DNA of 64,000 bases from Escherichia phage vB_EcoM_phAPEC6, in the sequence record MK817115.1, one strand, 5' to 3'. Positions within the stretch are counted from its first letter, which is position 1, and each line of letters starts with the position of its first letter. A program made the translations under genes and the position numbers. This document shows positions 1-64,000 of this stretch, piece after piece. The notes under the pieces are model-generated. The model did not search any database. It worked only from the letters and a program-made list of their open reading frames with translations, and had not been told where the DNA came from.

Positions 1-195
1 TTGTAAACAAACCAACTTTAGGATGGAATCCCATTTGAATACACAAACAATCTTCATCCTTATATTTCAAGTATATAGCTTTTGACGTTGCTAGTACTTT
101 AGATTTTGGGAAATAAAAATCACCCATCAGCTTCTGACGTTTCCAGTCCTCATATACAACTGGATGCTTAACCTTCTTCAATTGGTGCAGTACTG

Positions 196-579
196 TCATA
201 GTTTTTTCCAGTCCAATGAATCGAAATCGATTTGTTCAGGATTATCAACAGCGACAACTCGTGCATTATGAAGAGTTTCAAAGTAGCCGTTCCACGGTGT
301 ACGTACTGGAATTTTTTCATCTCCAATTTTTACAAAGAAAGAGAATTCACATGACATTGGATCAAACCATTCTTTATGTTTGGCTTCATCGATTATTGTC
401 GCACGTTCGTTACTATATGCATCATCGAGTTTCTTAAAGAATACCCAATGCTCTTTCAAAGACTGTAATGCTACAACTGCCTCATCCTTTGATTCCCATT
501 GAACATCCAATGTATTGGTAACTGAATCTTCAGTTTCAGTGTCCCCTGTAGTGTAATGTACTTCAATGCTGTATTTCAT
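196..579 (-). CDS. hypothetical protein (127 aa)
   Basis: Intact minus-strand ORF abutting the next gene; no motif recognised. Confidence 0.4.
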   Translation of the reverse strand: MKYSIEVHYTTGDTETEDSVTNTLDVQWESKDEAVVALQSLKEHWVFFKKLDDAYSNERATIIDEAKHKEWFDPMSCEFSFFVKIGDEKIPVRTPWNGYFETLHNARVVAVDNPEQIDFDSLDWKKL

Positions 580-1034
580 TAATCATCGCCTTTTAATAAT
601 TTACAAATTTCAATCATATGATAATAACATGTATTCCAAAATTGTCCATTAGTACTTCCAACATCATGCACAGTACTTTGTTGGAAAACATATTCATCGT
701 TGAACATCATTTTAATATCATCAATGTAAAATTCTGGTTTTGAATCATTATTGTATTCAATACTCGTTTCACCATCTGGATCAAGTGAAATTGATGATAT
801 GTCGTGAATTCCTCTCGGATTTGTTGGATAAATTCTCAACGTAAGAGGATAGAAGTCTGGATCGGTTTCATAAGTATATTCGATTATGTAATAACCATCA
901 CCAGTAATTGATTGATATTTAAATGTAGTTTCAATTGAATTTGAGATGTTAAATCCCAGTTTCTTTATCTCATGTAGATGTGATAATATTTTATGTAAAG
1001 ATCCTAAAACATGAATCAAATTATCAATTTTCAT
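579..1034 (-). CDS. small protein, FQxS-block tandem paralog family (151 aa)
   Basis: C-proximal block NDEYVFQQSTVHD shared with eight neighbouring ORFs; N-terminal part diverged. Confidence 0.55.
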   Translation of the reverse strand: MKIDNLIHVLGSLHKILSHLHEIKKLGFNISNSIETTFKYQSITGDGYYIIEYTYETDPDFYPLTLRIYPTNPRGIHDISSISLDPDGETSIEYNNDSKPEFYIDDIKMMFNDEYVFQQSTVHDVGSTNGQFWNTCYYHMIEICKLLKGDD

Positions 1035-1573
1035 TTACGATCCTTTGAAAAGTTCAGTTTAAAAGTTTTACCAAATTCCATTGTAGCTTTATCCAGATTG
1101 TTAATATTTTCTTTCAACATTTCTTGCATCTTCCTAATACTTTCAATCCAGGCTTCTTCTTCGATACGAAGAATTGGTCGCAATCGTTCCTGAATATCGT
1201 TAAAACGTGTATTGAGTTCAACCAATGATTCATATGTGAAATCTTTCATATCGATAATAGTACTTCTTTGAAAGAATTCTTCTTCAGACAAATTACTTAA
1301 AATGATTTTATCACGACCAATAGATAATGTCAATTCATCATCTTTATTTTTTTTAATTACAATACTAACAGGTGTTTTTAATGTAATGCAAATATCATGA
1401 TTATTAAATGTTTCAGTTTGGTTTGACATTCTGAATTGAAGTTTCCCAGATAAAGCATGTACTGGTGATGGTTTCTTTTTACCAGTAATAACATCTTCCC
1501 ATGAATCGAGAATATTATTAATAATTTTAACATAAGGAATTGGCATATATGCACCTATGAAAAATCCACGCAA
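1031..1573 (-). CDS. small protein, FQxS-block tandem paralog family (180 aa)
   Basis: Block SEEEFFQRSTIID followed by predicted helix; start overlaps upstream stop (ATGA). Confidence 0.55.
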   Translation of the reverse strand: MRGFFIGAYMPIPYVKIINNILDSWEDVITGKKKPSPVHALSGKLQFRMSNQTETFNNHDICITLKTPVSIVIKKNKDDELTLSIGRDKIILSNLSEEEFFQRSTIIDMKDFTYESLVELNTRFNDIQERLRPILRIEEEAWIESIRKMQEMLKENINNLDKATMEFGKTFKLNFSKDRK

Positions 1574-1588
1574 TGCGTGGATTTGTAA

Positions 1589-2119
1589 TTATTCAAGTAT
1601 AGTAATTTCAATTAAACGAATTTCGATAAACTCGTTTTCAGTTTCCCATGACGTGCCAAATTTCTTTTCAAGTTCAGATTTCACATCACTTTTAAATTTT
1701 CCCATAGTATTAGGAATAATTTGTTTGGTTAATTTGTCGTAACCACAATAAAACATAGGTTTCTCCCTTCGAGATATTAGCTGAACAAAATCTTTTGGAT
1801 ATGCAGGTATGTTATGCATCACTTCATGAATACACTCAGTACTTGAATCTTGTACTTTGTACATTACATTAAGTTTACCTCTGAAATTTGCGGTCATATC
1901 AACAATAGTTCCTTTACCCGATTTAAGTAAAGTTCCATTCTTTGAATGAGAGCAATAAAATACCTCATCACCAATATTAGGATAATACAAATTAAATTCT
2001 AATTCAGATTTTACAGCCAGCCGTTTGAAACTTTCTGTACGTTTTATATAAGTTTGGTATTTGTTTATGTTCAAAAGAATATCTCTCTTAGTAAATGTGA
2101 TATAACTGGCATAGTCCAT
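1589..2119 (-). CDS. hypothetical protein (176 aa)
   Basis: ORF; 5' end overlaps methyltransferase ORF by 49 nt so true start may be an internal Met. Confidence 0.4.
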   Translation of the reverse strand: MDYASYITFTKRDILLNINKYQTYIKRTESFKRLAVKSELEFNLYYPNIGDEVFYCSHSKNGTLLKSGKGTIVDMTANFRGKLNVMYKVQDSSTECIHEVMHNIPAYPKDFVQLISRREKPMFYCGYDKLTKQIIPNTMGKFKSDVKSELEKKFGTSWETENEFIEIRLIEITILE

Positions 2120-2931
2120 CCATTCCCAAGCATTTTGTATGCTTGTGTCTTACTAGACACTTTAAAGAAATCTTCAGGAACACCCTGTAATTTACAACAT
2201 TCTACTACACTTAAGTGTCTATAGTCAATATTTCTTTTGCCATTCTCTAATAGATATTGACGACTGATCACTGGGTCACGAAACACCAATTGTCGTCTGG
2301 ATTTATTAAAGTACTGGTTACAATCACCACCTTTAAAATAGTTAGCATCTATACAGTACGAAGCGGTTCTGTCAGTGTACCAACCATCTTCAATAATATC
2401 TTGAAGTTTAGGTGCATTGGATAATGCAGGTGGTATAAAAAGCTTATCAGTACTGTACCAGTAATATCTCTGCCTGAAGTGAGGCGTATAATGCTGGGAG
2501 TTTATCAGTACTGGCGTGATTCCTAAAATACTATTAATGTATTCTTTGAAATCTTCCTTCATTTTAACATTTTCAAACAGAAATTTCAAGTTAGGATTGA
2601 GACTTTTGATATGATCAAAAATTTCAACCATTACTAAAAATAACTGCCCACGTATATCATTTAAACCACCCTGTTTACCTGCAACTGACCAGGCTTGGCA
2701 TGGGAAACCACCCATTAATAAATCTATTTTGTCCCACTCAATATCCCATTCTCTCCACTTAGTTACATCACCCAATTGGATAATATCAGGAAAGTTAGAT
2801 TGAGATTCAGCTATTGCGTACTTATCAATTTCGGATGAATAATATTTTTCAACTGGGATACCCGCATCTTGCAATGCCATATATCCCACACTCATTCCAT
2901 TAAAAAGAGAAAGTACTCGGATAGGTTTCAT
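2071..2931 (-). CDS. DNA (cytosine-5)-methyltransferase
   Basis: C5-MTase motifs in order: FNGMSVG (motif I), GFPCQAWS (PCQ, motif IV), ENV (motif VI), RQR (VIII), GNG (X). Confidence 0.85.
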   Translation of the reverse strand: MKPIRVLSLFNGMSVGYMALQDAGIPVEKYYSSEIDKYAIAESQSNFPDIIQLGDVTKWREWDIEWDKIDLLMGGFPCQAWSVAGKQGGLNDIRGQLFLVMVEIFDHIKSLNPNLKFLFENVKMKEDFKEYINSILGITPVLINSQHYTPHFRQRYYWYSTDKLFIPPALSNAPKLQDIIEDGWYTDRTASYCIDANYFKGGDCNQYFNKSRRQLVFRDPVISRQYLLENGKRNIDYRHLSVVECCKLQGVPEDFFKVSSKTQAYKMLGNGWTMPVISHLLREIFF

Positions 2932-2983
2932 ATAAAATCCTTTTTATATTGTTAAGGTACTATAATATATTATAGCATCTTAT

Positions 2984-3274
2984 TTAGAAATCTTCCAAAC
3001 TTTTTTCATCACACCATCGTGATGTACAGATGATTGCAGATGCCAGAATTGAAGCACTTGCACGTCCTCCACCGAGTAAATACTGGCTAATTACGCCAAT
3101 CATATTGAACACTTTATCATACTCGGTTAGTTGTTCAAAACCTTTCTTCCAATGCTGATATTCTTCTTCTGTGACATTAAACTCACCATCAAGTTCCTTT
3201 AAAATCTTTTTAAGCACAGCACTATGTTCACTCATCATCATCTCCATATCGTTCGTCATAAAAATCATCATCAC
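2984..3274 (-). CDS. hypothetical protein (96 aa)
   Basis: ORF only. Confidence 0.35.
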   Translation of the reverse strand: MMMIFMTNDMEMMMSEHSAVLKKILKELDGEFNVTEEEYQHWKKGFEQLTEYDKVFNMIGVISQYLLGGGRASASILASAIICTSRWCDEKSLEDF

Positions 3275-3313
3275 GATCTAATGGTTCTTTTGGCTTTTCA
3301 GACATATATTTCC

Positions 3314-3574
3314 TCACATGGTAAAGGTATTATCACCATCCATATCTTCATCAGTTGCTTCAGCTAATGTCTTGATTGTAAGTAATCCACGCTTCACGTA
3401 CAACATGAAGACCTTTTCATAATTACCAAACATAATCTCAGGTGACATGTAATTCTCTGTTACAATGACGATTGGACGGCCCTGTGAAAGCATACGAAAC
3501 ATAGTACGATATTTGTCAAATGTGCGAAATTCATCCATGTTCATCATGTGGCGTTTACGAACTACTTTAGTCAT
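3314..3574 (-). CDS. hypothetical protein (86 aa)
   Basis: ORF only. Confidence 0.35.
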   Translation of the reverse strand: MTKVVRKRHMMNMDEFRTFDKYRTMFRMLSQGRPIVIVTENYMSPEIMFGNYEKVFMLYVKRGLLTIKTLAEATDEDMDGDNTFTM

Positions 3575-3588
3575 CTTATTACCTTTAG

Positions 3589-4029
3589 TTAATTGAACTC
3601 TACTTCTGGATAATGATTATAGAACATCTCACGAACTGCGTCAAGATGTTCTTGAAATTGTTTTATATCTTCTAATGATGGTGCATCAATAACAGTACTA
3701 AGTTGAAACAACGATTCTTCTGTGTTATATAGTGACATATCAAATGAATTATTGTTGTCATCAGTTATGATATTATCACAAATTTCGTAAGTGTCAATAC
3801 AAACATCATCAAGTGTTGTATTATCATATACAGTGTATACGAATACAAAAATAAAAGAAGAATGTTCTTTACCATAACGCGGTGGGTCATATGTCACATA
3901 GCATTTGTGATCAAATGTATCGAGTTCCATAGACACCACCCCAGCTTCACGATATTCATTAGTTTCACTGGTAAGATCCGGTATTGATGTTATCGAAAGT
4001 AAGTGGAGAAATTTACTTGGATTTAGCAT
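3589..4029 (-). CDS. small protein, FQxS-block tandem paralog family (146 aa)
   Basis: Block TEESLFQLSTVID. Confidence 0.55.
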   Translation of the reverse strand: MLNPSKFLHLLSITSIPDLTSETNEYREAGVVSMELDTFDHKCYVTYDPPRYGKEHSSFIFVFVYTVYDNTTLDDVCIDTYEICDNIITDDNNNSFDMSLYNTEESLFQLSTVIDAPSLEDIKQFQEHLDAVREMFYNHYPEVEFN

Positions 4030-4484
4030 TTCACCACCATTGGATTTTGCGACTGTATATTAAAAAGGGATAATACAAAAGTACTCAATTTTTCGAAACA
4101 ATCTACTAATACATTTAACTCATCATAACTAACACCAATTTCACGAATAAGCGATTGTTGAAAGAATCCTTCTTCGGTTAACGTTAAACTACTAACCTCA
4201 GTTATGTTATAATAACTTTGGGATGTTGTGGTTGATATTAGTTGTATTGAAATCGTATCTGATGTTGTGTTGTACAGATATAAATATTTTGTTTTTCTTT
4301 CCAATGGATCTATACATGAAAGATCGATCATGTCATAGGTTTTTCCAATAAAAATATTACAATCATCTGACAATTCACAACAAATGCGTATATGTTCTTT
4401 CGGGTCATGAACACGTTGTGTGTCAAATTCACATGACATTGCAATTTCAAAATGATTTTTTATTTCGTCAACATTCATCTGCAC
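4023..4484 (-). CDS. small protein, FQxS-block tandem paralog family (153 aa)
   Basis: Block TEEGFFQQSLIRE. Confidence 0.55.
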   Translation of the reverse strand: MQMNVDEIKNHFEIAMSCEFDTQRVHDPKEHIRICCELSDDCNIFIGKTYDMIDLSCIDPLERKTKYLYLYNTTSDTISIQLISTTTSQSYYNITEVSSLTLTEEGFFQQSLIREIGVSYDELNVLVDCFEKLSTFVLSLFNIQSQNPMVVKC

Positions 4485-4852
4485 CCACCATTAATTCTTA
4501 TATTTGTATAGTTTAATGCTTTTTTAATAATACCAATTTCTGTAATTCCTATTACATTTTTCTCAATCAATGACAATTGGAATAGTTCCTCTTCGGAAAT
4601 ATCAATACTGTGGATTCTTGTACAATAATCGTTGAAGTCATATACATATCGTATTGTATAGTCGTTTATAGAAACTGATACAATTGCAATCCCATCATGG
4701 ATGTAAGTTAGTTCATTTGAGTATCTATTAAAAATTAACCTATCTGGTGAACCTATTGGTAGTTGAAATGTATTTCTAGTATCTTGAACAATAACAAAAT
4801 CATCATCTATATTTCTACTCAGAACACCCAAAATATCATATATAGTAGTCAT
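4475..4852 (-). CDS. small protein, FQxS-block tandem paralog family (125 aa)
   Basis: Block SEEELFQLSLIEK. Confidence 0.55.
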   Translation of the reverse strand: MTTIYDILGVLSRNIDDDFVIVQDTRNTFQLPIGSPDRLIFNRYSNELTYIHDGIAIVSVSINDYTIRYVYDFNDYCTRIHSIDISEEELFQLSLIEKNVIGITEIGIIKKALNYTNIRINGGCR

Positions 4853-4853
4853 G

Positions 4854-5258
4854 TTATTCTTTACCTTCAGCAGTTCTGATAATTTTCATAACTTCTCTGG
4901 ATAGTGCGTATATTTTTTTATAGTACTCAAATGTAACTGAACCAAAATCATTAATAGTACTAGCCATGAAGAACGATTCTTCTGTATATAGTTCATTTGA
5001 CAAAGCAACCAGTTCTTGGTGAAATTTTGCGTCCTTCCAATAACGAAATTCAAAAACAAATTGTCCGTCATGACCGACTCTACAACATTCAGAACGATCA
5101 CTGTCTACACAGCTAAACACAATATCCCTTTCAGAGTCGTACCAGATATTTCCAATATTTGTTTCAATAACAGCATAATCAATTTTTTTAGAATTTGGAA
5201 TTAAACCTTTTTTCACCAGCACTAAACTGGTATTATCAATATCTAGTAAACTTACCAT
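4854..5258 (-). CDS. small protein, FQxS-block tandem paralog family (134 aa)
   Basis: Block TEESFFMASTIND (Q replaced by M/A). Confidence 0.5.
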   Translation of the reverse strand: MVSLLDIDNTSLVLVKKGLIPNSKKIDYAVIETNIGNIWYDSERDIVFSCVDSDRSECCRVGHDGQFVFEFRYWKDAKFHQELVALSNELYTEESFFMASTINDFGSVTFEYYKKIYALSREVMKIIRTAEGKE

Positions 5259-5259
5259 A

Positions 5260-5670
5260 TCAATTCCCCATTACTAAAGTGTTTTTAATCTCCAACAATT
5301 CACTATACATATTCTTCAATTGTAATATATCTTCAAAAGTAATACCACCAAGATCATCAACTAATGAACGTTGGAATAAAGATTCACTTGTTTGTAATGT
5401 ATCTAAATCGGTGATTTTTAATAAAGAACTTGGATTAAGTGTTTCGACTAGTAGTATGTTTTTGTATGGTACATATGTGATCTTGATGTTCTTTTTATAA
5501 TTAATCTTATAAAATCGCATAATTGACGATTCATCACTTAGTTGGATAATTGGGTCGTCTTGATCATTAGACCACCATACAGTACTAGTCATATGATTGA
5601 CGTGGTGGTTCAATTCTGATATGTCCAAATCTAAAAAATATTTTAGTTCATTGTGTAAATCTAAACTCAT
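5260..5670 (-). CDS. small protein, FQxS-block tandem paralog family (136 aa)
   Basis: Block TSESLFQRSLVDD. Confidence 0.55.
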   Translation of the reverse strand: MSLDLHNELKYFLDLDISELNHHVNHMTSTVWWSNDQDDPIIQLSDESSIMRFYKINYKKNIKITYVPYKNILLVETLNPSSLLKITDLDTLQTSESLFQRSLVDDLGGITFEDILQLKNMYSELLEIKNTLVMGN

Positions 5671-5725
5671 AAATTTATCCTCAATGCAGCATCATCATGT
5701 ATTGTAGGATAAACCCACAATAATG

Positions 5726-6121
5726 TCAAGATGTGAAATAATTATACCAGTAATATAGTTCTTTTAATTCTTCAGTACTGAACAATACTTCTTCTATTGT
5801 AGATTGTTGAAAGTGATATTCATCATTTAGATACATAGAAATATTACTATATACTTTCCTATTGTATTGACATAAAAAAGAAGTTTTTTGATTAATGTAT
5901 TCAGTAAATGTTAATTTATCTAACTCAATATCGAATGATAATTTAATAATATGACTATTATCATTTACATACATTAGTTTCTTTGAAAAATGATCAATTG
6001 TAATATATTCTTTATGAGAGAACTGAAATATATTATTAAATTTATTACCATTTGTGCTTCTAAATTTTTCAAGGTAATAAGAAAGTGGTTTAATTATTGA
6101 AGTTCCAATATTGTTCTTCAT
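5726..6121 (-). CDS. small protein, FQxS-block tandem paralog family (131 aa)
   Basis: Block NDEYHFQQSTIEE; GAGGA-like RBS upstream. Confidence 0.55.
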   Translation of the reverse strand: MKNNIGTSIIKPLSYYLEKFRSTNGNKFNNIFQFSHKEYITIDHFSKKLMYVNDNSHIIKLSFDIELDKLTFTEYINQKTSFLCQYNRKVYSNISMYLNDEYHFQQSTIEEVLFSTEELKELYYWYNYFTS

Positions 6122-6140
6122 ATATCCTCAATTTTAGATA

Positions 6141-6165
6141 AGAAAAATGCCCCGAAGATCGGGGC
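6141..6165 (-). terminator. intrinsic terminator-like hairpin (GCCCCGA-loop-TCGGGGC) with T-tract on minus strand
   Basis: Perfect 7-bp GC-rich inverted repeat followed on the minus strand by TTTTTCT. Confidence 0.55.
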
Positions 6166-6281
6166 AGTACTAAAATGATTTTGTACCAAAAGGGGAATAA
6201 GAACAAAATGAAAATATAATAACGCATCATTATTATGTAAGGGAGGAAAGTAACATGATATGTTAACCATTTCTGGTATAT

Positions 6282-6833
6282 TTATTTATCATTTAATTCT
6301 TTAAGTTGGGTTTGTATATCTTTAGTTATATTTCGAATTTTCTTAAAGCAATAAACACTATCGTCCAATTCGATTTTAAGTTCATGTGTAAATGCATACA
6401 GAAGTTCAGCAAATACTAAATCTTGACGCATCCAGTTTCCATCTTTATATAAAGTCATTACACAATATGGGCATTCACTATTAGAAGTTTGCTTTCCAAT
6501 AAAAACACTTTGAATTGATTCATGCTTAAAGCCAATAAAACTTTCATTTATTTTTTTAATTTCAGTACTGATATCGAATTTAGCACTGGTGTTGATTGCA
6601 AAAATTTTATTCCCACTTTCATCAGTATTGATATTGAGTTCAATATCACTACCTAGTTTACGTACTGCTAGAGTATAAAGAAGTAATTCATACATGTCGT
6701 AACTTGTTACATTACCATTTGGTGCAATTACATCAACACTAACACCGTGCATTTTTACTTCTGTATTAAATCCATCTTTATCAGAAAGAAAATCAGTGAT
6801 TTGCTTTGTAAGGATTTTAATTTGGTCTATCAT
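6282..6833 (-). CDS. hypothetical protein (183 aa)
   Basis: ORF inside the paralog array but lacking the shared block. Confidence 0.4.
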   Translation of the reverse strand: MIDQIKILTKQITDFLSDKDGFNTEVKMHGVSVDVIAPNGNVTSYDMYELLLYTLAVRKLGSDIELNINTDESGNKIFAINTSAKFDISTEIKKINESFIGFKHESIQSVFIGKQTSNSECPYCVMTLYKDGNWMRQDLVFAELLYAFTHELKIELDDSVYCFKKIRNITKDIQTQLKELNDK

Positions 6834-6850
6834 ATTTCATTTCCTTATGT

Positions 6851-6877
6851 GATAAAAGCCTCCATAATGGAGGCTTT
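6851..6877 (-). terminator. intrinsic terminator-like hairpin (AAAGCCTCC-ATAAT-GGAGGCTTT)
   Basis: 9-bp perfect inverted repeat flanked by A/T runs on both sides; lies between two minus-strand genes. Confidence 0.55.
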
Positions 6878-6886
6878 TGTATTTAC

Positions 6887-7315
6887 TTAGAGAGATTCTT
6901 CGTATTCAGCAACAATCTCAACCATTTCATTAATGAACTTGATGTGAGAATGTGTCACTGTACGGAAGTCGTAAACAAGTGACTGTTGGAAAAATACATC
7001 TTCATCAAGAGAACCATCAAAGTTCAAATCAATGTTTTCATCGTCATTGCTTGGTGCAACTTTAATATTCAGAAGATTTTCATCAACTGCAAGTTTTACA
7101 ACACAACCCAGTGCAATGGCAAGAACATATGCTGGTTTCTTAGCTTTTTCATTACGGAATGGTGCACGTAGAGCACAAAAAGTACTGCTAATCTCATCAT
7201 TTGGTTCTTTGTATTTAACATTGACCATTAGTTCTTCGATTTTGACGCTCTCAATAACACGACCAGTTTCTGGAGCGAAGAAAGAATGTTCACGGATAGT
7301 TTGTTCGATATTCAT
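6887..7315 (-). CDS. small protein, FQxS-block tandem paralog family (142 aa)
   Basis: Block LDEDVFFQQSLVYD. Confidence 0.55.
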   Translation of the reverse strand: MNIEQTIREHSFFAPETGRVIESVKIEELMVNVKYKEPNDEISSTFCALRAPFRNEKAKKPAYVLAIALGCVVKLAVDENLLNIKVAPSNDDENIDLNFDGSLDEDVFFQQSLVYDFRTVTHSHIKFINEMVEIVAEYEESL

Positions 7316-7318
7316 ATA

Positions 7319-7513
7319 TTATTCCTTATTTAGATTGCTAAAAATACGAAGATTGCGGTTTGCTTTAAACTGTTTCAAATCACCAAATCTATCATCAACG
7401 ATGAAAGTTGCTGATTTCTTTGACTGACATATTGTACAAATCAACATACCTTGTATTGTATACTCAGTTGAGCAATTTGTACAGTACTTTTTTTCATAAA
7501 GTTCAGTACTCAT
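7319..7513 (-). CDS. small zinc-ribbon protein (64 aa)
   Basis: Two CxxC pairs (CTNC ... CTIC). Confidence 0.4.
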   Translation of the reverse strand: MSTELYEKKYCTNCSTEYTIQGMLICTICQSKKSATFIVDDRFGDLKQFKANRNLRIFSNLNKE

Positions 7514-7845
7514 AAAACCTTCACATCAGTACGTTTTTCTCTTTGTTCTTTTTTAACCTCATCAGTTCTAGTATCTTCTAATTGTAACACAACTTCTTTT
7601 AGAATGTCAACATCAATTGTTGCTTCTACATATTGATAGTCGTTTACACCAAAAACATACTTTACTGCAACCCATACACGGTTATACCATTTTAAAAAAG
7701 GATTTAAACGCATACTTATCAGACATTGACCAAGTTTATCATCTCCATATTCCTCTGTCAAGTCAAATTGTGCAATGTGAACGCAATGCTCCATTTTATC
7801 GCCACAAGAACAACGTAAAATATACTCTTTACTATCTTCACTCAT
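7510..7845 (-). CDS. hypothetical Cys/His-containing protein (111 aa)
   Basis: CSCG...HCVH cluster near N-terminus. Confidence 0.35.
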   Translation of the reverse strand: MSEDSKEYILRCSCGDKMEHCVHIAQFDLTEEYGDDKLGQCLISMRLNPFLKWYNRVWVAVKYVFGVNDYQYVEATIDVDILKEVVLQLEDTRTDEVKKEQREKRTDVKVL

Positions 7846-8264
7846 ACTGGATAAGCCTTTAAAAATTGTTTAAGAACTCCAAACTTAGATGAATCGTAAT
7901 CGTATTGATAGTTAAGCTCTCGCTTATCATTCATACGATACACCATATGAAAATTTGGATAACCAATTCTAACAGGTTTTTTAGGATTAGCAAGTAAAAT
8001 TGCCCATTCTTTTACAGGAAATACGTTTTCAGACAGCATTTTGATATTTGTTTCAAAATACTTCATGGCTTGCTTTCCGTGCTTGTAATCTTCTTCACTA
8101 ATCTCTTGACAATCAATTCTATGTGTTTCGGTATCTAACACCCATTGTTGATCTTCGGTATATAAATCAATTACATCATCAATAGTATAACTATCAGGTA
8201 AATCATAAAATACCCAATGAGATAAACCAGAACTTACACCAATTCGAATTTTAAAGAACTTCAT
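7842..8264 (-). CDS. hypothetical protein (140 aa)
   Basis: ORF only. Confidence 0.35.
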   Translation of the reverse strand: MKFFKIRIGVSSGLSHWVFYDLPDSYTIDDVIDLYTEDQQWVLDTETHRIDCQEISEEDYKHGKQAMKYFETNIKMLSENVFPVKEWAILLANPKKPVRIGYPNFHMVYRMNDKRELNYQYDYDSSKFGVLKQFLKAYPV

Positions 8265-8422
8265 TCTTTATCACCTTTTACATAATTATAACACACGACA
8301 CAGTGAATTACAAGAAGAATTATTTCCACAATATTAAGAGACAATACATGACTCTGCGGTGTGAAAAGTGCCAATAACAACATTATAGCAGGTATTGTGA
8401 ATATTTTCCAAGTTTTTTTCAT
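8261..8422 (-). CDS. small hydrophobic membrane protein (53 aa, internal start of the 8261..8566 ORF)
   Basis: Starting at the internal Met removes the overlap with 8424..8654; product is two hydrophobic segments. Confidence 0.3.
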   Translation of the reverse strand: MKKTWKIFTIPAIMLLLALFTPQSHVLSLNIVEIILLVIHCVVCYNYVKGDKE

Positions 8423-8423
8423 T

Positions 8424-8654
8424 TTATTCCTTTGTATATGCATATGGTAAAAATAAAACCTCTGCATTAGGAATGCATTGTGCCAATCCTTCAACAATAG
8501 ATTTGTTTTTATTACATTGCCAAACTTTAGTAATTTTATGTCTAAATACTTTTTTATCAACGACAATCCAGTACATGTCCATTTTAACAGTACTGTTATC
8601 AGATGGTGTTAGTAAAGTATCGATGTCATATGTATCAAAGATTTTGTCGTTCAT
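8424..8654 (-). CDS. hypothetical protein (76 aa)
   Basis: ORF in series with neighbours. Confidence 0.35.
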   Translation of the reverse strand: MNDKIFDTYDIDTLLTPSDNSTVKMDMYWIVVDKKVFRHKITKVWQCNKNKSIVEGLAQCIPNAEVLFLPYAYTKE

Positions 8655-8916
8655 ATAATCTCCTAATAAAATATTCTCGATTCTCTCTTATATACCCAGA
8701 TACACAGTTAGTTGTGGCTTGGTTAGTGAATGAAATCTCACTATTGGACACGCCATTTGCATCACACAAAGGACATATTCCCATGTACTTGGGGGTCGGG
8801 TAGGTGTCCAATTTGTATTTTCCATTACATACCATGTACTGCTGTGGCAATACATCTAATATTATTTCATATTCTTCATCAAACACCTTGAAGCATACCC
8901 AACATTTACCCATCAT
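8635..8916 (-). CDS. Cys-rich small protein (93 aa)
   Basis: CWVC...CNG...CPLC pattern suggests a zinc-binding fold. Confidence 0.35.
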   Translation of the reverse strand: MMGKCWVCFKVFDEEYEIILDVLPQQYMVCNGKYKLDTYPTPKYMGICPLCDANGVSNSEISFTNQATTNCVSGYIRENREYFIRRLYERQNL

Positions 8917-9397
8917 AGTTTTCCTTTAACACAGTTCTTATATATTCGAATGTTTTAACAAACCAATCATGTTCGTCGGATACATCTACAACTTTACCAC
9001 CATATACATAGTAATGGTAAAAAGGCAACTTGCTTTTTCTTAATCTTTCGGCTAACTCTGGATTTTGAATTATTTTAGCACAAATAGCATCTTGAATAAT
9101 AGAAATACAATCATCCGTCATTTCAATTCGATCATGCATATATTTGTTAGCGGCTGCTTTTGCTGCTGCACCAGATACTTTTCTAAGGTCATCATGTTTT
9201 TGCCCAGTTAAAAACCAAAAGTAAAATGTTTCAACTGAAGGGAACCAACCATATGGTTCAAGTGTGAAGCTATGCGAAGAAAAGTTAGATAGATCTCTAC
9301 CTAACTTCGTTCTGGCTTTACTATAAATGTTAATATGTCGGTATCCATCATCAGTAGGGTCAATGAAGTTAAATGACTCTTCTGGGAATTCAAACAT
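8906..9397 (-). CDS. NADAR (YbiA-like) domain protein
   Basis: Alignable to YbiA/NADAR signature: INIYS...LSNF...FPSVETFY...AKAAANKY...QNPELAERL. Confidence 0.6.
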   Translation of the reverse strand: MFEFPEESFNFIDPTDDGYRHINIYSKARTKLGRDLSNFSSHSFTLEPYGWFPSVETFYFWFLTGQKHDDLRKVSGAAAKAAANKYMHDRIEMTDDCISIIQDAICAKIIQNPELAERLRKSKLPFYHYYVYGGKVVDVSDEHDWFVKTFEYIRTVLKENYDG

Positions 9398-9399
9398 AA

Positions 9400-9753
9400 T
9401 TATTCTTCTTCTCCTGAAGGTGTTCCACGTAGTTTATCAAAATCAACCCAAATACCATGCTGGTTTTTAAATCGACATTTCTCATAGTACCAACTATAGT
9501 CTGTTTCAACACCTTGTGAAATAGAACGCACACTACAATCATACATATTATATAAATGTTCCCTGACAATATATGTATTAATCAGTACAACGAATAATAC
9601 AATAATACCACAGATTTTAGGATGGTCCATAATCAAGTCAAGTACTGAACTAGTTTCAGAACTATCAATCTTACTTCTACAAATAGCAACAATTTTAAGA
9701 ACAGCGAATGATACCAGTAATGAAATTACAATAACACTTAAATAAATTAGCAT
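9400..9753 (-). CDS. membrane protein (117 aa)
   Basis: N-terminal hydrophobic segments. Confidence 0.4.
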   Translation of the reverse strand: MLIYLSVIVISLLVSFAVLKIVAICRSKIDSSETSSVLDLIMDHPKICGIIVLFVVLINTYIVREHLYNMYDCSVRSISQGVETDYSWYYEKCRFKNQHGIWVDFDKLRGTPSGEEE

Positions 9754-9756
9754 AAA

Positions 9757-10338
9757 TTACACTCCTACACCAAAACGTAAAATAATATTATTAACAAACA
9801 CTAAATCAAAAGGTGACTTTGGTTCAGATACTGAGTACTGAAATGATTCTGCTGCGAAATTTTCTCTATTATACCATGTTTCAGAATTTATTAGCATTTT
9901 TTTATCACCAATCGTCACTGAATGTAATGGAACATTTGAAGAAGAATTTATTGAATATGCATTAAGATTACCGTTTTCATCTAATGTGATACTAAGATAA
10001 TATTTTTTCTCAATATCAGGAATAAGTTCTTTTGTATACGAATAGATTGAATCAACCCATTCATCATGTACATTTTCTGCACCAATCAGGTGTCCGAATG
10101 ATAAATTACGTTTAACTGGCTTTGATCCTGGTCGAGTTAGAATGAATTGTTTTGTTAAGTAAAAATTATTATGTTTTACTTCAATATTAACATTTTTAAA
10201 ATTCACCACTTTATCATATACATTTCGAAAAACTGTTATATCCCAAGTACTAATTTCATCCATAATACTTATCACCAGTTCTTCTAGTTCTTGTATAAAT
10301 GGCAAATCATCTTGATGAAATCTAGTCATGGTTTTCAT
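9757..10338 (-). CDS. hypothetical protein (193 aa); possible diverged FQxS-block relative
   Basis: C-proximal ESFQYSVSE resembles the block of the 579-7315 array. Confidence 0.35.
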   Translation of the reverse strand: MKTMTRFHQDDLPFIQELEELVISIMDEISTWDITVFRNVYDKVVNFKNVNIEVKHNNFYLTKQFILTRPGSKPVKRNLSFGHLIGAENVHDEWVDSIYSYTKELIPDIEKKYYLSITLDENGNLNAYSINSSSNVPLHSVTIGDKKMLINSETWYNRENFAAESFQYSVSEPKSPFDLVFVNNIILRFGVGV

Positions 10339-10921
10339 ATACCTTTTTCAAATTCATAATTTCAAGAATGCTGTATTCTTTATCACCAATCAAATCTTCA
10401 GTGAATGCAGTGGGGTCGGCATCGCTATACAACTTACCATTGATGATAACACAACCATTACTAAGATACAATGCACTCATGATCTGTTGTCCTTCTTTCA
10501 CATTTTGTGCTAGACCTGTATTTGTTACTACAAATCCATTTGTTGCTAATGATGATGTTAGTTCTGACCATTCAACTGATATTAAGTCGCGATAGTCCTT
10601 AGATACTTTTATATTCACAATACAAGCAACTCGTTTAATAGGTGGAGTGCTAATCGTGTACATTTGTGGTTGTTGGTAATTAGAGTTGTATGTTTGTGGT
10701 GTTTTAACAGCAGTTCCTGAATTTTGAGTTGATTTGGTAATTACTGGTTCTACACTGGGGACTGTTGTTCTTAGTGATATAATACGTCCAGTTTCATCCA
10801 ATTTAAGGACTAAACGATGAGTTTCATCCTCAGAGTAATAGGGAAACAAGCCACCGGAATTCATATTTTGAAGCATTTTAATTAATTCATAAGTATTTTT
10901 TAAAAACATAGTACACCCCAT
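10322..10921 (-). CDS. hypothetical protein (199 aa)
   Basis: ORF; terminator hairpin abuts annotated start so true start may be internal. Confidence 0.35.
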   Translation of the reverse strand: MGCTMFLKNTYELIKMLQNMNSGGLFPYYSEDETHRLVLKLDETGRIISLRTTVPSVEPVITKSTQNSGTAVKTPQTYNSNYQQPQMYTISTPPIKRVACIVNIKVSKDYRDLISVEWSELTSSLATNGFVVTNTGLAQNVKEGQQIMSALYLSNGCVIINGKLYSDADPTAFTEDLIGDKEYSILEIMNLKKVYENHD

Positions 10922-10947
10922 AGAAAAGGGGAGTACAAAGTACTCCC
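10922..10947 (-). terminator. intrinsic terminator-like hairpin (GGGAGTAC-loop-GTACTCCC)
   Basis: 8-bp inverted repeat then CTTTTCT on minus strand, just after stop of 10957..11511. Confidence 0.5.
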
Positions 10948-10956
10948 AACATTTAA

Positions 10957-11511
10957 TTATAGTTTAATTGATTCTTGAATACCAGTATCCATTGCTTTCT
11001 TGGTACGTGTATCAGATACTACTGTACAAAGGTGTTCAATATTTTCACTTGGAAACGTATTCGAATCAAGAATTTTGGAATTCCAGAAGCCTTTGCGGAA
11101 CTTAGCATAATCAGTACACTGGTCAATTTTCATTTTCTGAAGATTGTTGAACTTTGTACGTCCTGTTTCAATTGTCACCATCAATTCCTGATAAATTTTA
11201 GGATCAAGATTTGGAACCTGTTGTTGAATCTGTGACATTACAAACTTCTGGTCAACACCTTCACGCCCTTTAAAGTATGACTCAATCGTTTCTTTCAACG
11301 CATTTTTGTACTTATCTGCTACTTGAACCTTATCTTGAATAGTAAGAGTATAATTGCTAAGTTGACTTTCAGATGCATCATAGTACTTTTTAATGTTTCC
11401 TTCAAACTCAACTGCACGATCATGTGCACCAACATACATACTAATAGAACCAAACACCATTAGTACAATAACTACCAAAATACCAATTAACGCAAGGAGT
11501 TTACCATTCAT
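10957..11511 (-). CDS. LemA-like membrane protein
   Basis: N-terminal TM helix then helical domain with LemA-like pattern (ETGRTKFNN...YAKFRKGFW). Confidence 0.45.
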   Translation of the reverse strand: MNGKLLALIGILVVIVLMVFGSISMYVGAHDRAVEFEGNIKKYYDASESQLSNYTLTIQDKVQVADKYKNALKETIESYFKGREGVDQKFVMSQIQQQVPNLDPKIYQELMVTIETGRTKFNNLQKMKIDQCTDYAKFRKGFWNSKILDSNTFPSENIEHLCTVVSDTRTKKAMDTGIQESIKL

Positions 11512-12602
11512 AAATCGTTATCCCTCATATAAAGGCCAATGAAAATAGACAGAATCAACAAAACAATGGAAGCACCGATAAGAACATCTTTTCTAGGTTC
11601 CATTTTTACTGACAAGTACTCAAACTCTTTATTAGAGAGTCTCTCAAACTGTGTGTCAATATTATGTACTTCTTTAACTAGTAAGTCAAGAGTTAATTTT
11701 TCATTTAATGCATCAATACGCATCTTTGCATGTAACTCTTCATTCTTCATTCCTTGTGCAAATGATGTACTGTAAAATTTGACAACGTTACCATCATTGT
11801 CAATACCAAAGAACATAATAACATCATTCTTCTTACCACCACGCCACGATGCAAGGGTAGCATCAACAAAATCCACATCTTTGTAATCATAAACTAGTAC
11901 TTGGATGTTTACCTGCTTTCGTGCACCCATCGTTTTTAGCTCATTACGAAGGTATTCATCGTAACCATCAACGTTGTAATTTGTAGTGTTAATTACGTGA
12001 TGTGTTTTGTAATAATCAACTACACTTGGGTATTCTGGAATAGTACTAAGATACTTTTCATCATACATGTTGTGTAGTTCTTCAGGACTAAACAATGAGT
12101 TCTTATCAGCAAATAGATAGTTGATATATGAACTCTCTGCGGCGGCATAGTCACCAATCATAACTTGCTGCCAACGTGGTGGTGTCATTGTACCTTGACG
12201 GTTCACACGTTCAATCTCAAACTCACCTACTGTACTTTTCACATACCAATCAACTTCATATGAGTAATCAAAAACCTTATATGATTCACACTCACGATGT
12301 GATTTACCTTTACTATCATATCGCGTATGGCACTTCTCATGCCATGTATAGTGCTTACATGAACTAGATTGTGTGCAATATTCTTTGTGGCTGTATTTTG
12401 AAGTTACTTGACCATTCAGAATCTCAACATCATAAAGCTGGCTATAGTTGATTGCGTATGAAATACCAAGAACAAGAGCCGCACCAACCAGACAACAACC
12501 AATATGAATCAATAGTTCTTTAGTACTGATATGCTTATCGTACATGTATTTCATAACGAATACAACGATAAGAGCAGGTATTAACAGAATAATGAAATTC
12601 AT
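11508..12602 (-). CDS. membrane protein with possible TPM-like domain (364 aa)
   Basis: N- and C-terminal TM segments; Cys/His cluster; C-terminal region resembles TPM fold pattern; overlaps LemA-like gene by 4 nt. Confidence 0.35.
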   Translation of the reverse strand: MNFIILLIPALIVVFVMKYMYDKHISTKELLIHIGCCLVGAALVLGISYAINYSQLYDVEILNGQVTSKYSHKEYCTQSSSCKHYTWHEKCHTRYDSKGKSHRECESYKVFDYSYEVDWYVKSTVGEFEIERVNRQGTMTPPRWQQVMIGDYAAAESSYINYLFADKNSLFSPEELHNMYDEKYLSTIPEYPSVVDYYKTHHVINTTNYNVDGYDEYLRNELKTMGARKQVNIQVLVYDYKDVDFVDATLASWRGGKKNDVIMFFGIDNDGNVVKFYSTSFAQGMKNEELHAKMRIDALNEKLTLDLLVKEVHNIDTQFERLSNKEFEYLSVKMEPRKDVLIGASIVLLILSIFIGLYMRDNDL

Positions 12603-12605
12603 GTA

Positions 12606-13295
12606 TTAATCCATTTTAAGCTTGTTTAGACAGAATGAAATCTGGATTGCTTCACGTGCTGCATCAAACAGTGGGTGATGTAACTCCAACCCATTAATCC
12701 CACACGTATTTGCATATGTGATAAATTTATCCAACTGTACCGAAACGATTTCATCCATTTCAATACGAGCTTCTTCATTCAATAAACGTTTCAATGTGCG
12801 TGCATTTTCAGGTGCATCATACTTCCACAACTCACCAGCGTTCATTAGTTTTAAATGGTTTGCTTGTAAAATACTACAATCGAAGTTACATCCGTTGCCC
12901 CAGACTGAATGAGGAACTTCTTCACCATAATCATTGTAACGTAATTCTTTCCAGAAATCAACAATACTACTGTATGCAAAAAATCGTCGTGATTGACCAT
13001 TCGGTCCATACAGTTCAGGTGCTTTGAGTTTCATAGTACTGGCAACTTCAGAATATGCATTAGGGTATTCTTTCTGACATGTATTCATCCAAAAATCCAT
13101 TGCACCTGCGTCTGATTTTAAACCAGCAGCAACTTGATCCTGGTATGGTAATTTAATATATAAGAACTGACGAATGTCATTTTCAGGTTTACTTGGAACT
13201 ACTACTGCTGCGTAATTTGGGATAATAATATCATAACCGGAAAGTTCAGGTGTTCCAAGAGCTTCAATATCAACACTAATATGACGACGTTTCAT
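12606..13295 (-). CDS. DEDDh-type 3'-5' exonuclease (DexA-like)
   Basis: Exo motifs VDIEALG, NGCNFD, HHPLFDA in order. Confidence 0.6.
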   Translation of the reverse strand: MKRRHISVDIEALGTPELSGYDIIIPNYAAVVVPSKPENDIRQFLYIKLPYQDQVAAGLKSDAGAMDFWMNTCQKEYPNAYSEVASTMKLKAPELYGPNGQSRRFFAYSSIVDFWKELRYNDYGEEVPHSVWGNGCNFDCSILQANHLKLMNAGELWKYDAPENARTLKRLLNEEARIEMDEIVSVQLDKFITYANTCGINGLELHHPLFDAAREAIQISFCLNKLKMD

Positions 13296-13318
13296 AAGTT
13301 AGTTCCTTATCTGTACAT

Positions 13319-13362
13319 TAAAAAGAGTGCGTTTTCAATAAGATTATATTAAAAACGCACTC
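13319..13362 (-). terminator. intrinsic terminator-like hairpin (11-bp stem GAGTGCGTTTT / AAAACGCACTC)
   Basis: Long inverted repeat with T-run on minus strand between two genes. Confidence 0.5.
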
Positions 13363-13374
13363 ATATGTCAACTA

Positions 13375-14511
13375 TTACTTGTTAGCTTTTTCGGCAATTT
13401 CACGAAGAGTGTCTTCCAGTTCATAGGAAAGTTGTGCAATTTCCTGTTTAGCACGTTCACGTTCCAATTTACCTTTTTTCTCTTCTTCAATAACTGCTTC
13501 AATACTGTCAATCATCGTTTTATGTACATTACGCAAGGTTTTAATATCCACAATACCACGGTTGTTTGCCTTTGCTGCATCCAACATATTTGCTGCAACC
13601 ATTTTAGAGTTAGTTTCCAAAAGACGGTTTGTCTCATTATCAATTAGATTGCCTAGTTCATTATCCTTACGTTGACGCTCGGAAATCAACTGTTCAGCCA
13701 ATTGAGACTTCCATGCTGGAATAACAACGGATTTTAAATCTTCAAACTTAGAAACAGTGTTCAAGTTTACTTTTTTCATACTCATCAAGCGTGGACCACT
13801 TAGTTCGCACATCATGATAAGACGACGAATCTTATCTTCTTGTTTAGAAAGTGCTTCACAAATCATCTTTTGCTCTTGAATAGCAAAAGAGTCTACATTT
13901 TTGTCTGCTTGCATTTCTACTAATAATGCATCTTGTGTTTTAGTCACTTCTTCTAAACCAACTAATGTATCACGCAATTCAAACAAATATTCTTTGTTTT
14001 CATTATATGCTTTATCAAGCCATTCACATTCTCCGTGCTGGCGATTAATACCAGTTTGAAGAGTTTTCATAATTTCGTCAATTTGCTCTTTACTGTTTTT
14101 GTACTGATCACCTACTTTCTGTTGAGCATTAACAAAGAATTTCTTAATACGACCAACAATTGATTTATCTTCTTGAAGACTGTCAATATCAACTGCACGA
14201 GTCAACGTAAGAATTGTGGTGATTGATTTACCAAACTCGGTATTGTCATCCGTTACATTAACTTTAGACATAATTTCATCAGCCAAACGCCCAACAGCAG
14301 CACCAGCAGTTGTACCAACAGTATTGATGTTTTGAACTGTTAGAGACATAGTATTTCCCTTAACATCTTTCAGTACTGGTAGTGATTTTGTAGTTTGGTT
14401 AAAAATATCACTTGCATCAATTGTATGACCTTTAGTCGCAGTTTTAGTAGTACGTTTTGCTGATTTAGCTGCGGTGGATGCTTTTTTAGGATTGATTTCT
14501 TTCTCGGACAT
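13375..14511 (-). CDS. coiled-coil protein, possibly TelA/KlaA-like (378 aa)
   Basis: Long helical heptad-rich sequence; size and architecture fit TelA-like proteins, no hard motif. Confidence 0.3.
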   Translation of the reverse strand: MSEKEINPKKASTAAKSAKRTTKTATKGHTIDASDIFNQTTKSLPVLKDVKGNTMSLTVQNINTVGTTAGAAVGRLADEIMSKVNVTDDNTEFGKSITTILTLTRAVDIDSLQEDKSIVGRIKKFFVNAQQKVGDQYKNSKEQIDEIMKTLQTGINRQHGECEWLDKAYNENKEYLFELRDTLVGLEEVTKTQDALLVEMQADKNVDSFAIQEQKMICEALSKQEDKIRRLIMMCELSGPRLMSMKKVNLNTVSKFEDLKSVVIPAWKSQLAEQLISERQRKDNELGNLIDNETNRLLETNSKMVAANMLDAAKANNRGIVDIKTLRNVHKTMIDSIEAVIEEEKKGKLERERAKQEIAQLSYELEDTLREIAEKANK

Positions 14512-14596
14512 TTAGTATTCCTCGTTTAATTTAATATGATGTGCTGCTCTGTGATAAACATTATACGGACAGCACGTATGATAGTCAAGTATTTTT

Positions 14597-15724
14597 TTAC
14601 TCTTTGTTACCATATGCCAGATTACGAATAATTTCTACAGTACTCTCATCCACAGCTTTACCTGTCTGTGATTGTAAACGATTGATAATCAAAGGAATAG
14701 TAATAGTTTGAATATCTACCATACGATTCATATCAACTTGATATTGCTTACTTGTTGCAATAATGCTCGTTTCAGTCATGGAGGTGGTGATTCCCATTTT
14801 CATAATACGTTCTAATGTTAATTCATATTCAAACGCATCATCCACACAACGTAGTGCGTATTCACAACCCAACTTACCATATTCAAGTTCATTTTTGATT
14901 TCATTAACTTCGTTTCTAAGTTCTGAAAACATCGTACTAAGACCACTAAACTTATTAGTGTCATACTTAACTGCTTCATTTAGTGCTTTCATCACTTTTG
15001 GCAAATCTGATGGTTGCACTTTGATATCAGTTTTACCAAACAATTTCTGTGTAAAGGTCGGCTTCAATGGGAACAACGTCTCCAACGCAACAGTAAGGTT
15101 ATTCATAAGCATTCTAATATAATCACTATGCTGTTGTAATGCTGAGTTAAGATCCAATTGACGTTCTGAAATTTGTTGAATCTTAGTTCCAATTTCTTGT
15201 GCACAAACTGGTAAGTTTACAAACCAGTCTAGTACTTTTACTGAATTCTTTTCAATAGTACTAGGGAATTCAACCCATCTTTCAATGTCATCAATTCTGC
15301 TATCGTCTGGGTTGATAGGTTTTTTCTTAAGAACAATAGGTGCAGGTACATCTGGTGATGTTTGTACCAAGTCTAAACGTGGTTTGGCACGACCTTCTTT
15401 CCATTCACGATATTCACGCTCTAATGGCGGTACTGGCATGTTAGGATCAATTCTAATATTACTAAAATGAATTTTATCCTTCATTAAATCAAGAACTTTC
15501 AGACGTTTATTATCAAAATAGATTTCATCTAATGACAGAGTTTTTACATCAAATAACGGATTACCCAGCGAGTCATAGGTGCGACGTACAATTACATTGT
15601 AAATGTATTTTTTGTTTGATGAACGGTCATATTGTTTCAATAAAGAGTTCAGTACATAATTATAGTTAAATTCTTGAATCTCAACTTCTTTGCCATTTTC
15701 AATGAAAAAATATTTACCTTTCAT
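14597..15724 (-). CDS. hypothetical protein (375 aa)
   Basis: ORF only. Confidence 0.4.
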   Translation of the reverse strand: MKGKYFFIENGKEVEIQEFNYNYVLNSLLKQYDRSSNKKYIYNVIVRRTYDSLGNPLFDVKTLSLDEIYFDNKRLKVLDLMKDKIHFSNIRIDPNMPVPPLEREYREWKEGRAKPRLDLVQTSPDVPAPIVLKKKPINPDDSRIDDIERWVEFPSTIEKNSVKVLDWFVNLPVCAQEIGTKIQQISERQLDLNSALQQHSDYIRMLMNNLTVALETLFPLKPTFTQKLFGKTDIKVQPSDLPKVMKALNEAVKYDTNKFSGLSTMFSELRNEVNEIKNELEYGKLGCEYALRCVDDAFEYELTLERIMKMGITTSMTETSIIATSKQYQVDMNRMVDIQTITIPLIINRLQSQTGKAVDESTVEIIRNLAYGNKE

Positions 15725-15820
15725 TATAAAACCTCATAATCAATTAAAATTTACGCTATGGTGATATTGTACATACTTCGACTACACATGTCAACACCTG
15801 AAAAGAAAAAAGGACGCACC

Positions 15821-16639
15821 TTAGTGCATCCTTTTGTTACTTTTATCCTTGTACCATACAAATGTCTTGACAGGTGGATATTTTTCATTCTTTGGTGGTT
15901 CAGGCATGTCGTATACAGTTGCATTTCTAAACTTAAGAATGTATGTGTCCATTAAACGGATTATACAATAGTTTAAACATTTTTGTGCTCTTTCTTTCCA
16001 AAAATGTTTATATGGTTCTGGACAACCAAGATAATCAAGTTTATACATACTCATAGCAACTTGCATAAATCTTTGGGCCGAGAATTTTCGCTTATCAATC
16101 TTACTTGCTCTGTGTTGGTCACATGTCCAACTTGATACACCAGGCAAGTGACAAAACAAATCAAAACTAACCATACTATCAAAGTATTTGTTATGACCAT
16201 GTAACTCACCATAAAATACAGCTTCTGACACAGTATCATATAATGAGAAATTTGAATGTATATGTTCATTATCAAAAATACTTTTTAAATCTTTATAAGT
16301 TTCTGGAACAGGTGGCTCAGGTAATACTTCACCGAATACTTCAACACACCATATCTTCCATAAACCTTTTGTAAATTTATTTTCTAATTCTCTATCACTA
16401 TCAATATAAAAAGTTTTTTCATTTATGAAAACTTTTCTAGCCATGTATGCTTTAAAAATTGCATCTGGATCAATGTCTTCACGATTTACATCATCCCAGC
16501 CTTTACCAATTCTTGAAATTTCAAATCTACGCATATACATACGACATGCTAAATCTTTAGTAAGGCTGCGACGATACTTTTCATCCTGATGTAATTTGGT
16601 TGTTTCGTGAAGAGATTTAAGCATATTTAAAATTCTCAT
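15821..16639 (-). CDS. hypothetical protein (272 aa)
   Basis: ORF only. Confidence 0.4.
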   Translation of the reverse strand: MRILNMLKSLHETTKLHQDEKYRRSLTKDLACRMYMRRFEISRIGKGWDDVNREDIDPDAIFKAYMARKVFINEKTFYIDSDRELENKFTKGLWKIWCVEVFGEVLPEPPVPETYKDLKSIFDNEHIHSNFSLYDTVSEAVFYGELHGHNKYFDSMVSFDLFCHLPGVSSWTCDQHRASKIDKRKFSAQRFMQVAMSMYKLDYLGCPEPYKHFWKERAQKCLNYCIIRLMDTYILKFRNATVYDMPEPPKNEKYPPVKTFVWYKDKSNKRMH

Positions 16640-17316
16640 CGCAACACCAAATATTTCCCGTTTCTTCCAATTACATATTGATCACCACTTCGTAGTACTG
16701 TATAGCTTTCCCCTAGTATGGAACTAAGACGCGAAGTGTCTAATTGTGTATCATTCTTTAATAACTTTTTCACATATGTTTCTGAAACAAAACCGCTTCC
16801 AGTACTGTAATGTAATTTACCATATGCTGTTTTTAATGTCAACATGTTTCCTTCTTTGATTACTGAAACACCAGCATAATCAAGGAACTCACTAATTGAA
16901 CTAGGAATACCCAAATCAATTCTCTGCTGTATTTCTTCAAAATCAACATCGATTGGGTCATTAACACCATATAGTTGTATTTTCCAACCTGGGTCTGGAC
17001 AAATATTTTCAATAGTTTTAATTAAACGTAAAAGTTTTTCAGGGAATTCGGCATTTCGTTCCATTTCAACATAAACTTGATATCGACCATCTAAATTTGG
17101 TGTTTCTGCTGCTTCTGTATCAGCTACATCAATAGGTGATTTTTCAATAAAAGAAGATAAATCATATGCTGCATCAAAATTGTTAAGTACCTGAAACATA
17201 ATAACAATATTACTATCTTCAATTTTAGGAGTATATTCATCAACACTAATGATAGGATGAATCAAATCTTTGAGAACTTGCGGACGTAAGCCTTGTTCAT
17301 TTAATTTCTTTTTCAT
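16636..17316 (-). CDS. hypothetical protein (226 aa)
   Basis: ORF; 4-nt overlap with upstream gene. Confidence 0.4.
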   Translation of the reverse strand: MKKKLNEQGLRPQVLKDLIHPIISVDEYTPKIEDSNIVIMFQVLNNFDAAYDLSSFIEKSPIDVADTEAAETPNLDGRYQVYVEMERNAEFPEKLLRLIKTIENICPDPGWKIQLYGVNDPIDVDFEEIQQRIDLGIPSSISEFLDYAGVSVIKEGNMLTLKTAYGKLHYSTGSGFVSETYVKKLLKNDTQLDTSRLSSILGESYTVLRSGDQYVIGRNGKYLVLR

Positions 17317-17879
17317 TACATTCCACCTTCTTGTGTCTCATCCGTTACTTCTACATCTAAATCCACATCATCACCAGTTACAGGTTCTTCAATATTCTCA
17401 GGAGAATTCATTGGATTACTATTGAATTCTGCTGCCATTAGTTTATATTCATCAAAACTTTCTGGATTAATCAAGTTTCGTGGAATCTGCACTCTAACCA
17501 ATAGTACTGGGATTCTTTCATTTTTTGGTATACGTACAGAGCCAGATTGTGTCGCTACACTTTTCATGTCAGCTTGACGATTTGGTTCTTTAATAGGAGT
17601 TATTTCATAATCAGCTTTAACATATACTTTAGTTCCATGTTTCTCTAAAATAGAGAATGCGGTAGGATCGGGAAAATTTTCACGATAGTATTTAAATGTA
17701 ACAGTACACCAATACTTACTTACAATTGGCCCCTCTACCAACTCACCCTCAATAATTCCTTTATACGCATATAAATCATTATCATCGAAATATTTCTCTA
17801 CAGCAAGAAGTATATCTAACATACCACTGTTATCATACAACTGCTGAATAGCATTATCTGTATAATCTAAATCGTCCAT
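17316..17879 (-). CDS. hypothetical protein (187 aa)
   Basis: ORF only. Confidence 0.4.
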   Translation of the reverse strand: MDDLDYTDNAIQQLYDNSGMLDILLAVEKYFDDNDLYAYKGIIEGELVEGPIVSKYWCTVTFKYYRENFPDPTAFSILEKHGTKVYVKADYEITPIKEPNRQADMKSVATQSGSVRIPKNERIPVLLVRVQIPRNLINPESFDEYKLMAAEFNSNPMNSPENIEEPVTGDDVDLDVEVTDETQEGGM

Positions 17880-17936
17880 ATTTTATATTATCCTTAAAAA
17901 CTAGCACATATAATACTATTTACTACTTTTAAAATA

Positions 17937-17963
17937 CAACAAAAGGGGTTTGAATCAAACCCC
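17937..17963 (-). terminator. intrinsic terminator-like hairpin (GGGGTTTGA-A-TCAAACCCC)
   Basis: 19-nt palindrome followed by TTTTGTTGTATTTT on minus strand. Confidence 0.6.
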
Positions 17964-17975
17964 AATTTAAAAGTT

Positions 17976-18620
17976 TTATTTGTAATATTTACCTAGTACT
18001 GAATAAATTTTCAGTCTAAGTTCTGTCCAGTTTTCGATATATTCAAAACCACTATGATTCTTATACATAGTATTATGAGAACATCCCATCATAACTGATG
18101 GAATACCAAGACCCATAGCAGTTTCAATATTATTGATATAATCATCAATCATTAGTTTTACATCATATCGTGTTTGTAAATCCTCTAATGCTTCTTTCTT
18201 TGATTCATTCATTTCTATGATAATAATCTCATCAAAGCAGTTTTCACCAAATTCACGCATTAGATTTACATTTCGTAAAACTTCACCATAGCCTTTTTTA
18301 CCACATTTTGTGAGTACTACGAATTTTTCTTTATGAAAACGATCACGTAGCTCTTGTACAATATCAACTGTATTTGGTTCGACTGGCTTTAACAACCCAA
18401 ACAAATATGATTGTTGGTTGAACTGTTCAAGAATCTTTTTAACTTCAGGTTGAGGAACACCCAACCAGTCTGATAAATCATATTCTAATGGGTATGGTGT
18501 TGATGGTGTGATATTATAAGTTTGTTTTACAAACTCAGAAAGCATACCCATATGGTCCAATAGAACTTCATCACAATCAAAAACTATACAACGTGGTTTC
18601 ATTACATGTTCCCCGAACAA
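17976..18620 (-). CDS. HAD-superfamily phosphatase, 5'(3')-deoxyribonucleotidase-like
   Basis: HAD motif I FDCDEVLLD and motif IV MIDDY. Confidence 0.55.
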   Translation of the reverse strand: MFGEHVMKPRCIVFDCDEVLLDHMGMLSEFVKQTYNITPSTPYPLEYDLSDWLGVPQPEVKKILEQFNQQSYLFGLLKPVEPNTVDIVQELRDRFHKEKFVVLTKCGKKGYGEVLRNVNLMREFGENCFDEIIIIEMNESKKEALEDLQTRYDVKLMIDDYINNIETAMGLGIPSVMMGCSHNTMYKNHSGFEYIENWTELRLKIYSVLGKYYK

Positions 18621-19591
18621 ATTAGGTCAATCTCACACAGTAAAGCACTAAGATTCATTTCACGGTCTGATACTGTTGCTTGCTTAACAACTGCATCACG
18701 AATTTTAACTTTAATCTTCATCAGTGTGATTTCATCAGTACTGAACATTTCAGCATTTCTGTACAAGTAAGAGAAAAATGCATCCATCTCATCATCAGGG
18801 ATATTTTGTACAATTTGTTCACGCATTTGGCGAATGTTGCCTGCCTTTAATGCTTCAACAATTGCAGTACGATACCCTGCTGAATTTTCAATACTATCTT
18901 CAAGTTTTACTAGCTTACCATCAACAACTGAACTTTGCAATACGTTTAGTGTTTTACGGAAATCAGGATAGGAAGCATTGATGTACTTTTGAACTTGTTC
19001 AACACTATCATCACTACTCAAATCAACACCTTCTGCTAGAAGAATATTATAAATTCGAGTCATGAATTGTTCCATATCATGCTTTTCGATTGTAATAACT
19101 TGAACACGAGAAATGATAGGTTTTTGAATTTTATGTGGTTCGTTACTTGTTAAAATAAAGCGAGCATTTTCATGATAGTCTTCCATTACACGTTTCAAAC
19201 TACCTTGTGCTTTGTGGTTCATCTGCTCCATTTCTTCAAGAACAAAAATACGATATCTACCAAAACATGATAGCTTTGCTGCGGCATCGATTTTGTCACG
19301 AACAGCATCAATGCCTTCATCGGACATGTTAAGCGTGGTCACATCACTTGGATCAAGGTGTCCATTTTGAACTAGTCCATTAATTAGTACTTTGATCGCA
19401 GATGTTTTACCAGTTCCTGCTGGGCCAAAAAACCCAATATGTGGAATGTCACCAGTCTTAATCCATTCTTCCATTTTCTGGCGTAGTGCATCGTTTTTTG
19501 ATACATAATCTTCCATTGATTGTGGGCGATATTTTTCAGTCCATAGTGTGGTCATTTGTATTTCCTTATGTGTACGTGTTATAGAATCCAA
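18602..19591 (-). CDS. gp44: clamp loader large subunit (gp44/RFC-like AAA+ ATPase)
   Basis: Walker A GPAGTGKT, Walker B-like VLEEMEQ, SRC-like ISRVQ; overall pattern matches T4 gp44. Confidence 0.85.
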   Translation of the reverse strand: MDSITRTHKEIQMTTLWTEKYRPQSMEDYVSKNDALRQKMEEWIKTGDIPHIGFFGPAGTGKTSAIKVLINGLVQNGHLDPSDVTTLNMSDEGIDAVRDKIDAAAKLSCFGRYRIFVLEEMEQMNHKAQGSLKRVMEDYHENARFILTSNEPHKIQKPIISRVQVITIEKHDMEQFMTRIYNILLAEGVDLSSDDSVEQVQKYINASYPDFRKTLNVLQSSVVDGKLVKLEDSIENSAGYRTAIVEALKAGNIRQMREQIVQNIPDDEMDAFFSYLYRNAEMFSTDEITLMKIKVKIRDAVVKQATVSDREMNLSALLCEIDLICSGNM

Positions 19592-19851
19592 TCGGCTGAA
19601 TTATATAATAAAGCCGTGAAAAGTTCTTCTGTCATTTCCAATTGATTTAATAAAAAATTAAAAGAATTTGCCTTATTTTTAATCCCAGTACTTTCAGCTT
19701 GGGCTGATGCAACTAATAAAACTTTAAACATATCATGTGAAACTTCATATACATATTTGGTATTTTTTCTATCTTCAAACATGAATCTTCCGTTTTTAGA
19801 TACTAATGTTACATCCTTGAAACTAAATTTTCCATCATCAGTTATCATCAA
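19579..19851 (-). CDS. hypothetical protein (90 aa)
   Basis: ORF overlapping gp44 start by 13 nt. Confidence 0.35.
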   Translation of the reverse strand: MMITDDGKFSFKDVTLVSKNGRFMFEDRKNTKYVYEVSHDMFKVLLVASAQAESTGIKNKANSFNFLLNQLEMTEELFTALLYNSADWIL

Positions 19852-19904
19852 AATCTGTCCAAATAAAAAGCCCAGATATTCATCCGAGCTTTAATTATAT
19901 TTTA

Positions 19905-20231
19905 TTAACGACCAAAGGTTAGCATTTTAGTTCGTGGATCTTCATCTGAAACTAAACTAACTGCGGCTGGATAATCAACCAAGTTTAATTCAATACCATC
20001 AACTTCAATAGTTCTTGACCATCGACCATGATCAATTAAAATCCATTGACCTTCTTTAATATCAGTAATGTCTTCGCCTACAGAATAAACTTTTGCCCAG
20101 CGAGAACGAATACCTCTAATTTTACCGTCATCGTTTGTTAAAACGATACCACCTGCTGTTTTGCGTTCACCATGTTCCAGTTCAGTTACCAGTACTTTAC
20201 CTTTACATGCAGTCATTACTTTATTAGTCAT
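19905..20231 (-). CDS. gp31: GroES-like co-chaperonin (gp31-like)
   Basis: KTAGGIVLT and downstream beta-hairpin pattern typical of Cpn10/GroES. Confidence 0.75.
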   Translation of the reverse strand: MTNKVMTACKGKVLVTELEHGERKTAGGIVLTNDDGKIRGIRSRWAKVYSVGEDITDIKEGQWILIDHGRWSRTIEVDGIELNLVDYPAAVSLVSDEDPRTKMLTFGR

Positions 20232-20239
20232 TTAATATA

Positions 20240-20584
20240 TTACTCCTGATCTTTGGTTCTAGCTCGACGTGGTGCTTTCTTCTCTTCAGAAACCTCAGCT
20301 TCTTGTTCTTCGGGCTTAACTTCAAAACTCTCATCATCCCATACTTCATCCGTACCATGTTCAGTACTATGAAGTTGATGTTCAGGGATATAATCAGGAA
20401 TTTGCATTTCTCGTTCTTTTTCTTGAATCAACTCTTCACGAGTTTTAATAATTGTTCCACCGGAACCGATTTTATCACCACGTGCGTTTAGATTAGCATT
20501 ACCCAATGCTACCTGATGTTGATTTTGGTACTTGAGCATATCCATGTCAATTGTTGTACCACGATAAGTTGTATGTTTAGACAT
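20240..20584 (-). CDS. hypothetical protein with acidic C-terminus (114 aa)
   Basis: ORF only. Confidence 0.35.
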   Translation of the reverse strand: MSKHTTYRGTTIDMDMLKYQNQHQVALGNANLNARGDKIGSGGTIIKTREELIQEKEREMQIPDYIPEHQLHSTEHGTDEVWDDESFEVKPEEQEAEVSEEKKAPRRARTKDQE

Positions 20585-20603
20585 ATCAAAATCCTTTTAT
20601 TGT

Positions 20604-20643
20604 ATGTGTGATATAAGCCTACAATAAACATTATATCACATGT
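20604..20643. promoter_or_regulatory. inverted repeat (ATGTGTGATATAA ... TTATATCACA) in intergenic region
   Basis: 10-11 bp arms with 14-nt loop; T-run follows on the plus strand, not the minus. Confidence 0.3.
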
Positions 20644-20647
20644 TTTT

Positions 20648-21166
20648 CTACCATTTCAAAAATTCGTTAACATCAAGTTCGTACTTCAATGAATCTACCA
20701 TATGTAGTCCAATCAAAAACAAACAGTATGATGCAACAGAGCTTCCACGTCCTAGACCCCAAAAGATCTCATTTTCTTCCATATAATCAACAAGCCATAT
20801 CATACATCTTAGTAGCTTTGTCATATTATAATATTCATATAAATCAAGTTCATACTCAACACGTTTTCGTGCTTCATCGGATGTGCATTTTTGTAAGAAA
20901 AAGTCACGCAGATTTATATTGTCGTATACTGGATCATATCGCCACAGTTCATGATTTTTATCATGCTCAATTGTATAATCCAGCATACGTTGTTCTAAGC
21001 CAAATTTTTTACAGTTATCATTGAATTTCAACCTTTCAGGTTCATCAATTTCCTGCAATTGTAAGTACTGGATATCTGCACCGCAATTGATTGCATAAAC
21101 AACTGCGTTAAGATTACATTTCACATCACCATTGGGACTTATAAATCTGTTTCCTTGTACTTTCAT
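20648..21166 (-). CDS. DnaE (Pol III alpha)-like fragment: PHP-end to palm GRGS region (172 aa)
   Basis: C-terminal 67 aa align ungapped to E. coli DnaE around GPGRGSGAGSLVAY (GLGRGSSVASY here); N-terminal NRFISPNGD...AVVYAI resembles PHP-domain end; ORF stops just before where DnaE has PDFDVDF. Confidence 0.5.
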   Translation of the reverse strand: MKVQGNRFISPNGDVKCNLNAVVYAINCGADIQYLQLQEIDEPERLKFNDNCKKFGLEQRMLDYTIEHDKNHELWRYDPVYDNINLRDFFLQKCTSDEARKRVEYELDLYEYYNMTKLLRCMIWLVDYMEENEIFWGLGRGSSVASYCLFLIGLHMVDSLKYELDVNEFLKW

Positions 21167-21437
21167 TTTTCTTCTTCTGGGCCTCTTCGTTGTCAGTTAG
21201 ATATGAATCCATATCGAAGATACATGGGTCTTCTTCGTCATAAACAGTTTTTTCTTTTTGTCCTTGGCGAAGTTCTAGTTCAGCATAACATTGATTTAAG
21301 ACAGTTTGCATATTACCAATAATCATGTCACTTAGGCCAGCAGCACGAGCAGAAGTTAAACGCATAGACTGTTCATTAATTTTTAACTGTAGTTCTTTTT
21401 CCGTCATTCCAGACGGGTCAAAAAACGGATTAAACAT
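21126..21437 (-). CDS. hypothetical protein (103 aa)
   Basis: ORF only. Confidence 0.35.
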   Translation of the reverse strand: MFNPFFDPSGMTEKELQLKINEQSMRLTSARAAGLSDMIIGNMQTVLNQCYAELELRQGQKEKTVYDEEDPCIFDMDSYLTDNEEAQKKKNESTRKQIYKSQW

Positions 21438-21438
21438 A

Positions 21439-23859
21439 TTAACCTCCTATGTTATTGTTTTGCAATGTAATCAAAAATGTATCTGAAACATAATTCACTG
21501 ATTCATGCGAAAAGTATCCGAATTCAACCGATGTGATTTCGAACTCTACACCTACCATTGTACCATGTTCATTGTTCTGAAGTAAAGTGTTGAAAAATGC
21601 TTCACCTTTCCCTGGTTGACAATATGCAACTGGAATGATAGGCATGAATTTTTTCTGTATACCATCTTCAATGTATGGGTGATTCATAAATCTTGGAACC
21701 GTATCAAGCATTTCATCACTGATACTTGGTATCGCATCAACGTATAGACCACGATTTTGTAAATCGGTTGGGTCTTTTACTAAGTTGGTTGTGTCTTCAC
21801 CAATAGCCTGAAAAATATTTTGTCGTAAACCAAATAATTCACCAAGCTGACCGTTGTCGATTTGAGTATATTGACGTGGATTTTTGGATACAGATACTAA
21901 AGATCCTTCAGGTAAAACCTCTCTATATAATAGATCATATTGTAAGTTACCTTGATTGTCAAGTGCTGATATTATTTTATAATTACCCATTACCATTTTA
22001 AATTTTCCATTTGGAATAGTAGTTCCATTTGGGTTAATTATACTATTTCTCAATACTTTCTTGATATCAGAAAGGTTAGTATATGGATACGTTTGACTTA
22101 GGAAGTTTTCTTTCAATAACATCTTCGGTATTTTCTGAAGACCATATCTATTGTCAGATTGTCGGAAAAATAGTTGATTAGTGAATGATGAAGTACTGAT
22201 ACATTTAAACCATTCTCTCTCAAATGCAACCGAAGGTAATACATGTGCACTCAAATAATTCTGTCCGAATCCTCTTACAATCTTAAGGTTAAATATTTTT
22301 CTTGCTTCACCACCTTCAGTACTAAATGCTTTAACATAAAACGATAATTTAATATCATCATTTTCACTAAAATCAATACTTTTGGCATATGCAGTTCCTA
22401 CAAGATATCCATCTGGTGTCAAATCTATCCCATACTTTCTAATGTCATCACCACCATCTAAAACATACGAAACTTGATTAGAGCTATCAGTTTCAATTTT
22501 AGGATATATACTGTCTCCAAAATATTCACCAACATGTATGGTTCCTAAATCACTATCAGTAATAAAGTTTATATTATTACCTTCTTCTGCGTTTATCAAA
22601 ACCCTGAACATTTTTTGCATACCAATGATATTATCACCAAGAGTAGAGTCATAATATCCTAAATCAATCCAATCACTACTATCATAAACGGGCTTAATTG
22701 TTCCATTATCGTATTCACCACTAATTACGTATGGATACACAACATTATCTTTTAATTGATATAAATGATTGGGTAGTGGTTTTTCTGAAATAGAATATAT
22801 AGTATCTATGTCTTCAGGACAAACCCACATTTGATATGCTTTATATCGTTGATTGATAGCAAACCTTTCACTTTCTTCGGTGTATGTACTTAATATATCA
22901 ACAATCTCAACTTTAAAATATGCATCACAAGCATCTGAGTCATATAAAAATGTTTGCAATAATTGCCCATTTGGGTTGAACACCATTCCAGTGTCAATTA
23001 AATTACCATTTCTATTTTGAATATTAACTTTTACTTCTTTGTTTATACCAGAAATAGGCCATGTTGATTGTGCTGGCTTGAATACTGCGAAATCATTCGT
23101 AATATGTTTATCTGGAACTTCAGAAATATCCATGTCAATCAAACGATATGCTGGAAAAAAGACACGAGGTGTAATATCAGTAGTCATGTCAGTACCCAAA
23201 ATGAAAGGTCGTCTTCTTCCAAATCCTTGAACGAACAATGTACTGTTGGAGCCATACTCAACATCACCAATACAATAAAGCTTTTTGTCATCACCAATCT
23301 CAACTCCAGGTGTAACCCAAACTTCTTGACTATCATATGTTATTGATGTATCAGTTAATCCTAGAACACCACTTGGTGAAATATTTCCAAAATACATAAC
23401 ATTTACTGCTTGTAAATAAAAATTTATAATTTCTGTATTATTATAGGTTCCATCATTTTTACAATGAATTTTTATAAAATAAACATCTTCACTATTAGTA
23501 CTTGCAGATAAGTTAAATTCATTTTTGCTGATTTTACACTTATGCTTACCATTTACTAATTTATTACCAGTTGTACCATCTGAAATAGGAACAAAAGTAT
23601 TTTCGTCATTACCAACATAAAAAGTATAATGTGGTTCTGGATCAAATACAGCACCTGAACTATCCAAGCATTGTATGTTAAGAATCATTTCTAAGTATTC
23701 ATCTTCATTTAATACATAGCTATCATCCGTTGTGCTTTCTTTATTGATACTCAAACGCACAAGAATGTCTTGTCCTTCTTGTATATATCGAGCATCGGCT
23801 TTTATATCCCATCGTGGGGTAAAAGTTGTCATTATAATTCTCCATAGCCAAGCTGCCAT
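21439..23859 (-). CDS. large protein (806 aa), possibly late/virion-associated
   Basis: Long ORF preceded by TATAAATA late-promoter-like motif; no enzymatic motif recognised. Confidence 0.5.
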   Translation of the reverse strand: MAAWLWRIIMTTFTPRWDIKADARYIQEGQDILVRLSINKESTTDDSYVLNEDEYLEMILNIQCLDSSGAVFDPEPHYTFYVGNDENTFVPISDGTTGNKLVNGKHKCKISKNEFNLSASTNSEDVYFIKIHCKNDGTYNNTEIINFYLQAVNVMYFGNISPSGVLGLTDTSITYDSQEVWVTPGVEIGDDKKLYCIGDVEYGSNSTLFVQGFGRRRPFILGTDMTTDITPRVFFPAYRLIDMDISEVPDKHITNDFAVFKPAQSTWPISGINKEVKVNIQNRNGNLIDTGMVFNPNGQLLQTFLYDSDACDAYFKVEIVDILSTYTEESERFAINQRYKAYQMWVCPEDIDTIYSISEKPLPNHLYQLKDNVVYPYVISGEYDNGTIKPVYDSSDWIDLGYYDSTLGDNIIGMQKMFRVLINAEEGNNINFITDSDLGTIHVGEYFGDSIYPKIETDSSNQVSYVLDGGDDIRKYGIDLTPDGYLVGTAYAKSIDFSENDDIKLSFYVKAFSTEGGEARKIFNLKIVRGFGQNYLSAHVLPSVAFEREWFKCISTSSFTNQLFFRQSDNRYGLQKIPKMLLKENFLSQTYPYTNLSDIKKVLRNSIINPNGTTIPNGKFKMVMGNYKIISALDNQGNLQYDLLYREVLPEGSLVSVSKNPRQYTQIDNGQLGELFGLRQNIFQAIGEDTTNLVKDPTDLQNRGLYVDAIPSISDEMLDTVPRFMNHPYIEDGIQKKFMPIIPVAYCQPGKGEAFFNTLLQNNEHGTMVGVEFEITSVEFGYFSHESVNYVSDTFLITLQNNNIGG

Positions 23860-23870
23860 TATCTATAGAT

Positions 23871-23878
23871 TATTTATA
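23871..23878 (-). promoter_or_regulatory. T4-late-type promoter motif TATAAATA
   Basis: Exact TATAAATA on minus strand about 12 nt upstream of the 806-aa ORF start. Confidence 0.4.
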
Positions 23879-23888
23879 TAAAGGACAA

Positions 23889-23909
23889 GGAAGACCCATA
23901 AGGTCTTCC
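23889..23909 (-). terminator. terminator-like hairpin (GGAAGACC-loop-GGTCTTCC)
   Basis: 8-bp inverted repeat just after the gp52-like stop. Confidence 0.4.
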
Positions 23910-23919
23910 ATTAAATATA

Positions 23920-25332
23920 TCAATTGTCTGATTTAGGAGTAAAGTCAATCTTTCTTAGTTCTTTTAGTTCAGATTTATAAATGTCCCAAATTAAGTCATG
24001 ATTAGATAACAGTTCATTGTACTTATCCATCAAATCAAGATTATCTTGAATATCTTGTAGTACTGATTGATAATTATCTTGCGTCCAGCGATATGAAGGG
24101 AAGTTTACAATGCTTTGAATATTCTCTTCCGTTGCTTCAATTTCGGTATTTAACGATTTAACGAATTCAACCATTTCAGCACGGTTTGCAAATCCTTTTA
24201 CCTTAGCAATCATATCATTATCGAAACATTCTTTAATTAGAATTTTATAACGAACTTCAGCAGCACAATCATCAAGTTTCTTTTCATAACGCTTGATGTA
24301 ATATTTGAAACGGAAATCAACGAAGTCTTTAATCAAATCCATCGTAGTATCGTAAACTTTCACTTTGCCATTTTCACCTAGAACAGTTAAATGTTGAGTC
24401 ATTTTTTTGTTAATGCCAAAATACTCAATAACATCCATCTCTGTCCATTTAGCTGACGTTCCACGTGGAAGTTTAATGGTAATATCAATTACATCAGTAC
24501 TATCATTGTCATAATCACGAATCTCACCATCATCACTCATTTTGATTAGTTTTTCGATGAATTTCTCAATACTGTAATTAGGTGGTAAGCCTGTTACTTT
24601 AACAGTGCTTGCATCAATAACCTCAGCTTTACCATAGAATTCATACTTATTTTCATCAAGCTTAGTCACAACATCACTTGCACCACATGAAACATAATAT
24701 GGGGTCATTTCTTTTAGTGGTTTTTTATCAATAGCACGAATGCAATTATCAATAATATCTTCAATTTTATGTGGTAGAATTGTACTCTTATAACCAACTG
24801 ACATACTATCATTACCAAACAATGATAATGGAATAATAGGCAAGAAATGAACAGGTTCATATGTTGTCCCGTCATAGTTCTCTTTCATTGGTATAATATC
24901 AGCATCACGCAAAACAAGCATCTCAGTACTCTTATTCTTTTTAACATAAGTGTAACGAGCAGATGCTGGTGTACTGTTTACTTGTGTACCAAAACCACCA
25001 CGTTTTCCAATAAGAGGATAGTTGTTAGCTACTGGAGATGCTAGATTTTGAAGTGTTCCTGATGCTGACGTGTCCCCATGAAGATAGATACCATCACTAA
25101 TCATTTTTCCAGCACATGATACTGTTTTAATTTCCCCACTAATTTTAGATAATGTGAAGATTGCTTTACGTTGTGAACTCTTTAGACCATCAATTCCAGG
25201 AATAGCACGGTCTAGTGTATACATCGAATATTCTAGTGATGTTGTATTCACATAATCAGAACTGTTATAATCTAGTAGAGTTAGTGTTTGGTTATCGATA
25301 TTATGATTTTCTGTTTTTTTACTTTTAGCCAT
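23920..25332 (-). CDS. gp52: DNA topoisomerase II medium subunit (GyrA-like, gp52-like)
   Basis: YSMYTLDRAIP...DGLKSSQRK matches GyrA/ParC N-terminal signature. Confidence 0.85.
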   Translation of the reverse strand: MAKSKKTENHNIDNQTLTLLDYNSSDYVNTTSLEYSMYTLDRAIPGIDGLKSSQRKAIFTLSKISGEIKTVSCAGKMISDGIYLHGDTSASGTLQNLASPVANNYPLIGKRGGFGTQVNSTPASARYTYVKKNKSTEMLVLRDADIIPMKENYDGTTYEPVHFLPIIPLSLFGNDSMSVGYKSTILPHKIEDIIDNCIRAIDKKPLKEMTPYYVSCGASDVVTKLDENKYEFYGKAEVIDASTVKVTGLPPNYSIEKFIEKLIKMSDDGEIRDYDNDSTDVIDITIKLPRGTSAKWTEMDVIEYFGINKKMTQHLTVLGENGKVKVYDTTMDLIKDFVDFRFKYYIKRYEKKLDDCAAEVRYKILIKECFDNDMIAKVKGFANRAEMVEFVKSLNTEIEATEENIQSIVNFPSYRWTQDNYQSVLQDIQDNLDLMDKYNELLSNHDLIWDIYKSELKELRKIDFTPKSDN

Positions 25333-25345
25333 TCCATTGTCTCTT

Positions 25346-25371
25346 GGTAAAAGGGGAACACCATGTTCCCC
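25346..25371 (-). terminator. terminator-like hairpin (GGGGAACA-CCA-TGTTCCCC)
   Basis: 8-bp inverted repeat plus TTTTACC on minus strand between gp39-like and gp52-like genes. Confidence 0.5.
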
Positions 25372-25382
25372 ATTAGTCTATA

Positions 25383-27347
25383 TTATTCCATCCAGTTCTT
25401 ACGATCATCTGCACGTTTCTTGTTGAAAATCAAATCAAGAGTTTCTCCAAGACGTCCATCATCGGTGATCGCTACTGCAACACTATTAGTGAATGCATCA
25501 CGGAAGTTTGCTTTTTCTAAAGTTCCTAAACCTTTTGCACGCGTTGCTTTCCAGCCTTTCCAATCATCTGGGTTATATTCATGCACATTATGACCATAGT
25601 AGTATTTTGATTCTTTACCTTTCTCAAGAATGATAAATGGTGTTTTGAATACATACACAAATGGATTTTCTGGGTCTTGAAACAATTCAGGCCAGAATTT
25701 AAATAAGAAGTTACACACTAGAGCACCAATGTTCTTCCCATCTTCATCTTCATCAGCACAGATGTAAAGCTTACCATAGTTTAGTTCAGAACGTTCTGCT
25801 TTAACACCTGGAACTAAGTTGATACTAGCCATTATATCATGTAAAGCCATTGAATCCATTAATTCTTTGGTTTTCTCAGTACCACTGACGTTCATAATTT
25901 TCCCACGCAATGGTAGAATACCATGAATACTTGGTATACGAGCACTAGCCATGTTGGAAATTGCAGAGTCACCTTCTGCAATCAATAGAATACACTGTGA
26001 ACGGTCTGTTCCAGTACTATCCAATAGTTTTGCAACTTTACCTTTTAGAAGTTTCTTTGCTAGGCGACGATCTTCTTCTGCATCTTTCTTATTTGTACGG
26101 GCAGCACAACGTTCGAAGATTTCATCAACCCATTCTTTGTTCTTCTTAACTAATTCATCAAACCATTCGGTACTCATAGCTTGTTGAATTGGACGGATTA
26201 CGTTTTCATTAGTTAGTTTAGATTTAATCTGTGAGTTGAATGAAGGTGCTTTCATAGTTGTGACATTATAAATCAACAAACCTTCTTCAATATCAGAACG
26301 ATTAGGTTTCATCCTACGTTTCTTAGATTCTTTCTCTAGTGCAGTTCCTACACCGAGTGAGAAGAATTTCTTGAATGTATCAAGATGTGTACCACCATCA
26401 AATGCAGGAGCATTGTTAACCAACCCATGCATATGGAAATTCGTGTTCATGCCAGCTACTGCATTAGGAACAATATAAAAAGTACTGTTAAAATTGAATG
26501 AATCATCTTTAACATTCAACTGCATTAATTTAGATGCATTGAAGAGTGCTTTTTCAGTGTTTCCTTTAATAGCAATACGTTTCCCGTTCAGAAAGATTTT
26601 ATAAGTTGGGTTAGCTGCTGCCATTTCTTTAAGAATACTATAAAGTAATTCTGTAGGTAGTTTTCTGTTTGGAAAAACTTCTTTACTCAAAGTAAAACGA
26701 ATTGTTGTTCCAGTTTTATCGGTTTGTACCTTTCTAATAGTAGGTTCGTGTACATGAAGCTCAGGGAACATAATAGTTCCTTCCTCAAACTTCTGATTGA
26801 ACTTATAAAACCCATCATAACCATCATTACTACTTTGTGTTTTATACGGACGACCTTGGCGATGAATTTCTAACTCTGCCTTAGAACTGACAATCATTGC
26901 AACAGAACCACCTAAACCATTCTGACCAATCGTTTCATCACGTTTTGAATCGTCAAAGTTACGGCCTGTTTTTGTTTCAGTCATTACCATAGTACACAAG
27001 TTTTTCTGATACTCTGGAACATAATCAATTGGAATACCACGTCCATTGTCACTAATTTCAAATGATAGTTCTTCTTCATTGAAATCAACTTTCAAAACAG
27101 GTTCTTTGGTTCCAGCTTTTTTAAATTCATCTAAGCTGTTATCAATAATTTCACGTGTAGCAGTAAGAATTGCAGGAACCCATTCTACGTTCTTAACCTC
27201 ATAACCTGATTCGCCAAAAATCAGTACTTGACTTTCATGCACTGAACGAGAACCAAGATACATCTCGGTACGCAAACGAGCATGTTGATAATCGTTAAGT
27301 CGTTGAACATCATGTTCCTGTAGAACAGCACTTTCTTTCTTAGCCAT
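25383..27347 (-). CDS. gp39: DNA topoisomerase II large subunit (GyrB-like ATPase/Toprim, gp39-like)
   Basis: GHKL ATPase pattern (EIIDNSLDE, DNGRGIP) and Toprim EGDSA. Confidence 0.9.
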   Translation of the reverse strand: MAKKESAVLQEHDVQRLNDYQHARLRTEMYLGSRSVHESQVLIFGESGYEVKNVEWVPAILTATREIIDNSLDEFKKAGTKEPVLKVDFNEEELSFEISDNGRGIPIDYVPEYQKNLCTMVMTETKTGRNFDDSKRDETIGQNGLGGSVAMIVSSKAELEIHRQGRPYKTQSSNDGYDGFYKFNQKFEEGTIMFPELHVHEPTIRKVQTDKTGTTIRFTLSKEVFPNRKLPTELLYSILKEMAAANPTYKIFLNGKRIAIKGNTEKALFNASKLMQLNVKDDSFNFNSTFYIVPNAVAGMNTNFHMHGLVNNAPAFDGGTHLDTFKKFFSLGVGTALEKESKKRRMKPNRSDIEEGLLIYNVTTMKAPSFNSQIKSKLTNENVIRPIQQAMSTEWFDELVKKNKEWVDEIFERCAARTNKKDAEEDRRLAKKLLKGKVAKLLDSTGTDRSQCILLIAEGDSAISNMASARIPSIHGILPLRGKIMNVSGTEKTKELMDSMALHDIMASINLVPGVKAERSELNYGKLYICADEDEDGKNIGALVCNFLFKFWPELFQDPENPFVYVFKTPFIILEKGKESKYYYGHNVHEYNPDDWKGWKATRAKGLGTLEKANFRDAFTNSVAVAITDDGRLGETLDLIFNKKRADDRKNWME

Positions 27348-27410
27348 TTGATTTCCTTATCGTGTCTCTTTGTCCTAAAACATTGTATCATCAATGTCAT
27401 TTTTGTCTCA

Positions 27411-27441
27411 AAAAAAATATCGGGACATCTAGTCCCGATAT
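27411..27441 (-). terminator. intrinsic terminator (ATATCGGGAC-loop-GTCCCGATAT) with T8 tract
   Basis: 10-bp inverted repeat followed on minus strand by TTTTTTTT. Confidence 0.65.
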
Positions 27442-27442
27442 A

Positions 27443-28233
27443 TTATTTTACTAACATAAGTTTAAGTTCAGCACTTGGACTTGATTCATCATCACTCCAG
27501 TACTTATGAACTTTATCTAAACTTGCCTTTGCAAGAACTTCACCACCACCTACTATGTAGACTTGATGTGAACCAATTAAACGGGTCCAGAATTTAATTG
27601 CATCATCGGTATGAAGACTGTCGCTCAGTACTTTTACACCATTAGCTACCATATCCATAAAAATATTATAGATGATGCCCTTAGTTCCGGTTTTAGAAGC
27701 TGTGGCAGCAATCTGAAACACATTAGGAACACCGAGGACTGCATCATTGGATAAATGTCCACTAACGATAGCAAGCTGTTTACCCGCCTTATCATAAGCA
27801 ATAAAACCTGTGCCATGCTTATTCATGTAAACATCATATTCTTTATGTTCCGCGAATTTTACCATATTTTTCTTACCAGTCATTTCAGCAGTTTTATCAA
27901 CAAACTCATCTCTGTCTTGACCTTGAAAACTATCGAAGCGTTGTGGCATTTCATCCAGCTTATCTTTTTCATCGTCACATGAATCCATTATATCACAAGT
28001 TCTGTCATCTGTATCAGCTAGTTCTGCATCTTGTACAATATCAACCAAACTACGCATACTAGATTCTTTAACTTTATCAGGGAGTTTTGATCCTTTTTTA
28101 AGATTTCCTTCCTTCTCATCAGCAGCGTTCCACTCTTTTGCTGCACTTTGTGAAATGCCCGCTTTTTTAGCAAATTCTGGATTATGAGCAGCGGCAGCGA
28201 AAAACTTCGCCTGACTTTTACTTTTACTTGGCA

Positions 28234-28234
<1 letters not shown>
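27443..28234 (-). CDS. hypothetical protein (263 aa)
   Basis: ORF; shares a start/stop nucleotide with upstream gene. Confidence 0.4.
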
Positions 28235-30400
<2,166 letters not shown>

Positions 30401-30411
30401 AAGTCTATATT

Positions 30412-31474
<1,063 letters not shown>

Positions 31475-31518
31475 GTAATAAAAGCTCCAATATGATTTTA
31501 ATGTTTTGTTCGATAGTA

Positions 31519-31547
31519 ATTATAGGATAGAACATTAGTTCTGTCAA
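31519..31547 (-). promoter_or_regulatory. sigma70-type promoter (TTGACA-N17-TATAAT) upstream of IF3 homolog
   Basis: Perfect -35 and -10 hexamers with 17-nt spacer on minus strand, about 40 nt upstream of the IF3 start. Confidence 0.6.
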
Positions 31548-31738
31548 GCACTATCATTGTGTTTTTTAATTGCTTCACAGATTGCTTGAACTTGAACAAG
31601 ATAAGTTTTTGCAAATTCTGCTTGGGTTCGCACACGTGGGTTTGGTGCGTCTTTGATCATAAGTTCTAGGTCATAAACTACCTTATCAAAAACTCCCTTG
31701 TCTTCAATAATACGATCATAAAATGTTTTGTCAGTCAT
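31544..31738 (-). CDS. hypothetical protein (64 aa)
   Basis: Short ORF. Confidence 0.3.
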   Translation of the reverse strand: MTDKTFYDRIIEDKGVFDKVVYDLELMIKDAPNPRVRTQAEFAKTYLVQVQAICEAIKKHNDSA

Positions 31739-31761
31739 GTCAAGAACTCCATGTTATAAAA

Positions 31762-32352
31762 TTATAATTTAACGTAAGATACTACTGATGCATCAGTAAC
31801 TGAAGGAACATTAAGATACACGTTCTCATATTCAATAAAATCAACAGTACTTGTAGTAAGTGCGTTCTTGATTCTCTGAATGGTTTTTTGTACAGTTATT
31901 TCTTCATTTACGATAGCATTAGTACCGTCACCTTTCAATGAATCATTGATTAGTTTTTGAATTATTTCAGCAGCTTTTGCAGTTTTCATATCTTCAGTAG
32001 TTAGTGCAGCTTGGTCAGCAACACTTAGTGTGTTAATAAACGGTTGATAACTAATATAACCAACTGTAATTGTTGCACCAGTTGGGATAGTTTTTGCAGT
32101 CCCAGGTGTAGAAAATTCAACTTTACTATAAACTGGTACTGAATACGTTGAGAGCAAACGTGAAAGTTGTAGATAACGCAAAAGTGCGATTGACTTATCA
32201 ATAGTTTGCTGGTCAGTAGGTGCGGTTGTTGGGGAAGATGAATCATAATCACCATACATATAATATGGGATATTATCTAGGTTCGTCCCTGAAACTTCAA
32301 TTTTAAATACTTGTAGTAAATTGTTCATTGTATATTCTTCTCCATAATACAA
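31762..32352 (-). CDS. hypothetical protein (196 aa)
   Basis: ORF only. Confidence 0.4.
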   Translation of the reverse strand: MYYGEEYTMNNLLQVFKIEVSGTNLDNIPYYMYGDYDSSSPTTAPTDQQTIDKSIALLRYLQLSRLLSTYSVPVYSKVEFSTPGTAKTIPTGATITVGYISYQPFINTLSVADQAALTTEDMKTAKAAEIIQKLINDSLKGDGTNAIVNEEITVQKTIQRIKNALTTSTVDFIEYENVYLNVPSVTDASVVSYVKL

Positions 32353-32411
32353 AACACTTTTGATTATTTATTATTAAAAATCAAAAATATTTACGTATAA
32401 CATTTAGTTTT

Positions 32412-33755
32412 TTAGAATCGTGCATTTTGTCTCAACATAACACTATATCGTGGACGTGTCATGGCAGTGTATAAAATTCTACACTTAGTATCATTTGTAC
32501 CAATACGTTCAATAAAATCAGTATCAAACCAAATGTTATCAAAAGTACTTCCTTGCGATTTATGAACAGTTGTTGCGTAAGGATAATTGATAATATGCAA
32601 TTTATTCTTTATTACATAGTAATCCTGCCACATATATGGTTTCTTTGTCAATGGATTTATTTCTTTTTTCTCAATATCCTTAACAAGTTTATCTAGTTTT
32701 TCGTCCATTGCAATTCTTGTTTCTGGTCCTACGCCTAAAATATAACTACCATTAGGTAAACGGAATTGCCAACAATCAATCCCCATAAAACTTTCACGTT
32801 TCACTTCAGGACATTGTATAATTTGTTGTACTACATATGGACTATTCTCAGTTATGCTTTCAAAAACAATTGGTTCACCTTTAGTAAATTCATCTGGTAC
32901 TTCAAATAGTTGACTTCTAATGTAAATATTAGCCAAATTAACTCGATAGTTAGTATATGCTAAGATTTTATTTTCATTTACGAAATCAAATATTTTTTTA
33001 GATGAACCCTTGTTTTCCATAATAAATTCACGATAAACATCTAAAAATAAATCTTCATCATCAATAGGTGTAATAGTGCTTAAACCATATGTCTGATGCA
33101 TAATATCAAATGGATTTTTACTAGTTCCAATACACTCTCGAATAGCAGTTGCAACTGCCAAAATCGGATTATCCAATGCTTGACGTAAAACCTCAGTTAA
33201 CTCATATTGAACAGGTACATCAAACGTAGGAGACAATTTAGTCTCTCCCATTGTACCTTCGGACTCAACTGGGGGCAATTGACAACGATCACCAATGAAT
33301 AAAACTGCTCGACGGACACGCCACAATTGATCCTGAATATGTTGGAATAATTCTTCTGAAATCATACTACACTCATCAACAATAAGAATGTCAACGTTAG
33401 TATTACTAACTTTACTTTGGGGATCATGTTTCAGTACTTGACGATTCTTTTCATATACTAATTTTAGTCCTAAAAAAGAGTGTATTGTACTAACTTGTGC
33501 ATCTTCCTTAGTAAGACCAGCATTATTGATTAGCATATTACGAATAACAGCATTGGCTTTATGTGTAGGTGAAGTTACTGCAATATTATAGTTTTTACAT
33601 AGTGCTTTTACAATCTCAGCAGTAGTGAATGTTTTTCCAGTTCCTGCTGGGGCAGACAAAACCGAAATGGTCTTACCTGCATAGTTGTAAACACGATCTA
33701 TAAAATCATCAAAGATTTCTTGTTGCTTATCCGTAAGCTTAATTTTACTCATCAT
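32412..33755 (-). CDS. dda: Dda-like SF1 DNA helicase
   Basis: Walker A APAGTGKT, DECSM, and C-terminal TTVHKSQGSTFD...TRPR motifs as in T4 Dda/RecD-like helicases. Confidence 0.85.
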   Translation of the reverse strand: MMSKIKLTDKQQEIFDDFIDRVYNYAGKTISVLSAPAGTGKTFTTAEIVKALCKNYNIAVTSPTHKANAVIRNMLINNAGLTKEDAQVSTIHSFLGLKLVYEKNRQVLKHDPQSKVSNTNVDILIVDECSMISEELFQHIQDQLWRVRRAVLFIGDRCQLPPVESEGTMGETKLSPTFDVPVQYELTEVLRQALDNPILAVATAIRECIGTSKNPFDIMHQTYGLSTITPIDDEDLFLDVYREFIMENKGSSKKIFDFVNENKILAYTNYRVNLANIYIRSQLFEVPDEFTKGEPIVFESITENSPYVVQQIIQCPEVKRESFMGIDCWQFRLPNGSYILGVGPETRIAMDEKLDKLVKDIEKKEINPLTKKPYMWQDYYVIKNKLHIINYPYATTVHKSQGSTFDNIWFDTDFIERIGTNDTKCRILYTAMTRPRYSVMLRQNARF

Positions 33756-33782
33756 TCCCTCGACTGATTTTTACATTTCAAG

Positions 33783-35085
<1,303 letters not shown>

Positions 35086-35170
35086 ATTACTTCTTTCTCC
35101 ATATAAACTATGTAAAACGTAAAAATGGGTAAATACTTTATAAAAATAACAATAAGATTGGAGATTAACA

Positions 35171-36573
<1,403 letters not shown>

Positions 36574-36576
36574 AAT

Positions 36577-36605
36577 AAAAGGAGCAACATTTTGTTGCTC
36601 CTTTT
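36577..36605. terminator. bidirectional intrinsic terminator (GGAGCAAC-ATTTT-GTTGCTCC flanked by A4 and T6)
   Basis: Sits exactly between convergent plus-strand (stop 36573) and minus-strand (stop 36609) genes. Confidence 0.7.
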
Positions 36606-36608
36606 TTA

Positions 36609-38084
<1,476 letters not shown>

Positions 38085-38220
38085 CTAGTACCATCACTTA
38101 AGATTATACCATTATCACAAACATCAATCACAGTACCCGTTACCTTCACACCACCAGTAAGATAAAAATCATATATGACATTAGCATCTATCGTAAAAAT
38201 ATCTTTCATACATTATACCC

Positions 38221-38247
38221 ATAAGAAAAGGGATTCATAGAATCCCT
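38221..38247 (-). terminator. intrinsic terminator-like hairpin (AGGGATTC-ATA-GAATCCCT)
   Basis: 8-bp inverted repeat then TTTTCTTAT on minus strand, just after nrdB stop. Confidence 0.55.
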
Positions 38248-38259
38248 GTTAGTTAGAAT

Positions 38260-39384
38260 TTATAGTTTGAATGGTGAGAATGTATCTACTTGGATATCAT
38301 TCACAATACCACCAATGATGTAAGAACTTATTTCAGTTTCTTGTGGTGCAACTTGTACTGAACCACCACTAACCCAATGCTCAGTCCAAGGTAGAGGGTT
38401 ACTCTTAGATACGGTATATGGACATTTAATTCCTAGTGCAGTCATACGCTTAGAACCAATCCAACGAACATATTGTTTTAGAATTTCTGCATTCAGTCCA
38501 ATGATTGAACCATCTTTAAAGAGGAAGTCTGCCCAAGCTTCTTCTTGACGGATAGCAGACATAAACATTTCCAGTACTTCATCATAACACTCTTCTGCTA
38601 TTTTTACCATATCTGGATCTTCTTTTTTGAGAAGACGTAGAATCATTTGGGTTGCTGCTAGGTGTAGGTTTTCATCACGACAGATTAGACGGATAATCTT
38701 AGCATTACCTTCCATTAGATTGTTTTCAGCAAACGCCCAAGAACACGCAAAGCTTGCATAAAAACGAACACCTTCAAGAATGTTAATACTATTCAGGCAC
38801 AACCAAAGTTTTTTCTTTAGTTCGTATAAACTAATTTCGACTGTTTCACCATTGATTGTATGTGTACCAACACCTAATGCACGGTATAGAGTACCTAGTA
38901 CATCAAGATCATCATAGTATTTGGAAACATCAGCAGCACAATCAGTGATTTCTGGAATGTCCAACATAGTATCAAATACTTCAGAAGGATTAGGATAAAT
39001 GTTACGAATAATATGAGTGTATGATTTACTATGAATCGCACCTTCAAAGAATGCCCATGTCTCTATAAAGTTCTCTAGTTCAGGTAGAGATGCATATGGA
39101 AGTAACATTAGGTTTGGACCACGACCTTGTACGGAATCAAGAAGAATTTGACGTTTCAAGTTAGAGGTAAAAATGTGCTTCTCGGAATCATTAAGGTTGG
39201 CAAAATCAATTTTATCTTTAGATACGTCAACTTCACCAGGAGTCCAGAAGAAACTTTTCTGTTGCTCTGTTAGTTTTTCAAGTGTAGAGTATTTGTTACT
39301 TTCAAAGCGTTGGATATCAACACTTTCATCAAAAAACATATTTTTTTCTAGGTGAGACTTCTCGTTAATTTTGAAAACTGACAT
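38260..39384 (-). CDS. nrdB: ribonucleotide reductase small subunit (class I beta)
   Basis: Di-iron ligand helices (EGVRFYASFA ... CRDENLHL) typical of NrdB/R2. Confidence 0.9.
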   Translation of the reverse strand: MSVFKINEKSHLEKNMFFDESVDIQRFESNKYSTLEKLTEQQKSFFWTPGEVDVSKDKIDFANLNDSEKHIFTSNLKRQILLDSVQGRGPNLMLLPYASLPELENFIETWAFFEGAIHSKSYTHIIRNIYPNPSEVFDTMLDIPEITDCAADVSKYYDDLDVLGTLYRALGVGTHTINGETVEISLYELKKKLWLCLNSINILEGVRFYASFACSWAFAENNLMEGNAKIIRLICRDENLHLAATQMILRLLKKEDPDMVKIAEECYDEVLEMFMSAIRQEEAWADFLFKDGSIIGLNAEILKQYVRWIGSKRMTALGIKCPYTVSKSNPLPWTEHWVSGGSVQVAPQETEISSYIIGGIVNDIQVDTFSPFKL

Positions 39385-39438
39385 ATATATTCCTTTATAT
39401 ATTTTGAAATAATAATCCCGCCGAAGCGGGATCTTAAA

Positions 39439-41757
39439 TTAGATTTTACAACTATCACAATCACCTTCATCCAAATCAGGAAGTGATGGTAATACAAATT
39501 GTCCAGATTCTGGTTTGGCAGCTTCTTTCAGTACTTTTTCAACGTCTACTTCATCTGAACCATCATTTGTATTATGATAATAAAGATTTTTCAAACCAAC
39601 TTTATATGCATACATAAGTTCAGTTAGAAGAGTTGACATTGGCAACTTACCATCAGGGAAGTGTATTGGGTTATAACTAGTATTAACACTGATACTTTGG
39701 TCAATGTATTTTTGTAGAACACCACAGATTTGTAGATAACCAATGTTATCTTTCTGATCCCATAGTAAATCATATTTGTTTTTCAACTTATTGATTTCTG
39801 GAACTACTTGTTTAAGAATACCATCCTTAGATAGTTTCTTCGTTACAAGAGAACGTGGCTTTTCAATACCGTTAGTACTGTTACTGATTTGTGCACTTGT
39901 TTCTGCTGGCATTAATGCCATTGTTGTTGCGTTACGAATACCATATTCTTTGATATCGGCACGTAAGGATTCCCAATCTTGTTTTAGTTCTTTAGTTACT
40001 AATTCATCAATGTCCGATTTATAAGTATCGATTGGAAGGATACCTTTGGCATATTTTAGATTATCAAATCCTTCACACTTACCTTTCTCTTTAGCAAGCT
40101 GTACAGAAGATTTAATTAGATAGTAAGACCATGCTTCAGCCCACTCGTTAACTGTTTCTAGTGCTGCTTCATTATAACGTAAACCACGTTTAGCAAGGAA
40201 GTATGCAAAGTTAATAATACCAACACCTAGTGGACGATACATTTTTGTTGCTCGGTCAGCATGAACTACTGGGTAGTCTTGATAGTCCAATAGTGAATCA
40301 AGAGCACGAACAGAAAGATCACATGCAGTTTCCATATCTTCTGGTTTATCAAAGTTACCCCAGTTAATTGCACTCAAAGTACATAGGCTAATCAAACCTT
40401 CACCAGTATTAATATCATCAAATGGCACAGATGGTAGTGCGATTTCTTGACACAAGTTGGATTGTTCGATTGGTGCAATTGATTCAACAAATGTTGAGTG
40501 AGTGTTTGCATGGTCAATATTTTGAATATAGATACGACCAGTTTCTGCACGTTCAGTCATTAGAGTACTGAATACTTCCACAGCAGGAACGGATTTTTTA
40601 CGGATGCTTTGGTCAGCTTCGTATTTTTTATATAGTTTTTCAAATTCTTTTTGGTCAGAACAGAATGCTTCATATAGCCCAGGGACTTCATTAGGACTAA
40701 AGAATGTAATATTCTTTCCATCAACCAAACGTTGATATAAAGTTTTGTTTACTTGGAAACAATAGTCTAGTTGACGTACACGGTTAAACTCTGTACCTTT
40801 GTTATTTTTAAGTACAACTAGGTTATCAAATTCCAAATGCCACAATGGAAAGTGAACAGTTGCTGCACCACCACGCACACCACCCTGTGAGCAGCTTTTA
40901 ACGGTCTTAGCAGTTGCTGCGATAAAAGGAATCAACCCAGTATGTACTGCATCACCTGAACGAATCTCAGAGTCTAGAGCACGAATGCGGCCCATATTAA
41001 TACCTAGTCCAGCTTTGCGTGAGATATAACGTAGAATAGCGTGATTTGATGAACCAATGCTATCTAAACTATCACCAACGTTCAGTACTACACAAGAACT
41101 AAACTGACGTGTATTAGTACGTAGACCTGCCATAATAGGTGTTGGAAGACTGATGTCAAAATTACTTACTGCGTCATAAAACTTTTTAACATATGACATA
41201 CGTACAGAACGATCATACTCCATAAAGATGATTGCTGCAATAGTCATATATGCCATTTGTGGGGTTTCATAAATTTTCTTAGTGACTCGGTTTTTATAAA
41301 GATACTTTCCTTCCCACTGACGCATAGCAACATAAGTAAATTTGTCGTCACGCTTATGTTTGATATAACGCCCAAGCTCTTCTATTTCTTGAAGAGTATA
41401 TTTCTCCAAAATTTCAGGATCATATATTTTAGTATCTACCATTTCTTGAAGATGAGCAGTATACTTAATTGGGTCATACTGTCCATATACTTGCTTACGA
41501 ATACTATAGTTTAATAATCTTCCAGCAACGTATTGATAGTTAGGCGTATCTTCAGAAATAAGTTCTGCTGCTGCTTTTATTAGAATATCATGAATAGTAC
41601 TAGTTTCAATACCTTCATAAAACTGAAGTTGTGCTCGGATTTCAATTTCAGAAACTGAAATACCACTTAAACCTTCAGCAGCGAAAAATAAAATTTGATG
41701 GATCTTATCCAATGATAACGGCTCTTTCATTCCATTACGCTTGGTTACGTTAATCAT
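39439..41757 (-). CDS. nrdA: ribonucleotide reductase large subunit (class I alpha)
   Basis: 772 aa; class Ia catalytic-core pattern and C-terminal Cys pair (CDSCKI); immediately upstream of nrdB. Confidence 0.9.
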   Translation of the reverse strand: MINVTKRNGMKEPLSLDKIHQILFFAAEGLSGISVSEIEIRAQLQFYEGIETSTIHDILIKAAAELISEDTPNYQYVAGRLLNYSIRKQVYGQYDPIKYTAHLQEMVDTKIYDPEILEKYTLQEIEELGRYIKHKRDDKFTYVAMRQWEGKYLYKNRVTKKIYETPQMAYMTIAAIIFMEYDRSVRMSYVKKFYDAVSNFDISLPTPIMAGLRTNTRQFSSCVVLNVGDSLDSIGSSNHAILRYISRKAGLGINMGRIRALDSEIRSGDAVHTGLIPFIAATAKTVKSCSQGGVRGGAATVHFPLWHLEFDNLVVLKNNKGTEFNRVRQLDYCFQVNKTLYQRLVDGKNITFFSPNEVPGLYEAFCSDQKEFEKLYKKYEADQSIRKKSVPAVEVFSTLMTERAETGRIYIQNIDHANTHSTFVESIAPIEQSNLCQEIALPSVPFDDINTGEGLISLCTLSAINWGNFDKPEDMETACDLSVRALDSLLDYQDYPVVHADRATKMYRPLGVGIINFAYFLAKRGLRYNEAALETVNEWAEAWSYYLIKSSVQLAKEKGKCEGFDNLKYAKGILPIDTYKSDIDELVTKELKQDWESLRADIKEYGIRNATTMALMPAETSAQISNSTNGIEKPRSLVTKKLSKDGILKQVVPEINKLKNKYDLLWDQKDNIGYLQICGVLQKYIDQSISVNTSYNPIHFPDGKLPMSTLLTELMYAYKVGLKNLYYHNTNDGSDEVDVEKVLKEAAKPESGQFVLPSLPDLDEGDCDSCKI

Positions 41758-41800
41758 GTGTCATCCTTGTTTTTTGATGTAAATTTCTTTTTTTAGTGGA

Positions 41801-41820
41801 AGAAAAAGGCGGGACGCCTT
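41801..41820 (-). terminator. terminator-like hairpin (AAGGCG-GGA-CGCCTT)
   Basis: Hairpin directly after upstream stop, followed by TTTTTCTTCC on minus strand. Confidence 0.5.
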
Positions 41821-42402
41821 TTAAGGTTTGTCCCACCCACGATATACAAATTCTATATGATATCCTGAATTTAAATAATCCGAGTTAACTATGTTAAATT
41901 GCATATTTCCAGTTGTAGAATCATATGCAGGATCTTCAAATGAGATAGAAATAATTGCGTCAGTTCTATTTGTATTATTTGACTGTGCAATCATTGTGTT
42001 TGAACCAGCGGCTACTAGTTGAATAGTTCCTGATTCTAAAACCGTTTCTGTATCATCATATGCAATATAATCGATGAATACTCTACTTTCACTTTCAAGA
42101 ATAACTTCTATACTTTCTTGATTTTGTGGAAGATCAACTTTAAACGGTCTATTAATTATTTTTGATACCGTTCTCCACGGTGAAAATTCTGTAATTATTT
42201 CTACGTTTTCTTTACCTGAATTTGGATCAGTAGTCCAAGTTCTTCCAGCGACTAAGCTGGCTGGGTCAGATGATGATGGAAGGCCAATAAAAACACGACC
42301 CACATCAGTACTGAATCCTATCTGACCTTTTTCTAATGCATCAGGTAAGTCTCTCTGTTTACCAGTTCTTACTTGTTGTAAAGCAATTTGTTGTTGTGCC
42401 AT
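41821..42402 (-). CDS. hypothetical protein (193 aa)
   Basis: ORF only. Confidence 0.4.
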   Translation of the reverse strand: MAQQQIALQQVRTGKQRDLPDALEKGQIGFSTDVGRVFIGLPSSSDPASLVAGRTWTTDPNSGKENVEIITEFSPWRTVSKIINRPFKVDLPQNQESIEVILESESRVFIDYIAYDDTETVLESGTIQLVAAGSNTMIAQSNNTNRTDAIISISFEDPAYDSTTGNMQFNIVNSDYLNSGYHIEFVYRGWDKP

Positions 42403-42430
42403 AAAAACTATCTCCTATAGTATTATAGGA

Positions 42431-43003
42431 TTATTTAGCTTTTTCTTTAACTTCCGCAATACGCTCATTAATTAGTTGAGATACAACTGAGCTATCTACA
42501 GAAGATAGAATTTGTTCTGGTACTAAAGATTTTAAATGTTTAACATAATTGGAAACACTTTTTAATTCTTTAGTTTGCAATGCTTCTTTGATAATGTCCA
42601 AATCTTCTTTAGATGAAACAACACGCTCAATAACAACTTCATCTTCTTCCAATTCAGGAGCAAGTTCTTCTGCAATAATTTCTACTTCTTCAGAAACTTT
42701 AACTTGTTCTTCACTATCAACAACATACTCTTGAATAACTTCTGGTGGTACATTGCGTGATACTTCATCAACACTAATATCTTGTGCAATTTGTTCTTTA
42801 ATTTCTTCAACAGGTTTAGCACCACGTTGTTTATAATCTTTGATATTTAGAATTAGCTTATTTGATAAATCCAGTTTATCAATCTCTTCTTCACTAAGTT
42901 TAATTACTTCTTCTAAATCATAACCTTTACTTACTAGTGCACGAATTGTATATAGATCTTGTTTCATTTTTTTATGCTGCTCCATTTGATTCAATTTCTC
43001 CAC
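42431..43003 (-). CDS. acidic helical protein (190 aa)
   Basis: Glu-rich, helix-prone. Confidence 0.35.
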   Translation of the reverse strand: MEKLNQMEQHKKMKQDLYTIRALVSKGYDLEEVIKLSEEEIDKLDLSNKLILNIKDYKQRGAKPVEEIKEQIAQDISVDEVSRNVPPEVIQEYVVDSEEQVKVSEEVEIIAEELAPELEEDEVVIERVVSSKEDLDIIKEALQTKELKSVSNYVKHLKSLVPEQILSSVDSSVVSQLINERIAEVKEKAK

Positions 43004-43691
43004 GTAAAATATAGTATTGTTCTACACGTTCAATCCACATATTGACTGCATCTTTGAAGTCTTGTCCTTCTATGACAAACTCTTGATATTGTAGATTGTT
43101 AGGATCTTTTCTTACACAGATGAAAATCACACCACGTTCTATATTAGTTCCAAACATTTGATTATGGGCTAATGCATATGCTGCAATTTGCATACGATAA
43201 TTTTCTATTTGTCCCCACTTCTTAACTTTACGGGAATTTTTATAATCCATAATGGTTGGGATTCCATCATGAACACCTACTAAATCAGTTGTTCCGGCCC
43301 ATAAACCTTCATAGTACAATGGGACTTCCTGTCCCCATACTTCATTAATTCTAGGCCATGCTTCTTGCTGAATTTTGTCAGCCATTCTACGTGCAAGAAC
43401 TCGAATTGGCATACCACCTTCATGGTCTGGCTTTCCTTCCAATCTAAATTCCAAGTTCTCATGCATAAAAGTACCAACTGTACATGCTTCTAATGTAATC
43501 TCATTAGCCTTTTCTTCACCAACAAATTCTCTCCATTTCTTTAAACCTTCGTCATTCGAGGTCGCACTTAGAATTGTTGTTACTGACGGCAGATTACCAG
43601 TTGGAGTTGAATAAAGGCGACCTTCTGGGCCGCCTTCAATTCTATTGTAACCAACATATGTATATCTGCTAACAATTGGTGGTGTGTACAT
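42972..43691 (-). CDS. PD-(D/E)XK-family nuclease (putative)
   Basis: TTDLVGVHDG ... IMDYKNSRK fits D...(D/E)xK core. Confidence 0.45.
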   Translation of the reverse strand: MYTPPIVSRYTYVGYNRIEGGPEGRLYSTPTGNLPSVTTILSATSNDEGLKKWREFVGEEKANEITLEACTVGTFMHENLEFRLEGKPDHEGGMPIRVLARRMADKIQQEAWPRINEVWGQEVPLYYEGLWAGTTDLVGVHDGIPTIMDYKNSRKVKKWGQIENYRMQIAAYALAHNQMFGTNIERGVIFICVRKDPNNLQYQEFVIEGQDFKDAVNMWIERVEQYYILRGEIESNGAA

Positions 43692-43730
43692 CCGTGTACT
43701 CCTAATTATAGCATTATATTTTAATTTGTC

Positions 43731-44066
43731 TCAGTTTTTTTGTTTATTTGCTGTCACAGCAGCTTTTGTGGCCCAATCTTCAACTTGCTCTTCAGAATCT
43801 TGCTCGACTTCTTCTGAACCTTCTGCTGAATTTCCTGCAAAAGTTACAACATCAGAATTAGCATCCTGTACAAAAGGAAGGGAATTCAAAATGTCCATCA
43901 TTACATTGTATGGAACATCGATGTTGGTTCTCTTTTTAATTTCAGAAATCAAAGATTGAACATTTACTTCTTCTCGACCCGTGGACACTAAAGACAACGC
44001 AATAGTAGTAATCATATTGCGTATATCTTTACCAGGAGCCTCTTCAGTAAGATCACGAAATCTCAT
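43731..44066 (-). CDS. hypothetical protein (111 aa)
   Basis: ORF only. Confidence 0.35.
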   Translation of the reverse strand: MRFRDLTEEAPGKDIRNMITTIALSLVSTGREEVNVQSLISEIKKRTNIDVPYNVMMDILNSLPFVQDANSDVVTFAGNSAEGSEEVEQDSEEQVEDWATKAAVTANKQKN

Positions 44067-44082
44067 GTAGAATTGTCCTTAA

Positions 44083-44739
44083 TTATTTTTTAACGTATCC
44101 TAGAACACGTTTAACTTTCTTTTCATTCTCAGAAAGCCATGTTTTCATTTCTTCTTTTGAACTAAAGTATTTAGTACCCACAGTTCCGCGAATACTTTCC
44201 ATTTTTACACCAACTTTACTTGGTTTAACAGATTCTTTCATTTCACGTTCAGTTGGTACTGGTTCAGAGATAATGTCTTCTTCAAAGTCTGCGTCTGCAT
44301 CCATATCAAAAGTTGGGGTATCTGCTGCAATATCAATATCAACATCTTCACTTCCAATATCAGAAACATCTGGACCGTCAGTGATATCACCAGTTAGTTT
44401 AAGTGTTTCAGTACTGATTTTGTCTTTTACATCCATTAAGGTAGTAACTGCATGTTGTAGTAGATGGCGAACATTATCACTAAAATTTTGTGCAGCATCT
44501 AGACCTTGCTCGGCTTTAATACGGTCAAGTAGTGGGCCTAGTACGTCAACACCCATGTTGTTAATAACCTCAGATTGACGTTGGAGTTTATCAACAATCT
44601 CACCTTTTACTGAAAGAACAATTTCTGCTTTTTCAATATTAGATTCATTTAATTGAATAAACTTCATAGCTTCTGCACGAGAAGCTGCTTCCATTAGTTT
44701 TTTATATTTTGACATTTGTATTTCCTTATAAAATATCAC
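44083..44739 (-). CDS. hypothetical protein (218 aa)
   Basis: ORF only. Confidence 0.4.
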   Translation of the reverse strand: MIFYKEIQMSKYKKLMEAASRAEAMKFIQLNESNIEKAEIVLSVKGEIVDKLQRQSEVINNMGVDVLGPLLDRIKAEQGLDAAQNFSDNVRHLLQHAVTTLMDVKDKISTETLKLTGDITDGPDVSDIGSEDVDIDIAADTPTFDMDADADFEEDIISEPVPTEREMKESVKPSKVGVKMESIRGTVGTKYFSSKEEMKTWLSENEKKVKRVLGYVKK

Positions 44740-44748
44740 TCATTTTAT

Positions 44749-45420
44749 TTACTTTATATAACCTTCGCCTTTTAGAAAGTTTAATACACGCTCTTTTAAT
44801 TTATACGCTTCAGCTTTCTTTTCTGCAATAATTATATCTAAATCTTTTGCTTCATCATACTTCGATTCATTAAGTACGCGTTGACGTTTCTGGGCTGCTT
44901 TCAATGCTTCACTAATCACATTCGTGTATTGAAGACCCGAACTGATTATACCAAGTACTTTTGCATCTGTCAACATTCTTCCTTCATTGAGAAGGTTAAC
45001 TAATGTAAGTGCTGCTTCATACATCATAATATTATTCATAATAATTTGTGAACTATGATTACACTTAATGCTATAAACTTTTGTAGATTTAGTACCTTGT
45101 ACTTTTTCTTCCACTAAACTCCAATTAGTTTTTGGTTTAATAGGTGCTTGTGATGGTCGTGGTGATTGTACTGGTGAATTCCCTGATAAATGTTCATTAT
45201 ATGGAGAATTGTATTGTACCATATGTGGATGTTGCGGTTCACCATAATCCATACCTGCTTCATTCAATGAAGTTAAAATAGAAGCCATAGCACCGATATC
45301 ACCACCAGTTTTATATGGAACCCCTGATGCGTTATGTGTTTCACCAGCTTCAATGTCATTCAATCCACTTAACAAATCAGCCATCTGATTAACTGATTGT
45401 TGATCATATTCGTAATTCAT
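44749..45420 (-). CDS. hypothetical protein (223 aa)
   Basis: ORF only. Confidence 0.4.
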   Translation of the reverse strand: MNYEYDQQSVNQMADLLSGLNDIEAGETHNASGVPYKTGGDIGAMASILTSLNEAGMDYGEPQHPHMVQYNSPYNEHLSGNSPVQSPRPSQAPIKPKTNWSLVEEKVQGTKSTKVYSIKCNHSSQIIMNNIMMYEAALTLVNLLNEGRMLTDAKVLGIISSGLQYTNVISEALKAAQKRQRVLNESKYDEAKDLDIIIAEKKAEAYKLKERVLNFLKGEGYIK

Positions 45421-45635
45421 TTACTACTCCTAACTGTTTGGTAAGATTCAGTACCGTCATCATTTTCTATTTTATTTAGAACACCACGTGATACCATTTT
45501 ATCAGCTAATTCCTGATAATATTCATTTACCTTTTCAACTGGAACAGTACCGCGTGCTTTTATCTTTTGTAATAGTTTATATTCTTCATTAGAAACCATT
45601 GTATTGTGACCATGCACATTTAGTACTGTTCTCAT
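45417..45635 (-). CDS. hypothetical protein (72 aa)
   Basis: Short ORF with 4-nt overlap downstream. Confidence 0.3.
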   Translation of the reverse strand: MRTVLNVHGHNTMVSNEEYKLLQKIKARGTVPVEKVNEYYQELADKMVSRGVLNKIENDDGTESYQTVRSSK

Positions 45636-46633
45636 TAACGACCTCGCATACGATGACAGAAATCGATAATTTGATCTACCATGTCATCATTATCAGATTG
45701 TGATGTGTTTGCCATAACACTTTCATCACCATAGATATCATCTTCTTTTTCAATATCAGAAATTGCATGTATCATTTCACCCATACCAGGTGCATGATGT
45801 GACAATGGTGATGGTGTATCAGGATTACTATCAGGCTCTAAACTGGAATTAGCCATAAGTTCACTGTTAATTTCTTGTGGAGATTTTTCTTCACGAATTG
45901 GATTATTTTCATTATCAATAGGATTAACATCACTCAAAGGAAAAACGTTCAACTCATTTGGCTTGGTCCCACTTTTAGTAATAACTAATGACTGCTCCGG
46001 TGTTTGTCCTGGGTCAACACCAACTACAGGCTCAACCGAATCAGTCCCGCTTTGTGTACCTGGAACACTAACTTTCATATTATTAGCATTTCTTTGCAAC
46101 TCAGCTTGTTTCATTTTAGCTTGAGTTTGTGGATTGACTTGTTGTTGACCCTGAGAAACATTCATTTTAGCAATTTGTTTTGCTTGCATTTGTGTGGCTT
46201 GATTTTGTAAATCTTCAAATACAATTGCTTTTAATTCTTGTGTGGTTAGTTTTGTTATATCTGAATATGTATAGTTTTTATGATACTCTTCTGATAATTG
46301 CGTTAGTGACATTGAATCAACAATACTATGAAGTTCAGTACTTTCATTAATATGTTTGTTAATATTTTTAGTACTAAAATAATTATAACATTCACTCATC
46401 TGTGCTTTGTATTTTTGTAAAATTTGGAATATTTCACGATTGTCAGAATTATCAATCGCAGAATTTAAAGTGATAAAATCACCTGCATCCATATTATCAA
46501 GAATAACAGAAACATCAACATTCAAATTATGTGCATCTGCGAACTTTTGAAGTTCAGTTGCTGTTTGGTTTATATCCATAATTTCTCCATATAAAATAAA
46601 AAGACCTCTGTCTTGCTTTATGATATTTATCAC
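45635..46633 (-). CDS. hypothetical protein (332 aa)
   Basis: ORF with low-complexity C-terminal half. Confidence 0.4.
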   Translation of the reverse strand: MINIIKQDRGLFILYGEIMDINQTATELQKFADAHNLNVDVSVILDNMDAGDFITLNSAIDNSDNREIFQILQKYKAQMSECYNYFSTKNINKHINESTELHSIVDSMSLTQLSEEYHKNYTYSDITKLTTQELKAIVFEDLQNQATQMQAKQIAKMNVSQGQQQVNPQTQAKMKQAELQRNANNMKVSVPGTQSGTDSVEPVVGVDPGQTPEQSLVITKSGTKPNELNVFPLSDVNPIDNENNPIREEKSPQEINSELMANSSLEPDSNPDTPSPLSHHAPGMGEMIHAISDIEKEDDIYGDESVMANTSQSDNDDMVDQIIDFCHRMRGR

Positions 46634-46635
46634 AA

Positions 46636-47028
46636 TTAAGAAAAGGTCTGTTTGCTGATGCTAATGTTAATATCATCACCAGATGTGATAAATTTTGTTA
46701 TTCGTTTTCCATTTAATTCGGTTGGTAGAACCAATGGTATACCATTCAAACGAAGTTCGACATCCATTGGTAATGCGAATTTGAATGTGCTTATGGTACA
46801 TTTTCCCCAAGAAATTGGCATGTTATAAAAAGATGAATTATTATCTTTATATAAATCGACTTCATTTTTAACAACGCTTACCATCATTGGATAGTCATAT
46901 ACCATAATAGCTTCCAACAACCTAGACAAGTTCATAGCACCAGTGAACTTAGAATCTATGATTGTTGGGGTTTTACCATCACCAATATCTACTACAGTGT
47001 GAATTGTGTAGAATGTATATGGTTTCAT
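46636..47028 (-). CDS. hypothetical protein (130 aa)
   Basis: ORF only. Confidence 0.35.
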   Translation of the reverse strand: MKPYTFYTIHTVVDIGDGKTPTIIDSKFTGAMNLSRLLEAIMVYDYPMMVSVVKNEVDLYKDNNSSFYNMPISWGKCTISTFKFALPMDVELRLNGIPLVLPTELNGKRITKFITSGDDINISISKQTFS

Positions 47029-47219
47029 TCTTTGTCCTTATCTTTTTTCTCTACGACTTTGTATCCAAAGAAGTTAGTAGGAGGCAATCTACGATGTAAT
47101 GGATAATGTAAACCAGTACTGACTGATGCAATAGCACCTGCTGAAGTAGCTCCAGAAGATGCATTTTCTTTGATATTCTTTTTCTTCATATTAATTTCCT
47201 TTATTACGTTTTTCATCAA
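47025..47219 (-). CDS. hypothetical protein (64 aa)
   Basis: Short ORF. Confidence 0.3.
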   Translation of the reverse strand: MMKNVIKEINMKKKNIKENASSGATSAGAIASVSTGLHYPLHRRLPPTNFFGYKVVEKKDKDKE

Positions 47220-47463
47220 GTGCTATATTCTCTAACCCTTTTTGAAACTTTTTATAATCTCGGTTTTTTATACTTAGAAATAAGCGTTTTTTTAAATCTT
47301 CAGCATCAGTTTGGTTAAACTCATCTTCAATGCTCTCCAATAAATGAATCACAGAGTTTATTGCGTGGTCGGCACGATTACTAAAACTCTGTAATGTATC
47401 TTTCTCTGGCGTATAGTCAACTATACTATCAAGTAGATTCTTTTTATTGGATTTACTAGACAT
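47191..47463 (-). CDS. hypothetical protein (90 aa)
   Basis: Short ORF. Confidence 0.3.
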   Translation of the reverse strand: MSSKSNKKNLLDSIVDYTPEKDTLQSFSNRADHAINSVIHLLESIEDEFNQTDAEDLKKRLFLSIKNRDYKKFQKGLENIALDEKRNKGN

Positions 47464-47466
47464 TTA

Positions 47467-48987
47467 TCATTTCCTTTGATTTAACCATTGCTTCATTGCA
47501 TGAACACGATCAGTACCAGCATGTGTCTGTGGATTCTGTATTTCGTTTTGTGTCGTAGAGTTAGGAGCACTATCAGTATTTAGTGTTACTGTATTGTCAG
47601 GTTGCACAGATGGTGATTTAGCTGCACCAGAAAGCGAATGACGTAATGTTTGCATAGTGCTGGGTGGTAACGCCATGTTCCCTCCACCAATCTTAGAAAC
47701 ACCGCTGTGACGGAATCCATTACCTTCGGTTTCCATTTGTTGTACTGTAGTTGCGTGGTCAAGAACTCTCAATGAATCAATATCATAAGACATACGCAAA
47801 CGGGAACCTACTGCACTACTGTTACGTGTTTTTTGGAAATCAAACCATAGTTCGCCAGTTTCTTTTCGTGCCTCAATATAAATTACGTTATCAGCAGTAT
47901 AAATTTTTGAAATACCGCCAGCAATCTGACTTTGACTTTTCTTATCTTCGTCCATACCACTACGGTTAAACTGAGATGCAGTGAAAACAGTTAAATCCAT
48001 TTTGGTTGCAAGTGCACGTAATTCTTCTGATACAAACTTATCTTTAGTAAATGTATTGGATTTATCATTTGGTCCAAGACGATTAGAAGTTAATAGATCC
48101 AAATAGTCCACACATACATAATCAAGTTTGATTTCCATCTTAATTTGTAATTCACGTAGATAACTTTCAATATCGTCAGTGGTTGTTACAGATTCAGGTA
48201 AGCGTTTAATACGCAACATACCACTGTTTTTACCTTCAACTTTAACAGCAAATCCAATCTTTTCAGCTTCATTTTTTACGTTACTGAGTTTTGATTCAGT
48301 CATCATACCATAGATACGAACAGCAACCAACTCTTCAGCTAGTTCAAGTGAAATGTATGCACCATTCATACCAGCTTTCGCAAAGTTAACTGCTAAATTT
48401 TGCAGTACTACTGATTTACCACCACCTGATGCAGCAGCAAAGATCTCTAACTCTCTACGCCCAAATCCACCGAACAGTTTGTAATCAAGAGTTTCCCAAC
48501 CACTCTTAAATGACCCTTGCATTGTACTGAGTGAGCGGATTGTATCTTCAGGGTTTTCAAAAATGTCCAAACCTAACTCATTCTGTACCGTTACCAACAT
48601 TGCTTCTCGGATTAGTTCTTCGATTCCACCATATTTTTTCTGATGGACAAGTTCCATTCCTTTTTCAACGGCTAACGCTAATGCTTTATGACGACAAAAT
48701 TCACCACAGGTATCAAGTACTGATTGTTTATGTAATTCTTGAACTTCATATTGATCGTATTGATAACCACCTTTAACTTCAATATCTTTCAAAGTAGGTG
48801 ATGAACTATATTTTGCAGCATAATCATGCACGTATTGAATACTTTCATGAAATGTTTTATCAAAATATTCTGGTTTAAGGATATTTTTACAACGTACATA
48901 TAAATCAGGATTACTGAAAATCTGAGATAATAAGTATTGTTGTGCATTAATCCCATATTGTTTCACATCCACTGTGCTTTGAATCAT
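47467..48987 (-). CDS. gp41: DnaB-family replicative DNA helicase (gp41-like)
   Basis: Walker A SGGGKS, DYLDLL and SQFNRS motifs. Confidence 0.85.
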   Translation of the reverse strand: MIQSTVDVKQYGINAQQYLLSQIFSNPDLYVRCKNILKPEYFDKTFHESIQYVHDYAAKYSSSPTLKDIEVKGGYQYDQYEVQELHKQSVLDTCGEFCRHKALALAVEKGMELVHQKKYGGIEELIREAMLVTVQNELGLDIFENPEDTIRSLSTMQGSFKSGWETLDYKLFGGFGRRELEIFAAASGGGKSVVLQNLAVNFAKAGMNGAYISLELAEELVAVRIYGMMTESKLSNVKNEAEKIGFAVKVEGKNSGMLRIKRLPESVTTTDDIESYLRELQIKMEIKLDYVCVDYLDLLTSNRLGPNDKSNTFTKDKFVSEELRALATKMDLTVFTASQFNRSGMDEDKKSQSQIAGGISKIYTADNVIYIEARKETGELWFDFQKTRNSSAVGSRLRMSYDIDSLRVLDHATTVQQMETEGNGFRHSGVSKIGGGNMALPPSTMQTLRHSLSGAAKSPSVQPDNTVTLNTDSAPNSTTQNEIQNPQTHAGTDRVHAMKQWLNQRK

Positions 48988-49009
48988 CTATGTTCCCTCA
49001 TTATATGTA

Positions 49010-50065
49010 TTACATCCATTTATCCGTTTGAGCTTTAATATAAAATGGCTCATCTACTATACTATCATGTATTAATTGTAAACAAAATAACCTACCAAAT
49101 CGTGCACAAGCTTCTTCAAAGTCCTTGATATGACGTATTGTACTACCTTCTCTTACAGCACCAAAGTCTGGGAAGGAAACACTGAATCCATTTTCAAGTG
49201 CTTGGTCTATAGTTATTAATCCATCTTTATCTCTATCTGGAACAATAACTATTTTTTTACCTTTTTGCTGTGCATCTTTTAATACATCAATCTGTACGTT
49301 TGATAATTTAAAGTTATTAGCAGATACACCACCCATTAATGCTGCGTCTAACGGACCCTCACATACTAAAATTGTTTTTATTCGTTCATCTTTTAATAAA
49401 TCATAGTTATATAGTATATTAGTACTTACTTGATTTATGAACCTGTATGTACTTCCAGGATCTTTTAATTTATGTCGTGCAGTATAACCAATAATTTTAC
49501 CATTCATGAAATATGGAATAATAAATCTGTCATACATTTTATGTTCTTTATTAGGTGACCAATATAATTCTAAGTCTAACAGATATGGGTTTCTTTCATT
49601 GACATTATGCAAAACACTTATAAATTCTTGTGGAATTTTATCTTCAGGTAAAGAAGCCCATTCCCAAAATGTTTTTGCATTTGATGGCAAATCACGTACT
49701 GTTACTCGGTCATACAATTTTGATGCAACAGTTTCTTGTGCAGCAAAATCACCGCTGTCAACCATTTCTTTAATATAAAACTTAACTAATTCTATTTCTT
49801 TATCTTGTGCACCAAAAGAAATGAGCAAAGACTCCATATCTTTGCTCATATATTTTCCTGGTTGCCAACCAGTTTTTAAACTACAGTTAAAGCAGTTATA
49901 TGAAACGGAACCATCTGCATTGAACATATGATTACCACGGTGCTTTGTATCCGGCCTTGAATGTCCTCTGAACACACAAGCTGGACAGTTGTGTCGTGAC
50001 CATGTACCAATCGCAGGTACTGGATCATTCATAATTTGTGCCATTATGTTTTGTACAGCGTTCAT
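49010..50065 (-). CDS. gp61: DNA primase (DnaG-like, gp61-like)
   Basis: N-terminal zinc finger (CPAC ... CFNC) and Toprim ILVCEGPLDA; adjacent to the helicase. Confidence 0.85.
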   Translation of the reverse strand: MNAVQNIMAQIMNDPVPAIGTWSRHNCPACVFRGHSRPDTKHRGNHMFNADGSVSYNCFNCSLKTGWQPGKYMSKDMESLLISFGAQDKEIELVKFYIKEMVDSGDFAAQETVASKLYDRVTVRDLPSNAKTFWEWASLPEDKIPQEFISVLHNVNERNPYLLDLELYWSPNKEHKMYDRFIIPYFMNGKIIGYTARHKLKDPGSTYRFINQVSTNILYNYDLLKDERIKTILVCEGPLDAALMGGVSANNFKLSNVQIDVLKDAQQKGKKIVIVPDRDKDGLITIDQALENGFSVSFPDFGAVREGSTIRHIKDFEEACARFGRLFCLQLIHDSIVDEPFYIKAQTDKWM

Positions 50066-50120
50066 AAGTTAATCCTTGTCTTTTCTTACAAATGATTATA
50101 GCACACCTTCTAGTTTTGTC

Positions 50121-51164
50121 TCATCTACGTATCAAAATTTTAGGTACTGTTAGGAAAGGGTCATACACTTTTCGGACAGCAGCATAGTCATATGGTACTG
50201 GAACAATTTTGGGATGAATAGCAACCACCAAACGTAACCACATATAATTTCCTTTAAAATTAAATGCTTGTATTCCGTCAAGTTCTTTTGGAAAACCTTC
50301 TGAATCAATTCCATTTTCAATATAATCCTTTCCATCTAATTTAATAATAAACCATTTATAGTTTTCATTATCATTAGGTACGTTGTTACACAAGCACCCT
50401 TGTAGCTGTATTCTACCAATAAATTTATCAAAATAGATTGCAATACTACTTAATCCTTCTACTAATCCAAACTGCATTTGTGCTGGTAGTGGAGTTGATG
50501 CGAGAATATCATATTCACCAATCATACCATTTCCAATTGGTTCATGATATAAACGCTTTATAGTTGTCCATGCTGGATTTTTATTAACTGATATTTCAGT
50601 ACTGGGGACAAATACAGGTGCTGCTTGGTCTGAAATTATTAGCTCTGCTGATGCCTCAAAGTTCATCCCTGTGTATAGATATTGTGTTGGTTCTATAAGT
50701 GAACCATCCATTGTTACTTTAGTAATGCTCCATCTATATTTTGAACCAGGACTGGTATCTTGAATAACTCCTGCTGGAACAATACATCCATAATATACTT
50801 TCTTTTTATTTCCTAATGTTTGTCTTGCTTGTCCACTTTCTGATAACCAACTGGGTTCTTGTTTTTCTAATACAACATCAAATAGTTTAGTATTATTTCG
50901 TGCATCAAAAATCATAAATGTAAGATATTCATTATCTTTCAATAAAGTATATTTTCCATCAGCGTTGTGAACAGTAAAAGATAAATTATTATTTGCCCCT
51001 CTATATATAGTTAGTTTTTCATTGCTATATGGCATATTAAAATTGCCCAATGATACTTCCTGATTATAAGGGTACATAAACACGCCGTGATGAGCCATAG
51101 TTTTTCCTTCCATAAATAATAGGTATAAATTTATACTAATATTTATGGAACTAATATGAATCAA
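50121..51164 (-). CDS. hypothetical protein (347 aa; true start may be internal Met)
   Basis: ORF; N-terminal extension overlaps the divergent plus-strand ORF. Confidence 0.4.
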   Translation of the reverse strand: MIHISSINISINLYLLFMEGKTMAHHGVFMYPYNQEVSLGNFNMPYSNEKLTIYRGANNNLSFTVHNADGKYTLLKDNEYLTFMIFDARNNTKLFDVVLEKQEPSWLSESGQARQTLGNKKKVYYGCIVPAGVIQDTSPGSKYRWSITKVTMDGSLIEPTQYLYTGMNFEASAELIISDQAAPVFVPSTEISVNKNPAWTTIKRLYHEPIGNGMIGEYDILASTPLPAQMQFGLVEGLSSIAIYFDKFIGRIQLQGCLCNNVPNDNENYKWFIIKLDGKDYIENGIDSEGFPKELDGIQAFNFKGNYMWLRLVVAIHPKIVPVPYDYAAVRKVYDPFLTVPKILIRR

Positions 51165-51509
51165 TATAACACTATTCCACCATTCATTACTGTAATCCAG
51201 TATGATGGTAAAACGTTTGTTGGTATCATCAAAATCAAAAGCAAACAGTATACAACTCTTTACTGTTTCGATGATATGGATGATTCAATGCAAGACGAAT
51301 TGTTAGGTATAGCACACGATTGGTGGTGGCAAAGTAATAGAACCATTCCAGTTTGTCTATTCTTTCAAGAAGAGATGGAGAAATTTGAACCGTACACACA
51401 GAGATTCGATACACCGTCGGTGAATTTCGTATGTGGTCCAGTAGTTTCTTTAAGCAATTTGCCACAGAAACGCATCAAGCGTCGTAATGTGGCTCTTAAG
51501 AAGAAGTAA
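51156..51509 (+). CDS. hypothetical protein (117 aa), plus strand
   Basis: One of few plus-strand ORFs; TATAAAT about 45 nt upstream; basic C-terminus. Confidence 0.35.
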   Translation: MNQYNTIPPFITVIQYDGKTFVGIIKIKSKQYTTLYCFDDMDDSMQDELLGIAHDWWWQSNRTIPVCLFFQEEMEKFEPYTQRFDTPSVNFVCGPVVSLSNLPQKRIKRRNVALKKK

Positions 51510-52134
51510 GATGTTCAACTAAAGCATTTAGTTGTACAACAATCATTAAGCTATATGCGTAAGCATGTGGCTTTTTGAAATATCGTAATTTATTTCCTGC
51601 TTGGTCAGTGCCGATAGTACTATAATCCCATATGGTAGCTTTAACTTCGTCCCATGTGTTCATACTTTGGCACTGCCTTTTTCCTGGGCGAATCATTGCA
51701 ATAAACATTGCTAGTTCGTCTATAGATTTAGGCTTCCATATATTTAATAAAGTTACATGTTTTTTAATTTGCGATAGATGTTCTACAATTTCGGGTTCTA
51801 ACAATAGATCCCAATTTGGTTCCTGATTCATTAGTTCTTTTAAATGCTCTCTATCACGAACATACATGTAAGCTGACTGTGAAAGAATATCAACTTTTTG
51901 ATACCCTAACCTTTCAGCTTCTTTATATTGTATACTTGCCAATCCAGTGATTGGGTCAATAGGTATATTATCAAAATGAACACCACTATTATGGGGGATT
52001 AAACCATCCTCCGTAATTTTTTCAGTACTTCGCACACATGGAAGTTTAGCGATTACGCTTTTACTATCCTTGAAGTCAATGTCAATATCAGTTCGGGCTT
52101 TTCTATAATGTTTAGAATCGGTCGAATCCTGCAT
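51496..52134 (-). CDS. DnaE (Pol III alpha)-like fragment: catalytic palm/fingers core (212 aa)
   Basis: Ordered matches to DnaE motifs: DIDIDF (PDFDVDF), HNSG (HAGG), KVDIL (KFDFLGL third Asp), IRPGK (FRPGP), KKPHAYAYS (NKSHSAAYA). Confidence 0.5.
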   Translation of the reverse strand: MQDSTDSKHYRKARTDIDIDFKDSKSVIAKLPCVRSTEKITEDGLIPHNSGVHFDNIPIDPITGLASIQYKEAERLGYQKVDILSQSAYMYVRDREHLKELMNQEPNWDLLLEPEIVEHLSQIKKHVTLLNIWKPKSIDELAMFIAMIRPGKRQCQSMNTWDEVKATIWDYSTIGTDQAGNKLRYFKKPHAYAYSLMIVVQLNALVEHLTSS

Positions 52135-52441
52135 TTTTTATTTGCTCCTGTAACTGTTTAACTGTATTAGTCAAAGTTGATATTTGATTCTCTAATAATC
52201 TACAATTTTGTTTTGTCTTTGCCAATTCTTGACTTAAACTGAAAAAGCGTTCTTCGTGTCTTTCTACCAAAGAAATAATTTTTTCAATACGAGCAGGATC
52301 ATGAACTTGAAATGTTTTACCATCTAAAGTTATTTCAGTAATAGATCCTTGTCTAAGTAGAGATATTTGTTTTGATTTTTGTTCTTTAGGTACAGGTACA
52401 TACCCTTCTGGTATTTTATTATATATACTTTTTCCATTCAT
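52112..52441 (-). CDS. hypothetical protein (109 aa)
   Basis: ORF only. Confidence 0.35.
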   Translation of the reverse strand: MNGKSIYNKIPEGYVPVPKEQKSKQISLLRQGSITEITLDGKTFQVHDPARIEKIISLVERHEERFFSLSQELAKTKQNCRLLENQISTLTNTVKQLQEQIKNAGFDRF

Positions 52442-53148
52442 AATCCTGCCTCACATAGCATAATCTTAATTTCATCACAATCCTTTTTGTATTTTATAGT
52501 TTTGATTTCAAAATAACTTGGATCGATGTATTTAAGTATATATTCAATTTCTGAGTTTGATAGTTTTTTAAAAAACTTATTAGTACTTTTTTTAGGAGCA
52601 AGCCAGATAATCCAAGGTGAAATTTTACCACTCTCAATCCATGCAATTGCACGGGCAGAACTTACATTTTCAAAGAAAGTATTCCATTGTACATTCAAAT
52701 TTTCAGCCCATTCAACCAGTGAGATAACACTTCTTGCAATTGCTTCTTTTGGGTGCTCGGCACGAATTGTTTTTAATATCCATTCATCTTTTGCTTTATA
52801 TGTACTCCATTCCGTGATTGGTTTGTTATTGATAATCAAGTACTTTACAAACTCGTCCACATTAATAATATCTCTATTATTCAAATAGTATTCGGCAAAA
52901 CTATAAAAATCATTAAAGTACTTTGACTTTATAAAAGCAATAAAAGGCTCTACGCCTTTTTTAAATGGGAACTTATTCAATTCCATAAATTGCATATATA
53001 TACGAAAAGCCTCCATCATCTGGCGGCTTTGGCGGTCTTCGTATCGGTCACGTTTTATACATTTATGTGTGTTTACAGTTTCTTCACGTTTAAATTCACG
53101 ATCACAAAATCTACAGGTATATACTTTATTACTTGATTTCTTTGCCAT
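52438..53148 (-). CDS. protein with N-terminal C2H2/C2HC-like zinc finger (236 aa)
   Basis: YTCRFCDREFKREETVNTHKC. Confidence 0.4.
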   Translation of the reverse strand: MAKKSSNKVYTCRFCDREFKREETVNTHKCIKRDRYEDRQSRQMMEAFRIYMQFMELNKFPFKKGVEPFIAFIKSKYFNDFYSFAEYYLNNRDIINVDEFVKYLIINNKPITEWSTYKAKDEWILKTIRAEHPKEAIARSVISLVEWAENLNVQWNTFFENVSSARAIAWIESGKISPWIIWLAPKKSTNKFFKKLSNSEIEYILKYIDPSYFEIKTIKYKKDCDEIKIMLCEAGL

Positions 53149-53974
53149 ATTTTTTACATTCTTCTTTAAACAATTTCATCATAGATTTCTTTTCATTATC
53201 TTGAAAACCATTATTGTCAAGAAATGTCTCAAATGTTTTTTTATCATACTGCAATAGAACAATTTTGTACTCATCTTCATTCATTTGAGTAGATATAGTA
53301 TCAGGTTGTGAGCTTTTAATTAACTCAAATAATTCGTTATTTGCCTTTTTGAAATTCTTAGAAAAGTTTAACCAGTTACGTGGCATTTCTTGTCCACCAA
53401 TCATATCATGGACTGAACACATAAGCTGATATACTAATTCTGGATGTTCTTTCATATCCCAAAATCCATCATTAACCATATCATTTAGCATAATAAGTTG
53501 GTATTTGACAACTTCAGTATCTACTAATGAAACAATTTCGGAACCTGATACGCCAAATTCGACCATTGAGGATATTAATTTTTGTGCGTCATCTTTTGAT
53601 TGGACTGCAAATTTAATACGCCAATCATAATCACTATGACAGTACTTAGTTACTGATGAAACATTTGTCCCTGAAGACTTTAATTCAGTAACTAGTTCAG
53701 TCAGTGCTTCTTTACCACCAGATTTCCATTTTCCAAATACACTTTCAACTTTACTACTAGGGTAGGTTACTTGTAACGAATCATCTAAAGAGCTTACCCA
53801 TCGCAAAACAGTATATGGAGTAAACTCTTTTCGTTCTTTTTCGGTCATGTCATTATAGTACTTATAATCAGCACGGTCAATGTGTTTTAGAAATTCAGCA
53901 ATAGAAAAAGAATGCTGTGTTGGTTTTTCATCATCATCGACCGACTTATTTTTAATATTACTGAAATCAAACAC
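53129..53974 (-). CDS. hypothetical protein (281 aa)
   Basis: ORF only. Confidence 0.4.
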   Translation of the reverse strand: MFDFSNIKNKSVDDDEKPTQHSFSIAEFLKHIDRADYKYYNDMTEKERKEFTPYTVLRWVSSLDDSLQVTYPSSKVESVFGKWKSGGKEALTELVTELKSSGTNVSSVTKYCHSDYDWRIKFAVQSKDDAQKLISSMVEFGVSGSEIVSLVDTEVVKYQLIMLNDMVNDGFWDMKEHPELVYQLMCSVHDMIGGQEMPRNWLNFSKNFKKANNELFELIKSSQPDTISTQMNEDEYKIVLLQYDKKTFETFLDNNGFQDNEKKSMMKLFKEECKKYGKEIK

Positions 53975-53978
53975 TATT

Positions 53979-54476
53979 TTATACTCCTAGATACAAATCT
54001 TGAATTTTTTCGTTTTCATCTGCAAAGTACACACATGGTGGATTTTCACCACTATGTAGTGGGACGCATAGTAAATTCTTTTTAGGTAACATTGGTATCT
54101 GCCACTTTGTAGTTAATGCAAATACACGTAGTACTTTGACTGGTTCAAACTTAGGATACATTGAACGGATAGGATTGTAAACAAAAGCTTTTGGTTCTTT
54201 CATGTTAAGAATGTTTTCAATTGTACACATCTCAACCATACCAGTTTCTTCATCACCTAACATAATTTGCCATCCTAGAGGCACTTGAATAATCTTTTCA
54301 CCAATTTGAAGATCAGCACTAATACTATTAAATGATACGGTGTTTAGAATATGTCTAAAATAAAAATCAGATTCACCATTTGGGCTTAGATCCAAAACAC
54401 AATACATTTCTTCAGGGATATGTTCTGTTACTAAATCCATGTCAAAAGAATTATTTTCAGGTGTTAATACGTTCAT
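53979..54476 (-). CDS. hypothetical protein (165 aa)
   Basis: ORF only. Confidence 0.4.
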   Translation of the reverse strand: MNVLTPENNSFDMDLVTEHIPEEMYCVLDLSPNGESDFYFRHILNTVSFNSISADLQIGEKIIQVPLGWQIMLGDEETGMVEMCTIENILNMKEPKAFVYNPIRSMYPKFEPVKVLRVFALTTKWQIPMLPKKNLLCVPLHSGENPPCVYFADENEKIQDLYLGV

Positions 54477-54485
54477 GTCATCTCC

Positions 54486-54914
54486 TTAGTACTGCGAATC
54501 TTCTTCGTCATCATAATATTCTTCATCATCTTGGTCTTCTACCCCATAAAATTCAAGTCCATAAGTTTCACACATCTCTTGAATTTTATCTACATCAGTA
54601 TCCAGATATGAATCAAAATTACCACTTAGACTTACTACATCAATAAAAGTTTTCGTGTCAGTACTTGCATAGATGATATCATATTTCAATGATTCTACTT
54701 TAGAATCAATTCGTGTCTGTAATTCATAGATATTAATCCAAGAATCACTATCAATATTACATCTCCATACGTTAGTATCATCCGTTTCTAGCTCAGGTAT
54801 ATAGTCAAGAGAAGATACCATGTCATCCATAATACCATCATCGTTCAACAATACATCCATAACTTCTAAAGTTTCTTGGTCACAAATAAAAGCAATACTA
54901 GATCTCAATTCCAT
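54486..54914 (-). CDS. acidic protein (142 aa)
   Basis: Asp/Glu-rich throughout. Confidence 0.35.
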   Translation of the reverse strand: MELRSSIAFICDQETLEVMDVLLNDDGIMDDMVSSLDYIPELETDDTNVWRCNIDSDSWINIYELQTRIDSKVESLKYDIIYASTDTKTFIDVVSLSGNFDSYLDTDVDKIQEMCETYGLEFYGVEDQDDEEYYDDEEDSQY

Positions 54915-54953
54915 TTTATTTTACATCCTTGTTGTTGTCATATGACACATTAT

Positions 54954-54981
54954 ATCACAAACAGCGGGTTTATCCCGCTGT
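54954..54981 (-). terminator. terminator-like hairpin (ACAGCGGG-TTTAT-CCCGCTGT) overlapping uvsW stop
   Basis: 8-bp inverted repeat; weak T-tract. Confidence 0.35.
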
Positions 54982-56454
54982 GTTTTCCCAATCTTTAACA
55001 TCTATTATACTATGAGGATATTGTGCTTCCTTATAGTAAGCTAAACGTTCTCGTAAATGCTTGGCACTATACTTATTAGAACCACTAATATCATATATTT
55101 CTACGTGGTCTTTATCTTCTGCTCGGCGTAATCCACGTCCAATTGACTGTATAGTTCTTACAAAACTTTTTCCTGGCTCAATCAATACTACATTATATAA
55201 CCTTGAAATACTAATACCAGTACTGGCAACGCCGTATGTCGCAATAAGTATTTTATTATCAGCCCAACGAATTTCACCATAAGATGATTCTCGATCTTTC
55301 TTTTTAGTTTCTCCACGAACGAATTCTGATTTGGGAATGCCTAAAAATTCACATAGCAACTCACCTGCTTCAAGTCTATCTACTAAAACTAAAGTGTTTC
55401 CTGATTCAGATAACGCAGATATCAATGACGCTACATATGCCATCCTATCTCTGTCAGTTACTAAGTATTTCAACTCTTCAGCATATGATGCAAACTTCAT
55501 ACTACTTTTTAGTTTGATGCAATTCACATTACATGTACTTAGTATTTGTTTATCTTGTAATTCCTTTGCAGTTATTTTAAATATAACATCACCAACATTA
55601 CATTTGATTTTCGCGGCAACTACCGGATCTTTAGGAATTGTTCCAGTAAGACCCCAACGTAATGGTACGTTATTCATAACTTTAGAAAGTACTTGAACTA
55701 ATGCGTCACCGCCTGCACCTTGACACTCATCAACGATAACACAAACTACTCCATCGATAAAATCATTCACGTCTTGTTCAGTTAATTCAATTTCACCTTT
55801 CTTGGTTTTCTTCCATAGAGAGTTAAATGATTGCCAAGTCGTAATAGTATGTTGGTGACCAAAATCTTTTTGTGAACCATAGAACATGCCAGTATCCAAC
55901 CCACACATAATGTAGTCATCATATGTTTGTTGTACTAAGTCAGTACTTGGTACTATTATAACAGAACGTCCATACTCTTGCACTTTCTTTGACAATGCAG
56001 CAGTAATGAGAGTTTTACCTGCACCAGTAGCTGCCAATAGTAGTCCGTGTGGATTAGCCAAACATGCATTAACCGCATTAACTTGATGTTCACGTAGTTT
56101 TATGGATTTACCTTCCATGTGGTGTCCTGCACCGAATACAACATCACTAAAAATATCTTCATCAATGGGGTCAAATTTAAATCCATAATCTACCCTATGA
56201 TCTACTAATTCAATGTCAATCTTAGCTTCATCAAGAATAGGCAATAACTTATCTAACATATGATAATAAGTTGTCCCGCCTAAATTCATAAACTGAACTT
56301 TACCATCCCAACGTCCAATACGTCCTGCTGGTGTGAACTTTGCATATGGTAACACATATTCAGTTGCACGAATCATCTTTTGTCTAATTGAGGGATCAAG
56401 TCCCTCAAATTTACAATTCACCTCATCCAATAAGGTTAACTTACAAGTTTTCAT
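54970..56454 (-). CDS. uvsW: UvsW-like SF2 DNA/RNA helicase
   Basis: Walker A AATGAGKT, DECQ box, and N-terminal GRWDGKVQF matching T4 UvsW GNWDGRIRL. Confidence 0.85.
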   Translation of the reverse strand: MKTCKLTLLDEVNCKFEGLDPSIRQKMIRATEYVLPYAKFTPAGRIGRWDGKVQFMNLGGTTYYHMLDKLLPILDEAKIDIELVDHRVDYGFKFDPIDEDIFSDVVFGAGHHMEGKSIKLREHQVNAVNACLANPHGLLLAATGAGKTLITAALSKKVQEYGRSVIIVPSTDLVQQTYDDYIMCGLDTGMFYGSQKDFGHQHTITTWQSFNSLWKKTKKGEIELTEQDVNDFIDGVVCVIVDECQGAGGDALVQVLSKVMNNVPLRWGLTGTIPKDPVVAAKIKCNVGDVIFKITAKELQDKQILSTCNVNCIKLKSSMKFASYAEELKYLVTDRDRMAYVASLISALSESGNTLVLVDRLEAGELLCEFLGIPKSEFVRGETKKKDRESSYGEIRWADNKILIATYGVASTGISISRLYNVVLIEPGKSFVRTIQSIGRGLRRAEDKDHVEIYDISGSNKYSAKHLRERLAYYKEAQYPHSIIDVKDWENTAG

Positions 56455-56469
56455 CCATGATTACCTTTA

Positions 56470-57288
56470 TTAATTAGTTCGAGTATTATATTCGTACTCA
56501 AATGTATATACTAAATCTTTATCACAGTTAGGGTTACTTGCATCTAAAATGTCACTATTAGTAATCATCCATTCAATGTAATTCAATGGAACTGTACTCA
56601 TTGGCTCACCTTTGTGTTTACCAAATGGCATGAATTGATAACGCATTGGTGTGTTGCAGAAAGTTACAATTTGCTCACCAATATCACCATTAGGTTCGAT
56701 ATATCCACGTTCGATTGCAATTTCAACTAATTTGATTAGAACCTGATAACACATAAACACATCGTCTTTTGCTGCGTGTGCATTAACAGGTCGATGAACA
56801 TCACGATAACATCCAAACTTATACCACAAATAACTTAGAGTTAAGTTTTTAAATTCAATATCTTCTGCGAACATTTTCTTAGCAAGACGAAGGGTACAAA
56901 TCCATTTATTTTCATCAAGTAAGTACTGTGAAATTGAGTTACGATATTTATATTCGTTATCTACCATCATTCTACGGTCAAATTGTACATTATGACCAAC
57001 AAAATACTTACGGCAGCCCATAAGTGCATCAATGTTATCTAAATCATCTTTATACCCAACACAATTAGCTACATCCTCAGTACTGATAAAGTGCACAGCA
57101 GATGCCTCTGGTGGAATATCTTTCAAGGGTTTGTATCTCAATGTATAGTTATCAATAGTATCAATGTTTTCATGTGAAGTATGTGGATACGAGATACTAA
57201 ATTCAATAATATCATCTTCACTCTCAACCCCAGTAGTTTCAGTATCTAGAACTGCTACATTTGATAAAAACTCATTTAATTTTGTCAT
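56470..57288 (-). CDS. DnaQ-like DEDDh 3'-5' exonuclease
   Basis: Exo I LDTETTG, Exo II GHNVQFD, Exo III HAAKDD. Confidence 0.65.
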   Translation of the reverse strand: MTKLNEFLSNVAVLDTETTGVESEDDIIEFSISYPHTSHENIDTIDNYTLRYKPLKDIPPEASAVHFISTEDVANCVGYKDDLDNIDALMGCRKYFVGHNVQFDRRMMVDNEYKYRNSISQYLLDENKWICTLRLAKKMFAEDIEFKNLTLSYLWYKFGCYRDVHRPVNAHAAKDDVFMCYQVLIKLVEIAIERGYIEPNGDIGEQIVTFCNTPMRYQFMPFGKHKGEPMSTVPLNYIEWMITNSDILDASNPNCDKDLVYTFEYEYNTRTN

Positions 57289-57301
57289 TTTATTCTCGCA
57301 T

Positions 57302-57327
57302 AGAAAAAGGACGCGATATGCGTCCTT
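57302..57327 (-). terminator. intrinsic terminator-like hairpin (AAGGACGC-GATAT-GCGTCCTT)
   Basis: 8-bp inverted repeat then TTTTTCTAT on minus strand. Confidence 0.55.
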
Positions 57328-57335
57328 AATGATAA

Positions 57336-57797
57336 TTATTCTAAACGTGCATCCTCAATACCAGCGGCACGTAGTCTCACAATATTGTTTAACTGAAAAG
57401 CTTTCATCTCTAAGGATTTAACAATACTTGAATATGTATTTCTTATATAAGATACCTCGTTTATAAGTTCTGCTAACTCACAAACATCTTTATCACCTTC
57501 AACATACTTTTTACAGTCAGATGAAGATAGTGCACGGCGGTATCCTTCGAGAAAGTATTTGAACTTCTCGGCTTGTACCTGACGCATTTCAATTTCTAAC
57601 ATTTCCAATACTGCTTCAAGTTCTTGAAGCTGGCTTAGACGCGTCTCATGCCAGCCAGGAATCTCTTGAGCAATTTTTTCAATGATGCCAATCTTCTTTA
57701 CTTCACGACGAGCTTCTTCAACTTCTTTGTTAAAGAACTCAATCATTTCAATAATTTTAGATTTATCATCTTTGATAATCCAATGCCAAGGTTTCAT
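57336..57797 (-). CDS. hypothetical helical protein (153 aa)
   Basis: ORF between uvsX and exonuclease; sequence alone does not establish identity. Confidence 0.35.
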   Translation of the reverse strand: MKPWHWIIKDDKSKIIEMIEFFNKEVEEARREVKKIGIIEKIAQEIPGWHETRLSQLQELEAVLEMLEIEMRQVQAEKFKYFLEGYRRALSSSDCKKYVEGDKDVCELAELINEVSYIRNTYSSIVKSLEMKAFQLNNIVRLRAAGIEDARLE

Positions 57798-58915
57798 TAT
57801 TCCTCACTAATATCCACATCAGTACCAAAAGTTTCATCACCTTTTTCTTCTTCTTTAACTTCTTCAATCAAAGGATGATTTTTAAATTGATGCATTACCA
57901 AATCAAGACATGAATCTTCATTACGCATCCACTCTTTGCGATATTTTAGAATCTGTTCGCCAGTTACAATATCAACATACAATAGACGGTTACCTGATTT
58001 AGTGATTAGACCGTATTTTTCAAACATATCTAGTAGACCACTACGTGGGTCCATACCTTTATCCCAAGGAATTTTAATTTCTACATCTTCGAACGGCTTG
58101 TTGTAACGAGTCTTCATGACTTTACATTTAGCACGAATACCATTTACTTCGGAAGTTTTATTTCCGTCTTCATCTTCTTTAAGTTTTAATTTACCCATTG
58201 CGATAACCATAGATGAAGCATAAATCAAGCCACTACCACCTGAAACTTTAGGATCTGGGTTAAACATGTCCTGAGATTCATAACTGTGGTTAACGCAAAC
58301 CATACCAATGTTCAATGAACCAATAGAGTTTACACAGTTTGTGATATATGCTTTAAGCTGTTTGGGTTTATGACCCATGTCACCTTTAAGGTTACCCGCT
58401 TTCATTTGATCATTGGCTACTTCAGTGTTTAGCATACCAATTGAATCAATAATAAACAATACTTTTTGACGTTCATCTTTAGGTGTATTTTCGTATTCTT
58501 TACGATATCCTTCAATGAACTCATAGGTGAATTTTGCAACGTCACCAATCATACCCATATTGACTTTCAAAAGTTTTTCTTCAGAAGTGTCAACACCAAG
58601 TGCTTGAAGCCAATCTGAATCCAATGCGTTCTCTGAGTCAATCATAACAACAAAGATGCCTTGTTTTTGAGCTTCACGTGCAATATTACCAGATACGATA
58701 AAAGATTTACCACTACCTGATTCACCAGCAAACATCGTTACTTTGCCTAGTGGGATACCACGGTCAAAATAGCCACTGATGCGATAATTTAGTGCATAGT
58801 TACCAGTACTAACCCATGTATCTGGATCATGAAAACCAACACTAACACCAGTATTCTTTTTAACACTACCAGTACTGTTTTTAAGAATGTTCGCAAAACC
58901 ACTTGTCATTTTCAT
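57797..58915 (-). CDS. uvsX: UvsX RecA-like recombinase
   Basis: Walker A GESGSGKS and C-terminal DPRSGLLDM matching T4 UvsX DPYSGLLDM. Confidence 0.9.
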   Translation of the reverse strand: MKMTSGFANILKNSTGSVKKNTGVSVGFHDPDTWVSTGNYALNYRISGYFDRGIPLGKVTMFAGESGSGKSFIVSGNIAREAQKQGIFVVMIDSENALDSDWLQALGVDTSEEKLLKVNMGMIGDVAKFTYEFIEGYRKEYENTPKDERQKVLFIIDSIGMLNTEVANDQMKAGNLKGDMGHKPKQLKAYITNCVNSIGSLNIGMVCVNHSYESQDMFNPDPKVSGGSGLIYASSMVIAMGKLKLKEDEDGNKTSEVNGIRAKCKVMKTRYNKPFEDVEIKIPWDKGMDPRSGLLDMFEKYGLITKSGNRLLYVDIVTGEQILKYRKEWMRNEDSCLDLVMHQFKNHPLIEEVKEEEKGDETFGTDVDISEE

Positions 58916-58939
58916 AATTCGCTCCTTGAATTTTATGAA

Positions 58940-58967
58940 ATAAAACGGGGCAAACTCCGTTGCCCCT
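58940..58967 (-). terminator. intrinsic terminator-like hairpin (GGGGCAA-loop-TTGCCCC)
   Basis: GC-rich inverted repeat then TTTTATTT on minus strand between gp32-like and uvsX. Confidence 0.55.
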
Positions 58968-58984
58968 TAACTTTTCAAAAACTA

Positions 58985-60037
58985 TTACTTACCTTGTTGT
59001 TTCAAACGAGCAACTAGTGCAGATGCAGATAGTTGTTCTTTTGGTGCTTCAGGAGTGGTTGCTGCTGGGGTAGCGACTGGAGTTACTGGAGCAGCTTGTG
59101 GGGCTGGTGTAACTGGAGCAGTAGGTGCTACTGGTGCAGGTGCTGACTCTTGTTGTACTGGAGCAGGAGTTGGTTTTGATTCAGTAACAGTTCCAGAGTT
59201 AGGTTTTGGTACACCTGCTGGACGATATGCAAATGCCCAACGTGCTGGATCATATGCTTCACCATTTACTGATGCTTCGAACATTTCTTCAATTGCTTTC
59301 AACTCTTCTGGAGTTGGTTGTTTTGGCATAAAATCATTTAGATTGTATAGGCCATATTTTTCAATTGCTGCTAGTTCTTCTTCGTTTAGTGGACGCTCAG
59401 ACATGGAGAATTGAGACATGTCGTAGCTATTATAACCACCACCATTCTTAGTTTTAACAATACCAAAATCACGACCTTGAACGTAGTGAGTTGGAGACTC
59501 TTTGATGCCTGGATTTAGCAGGATGGATTTAACTTTATCAAAGATATCTTTGTTAGCCAGAATACGACGAATTGGATTTTCTGGTGCAATGTCGTCTTTT
59601 ACTGCAACGCTATCAGGAGCAATAAAACATTGCATTAGATAGGTTTTCTTCTTCCAGTAACGACCAGCCATTGCTTTTAGTTCTTCGTTCCCTGTTTCAT
59701 TCGCACTTTGGAACCATTGACGTACTTCTTTCAGAACCGGACAGGATTTAGGAACCCACATTTCGTTACAAGGTACTTGAACGGTAACTTTATCAGTGTG
59801 CATACCGACTACACCATTGAAAGTTAGGTTAATCATGTCACGTTCACGCCAGAAGAATGGGTTAGACTCATCTGCATCTGGTAGAAAACGTAGGTTTAGT
59901 GGTTCGTTATAAGGTACGTTCCAGAAAGCTAAGAACGAATCAGCTTTACGCTCGCCAGTAAATGTACCATTCTTTTGAGCTTCTGCTTTTTCTTGTTCTG
60001 CTTTTAGGTGTGCACGAATTTCAGCTAGAGATTTCAT
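58985..60037 (-). CDS. gp32: single-stranded DNA-binding protein (gp32-like)
   Basis: LRFLPDADESNPFF matches T4 gp32 IRFLPSKNDEQAPF core; C-terminal Pro/Ala/Thr-rich linker; strong AAGGAAG RBS. Confidence 0.8.
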   Translation of the reverse strand: MKSLAEIRAHLKAEQEKAEAQKNGTFTGERKADSFLAFWNVPYNEPLNLRFLPDADESNPFFWRERDMINLTFNGVVGMHTDKVTVQVPCNEMWVPKSCPVLKEVRQWFQSANETGNEELKAMAGRYWKKKTYLMQCFIAPDSVAVKDDIAPENPIRRILANKDIFDKVKSILLNPGIKESPTHYVQGRDFGIVKTKNGGGYNSYDMSQFSMSERPLNEEELAAIEKYGLYNLNDFMPKQPTPEELKAIEEMFEASVNGEAYDPARWAFAYRPAGVPKPNSGTVTESKPTPAPVQQESAPAPVAPTAPVTPAPQAAPVTPVATPAATTPEAPKEQLSASALVARLKQQGK

Positions 60038-60124
60038 ATATATCTTCCTTGATTTTGGGTTTCTTTGTTATTTGTTAATTGGCTTCAATGTTTCAGAAAC
60101 TTCATTGTTCCTTCAACGTTTTAC

Positions 60125-60133
60125 ATTATAGCA
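60125..60133 (-). promoter_or_regulatory. extended -10 promoter element (TGcTATAAT) upstream of gp32-like gene
   Basis: TGnTATAAT on minus strand about 90 nt upstream of the start; no good -35. Confidence 0.35.
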
Positions 60134-60164
60134 CAGGTTTTTATACTGTCCCATATTTTTTTAA

Positions 60165-63999
<3,835 letters not shown>

Positions 64000-64000
64000 A

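Follow-up and report, generated by a model that had tools for sequence, protein, structure and literature searches.

A putative diverged LemA–TPM gene pair in virulent phages of diderm hosts

Whether neighbouring phage genes form a single functional module, and what those that belong together do at the host envelope, is the question raised by a locus in Escherichia phage vB_EcoM_phAPEC6 (MK817115.1), a 121Q/PBECO4-type jumbo coliphage (Asteriusvirus). The window analysed here is the whole stretch of 64,000 nt; coordinates refer to it, and all features described lie on its minus strand. An earlier note had described four ORFs, encoding a LemA-like protein, a transmembrane (TM) protein with a TPM-like region, a DEDDh exonuclease and a TelA-like protein, and had treated them as one set with a possible part in superinfection exclusion, envelope stress or lysis timing. 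All four are present as described. Gene A (10957..11511; 184 aa; 121Q gp69; phrog_1383) and gene B (11508..12602; 364 aa; 121Q gp68; phrog_2087) share an ATGA overlap and are translationally coupled through it, and upstream of them lie the genes for the exonuclease (12606..13295) and the TelA-family protein (13375..14511). A putative sigma-70 promoter with a full consensus match (TTGACA-17-TATAAT, 12/12; 13343..13371) precedes the exonuclease gene, although the scan as a whole returned 23 matches against 21.4 expected from shuffles and so showed no enrichment. A terminator-like hairpin that is also annotated in phage G17 (10929..10947) follows gene A. Little space separates the exonuclease gene from B and A, and from this layout it is probably co-transcribed with them.

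Protein A crosses the inner membrane once, and its family forms a remote branch of LemA. Its only TM helix spans residues 5–23, and in the AF2 model a helix at residues 3–62 is followed by three others (66–81, 88–98 and 104–139). This is the LemA architecture, an N-terminal TM segment and a helical bundle of about 150 aa, with the extra-long first helix given in the published description of LemA. The Pfam LemA profile (PF04011) did not match the window protein even at E ≤ 10; 12 of 47 A-family members matched at E ≤ 0.01, all under the gathering cut-off of 26.2 bits (top member 24.6 bits, E = 2.5e-5). When a wider family profile (A4) was searched against PDB sequences with hmmsearch, it matched chain A of 2ETD, the crystal structure of the LemA protein TM0961 of T. 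maritima, with E = 6.2e-6. The alignment (query 30–158, chain 10–155) covers nearly the whole domain and places the LemA-like soluble part of A (residues ~30–158) at 11038..11424. Comparison of the A family with 2ETD by hhalign gave a probability of 93.8% (E = 1.7e-7, 123 columns). A profile built from close homologues only (A1) found no LemA match in the PDB; the link appeared because distant A partners had been recovered through the neighbourhoods of B.

For protein B, the AF2 model (pLDDT 91.8) predicts an inner-membrane protein with three TM segments (residues 2–20, 27–54 and 338–361), in which a cysteine-rich beta domain (residues ~57–160; 12123..12434) is followed by a TPM-fold domain (residues ~203–318; 11649..11996) and the C-terminal TM helix. 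The modelled TPM-fold domain consists of a four-stranded beta sheet and four flanking helices, a layout that agrees with the published TPM definition and can be superposed on solved TPM domains. Sequence searches gave less. Pfam TPM (PF04536) did not match the window protein, its matches in 4 of 42 family members (best E = 0.013) all stayed below the cut-off, and no Pfam domain was found in any of 97 B homologues. A search of PDB sequences with the B profile returned no TPM domain and, over the cysteine-rich segment, insignificant zinc-finger-like matches. Against three single bacterial TPM partners, hhalign gave E values of 0.006–0.23, which we judged not significant. Scans of the window proteins with NCBIfam, Pfam and PADLOC likewise returned nothing for A or B. 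The earlier note had named a lack of profile support for LemA or TPM as grounds for abandoning its assignments. Taken literally, with Pfam and the window proteins, that lack is what we found, but the family-level profile of A and the fold of B overturn it, and both guesses were essentially right.

A further argument comes from cellular genomes. That LemA and TPM genes form a real bacterial pair, as the earlier note had supposed, is borne out by their adjacency in all four bacterial replicons inspected (Bacteroides, Pseudomonas, Legionella and Leptospira), and because of this adjacency the two weak assignments in the phage support each other. As in the phages, these bacterial pairs (YgcG family) place a single-pass LemA-type gene beside a membrane-anchored TPM gene; the pairs compared include LemA-YgcG-TPM of Pseudomonas pG20 and TPM-LemA of Bacteroides finegoldii, where TPM precedes LemA in the same order as in the phages. 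The phage proteins differ in that both fall below the Pfam cut-offs, and B adds an N-terminal hairpin of two TM segments and the cysteine-rich beta domain, as modelled for the phage protein. Many bacteria have two TPM genes, whereas the phages have one. Taken together, the adjacency of A and B, their domain assignments and the adjacency of LemA and TPM in bacteria suggest that the phage pair is a form of the bacterial one that has diverged and become adapted to phages. In the literature searched, we found no account of the phage pair as LemA–TPM, no phage TPM-domain protein and no description of the LemA–TPM pairing itself.

The distribution of the genes identifies the conserved unit as the two-gene pair B→A and not the four-gene set. 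At 32 of 37 informative loci (those with room for a neighbour), A adjoins B, directly downstream in 31 and directly upstream in one. B was counted in 485 records of isolated phages and A in 501, and the hosts are distributed almost identically for the two genes. The carriers, some 500 sequenced virulent phages, span at least eight lineages and include Ackermannviridae, ICP1, T5-like, T4-like, Agricanvirus, rak2-like and other phages, with several jumbo groups represented; adjacency was inspected one by one in ICP1, PhaxI, pVp-1, GAP32, Ah1 and RAY. With the pair in so many isolates of many groups, its presence in a lytic phage is not the unusual feature it had been taken for. The pair is almost wholly confined to virulent phages of diderm hosts, and it also occurs in two bacterial chromosomes (Achromobacter and Variovorax), beside housekeeping genes such as recA. 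A B–A fusion (P0187) is real in the sequence; as a singleton on one 9.5-kb contig it may be an artefact, and for that reason we gave it little weight as Rosetta-stone evidence.

Both soluble domains are suggested to face the periplasm, a placement inferred from positive-inside charge bias and from the cysteines of the two proteins. The flanks of the TM helix of A carry a net charge of +1.25 on the N side and −0.76 on the C side, favouring N-in/C-out, and its cysteines C132 and C162 co-vary (both in 76 sequences, neither in 142, one in 4). In B, the charge bias favours the periplasm, the modelled C-terminal TM anchor follows the TPM domain, and four cysteines (C76, C82, C91 and C105) are conserved in 76–97 of 98 homologues, the soluble part being otherwise nearly free of cysteine. 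Zinc binding would be another reading of the cysteine-rich segment, one compatible with a position in the cytoplasm.

The best explanation, in our view, is that B→A is a diverged LemA–TPM pair acting as a periplasm-facing envelope scaffold, a reading that we regard as evenly poised between right and wrong. The pair would be made early, as the consensus sigma-70 promoter suggests, from a host sigma-70-type promoter and, in this phage group, on a single transcript with the exonuclease. The two proteins would form a complex that has no enzymatic activity and, anchored in the inner membrane, serves on its periplasmic side as a scaffold or chaperone. Its task would be to stabilize, assemble or remodel protein complexes of the membrane, so that the host envelope goes on working through a long infection cycle. 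This mechanism is drawn by analogy, since bacterial LemA–TPM itself has no established role. A LemA-like domain has been modelled as a membrane scaffold, and the C-terminal domains of LemA proteins are described as extracytoplasmic (PMC3905215). Like A, the LemA-family protein MamQ has an N-terminal TM anchor and a LemA-type helical domain on the extracytoplasmic, lumenal side; it is required for magnetosome membrane formation and implicated in inner-membrane remodelling (PMC3905215). However, MamQ acts with other Mam proteins, and that paper reports no TPM partner for it. A remodelling role for A would be an analogy. TPM is a partner of PspA and has been proposed to help membrane complexes assemble in the manner of a chaperone (PMC11237479). 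Two TPM-domain accessory proteins, TLP18.3/Psb32 of photosystem II repair and the PspA partner YdjH of B. subtilis, share only 12–14% sequence identity with B, and the phages lack a PspA or photosystem context. A wider proposal, which we hold tentatively and consider somewhat unlikely, is that B and A would form a dedicated periplasm-facing complex of the inner membrane, an accessory near-universal in large virulent phages of Gram-negative hosts, with the model phages ICP1 and CBA120 among its carriers, and that this complex would govern the condition of that membrane. Examples of such control are preventing a premature loss of membrane potential and closing DNA entry to rival phages.

The latter possibility leads to superinfection exclusion. 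T4 Imm and Sp are early envelope proteins (inner membrane/periplasm) that act in superinfection exclusion, and an early, periplasm-facing B–A pair might similarly stop a second phage from getting through the cell wall or bringing in its DNA. The inner-membrane anchors, the inferred periplasmic domains, the suggested early expression and the near-confinement to virulent phages of diderm hosts are all consistent with this idea. However, the relation to Imm and Sp is a functional analogy with no sequence or structural counterpart, the pair does not resemble any known exclusion protein and a PADLOC scan gave no hit. Together, its occurrence in bacterial chromosomes beside recA and its probable descent from a widespread cellular LemA–TPM pair favour a general membrane function over exclusion, which we consider unlikely.

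An enzymatic role for B appears still less probable, and we would be surprised if it proved correct. Here the TPM domain would be a periplasmic phosphatase or nucleotidase acting on, for example, lipids or nucleotides, with A as its membrane partner. Phosphatase or ATPase/ADPase activity has been reported for some TPM domains (cited in PMC11237479), and B has a nearly invariant motif, W-x-G-G-K-K-N-D, that aligns locally with W-x-x-G-x-K of bacterial TPM proteins. These local alignments are not significant, however, and recent comparative analyses, including PMC11237479, judge TPM unlikely to be a phosphatase.

Could A, B, the exonuclease and TelA nevertheless work as one envelope module? Identification of the two upstream genes is straightforward, and the guesses made for both hold. 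The exonuclease is a DEDDh 3'-5' enzyme (Rv2179c-like) that matches Pfam PF16473 at 35.5 bits (cut-off 27; E = 1.1e-8) and phrog_255 (exonuclease), with the residues D9-x-E11, D139 and H206-x4-D211 in place. The 378-aa protein, which has no hydrophobic segment, is a full-length member of the TelA/KlaB toxic-anion resistance family (RK2 telAB), matching Pfam PF05816 at 129.7 bits (cut-off 30; E = 1.8e-37; profile positions 14–331 of 332) and phrog_5890 at E = 4e-136. No solved relative of either protein was found among PDB sequences, and both are already annotated in GenBank. Phage TelA genes have been noted earlier (PMC8386662). No telB, terC or terD gene was seen in the ~6-kb flanks inspected, and gene E, considered as a TelA paralogue, has no sequence similarity to TelA.

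The order E-TelA-exo-B-A is common to Asteriusvirus and the distant Mimasvirus GAP32 (B 52% identical), and this shared synteny and the packing of the exonuclease with B and A would suit a four-gene module. The TelA family is linked to envelope or toxic-anion stress, which would also fit. Yet TelA and the exonuclease stand beside B–A in rak2-like phages only and are absent from every such locus outside them, while TelA occurs in 257 phage records with a host and lineage spectrum unlike that of B–A. Between TelA and the exonuclease lie a terminator-like hairpin with a T-run (13325..13362; a terminator in the annotation of phage G17) and the exo-B-A promoter that it overlaps, and TelA is preceded by its own sigma-70-like promoter (14560..14588; 11/12 consensus match). 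TelA is thus a separate transcription unit and a local neighbour of B–A only. A tie between a cytoplasmic nuclease and proteins that face the periplasm is also not evident. The distribution data already largely refute the four-gene reading, which we consider highly improbable; the arrangement is local synteny. TelA may have a related role in envelope stress, but the protein is cytoplasmic and its gene is distributed independently.

It is just as improbable that the likeness to LemA and TPM is convergent or spurious and that B and A are a membrane pair peculiar to phages, with no kinship to the bacterial one. Convergence does repeatedly produce helical bundles and small alpha/beta sandwiches, no member of either family exceeds a Pfam cut-off, and fold searches with the model of A do not single LemA out. 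The A4 match to 2ETD and the adjacency of the two genes in phages and bacteria alike support the diverged LemA–TPM pair.

Few bacterial membrane-protein families without an established function are as widespread as LemA and TPM, and a diverged pair occurring as a tightly coupled phage unit offers a testable handle on both the phage function and the cellular pair. Genetically tractable carriers include ICP1, CBA120-like phages and T5-like vibriophages. If B–A does control the state of the inner membrane, phage genetics could reveal what bacterial LemA–TPM does, since the phage pair appears to descend from the cellular one.

Annotations are affected as well. In nearly all records B is 'hypothetical' and A is either 'hypothetical' or a 'virion structural protein'. 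The structural role that phrog_1383 and several GenBank/RefSeq records ('putative structural protein') assign to A is barely credible given its N-terminal TM anchor, its coupling to the three-TM protein B, its position behind a sigma-70-type promoter with non-structural genes around it, the absence of RAY gp46 from the mass-spectrometric protein list of the RAY/Deimos-Minion study and our failure to find a proteomic source for the label. A is therefore probably not structural, and the protein annotated as a 'metallopeptidase' is the exonuclease.

The window phage is a 121Q/PBECO4/G17-type jumbo coliphage (Asteriusvirus, ~350 kb), and 21 deposited genomes are at least 99% identical to it over positions 10900-14600. 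All genes of the region are carried on the minus strand. ORF calling placed four ORFs exactly where an earlier, sequence-only note had read them: A, a LemA-like membrane protein (10957-11511, minus strand, 184 aa); B, a putative TPM-like membrane protein (11508-12602, minus strand, 364 aa); an exonuclease (12606-13295, minus strand, 229 aa); and a TelA-like protein (13375-14511, minus strand, 378 aa). The 4-nt overlap described between A and B is indeed there, as ATGA, and only 3 nt separate the exonuclease stop from the B start. All four are real genes, each matched by numerous homologues at very strong E-values. GenBank labels 121Q gp66 'TelA-like' and gp69 'LEMA protein; bromodomain-like fold', and B is 'hypothetical' in all annotated records inspected, save a few with a generic 'membrane protein'. 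About 1.2 kb downstream of the B-A pair, among small genes without assigned function, a 117-aa ORF (9400-9753, minus strand, phrog_8041) has hydrophobic stretches that suggest transmembrane segments.

The assignment of A to LemA emerged at the level of the family. Window A had no match to Pfam LemA, even at E ≤ 10; close relatives (51% identity or more, each on a jumbo-phage-like contig) carried no Pfam domain, and a profile built from them did not find LemA in the PDB. We reached more distant relatives through the gene neighbours of remote B homologues on contigs of T4-like and other large phages, where B was always followed by a ~186-aa ORF alignable with A. Two of these partners matched Pfam LemA (E = 2.5e-5, 24.6 bits against a cut-off of 26.2; and E = 0.0045), as did 12 of the 47 members of the broadened A-family alignment at E ≤ 0.01. 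The profile of that alignment matched the Thermotoga LemA crystal structure 2ETD over residues 30-158 (E = 6.2e-6; hhalign probability 93.8%, E = 1.7e-7), which bears out the LemA-like reading of A for the family profile, whereas the window protein alone gives no Pfam match. An exhaustive search with the A-family profile returned 1,888 cluster representatives, nearly all of 180-200 aa.

For B, the earlier TPM-like guess is favoured by the predicted fold and not by profiles. Pfam TPM (PF04536) was not found in window B and was matched by 4 of 42 B-family members (best E = 0.013), and the B profile gave no TPM support against PDB sequences. Direct hhalign comparison with three bacterial TPM partners gave E = 0.006-0.23, with short local alignments coinciding with a common W-x-G-x-K motif. 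The B family is deep and diverse (97 homologues, down to 23% identity) and the structure model is accordingly confident (pLDDT 91.8). In this model, two TM helices (residues 2-20 and 27-54) precede a beta-rich, Cys-rich domain (residues 57-160), an alpha/beta domain with the four strands and four helices of a TPM-like fold (residues 203-318) and a C-terminal TM helix (residues 338-361). One B homologue weakly matches the Pfam LiaI-LiaF-TM_PspC transmembrane region (E = 0.0029), an observation we set beside the role of TPM proteins as PspA-system partners.

Bacterial LemA and TPM genes had been described as a conserved two-gene unit, and we used a bona fide T. maritima LemA sequence as query against annotated plasmids and secondary replicons. 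LemA directly adjoined one or more TPM-domain genes in 4/4 replicons inspected (Bacteroides, Pseudomonas, Legionella and Leptospira), with the Bacteroides order, TPM then LemA, the same as the phage order B then A. The phage version appears to differ in its added two-TM hairpin and Cys-rich beta domain. We consider it very probable that B-A is a diverged LemA-TPM unit.

The pair is conserved well beyond this phage. Among 40 fetched loci containing B, in 31 the next ORF downstream, in the same orientation, belonged to the A family, in one (L019) the order was reversed and A directly preceded B, and in three the contig ended before A could be seen. The remaining five had B alone, all in bacterial-looking chromosomal contexts (L017, L026, L028, L030 and L032, from Myxococcota, Deltaproteobacteria, Planctomycetota and a Rickettsiales-like MAG). 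Locus-by-locus checks confirmed that B and A are neighbours in Vibrio phage ICP1, Kuttervirus PhaxI (Ackermannviridae), T5-like vibriophage pVp-1, Mimasvirus GAP32, T4-like Aeromonas phage Ah1 and Erwinia jumbo phage RAY. Far from being unusual in lytic phages, as had been supposed, the pair is common: B occurs in 485 and A in 501 isolated phage records, with nearly identical host counts. Homologues in Lak megaphages of Prevotella (15 records) and Tenacibaculum phages extend the A family to phages of Bacteroidota. B followed by A also occurs in the bacterial isolate chromosomes of Variovorax sp. WDL1 (L022, 5902-7721) and Achromobacter anxifer (L021, 5956-7687), in the latter with recA and the gene of an MscS-type channel as immediate neighbours. 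Many B-A loci belong to MAGs labelled Saccharibacteria, Paceibacterota, Peribacteria and even 'Rickettsia typhi' (L015-L020, L023, L025, L029, L033-L039) and are probably phage contigs binned there in error.

GenBank already carries the labels TelA, exonuclease and 'LEMA protein'. Three points seem to be new: the predicted TPM fold of B, the correspondence of phage B-A to the LemA-TPM pair of bacteria, and the conservation of this tightly coupled unit in ~500 virulent phages, tractable models among them, from at least eight lineages. In the papers searched we found no description of a LemA-TPM pairing, and a search for phage TPM-domain proteins brought up none.

Charge distribution was used to predict topology. 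Across 217 A sequences, the N-terminal flank of the TM helix has a net charge of +1.25 and the next 15 residues -0.76, with the N flank more positive in 85% of sequences; this bias predicts an N-in/C-out orientation, in agreement with LemA C-terminal domains described as extracytoplasmic (PMC3905215). Cysteines C132 and C162 of A occur together in 76 sequences, are both missing from 142 and occur singly in 4 (both in 12 and neither in 33 clusters at 45% identity), the sequence pattern of a disulfide. In B, net positive charge falls on the TM1-TM2 loop and the C-terminal tail, and net negative charge on the stretch that follows TM2; four beta-domain cysteines are retained in 76-97 of 98 sequences, and the rest of the soluble part has almost none. 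We infer that B is N-out with its loop in, its soluble domains periplasmic and its C terminus in, although the Cys cluster could instead be a zinc site and hence cytoplasmic. A 553-aa B-A fusion protein on a 9.5-kb JGI metagenome contig, formed by loss of the B stop codon immediately ahead of the A start methionine, would if genuine place both soluble domains on the same side of the membrane; as a singleton, it may be a sequencing artefact.

In a scan scoring sigma-70 consensus matches across the region, the best three (12/12, 11/12 and 11/12, all on the coding strand) fall between genes, immediately 5' of the exonuclease, TelA and E, a 375-aa gene upstream of TelA (14597-15724, minus strand, phrog_13312); the scan as a whole was not enriched relative to shuffles (23 found, 21.4 expected). 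The E match spans 15766-15794 (minus strand). Terminator-like hairpins lie directly 3' of A, of TelA and of the gene upstream of E, and the annotation of phage G17 has the same terminators. At 13325-13371 (minus strand), the hairpin after TelA overlaps the perfect consensus upstream of the exonuclease (TTGACA-17-TATAAT), whose -10 element falls in the hairpin's loop region. The region thus looks like three transcription units, [E], [TelA] and [exonuclease-B-A], each with a host-type promoter, and these consensus matches suggest early expression.

TPM domains support membrane complexes in an accessory or assembly role, for example in PSII repair and in YdjH, a conserved PspA partner. Formation of magnetosome membranes depends on MamQ, a protein of the LemA family (PMC3905215), and a mycobacterial LemA-like domain has been modelled as a membrane-proximal scaffold. 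Building on this published framework, we tentatively propose that B and A could form an early-made, inner-membrane-anchored, periplasm-facing scaffold that would stabilise, assemble or remodel membrane complexes and thereby maintain a working host envelope while large virulent phages go through their long infection cycle. A role in superinfection exclusion seems unlikely. It is more doubtful still that the TPM domain of B is a periplasmic hydrolase, TPM having been argued to be a chaperone-like assembly factor of membrane-linked complexes and not a phosphatase (PMC11237479). The four-gene membrane-associated module of the earlier note is very improbable as a functional unit: TelA, the exonuclease and E accompany B-A only in rak2-like jumbo phages, and TelA (257 phage records) has a different spectrum, occurring in Phapecoctavirus, Justusliebigvirus and Lactobacillus, Listeria, Caulobacter and Campylobacter phages and nearly missing from Ackermannviridae and vibriophages, so that the four-gene grouping is lineage-specific synteny. 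Just as improbable is that the LemA and TPM homologies are spurious; A and B both fall below the Pfam cut-offs, but a protein LemA-like by sequence coupled to one TPM-like by structure recreates a known gene pair, so that the two remote assignments reinforce each other. That A is a virion protein is scarcely credible, as we found no proteomic basis for the 'virion structural protein' label and RAY gp46 was not among the mass-spectrometry-detected proteins in the RAY/Deimos-Minion study. The scaffold mechanism would not be surprising, but the pair offers a good handle on two widespread families without established function.

The TelA-like and exonuclease readings of the two other genes held up. 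The 378-aa protein belongs to the TelA family along its full length (129.7 bits against a Pfam cut-off of 30, E = 1.8e-37, profile positions 14-331 of 332) and lacks a hydrophobic segment. The 229-aa protein scores above the Pfam cut-off for the Rv2179c-like 3'-5' exoribonuclease family and has the DEDDh residues D9, E11, D139 and H206-x4-D211; its 'metallopeptidase' or 'peptidase' label in the 121Q, GAP32, UB, PBECO4 and BF17 records is, judging from these matches, probably a propagated legacy mis-annotation. Gene E has no Pfam family, TM segment or sequence similarity to TelA by which paralogy could be detected, and its position upstream of TelA is kept in both Asteriusvirus and GAP32.

Follow-up and report, generated by a model that had tools for sequence, protein, structure and literature searches.

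Two ORFs located 31 kb apart in the DNA of an Escherichia phage probably each encode one subunit of a single minimal family-C (DnaE/PolC-type) nucleotidyltransferase, which is most likely an accessory DNA polymerase. Both ORFs lie in a window of 64,000 nucleotides (the whole stretch of DNA that was analyzed, from Escherichia phage vB_EcoM_phAPEC6, MK817115.1) and specify proteins of 172 aa (N piece) and 212 aa (C piece); coordinates of these and all other features are listed in Table 1. A sequence-only reading of the window had proposed a two-piece, miniaturised family-C polymerase-like enzyme encoded by two ORFs ∼30 kb apart with complementary break points. Both ORFs were as described, and the proposed enzyme is supported by profile searches, fold comparison, natural fusions of the two pieces, an identical break and matched genus counts. 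It should be noted that a split mini Pol III is already known as a computational prediction from the account of Iyer et al. (2021; Viruses 13:63; PMC7824862). That account describes, for the group 2.2 jumbo phages, a minimal and phage-specific Pol III alpha in two parts, consisting of an N-terminal NTP-binding protein and a C-terminal Mg2+/template-binding protein that come from distant genes and accompany a family-B polymerase in T4-related jumbo phages (for example, the RaK2/121Q group). As far as that account goes, the object and its interpretation are the same as for the window pair and nothing essential is different. What we add here, some of which may already be contained in PMC7824862, is the constancy of the break point over 160 loci, the pair of conserved modules and the genes linked to them, the structural models with their fold scores, the dN/dS values and the natural fusions. 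No experimental report on the split mini Pol III was found in a literature search, and the later reviews and a 2026 survey of bacterial polymerases do not mention the split mini enzyme.

The 4 kb around the finding showed 99.7-99.9% identity to Escherichia and Salmonella phages of the 121Q/PBECO4 group (Asteriusvirus), which are jumbo myoviruses of ∼350 kb, and mapping of both ORFs onto the 121Q genome placed the window at approximately 1.4-65.4 kb of that genome. Several T4-type traits could be recognized via 121Q, including a gp23-like capsid protein (gp603), a clamp loader (gp60), UvsW (gp10) and a family-B polymerase (gp610). The last of these, whose possible presence elsewhere in the genome had been raised in the sequence-only reading, is a T4 gp43-type enzyme of 1001 aa with exonuclease and polymerase domains; it lies outside the window and has counterparts in RaK2 (gp100) and CBB (CBB_263).

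Table 1. Position of the split mini Pol III genes, their motifs and neighboring genes in the window, and of the single-chain fusions in metagenomic contigs
Feature	Position	Strand	Description
gp44-type clamp loader	18602-19591		Usually after g114 and the GroES-like gene in distant loci
GroES/Cpn10-like gene	19905-20231	-	After g114
g114	20240-20584	-	114 aa, PHROG 14844; directly downstream of N piece
N piece	20648-21166	-	172 aa, N-terminal half of mini Pol III alpha palm; 121Q gp56 orthologue
GLGRGSS loop (N-piece residues 137-143)	20738-20758	-	Equivalent to DnaE GPGRGSG, NTP-binding hG[GS] motif
Gene upstream of N piece (121Q gp54)	21439-23859	-	806 aa, annotated virion structural
g117	51156-51509	+	117 aa, PHROG 11637; convergent with C piece, 3' ends overlap by 14 nt
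C piece	51496-52134	-	212 aa, rest of palm, three acidic residues, reduced fingers; 121Q gp16 orthologue
FKKPHAYAY (C-piece residues 186-194)	51553-51579	-	Equivalent to DnaE fingers FNKSHSAAY 756-764; H190 and Y194 invariant
RPGK (C-piece residues 149-152)	51679-51690	-	Equivalent to DnaE fingers FRPGP 638-642; R149, P150 and K152 invariant
D82 codon in KVDIL (C piece)	51889-51891	-	Third catalytic carboxylate, equivalent to DnaE D555 in KFDFL; invariant
DIDID (C-piece residues 16-20)	52075-52089	-	Equivalent to DnaE D401-F-D403-V-D405; D16, D18 and D20 invariant
Gene upstream of C piece (121Q gp15)	52112-52441	-	109-aa coiled-coil protein, annotated virion structural
g236	52438-53148	-	236 aa, PHROG 11058; upstream of C piece
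DnaQ/RNase T-type 3'-5' exonuclease	56470-57288	-	Pfam E 7e-15; between UvsY and UvsW
Fused mini Pol III (P0307, P0390, P0391)	L165-L168		Short metagenomic contigs
Fused mini Pol III (P0374)	L169:3171-4181		Short metagenomic contig

The family-C profile comparison suggested by the sequence-only reading gave a significant result for the N piece and a weak one, by sequence alone, for the C piece. The N piece matched the Pfam family PF07733 (DNA_pol3_alpha) with E=1.9e-9 and 37.9 bits (cut-off 23.9), its residues 92-171 falling on profile positions 16-95 of 260. A profile built from 32 diverse homologues of the N family and searched against PDB retrieved nine distinct DnaE sequences only, at E. 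coli residues 320-392, and hhalign (a 77-sequence alignment against E. coli DnaE) placed N-piece residues 98-172 on DnaE 320-396 (E=6.6e-6). When E. coli DnaE was compared with the whole window by tblastn, one outstanding match was observed (DnaE 323-392, E=0.009), with 22.9% identity over 70 ungapped residues, which agrees with the earlier estimate of roughly a quarter identity over 67 ungapped residues. The GS loop of the N piece aligns with DnaE G363-S364, and six of its residues (G137, G139, R140, G141, S142 and S143) were invariant across the N family. The predicted structure had a pLDDT of 88.5 and its top fold matches were DnaE/PolC, weaker than for the C piece. The orthologue in 121Q (gp56) is annotated as 'DNA polymerase III alpha subunit', and PHROGs lists both the N and the C families as 'DNA polymerase'. 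Residues 1-97 had no counterpart in DnaE in the hhalign comparison and, to judge from that alignment, are a family-specific N-terminal region. Therefore, the earlier claim that the N piece also aligns with the end of the DnaE PHP domain is unsupported: its match starts inside the palm, and no PHP domain was found by Pfam in either piece. On the other boundary the earlier observation was accurate, as the N ORF ends at approximately DnaE 396, five residues before the catalytic Asp401.

Sequence similarity of the C piece to DnaE is weak, and thus the link between them needed hhalign, structure prediction and the natural fusions described below. Alone, the C piece did not match PF07733, and its match to the Pfam fingers family PF17657 was below threshold (E 0.043, 13.6 bits, cut-off 22) and covered 34 residues only. 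The C-family profile had no match among PDB sequences, and hhalign gave a weak alignment of residues 72-152 with DnaE 545-642 (E 0.019). The weak HMM matches to DnaE fall in colinear order, and the motifs of the C piece occur in the order known from DnaE, that is, D16/D18/D20, H48..G51 (equivalent to DnaE HAGG 511-514), D82, RPG (DnaE 639-641) and FKKPHAYAY, with the motif residues showing little or no variation among 85 homologues, the most distant of which have 40% identity. Structures were predicted for the N and C pieces as separate single chains, and both models matched DnaE/PolC first, the comparison of predicted structures being another of the checks proposed earlier. The AlphaFold model of the C piece, based on the 85-homologue alignment, reached a pLDDT of 93.9 and a pTM of 0.80 and has predicted strands at residues 17-21 and 80-85. 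In a Foldseek search of this model against PDB, the first eleven matches were Pol III alpha chains, eight of them at probability 0.99-1.0; past these eleven chains, no probability exceeded ∼0.1. The fold match to DnaE/PolC covers ∼190 residues. With the single chains, neither of the two outcomes that the sequence-only reading had named as refuting its proposal (no significant family-C profile match, or predicted structures at odds with a Pol-beta-like palm) was observed. The sequence-only reading had the C ORF begin exactly at the catalytic motif, which holds in so far as the motif is near the start and fails in that 15 residues precede DIDID. RefSeq names the 121Q orthologue (gp16) 'DNA polymerase', and most other records list it as 'hypothetical'.

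Taken together, the two pieces correspond to DnaE ∼320-785 in 384 residues, the C piece ending at approximately DnaE 785. The thumb and the adjoining palm segment (DnaE 406-510) are reduced to 27 residues and the fingers from ∼350 residues in DnaE to ∼130 in the C piece, whereas the PHP, thumb, beta-clamp-binding/HhH, OB and tau-binding domains of DnaE are absent from both pieces and no clamp-binding motif was evident. Further DnaE pieces, considered conceivable in the sequence-only reading, did not turn up: tblastn with E. coli DnaE detected no DnaE-like segment in the window besides the N piece, and profiles of four conserved neighbors showed no similarity to DnaE. All motifs of a Pol-beta-like active site are there, divided over two chains, with the GS loop in the N piece, and D16/D18 and D82 (aligned with DnaE D401/D403 and D555) in the C piece. 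The Pol-beta-like nucleotidyltransferase fold was reportedly treated by Aravind and Koonin in 1999 and by Lamers et al. and Bailey et al. in 2006. An alignment of DnaE, both types of fusion and the two pieces shows where the break falls: the helix after the GS motif and the DxD-bearing strand are connected by a loop, and the split is within it. This loop lies inside the minimal catalytic core of the Pol-beta-like fold; thus neither chain should be active alone, and an active site could be formed only in a two-chain complex.

The break is strongly conserved in these viruses and was identical in 160 diverse viral loci (80 for each piece). In each of the 80 N loci the N ORF ends at the same profile position, give or take a few codons, and the stop-to-stop C ORF measures 189-221 aa in the 80 C loci. 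The other half was not found within 10 kb in any of the 160 loci, and the halves were never adjacent or fused there; the distance between them is 31-34 kb in 121Q, RaK2, GAP32, BF and CBB, and 163 kb in one 331-kb metagenomic contig. Both families are large. The C family had 785 members after clustering at 90%; in a set of 1.84 billion proteins, 545 representatives remained at 50% clustering, almost all with lengths of 185-215 aa. The N family was found in more than 560 IMG/VR contigs. On the basis of genus counts and six genomes, the two families occur together: the counts of the two halves in isolated phages were 33/33 for Escherichia, 11/11 for Pseudomonas, 8/8 for Salmonella, 8/8 for Erwinia, 4/4 for Xanthomonas, 4/4 for Yersinia and 10/11 for Klebsiella. 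Comparison with RaK2 and GAP32, in which dS was saturated, gave dN/dS values of 0.06-0.08 (N piece) and 0.10 (C piece). Both genes are under purifying selection and are not relics.

These data bear directly on the view that the two ORFs are independent DnaE remnants, either decaying or kept for separate non-catalytic roles. Such a view would fit the CBB genome paper, in which the 172-aa protein was called a 'truncated' alpha subunit, and it could also refer to the position of the genes in different operons 31-163 kb apart and to the C piece being without a significant Pfam match. However, hundreds of homologues show no change in the catalytic and nucleotide-binding residues, dN/dS is only 0.06-0.10, the boundary and the distribution of the two families match as described above, and N+C fusions exist. 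We thus consider independent remnants very improbable, in line with the sequence-only reading, which had argued against a random relic.

A different question is whether the halves are joined into one polypeptide by split inteins, trans-splicing or DNA rearrangement. The cyanobacterial dnaE-n/dnaE-c split-intein system provides a precedent, and yet the boundaries speak clearly against it: in 80 loci the N piece extends only 0-2 residues beyond its DnaE-homologous part, and only ∼15 residues precede DxD in the C piece, compared with 8 in E. coli. Since intein halves have ∼100 and 35 aa, there is no room for them. No intein/Hint match was found by Pfam either, and the absence of intein signatures noted earlier is thereby confirmed. 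In addition, each gene has an ATG and a stop codon of its own, as well as its own ribosome-binding site (a Shine-Dalgarno sequence). The two genes share a strand on the 121Q map, with the C gene upstream; a simple deletion therefore cannot fuse them in N-to-C order. Joining of the halves by any of these routes therefore appears extremely improbable, and the two pieces are better viewed as subunits that act together as separate chains.

Single-chain counterparts of the pair were identified by an exhaustive profile search and are known from five short contigs only. P0307 (375 aa) and P0390 and P0391 (376 aa), found on four contigs from several samples, contain the N and then the C half in colinear order, P0390/P0391 being relatives of P0307 (78-81% identical). 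In P0307-type proteins the N profile matches residues 15-182 (E ∼1e-41) and the C profile residues 192-375 (E ∼1e-53), and in P0307 the Pfam DnaE palm match runs unbroken over the junction (residues 97-207, 59.6 bits). P0374 (336 aa) is a second, more divergent fusion with the same N-then-C arrangement. The linker at the junction has 4-10 residues in the fusions and 8 in E. coli DnaE, and the window pieces abut at this very point. Compared with the window pair, the fusions have the same halves and motifs in the same order but form one polypeptide. This is classical gene-fusion evidence, from which it follows that the two window proteins should work as one enzyme. In an NJ tree, which is rough and whose root is not known, both fusion types were nested among split forms, which weakly suggests that the fusions are secondary and arose from split forms. 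P0307-type genes keep the convergent g117 neighbor of the C-piece locus. The P0374 gene, on the other hand, overlaps the stop codon of a 552-aa PF03090 'Replicase' gene, and this position in a different kind of element from that of the window pair suggests that P0374 is used in a different, smaller replicon. Two distant relatives of the fusions, P0403 and P0404 (540-551 aa), combine a PHP domain with no more than the initial part of the Pol III alpha palm; PHROGs 13169 and 7513 (∼460 aa) match the N piece much as these two proteins do. Other truncated or differently split forms of DnaE may thus occur in phages.

Each half of the split enzyme is part of its own gene block, which is conserved even in relatives at ∼40% identity. 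The C block has the order UvsX(RecA)-UvsY-UvsW-g165-g236-C piece-(g117, convergent)-primase-gp41 helicase, and the N block the order N piece-g114-GroES-like-gp44 clamp loader-two virion proteins. Among distant C loci, g117 was present in 74 out of 75, where it either adjoins the C gene at its 3' end or overlaps with it, and g236 was upstream of the C piece in 72 out of 75; g114 and the GroES/Cpn10-like gene followed the N piece in 66 out of 74 distant N loci. An N-terminal finger of g236 (C12-x2-C15-x12-H28-x-C30) is invariant and matches eukaryotic C2H2 zinc fingers in PDB with E down to 1.6e-7, and the invariant residues of g114 are G9, A26, N29, N33, A34, G36 and D37. Apart from this zinc finger, none of the three proteins had a Pfam or PDB match, and none had similarity to DnaE. 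Their linkage makes g117 and g114 candidate partners of the split enzyme and g236 a candidate DNA-binding partner. The exonuclease encoded in the window, which PHROGs describes as 'DNA polymerase exonuclease subunit' and which has a short C-terminal match to QSregVF_b, was considered as a linked proofreader of the mini Pol III and rejected, as it was found in 3 out of 74 N loci (7-9 kb away) and in none of 75 C loci. It is possible that it proofreads for either polymerase.

With regard to expression, the N and C genes overlap the preceding ORFs by 41 and 23 nt, respectively, and scans for sigma-70 promoters around both genes found no more of them than scans of shuffled sequence did. Of the T4-type late-promoter octamer TATAAATA, the window contains only 4 copies, compared with 11.7 expected. 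One copy (23871-23878, minus strand) follows a predicted terminator (23909-23889) and precedes the ATG (23859) of the gene for the 806-aa virion protein, which belongs to a unit whose third gene is the N piece. Because no terminator was predicted from the 806-aa gene to the N piece, the latter may be expressed late. It is odd that structural genes share transcription units with replication genes; the PA5oct homologues of the C piece and its neighbors are not flagged as virion proteins, and the main text of the PA5oct transcriptome paper gives no per-gene timing for the N and C homologues.

How the pair might function can be outlined from its similarity to DnaE. The N piece would supply the first strand of the palm, the GxGRGSS triphosphate-binding loop and the following helix, and the C piece the D16/D18 strand (metal ligands), the D82 strand and the cut-down fingers, whose RPG and KxHxxxY motifs would line the dNTP/template pocket as in DnaE. 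Association of the two chains would then form a Pol-beta-like active site, a reconstitution to which both homology and the natural fusions point. We regard assembly of the two pieces into a heterodimer as very likely, and catalytic activity of the pair is also predicted with good, if slightly lower, confidence. With regard to the reaction, the balance tilts somewhat toward templated DNA synthesis over other nucleotidyl transfer, since the finger motifs of DnaE are kept, the fold match is to family C only and the neighborhoods, including that of the fusion beside the Replicase gene, are those of replication and recombination. Alternatively, the pair could be an active Pol-beta-fold nucleotidyltransferase that works in a non-templated manner, for example by adding tails, making a nucleotide signal or primer, or modifying DNA ends, as in counter-defence. 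The Pol-beta superfamily includes many non-templated transferases; the missing thumb, HhH/clamp-binding and OB domains and the full family-B replicase already present in the phage would be in keeping with such a function, which nevertheless seems distinctly unlikely.

If the pair is a templated polymerase, the missing thumb and clamp-binding parts, together with the presence of gp43, point to an accessory role with low processivity, in which the mini enzyme may serve replication-coupled gap filling, recombination or repair and possibly works with phage-specific partners. For an accessory role beside gp43 we see the chances as evenly balanced. Stable DNA binding by the pair alone is doubtful given the absent thumb, HhH/clamp-binding and OB domains. 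It is also conceivable, though rather unlikely, that the two halves are the catalytic centre of a larger phage polymerase assembly, in which g236, g117 and g114 replace the thumb, the DNA-binding and the clamp-binding parts. Should this be true, the single chains of 336-376 aa would be the smallest self-contained family-C polymerases, and one fused form, next to a Replicase/primase gene, may replicate a small element. In the same reading, the timing of the activity could be controlled by keeping the halves in modules that are regulated separately.

A minimal two-subunit enzyme, if active, would be smaller by far than any other family-C polymerase, at 384 aa for the two chains together or 336-376 aa for a single chain. 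It would reveal the irreducible catalytic core of the bacterial replicase and indicate that two subunits can build a Pol-beta-type active site at their interface. A second polymerase beside gp43 in hundreds of T4-related giant phages would also imply a division of labour in replication or repair. From an evolutionary point of view, it was suggested that the split Pol III may resemble an ancestral form of Pol III, in the account of Iyer et al. (2021; PMC7824862).

Finally, the pair can be compared with known polymerases. First, it shares with bacterial DnaE/PolC (PDB 2HNH, 2HPI, 3F2B and 5LEW) a Pol-beta-like palm (GS loop, DxD and third Asp) as well as the RPG and KSHxxxY motifs of the fingers. 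However, the bacterial enzymes have ∼1160 aa in one chain, whereas the phage enzyme has 384 aa in two and is without the PHP, thumb, beta-clamp-binding/HhH, OB and tau-binding domains. Second, the split dnaE of cyanobacteria (Synechocystis/Nostoc DnaE-n and DnaE-c), with its split inteins reportedly described by Wu, Hu and Liu in 1998, is likewise a family-C catalytic subunit derived from two far-apart genes. In that case the break is in the fingers of a full-size DnaE and the inteins ligate the halves, whereas in the phage pair the break is inside the palm core, inteins are lacking and the parts must act as a non-covalent complex. Third, split family-B polymerases exist, such as gp43A/gp43B of some T4-like Aeromonas phages and the two-gene PolB of Methanothermobacter, and these too are replicative-type polymerases reassembled from two separately translated polypeptides. 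Their split is between domains of a full-size enzyme and their genes are adjacent or nearly so; in contrast, the phage pair belongs to family C and is miniaturised, its split cuts the catalytic fold itself, and its genes are always >10 kb apart.

Follow-up and report, generated by a model that had tools for sequence, protein, structure and literature searches.

A putative two-subunit minimal DnaE-like DNA polymerase encoded by distant genes of Escherichia phage vB_EcoM_phAPEC6

Can the catalytic core of a DnaE-type polymerase be assembled from two short proteins whose genes lie far apart? This question is raised by a small open reading frame within a 64,000-nt stretch of the genome of Escherichia phage vB_EcoM_phAPEC6 (MK817115.1; hereafter the window). 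A reading made from the letters alone (the sequence-only reading) took its product for the C-terminal, catalytic piece of DnaE, and proposed that it is either a non-canonical nucleotidyltransferase or one half of a split enzyme completed by a second ORF of the window. The source phage is an Asteriusvirus (PBECO4/121Q), i.e. a Rak2-like jumbo coliphage.

The analyses described below confirmed the observation on which that reading was built and support its interpretation. The sequence evidence is solid, while activity and role are predictions. We consider it likely that the ORF encodes the C subunit (referred to as the C half) of a two-subunit, minimal DnaE-like polymerase of accessory character, for which a role in primer extension or gap filling is the most plausible one.

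The C half and its resemblance to DnaE

All five motifs reported for the ORF are present, in DnaE order and at verified coordinates (Table 1), and its product belongs to phrog_11778, annotated as 'DNA polymerase' (PHROGs, E 6.6e-108). Profile-profile alignment (hhalign) of a 22-sequence C-half family alignment with a 6-sequence DnaE alignment led to the same assignment for every motif and placed the catalytic aspartates on D401, D403 and D555 of the Escherichia coli enzyme (D16 and D18 on the first two). The match has an E value of 5e-10 in global and 1.2e-8 in local mode (residues 22-151 on E. coli 486-641), with probabilities of 95.6-96.7, and it is accompanied by two more collinear segments, i.e. 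residues 16-32 on 401-419 and 162-196 on 738-766. Judged by these profiles, the resemblance of the C half to DnaE exceeds chance. D401, D403 and D555 are the active-site residues of E. coli DnaE, and H760 is its steric-gate residue (PMC8485763). In the hhalign alignment K188, H190 and Y194 of the C half fall on K758, H760 and Y764, with H190 at the steric-gate position.

Table 1. Features of the window discussed in the text (nucleotide positions refer to the window, residues to the encoded protein; E. coli numbers are those of DnaE)
Feature	Position	Strand	Remarks
C half of the putative split minimal DnaE-type polymerase	51496-52134	-	ATG-started ORF, 212 aa
DIDID (D16, D18, D20)	residues 16-20, nt 52075-52089	-	hhalign: residues 16-32 on E. 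coli 401-419
HNSG	residues 48-51, nt 51982-51993	-	E. coli H511-A-G-G (HAGG, 511-514) by hhalign; H48 on H511
KVDIL	residues 80-84, nt 51883-51897	-	D82 on E. coli D555, third catalytic Asp; K80 on K553 (hhalign)
IRPGK fingers motif	residues 148-152, nt 51679-51693	-	E. coli F638-R-P-G-P; R149-P-G on 639-641 (hhalign)
FKKPHAYAYSL fingers helix	residues 186-196, nt 51547-51579	-	E. coli F756-NKSHSAAYAL-766 (hhalign)
N half of the same putative enzyme	20648-21166	-	172 aa; PF07733, E 1.9e-9, above gathering score; phrog_11127
GLGRGSS nucleotide-binding loop of the N half	nt 20729-20758	-	predicted helical part of palm
DNA primase	49010-50065	-	phrog_47, E 1.2e-31; 1.4 kb downstream of C half
DnaB-like helicase	47467-48987		near C half
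UvsW-like helicase	54970-56454		near C half
RFC/gp44-like clamp loader	18602-19591	-	PF13177, PF00004, Gp44_lid; RefSeq clamp loader; 1 kb downstream of N half
Stand-alone DnaQ/epsilon-like 3'-5' exonuclease	56470-57288	-	PF00929, E 7e-15; 4.3 kb upstream of C half
phrog_11058 protein	52438-53148	-	C2H2-like N-terminus; conserved upstream neighbour of C half
Small convergent ORF, phrog_11637	51156-51509	+	overlaps 3' end of C half by 14 nt

Fold comparison points in the same direction. An AlphaFold2 (AF2) model of the C half has a pLDDT of 90.8, and when it was compared with the PDB by Foldseek, the ten best matches were all Pol III alpha or PolC (E 5e-3). The C half would thus be composed of the palm beta-sheet carrying three catalytic aspartates, a reduced fingers region and almost no thumb.

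The protein is strongly shortened, as the sequence-only reading had noticed. Its estimate of about half the DnaE span is borne out, since the segment from D16 to L196 comprises 181 aa, compared with 366 aa between D401 and L766 of E. coli. The missing LRRAMGKK region (708-715) lies in a larger segment, E. coli 642-737 (with the YQEQ segment), for which the C half contains no counterpart in the hhalign alignment. The protein ends approximately 20 residues past the finger helix, with nothing corresponding to DnaE beyond position ~790. Even when the second ORF (see below) is included, the alignable stretches are limited to E. coli 317-392, 401-419, 486-641 and 738-~790, and within these regions there is no thumb (bar one short helix), no clamp-binding/HhH module, no OB fold and no tau-binding C-terminus.

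Taken alone, the C half scores below the Pfam cutoff (PF17657, 13.6 bits vs 22, residues 129-162) and has no match to PF07733. Searches of the PDB sequences with either half as a single sequence gave nothing significant (E 0.2-1.7, and above 1 for the C half by phmmer), and DnaE1 of Mycobacterium tuberculosis came up with the second ORF only at E 1.7. An hmmsearch of the same sequences with the C-family profile retrieved 5LEW, its pieces correctly collinear, at a non-significant E of 1.3. The C half fails every curated threshold, so that profile-profile and fold comparison are needed to recognize it.

The N half and the seam

The second ORF (N half) is more readily recognized: its PF07733 match reaches 37.9 bits (cutoff 23.9), and its residues 95-170 align with E. 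coli 317-392 (hhalign, E 1.5e-11). R140, G141 and S142 of its nucleotide-binding loop are invariant in 116 sequences. The first ~90 aa have no fold recognizable by hhalign or in the model of a fused homologue, and the hhalign probability upstream of E. coli 317 is only 0.2. Neither half matches the PHP domain (PF02811) at E<=1.

The two genes are located on the same strand, 30.3 kb apart and in different local blocks. Since the N half covers E. coli 317-392 and the C half starts at 401, the two alignments abut, and the chain break falls within the palm, in a loop that separates the GRGS element from the DxD strand (E. coli ~393-400). Concatenation of the two window proteins lifts the PF07733 score to 51.9 bits, compared with 37.9 for N, and the match then spans the junction and takes in D16 and D18.

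The edges of the seam are tight. The N half stops two residues after the segment equivalent to FERFL (...NEFLKW, then stop), while just 15 residues precede DIDID in the C half, which lacks an HN-C/S/T junction. In split inteins, an N-fragment of ~100 aa follows the N extein, and a C-fragment of ~35 aa, ending in HN, precedes the C extein. Trans-splicing by a split intein was considered and is ruled out, as there is no space for intein fragments on either side of the seam; the predicted association of the N and C proteins must therefore be non-covalent. Split DnaE of cyanobacteria (Ssp/Npu) is likewise a C-family catalytic subunit encoded by two distant genes, but there each part bears an intein fragment and splicing yields a single chain, with the break at the FNKS finger motif, whereas intein halves are absent from the phage proteins.

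A closer parallel is provided by Cellulophaga phage phi13:1 (KC821625), whose DnaE is encoded by two genes (gp038, 525 aa; gp039, 673 aa) and interrupted at the same loop. The end of gp038 lies shortly after ...GRGS...FERFLN, and gp039 starts 19 residues before PDIDTDF. In another phage DnaE, too, the chain can therefore be interrupted at this seam. Unlike the proteins studied here, the phi13:1 pieces are of full size (1198 aa in total, with PHP and C-terminal modules), their genes are adjacent, and there are ~55 and 19 extra residues at the break.

Considered together, the two halves (~384 aa, ~310 of them alignable, vs 1160 aa for DnaE) contain the catalytic-core features of C-family (DnaE/PolC) polymerases: the D-x-D motif, the third Asp, RPG, K-x-H-x-x-x-Y and the fold, with GRGS supplied by the partner protein. 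The same elements, including the Pol-beta-like palm, occur in the same order in DnaE and PolC of known structure (2HNH, 2HPI, 3E0D, 4IQJ, 5LEW and 3F2B), and the structural neighbours of the C-half and fused models are confined to these enzymes. The full architecture of canonical bacterial DnaE, i.e. a PHP domain and the modules from thumb to tau-binding region in a single chain of ~1100 aa, is not found: the phage pair has no PHP, a single short helix is left of its thumb, and its chain is broken inside the palm.

Conservation, co-occurrence and alternative explanations

D16, D18 and D20 are invariant in the 22 C-half sequences as well as in a 26-sequence alignment that includes fused forms. 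The same 22 sequences share H48, G51, K80, D82, R149, P150, K152, K187, H190 and Y194, and the catalytic and finger residues, among them those aligned with E. coli 639-641, K758, H760 and Y764, do not vary even in relatives of only 41% identity. The dN/dS ratio of the C half is 0.03 in comparison with Turkey5 and 0.09 with RaK2 (pN 0.07-0.18; pS ~0.72, which is saturated). The family is large and uniform, with 498 clusters at 50% identity, nearly all of them 185-215 aa long, and the identities of the N and C halves drop in parallel across lineages.

The halves also travel together. A search with a fused protein as query identified 186 places in 95 phage records; in 91 of these records the N and C halves lie in two separate places, and a single place covering both was found in none of the 95. 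Both are kept in PA5oct, RsoM2USA, Atu_ph07 and a 141-kb (non-jumbo) Alishewanella phage. BLAST revealed C without N in two complete Alishewanella phage genomes. In an apparent exception of this kind, Alishewanella phage Slickus01, it took an HMM (E 1e-17; PF07733 E 8e-12) to find a divergent N half, encoded 10.8 kb from C, while a BLASTP comparison of the window N half with the two ORFs directly upstream of C in this phage was negative.

Natural single-chain versions of 336-376 aa, in which N and C are joined, occur in metagenomes. Three samples yielded P0183 (375 aa), P0270 and P0271, with P0251 representing a second fused lineage; no match to the fused protein was obtained in plasmids (tblastn). 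In P0183 the PF07733 match crosses the N/C junction (59.6 bits) and again covers the two aspartates of the D-x-D strand. The AF2 model of this protein has a pLDDT of 79.7 and is mostly confident over residues 81-375; the low confidence of residues 1-80 probably results from the N part being covered by just three sequences. The 18 best Foldseek matches of the model are all C-family polymerases (E down to 2.3e-8, TMq 0.44-0.59), followed only at E 1.5 by a mitochondrial poly(A) polymerase. Fused homologues and their model suggest that the separate N and C proteins associate physically. The proposal that the C half is completed by the ORF at 20648-21166 is therefore supported by abutting alignments, the junction-crossing PF07733 match, the single-chain versions and co-occurrence in 91 of 95 records.

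Could the two ORFs nevertheless be decaying remnants, broken duplicates of a once complete dnaE that have no present function? Both pieces are short, the C piece falls under Pfam thresholds, large parts of DnaE are gone, and a complete family B polymerase could perform all synthesis. Data on selection and on joint retention of the halves already contradict decay, however, namely the invariant catalytic and finger residues, the low dN/dS, the hundreds of clusters of uniform length and the presence of both halves in the four phages named above. Moreover, no complete DnaE that might have been the source of a duplication, a possibility raised by the sequence-only reading, was found when a phage that is 99.9% identical was searched over its full ~351-kb genome by six-frame DnaE HMM and tblastn; the N-half and C-half ORFs were the only two matches with E<0.01 in the HMM scan, which also detected no PHP-like segment. 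We regard this explanation as extremely improbable. It is also very unlikely that the C protein works without N, be it alone, with another phage partner or by binding and poisoning the host Pol III. The distance of 30 kb between the genes, their different surroundings and the two Alishewanella genomes that lack N by BLAST would agree with such independence, but the N gene of Slickus01 was recovered by HMM and fused N+C proteins exist. Furthermore, C alone is devoid of the GRGS loop, which is part of every Pol-beta-type active site, and of every DnaE region for binding epsilon, beta or tau.

A more serious competitor, although still an unlikely one, is the option named by the sequence-only reading, in which N+C form an untemplated nucleotidyltransferase of the Pol-beta superfamily (a terminal transferase, an enzyme nucleotidylating primers or proteins, or a producer of nucleotide signals). 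Because the pair has lost the thumb, ~95 fingers residues and the HhH/clamp-binding module that holds the duplex, stable binding of a primer-template is not assured, and no fold is recognizable in the N half over its first ~90 aa. On the other hand, the RPG motif and the K-x-H-x-x-x-Y helix, both of which lie around the incoming dNTP and the templating base in DnaE/PolC, have been kept, and the ribonucleotide-excluding steric-gate His is invariant; the retention of these template- and dNTP-binding elements makes the nucleotidyltransferase option the less likely of the two originally proposed. The structural neighbours are solely replicative C-family polymerases, with the poly(A) polymerase far behind, and the genes are placed in replication clusters. 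If N+C do polymerize DNA, they might even be the main genome replicase in place of the family B enzyme. Conservation across the whole group, a location among primase, helicase and clamp-loader genes, and a nearby stand-alone DnaQ-like exonuclease that could proofread would all suit this role. We nevertheless find it highly improbable, because the family B polymerase is complete, has its own exonuclease domain (gp512 of PBECO4, 1001 aa, PF03104 + PF00136) and belongs to a T4-like replisome set (homologues of gp32, gp41/61 and gp44), whereas the mini enzyme lacks every DnaE module related to processivity.

Proposed enzyme, its neighbourhood and known systems

As sequence and structure comparison shows, the N subunit of the polymerase that we favour contributes the helical part of a Pol-beta-type palm, GRGS loop included, and the C subunit the palm beta-sheet, with D16, D18 and D82 as predicted metal ligands, together with cut-down fingers (RPG and the K-x-H-x-x-x-Y helix) in which H190 would act as the sugar steric gate. 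The active site would form only upon non-covalent association of the subunits, and the resulting heterodimer is predicted to be a template-dependent, dNTP-selective DNA polymerase. Given the loss of PHP, most of the thumb, and the clamp-binding/HhH, OB and tau-binding modules, its intrinsic processivity is probably low and it probably depends on phage partners. The presence of a complete family B replicase would make the mini enzyme an accessory polymerase. Its most likely role, the weakest step of this proposal, may be the extension of primase-made primers or the filling of short gaps at the fork, as suggested by its conserved placement among clamp-loader and primase genes and by an operon shared by P0251 and a primase.

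As the sequence-only reading stated, the C half lies beside primase and helicase genes (Table 1), and SSB and UvsX/Y are also encoded around it. Parts of this neighbourhood recur elsewhere. In RsoM2USA the clamp loader gene is flanked by N and C. A phrog_11058 gene is also found directly upstream of C in RsoM2USA, and a protein with a Cys/His motif is encoded in a similar position in Slickus01; the phrog_11058 protein is a candidate accessory factor. The phrog_11637 family occupies the same convergent position after the fused gene on L020 and has a positional equivalent in Slickus01. The fused gene of P0251 comes after a PF03090 Replicase gene, i.e. in the same operon as a ColE2-type primase Rep. 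A promoter/terminator scan of positions 50000-57500 gave 41 promoter-like sites, compared with 38 expected, a result that has no bearing on expression timing.

It is conceivable, though we hold it only tentatively, that the mini-DnaE is a primase-coupled 'prime-and-extend' polymerase, which would receive primers from the phage primase and pass them to the family B replicase via the clamp loader, with the phrog_11058 and phrog_11637 proteins replacing the lost thumb and duplex-binding modules. In the case of P0251, the primers may come from the ColE2-type Rep primase of its operon. If so, the single chains of 336-376 aa would be the smallest natural C-family polymerases and a tractable model of the origin of this family.

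An active heterodimer would be the smallest known polymerase of the bacterial replicase family (~310 alignable residues vs ~1160), with an active site built from two polypeptides; it would show what a C-family polymerase minimally needs for catalysis, with implications for the origin of the family. T4-related jumbo phages would then, like Firmicutes and eukaryotes, run two unrelated polymerases at the fork. In Bacillus and other Firmicutes, DnaE functions beside PolC as a second C-family polymerase, which extends primers in the reconstituted Bacillus subtilis replisome. By analogy, and judging from the gene neighbourhood, the phage enzyme may be a second, less processive polymerase near the primase, beside a main replicase that is of family B and not, as in Firmicutes, PolC.

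RefSeq and PHROGs (phrog_11778/11127) already name both genes 'DNA polymerase', and a split mini-DnaE is not new, having been described by comparative genomics in 2021. According to the text of Iyer et al. 2021 (Viruses 13:63; PMC7824862), a minimal split Pol III alpha is present in 'group 2.2' jumbo phages as two stand-alone proteins whose genes lie far apart, of which N is NTP-binding and C is Mg2+- and template-binding; the carriers are T4-related jumbo phages with a family B polymerase and without other Pol III domains, and the pair is regarded there as a model of the ancestral form. The phAPEC6 halves, likewise encoded by separate distant genes next to a family B polymerase, differ in nothing of kind from that text description. 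They probably represent the same families, as judged from the description and from shared phages, e.g. Atu_ph07, which those authors name in group 2.2 and which has both halves. Our literature searches retrieved no biochemical or genetic report on any member, and the mini enzyme goes unmentioned both in a jumbo-phage review and in a survey of bacterial polymerases, each from 2026. Relative to the 2021 text, the present analysis adds the single-chain (fused) forms, a full-size phage DnaE broken at this seam, a 141-kb non-jumbo carrier, and the conserved neighbourhoods containing clamp-loader, phrog_11058 and primase genes.

Correspondence of the C half to Pol III alpha

The window is 99.8-99.9% identical to the genomes of Escherichia phages PBECO4, 121Q and others in the genus Asteriusvirus, a group of Rak2-like jumbo myoviruses (~350 kb). 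The ORF referred to here as the C half overlaps its upstream gene by 23 nt at the start and a convergent small ORF by 14 nt at the 3' end. All five motifs typical of DnaE (Pol III alpha, a C-family polymerase) that the sequence-only reading had reported in its product were found, in the order claimed.

No Pfam family matched the C half above threshold (DNA_pol3_finger, E 0.043, 13.6 bits versus a cutoff of 22), a phmmer search of PDB sequences gave no match, and the best PDB sequence for the family profile was M. tuberculosis DnaE1 at E 1.3, aligned in the expected segments and in the correct order. Simple methods are therefore insufficient for this protein, whereas the more sensitive profile-profile and fold comparisons are clear. 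Global hhalign alignment of the family (22 sequences, sharing 41-83% identity with the query) with DnaE (six full-length proteins, one from E. coli and five from phages) gave a probability of 96.7 (E 5e-10). Local alignment placed residues 22-151 on E. coli 486-641 (probability 95.6, E 1.2e-8), with two more collinear segments (16-32 on 401-419, and 162-196 on 738-766). The proposed catalytic aspartates were borne out, D16/D18 falling on D401/D403 and D82 on D555, and all matched residues are invariant both among the 22 family members and in another alignment to which fused relatives were added. The AlphaFold2 model is confident (mean pLDDT 90.8); when it was compared with the PDB by Foldseek, C-family polymerases (Taq Pol III alpha, PolC and that of E. 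coli) filled all ten top places, and the first match after these has E>1.

The C half is, as had been estimated, about half as long as the corresponding DnaE span (D16 to L196, 181 aa, versus 366 aa for E. coli D401 to L766). A single short helix (24-30 in the model) takes the place of most of the thumb (E. coli ~420-485), and E. coli 642-737, including YQEQVM and the LRRAMGKK region already noted as missing, has no counterpart. The protein ends ~20 residues past the finger helix and therefore lacks the clamp-binding, HhH, OB and tau-binding regions.

Features of the window and residues of the C half aligned with E. coli Pol III alpha
Feature	Position	Strand	Evidence, context or E. coli counterpart (hhalign)
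C half, 212 aa, ATG start	51496-52134	-	ORF call
DIDID motif of C half	residues 16-20		D16/D18/D20 = D401/D403/D405
HNSG motif of C half	residues 48-51		H48-N-S-G = H511-A-G-G
KVDIL motif of C half	residues 80-84		K80, D82 = K553, D555
IRPGK motif of C half	residues 148-152		R149-P-G = R639-P-G
FKKPHAYAYSL motif of C half	residues 186-196		K188, H190, Y194 = K758, H760, Y764
N half, 172 aa	20648-21166	-	PF07733 above threshold
phrog_11058 protein, C2H2-like Cys/His N-terminus	52438-53148	-	just upstream of C half
phrog_11637 small convergent ORF	51156-51509	+	overlaps 3' end of C-half gene
DnaQ/RNase T-type exonuclease, stand-alone, 272 aa	56470-57288	-	4.3 kb from C half

The N half, the palm seam and single-chain relatives

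The N half matches PF07733 (E 1.9e-9, profile positions 16-95 of 260), and hhalign places its residues 95-170 on E. coli 317-392 (E 1.5e-11), with G139-R-G-S-S, invariant in 116 sequences, on the GPGRGSG loop of DnaE. The N half reaches as far as E. coli ~394, and the homology of the C half begins at 401; the break in the chain therefore falls inside the Pol-beta-type palm, after the nucleotide-binding loop and before the D-x-D strand. When the two proteins were joined in silico, the PF07733 score rose from 37.9 to 51.9 bits, the match crossing the junction and reaching profile position 112. For the first ~90 residues of the N half, no homology to DnaE (PHP included) or a Pfam family was detected; model confidence is low there (pLDDT ~45-53), as in residues 1-80 of its fused relative P0183, yet several positions, among them G29, N49, W75 and Y81, are at least 90% conserved.

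Natural single-chain forms occur in metagenomes. P0183, P0270 and P0271, each from a different sample, have 375-376 aa and are 78-81% identical, and P0251 (336 aa) represents a separate fused lineage; they read GRGS...EFIKD, a linker, and then D-x-D-I-D. P0183 matches PF07733 with 59.6 bits across the seam. Its AlphaFold model (pLDDT 79.7) is mostly confident over residues 81-375, and Foldseek ranks nothing but C-family polymerases among its best 18 matches in the PDB, with E as low as 2.3e-8 and TMq as high as 0.59; the match that follows them has E 1.5. The full-size DnaE of Cellulophaga phage phi13:1 (KC821625), annotated as two adjacent genes (locus L010, 1685-3262 and 3264-5285), is broken at the same loop, between FERFLN and PDIDTDF: gp038 ends after FERFLN plus ~55 residues, and gp039 starts 19 residues before PDIDTDF.

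Co-occurrence, selection and alternative explanations

A tblastn search with P0183 yielded 186 places in 95 phage records, none of which had both halves in one place. A single place was listed for two 141-kb Alishewanella phages, for CMSTMSU, whose match is broken up, and for one partial record. In Slickus01, one of the two Alishewanella phages, the N-family HMM located the N gene (WGH49842.1, E 1e-17; PF07733, E 8e-12) at a distance of 10.8 kb upstream of C; therefore the family is not limited to genomes >200 kb. This N half (record 79796-80308; L022 3797-4309) was missed by tblastn and is annotated as a hypothetical protein. Two neighbouring Slickus01 genes (record 2558-4261 and 4261-5196) are also annotated 'DNA polymerase'. 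Identity to the window declines in parallel for N and C across lineages: 82% and 75% in RaK2, 51% and 42% in PA5oct, and 36% and 37% in Ralstonia phage RsoM2USA.

The C half could in principle be a relic, a degraded duplicate of a complete DnaE encoded elsewhere, or one part of a protein joined by a split intein. It is, however, under purifying selection, with dN/dS of ~0.03 against the Turkey5 orthologue (pN 0.07, pS 0.74) and ~0.09 against RaK2 (pN 0.18, pS 0.71), both rough values since dS is saturated, and its family forms 498 clusters at 50% identity, almost all of 185-215 aa, which speaks against a relic; the N-half family comprises 176 matches of ~172-187 aa. In an unfiltered DnaE HMM scan of 3034 six-frame segments from the whole genome of the 99.9%-identical phage OR844650, only the N ORF (6.3e-10, HMM 315-393) and the C ORF (0.0057, HMM 401-419 and 544-651) fell below E 0.01; tblastn with six DnaEs added no other match, and no complete DnaE was thus found in that genome. 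A split intein at the seam is excluded, because the N half stops 2 residues after its aligned segment and only 15 residues precede DIDID in the C half. The original observation on the C half is thus confirmed, and its interpretation as part of a split enzyme completed by the N half is supported by the abutting alignments, the PF07733 match across the junction, the fused forms and the co-occurrence.

Gene neighbourhood and proposed role

The gene context of both halves is replication. The C half lies, as previously described, beside primase and helicase genes, in the order UvsW-like helicase, four small genes, C, primase and DnaB-like helicase; just upstream of this run are genes for a DnaQ-like exonuclease, UvsY, a UvsX-like protein and SSB. 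The N half is located 1 kb upstream of the clamp loader. In RsoM2USA, N, two genes, the clamp loader, one gene, phrog_11058 and C all lie within 5.3 kb (L001 3300-8591), and Slickus01 has the clamp loader, one gene, a zinc-finger-like protein, one gene and C, with primase 0.7 kb beyond. In the window, 30 kb separates the N/clamp-loader block (18602-21166) from the phrog_11058/C/primase block (phrog_11058 and C at 51496-53148), and their order is reversed, which, compared with the single RsoM2USA cluster, suggests one ancestral cluster that was later split. This conserved neighbourhood seems to have come apart in Rak2-like phages.

The phrog_11058 proteins (~206-236 aa) also precede C directly in RsoM2USA (L001 6916-7602, E 4e-47), and Slickus01 has a positional equivalent with a similar CxxC...H motif (L002 6886-7506); this protein may serve the mini polymerase as an accessory subunit. 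The phrog_11637 product has a basic C-terminal tail and no Pfam match. Its gene also overlaps the 3' end of the fused gene in the P0271 contig (L020, 1641-2000, minus strand), which keeps the window's local order of polymerase gene, convergent phrog_11637 and phrog_14467, and an ORF occupies the same convergent position in Slickus01 (L002 8470-8796, minus strand). It is unusual for a convergent overlap to be kept across such distant phages.

The P0251 gene overlaps the stop codon of a gene for a 552-aa protein with an HTH and a PF03090 Replicase domain (E 2.5e-13). PF03090 is the ColE2-type Rep family, whose members are plasmid-specific primases. The pair (L019 1516-4181; JGI 3300080032, Ga0669126_0033275) looks like a compact primase-plus-polymerase replication module, and the element also encodes a peptidoglycan-binding protein and a DUF4238 gene.

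We propose that the N and C proteins would associate non-covalently to form one shared active site, and that the complex may act as a template-dependent polymerase; the finger segments surrounding the templating base and incoming nucleotide are retained in the C half. The complex probably selects dNTPs, because the steric-gate histidine is invariant. It lacks the thumb and any duplex- or clamp-binding module, so that without compensating phage partners it would probably be distributive. The weakest step is its assignment as an accessory fork polymerase close to the primase and clamp loader. Bacillus DnaE works beside PolC, extending primers before hand-off, and by analogy the mini-DnaE might lengthen primers that the family B enzyme then takes over. 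The latter is complete in PBECO4 (1001 aa, with an exonuclease domain) and encoded 5.5 kb past the window end. The predicted mini-DnaE would be an attractive minimal polymerase, made directly testable by the fused 375-aa form.

A split mini-DnaE is not new, being already known as a computational prediction. Passages of Iyer et al. 2021 (PMC7824862) describe a split Pol III alpha accompanying a family B polymerase, and propose cooperation of the two in one-strand synthesis, or repair; the N half of phage CBB was called a 'truncated' Pol III alpha in 2017 (PMC5259590). Both families are labelled 'DNA polymerase' in PHROGs, as are PBECO4 gp449 and gp488 in RefSeq, and some GenBank records name the C half 'DNA polymerase III alpha subunit'. 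Our literature search found no experimental follow-up on the split mini-DnaE. Beyond those passages of Iyer et al., we add a residue-by-residue correspondence that covers the steric gate, two lineages with single-chain forms in nature, the presence of the family in a 141-kb phage and hence outside jumbo genomes, the break of the phi13:1 full-size DnaE at the same loop, and the conserved N/clamp loader/phrog_11058/C/primase neighbourhood.

The stand-alone DnaQ-type exonuclease, whose C-terminus matches PF12843 (QSregVF_b, E 1.5e-5), might proofread for the mini polymerase; it is present even though an exonuclease domain is part of the family B polymerase. The phage has two GroES-like genes: one, annotated 'head morphogenesis' (19905-20231, minus strand), stands between the N half and the clamp loader, and the other, annotated 'co-chaperonin GroES', is found beyond the window (PBECO4 286924-287259).
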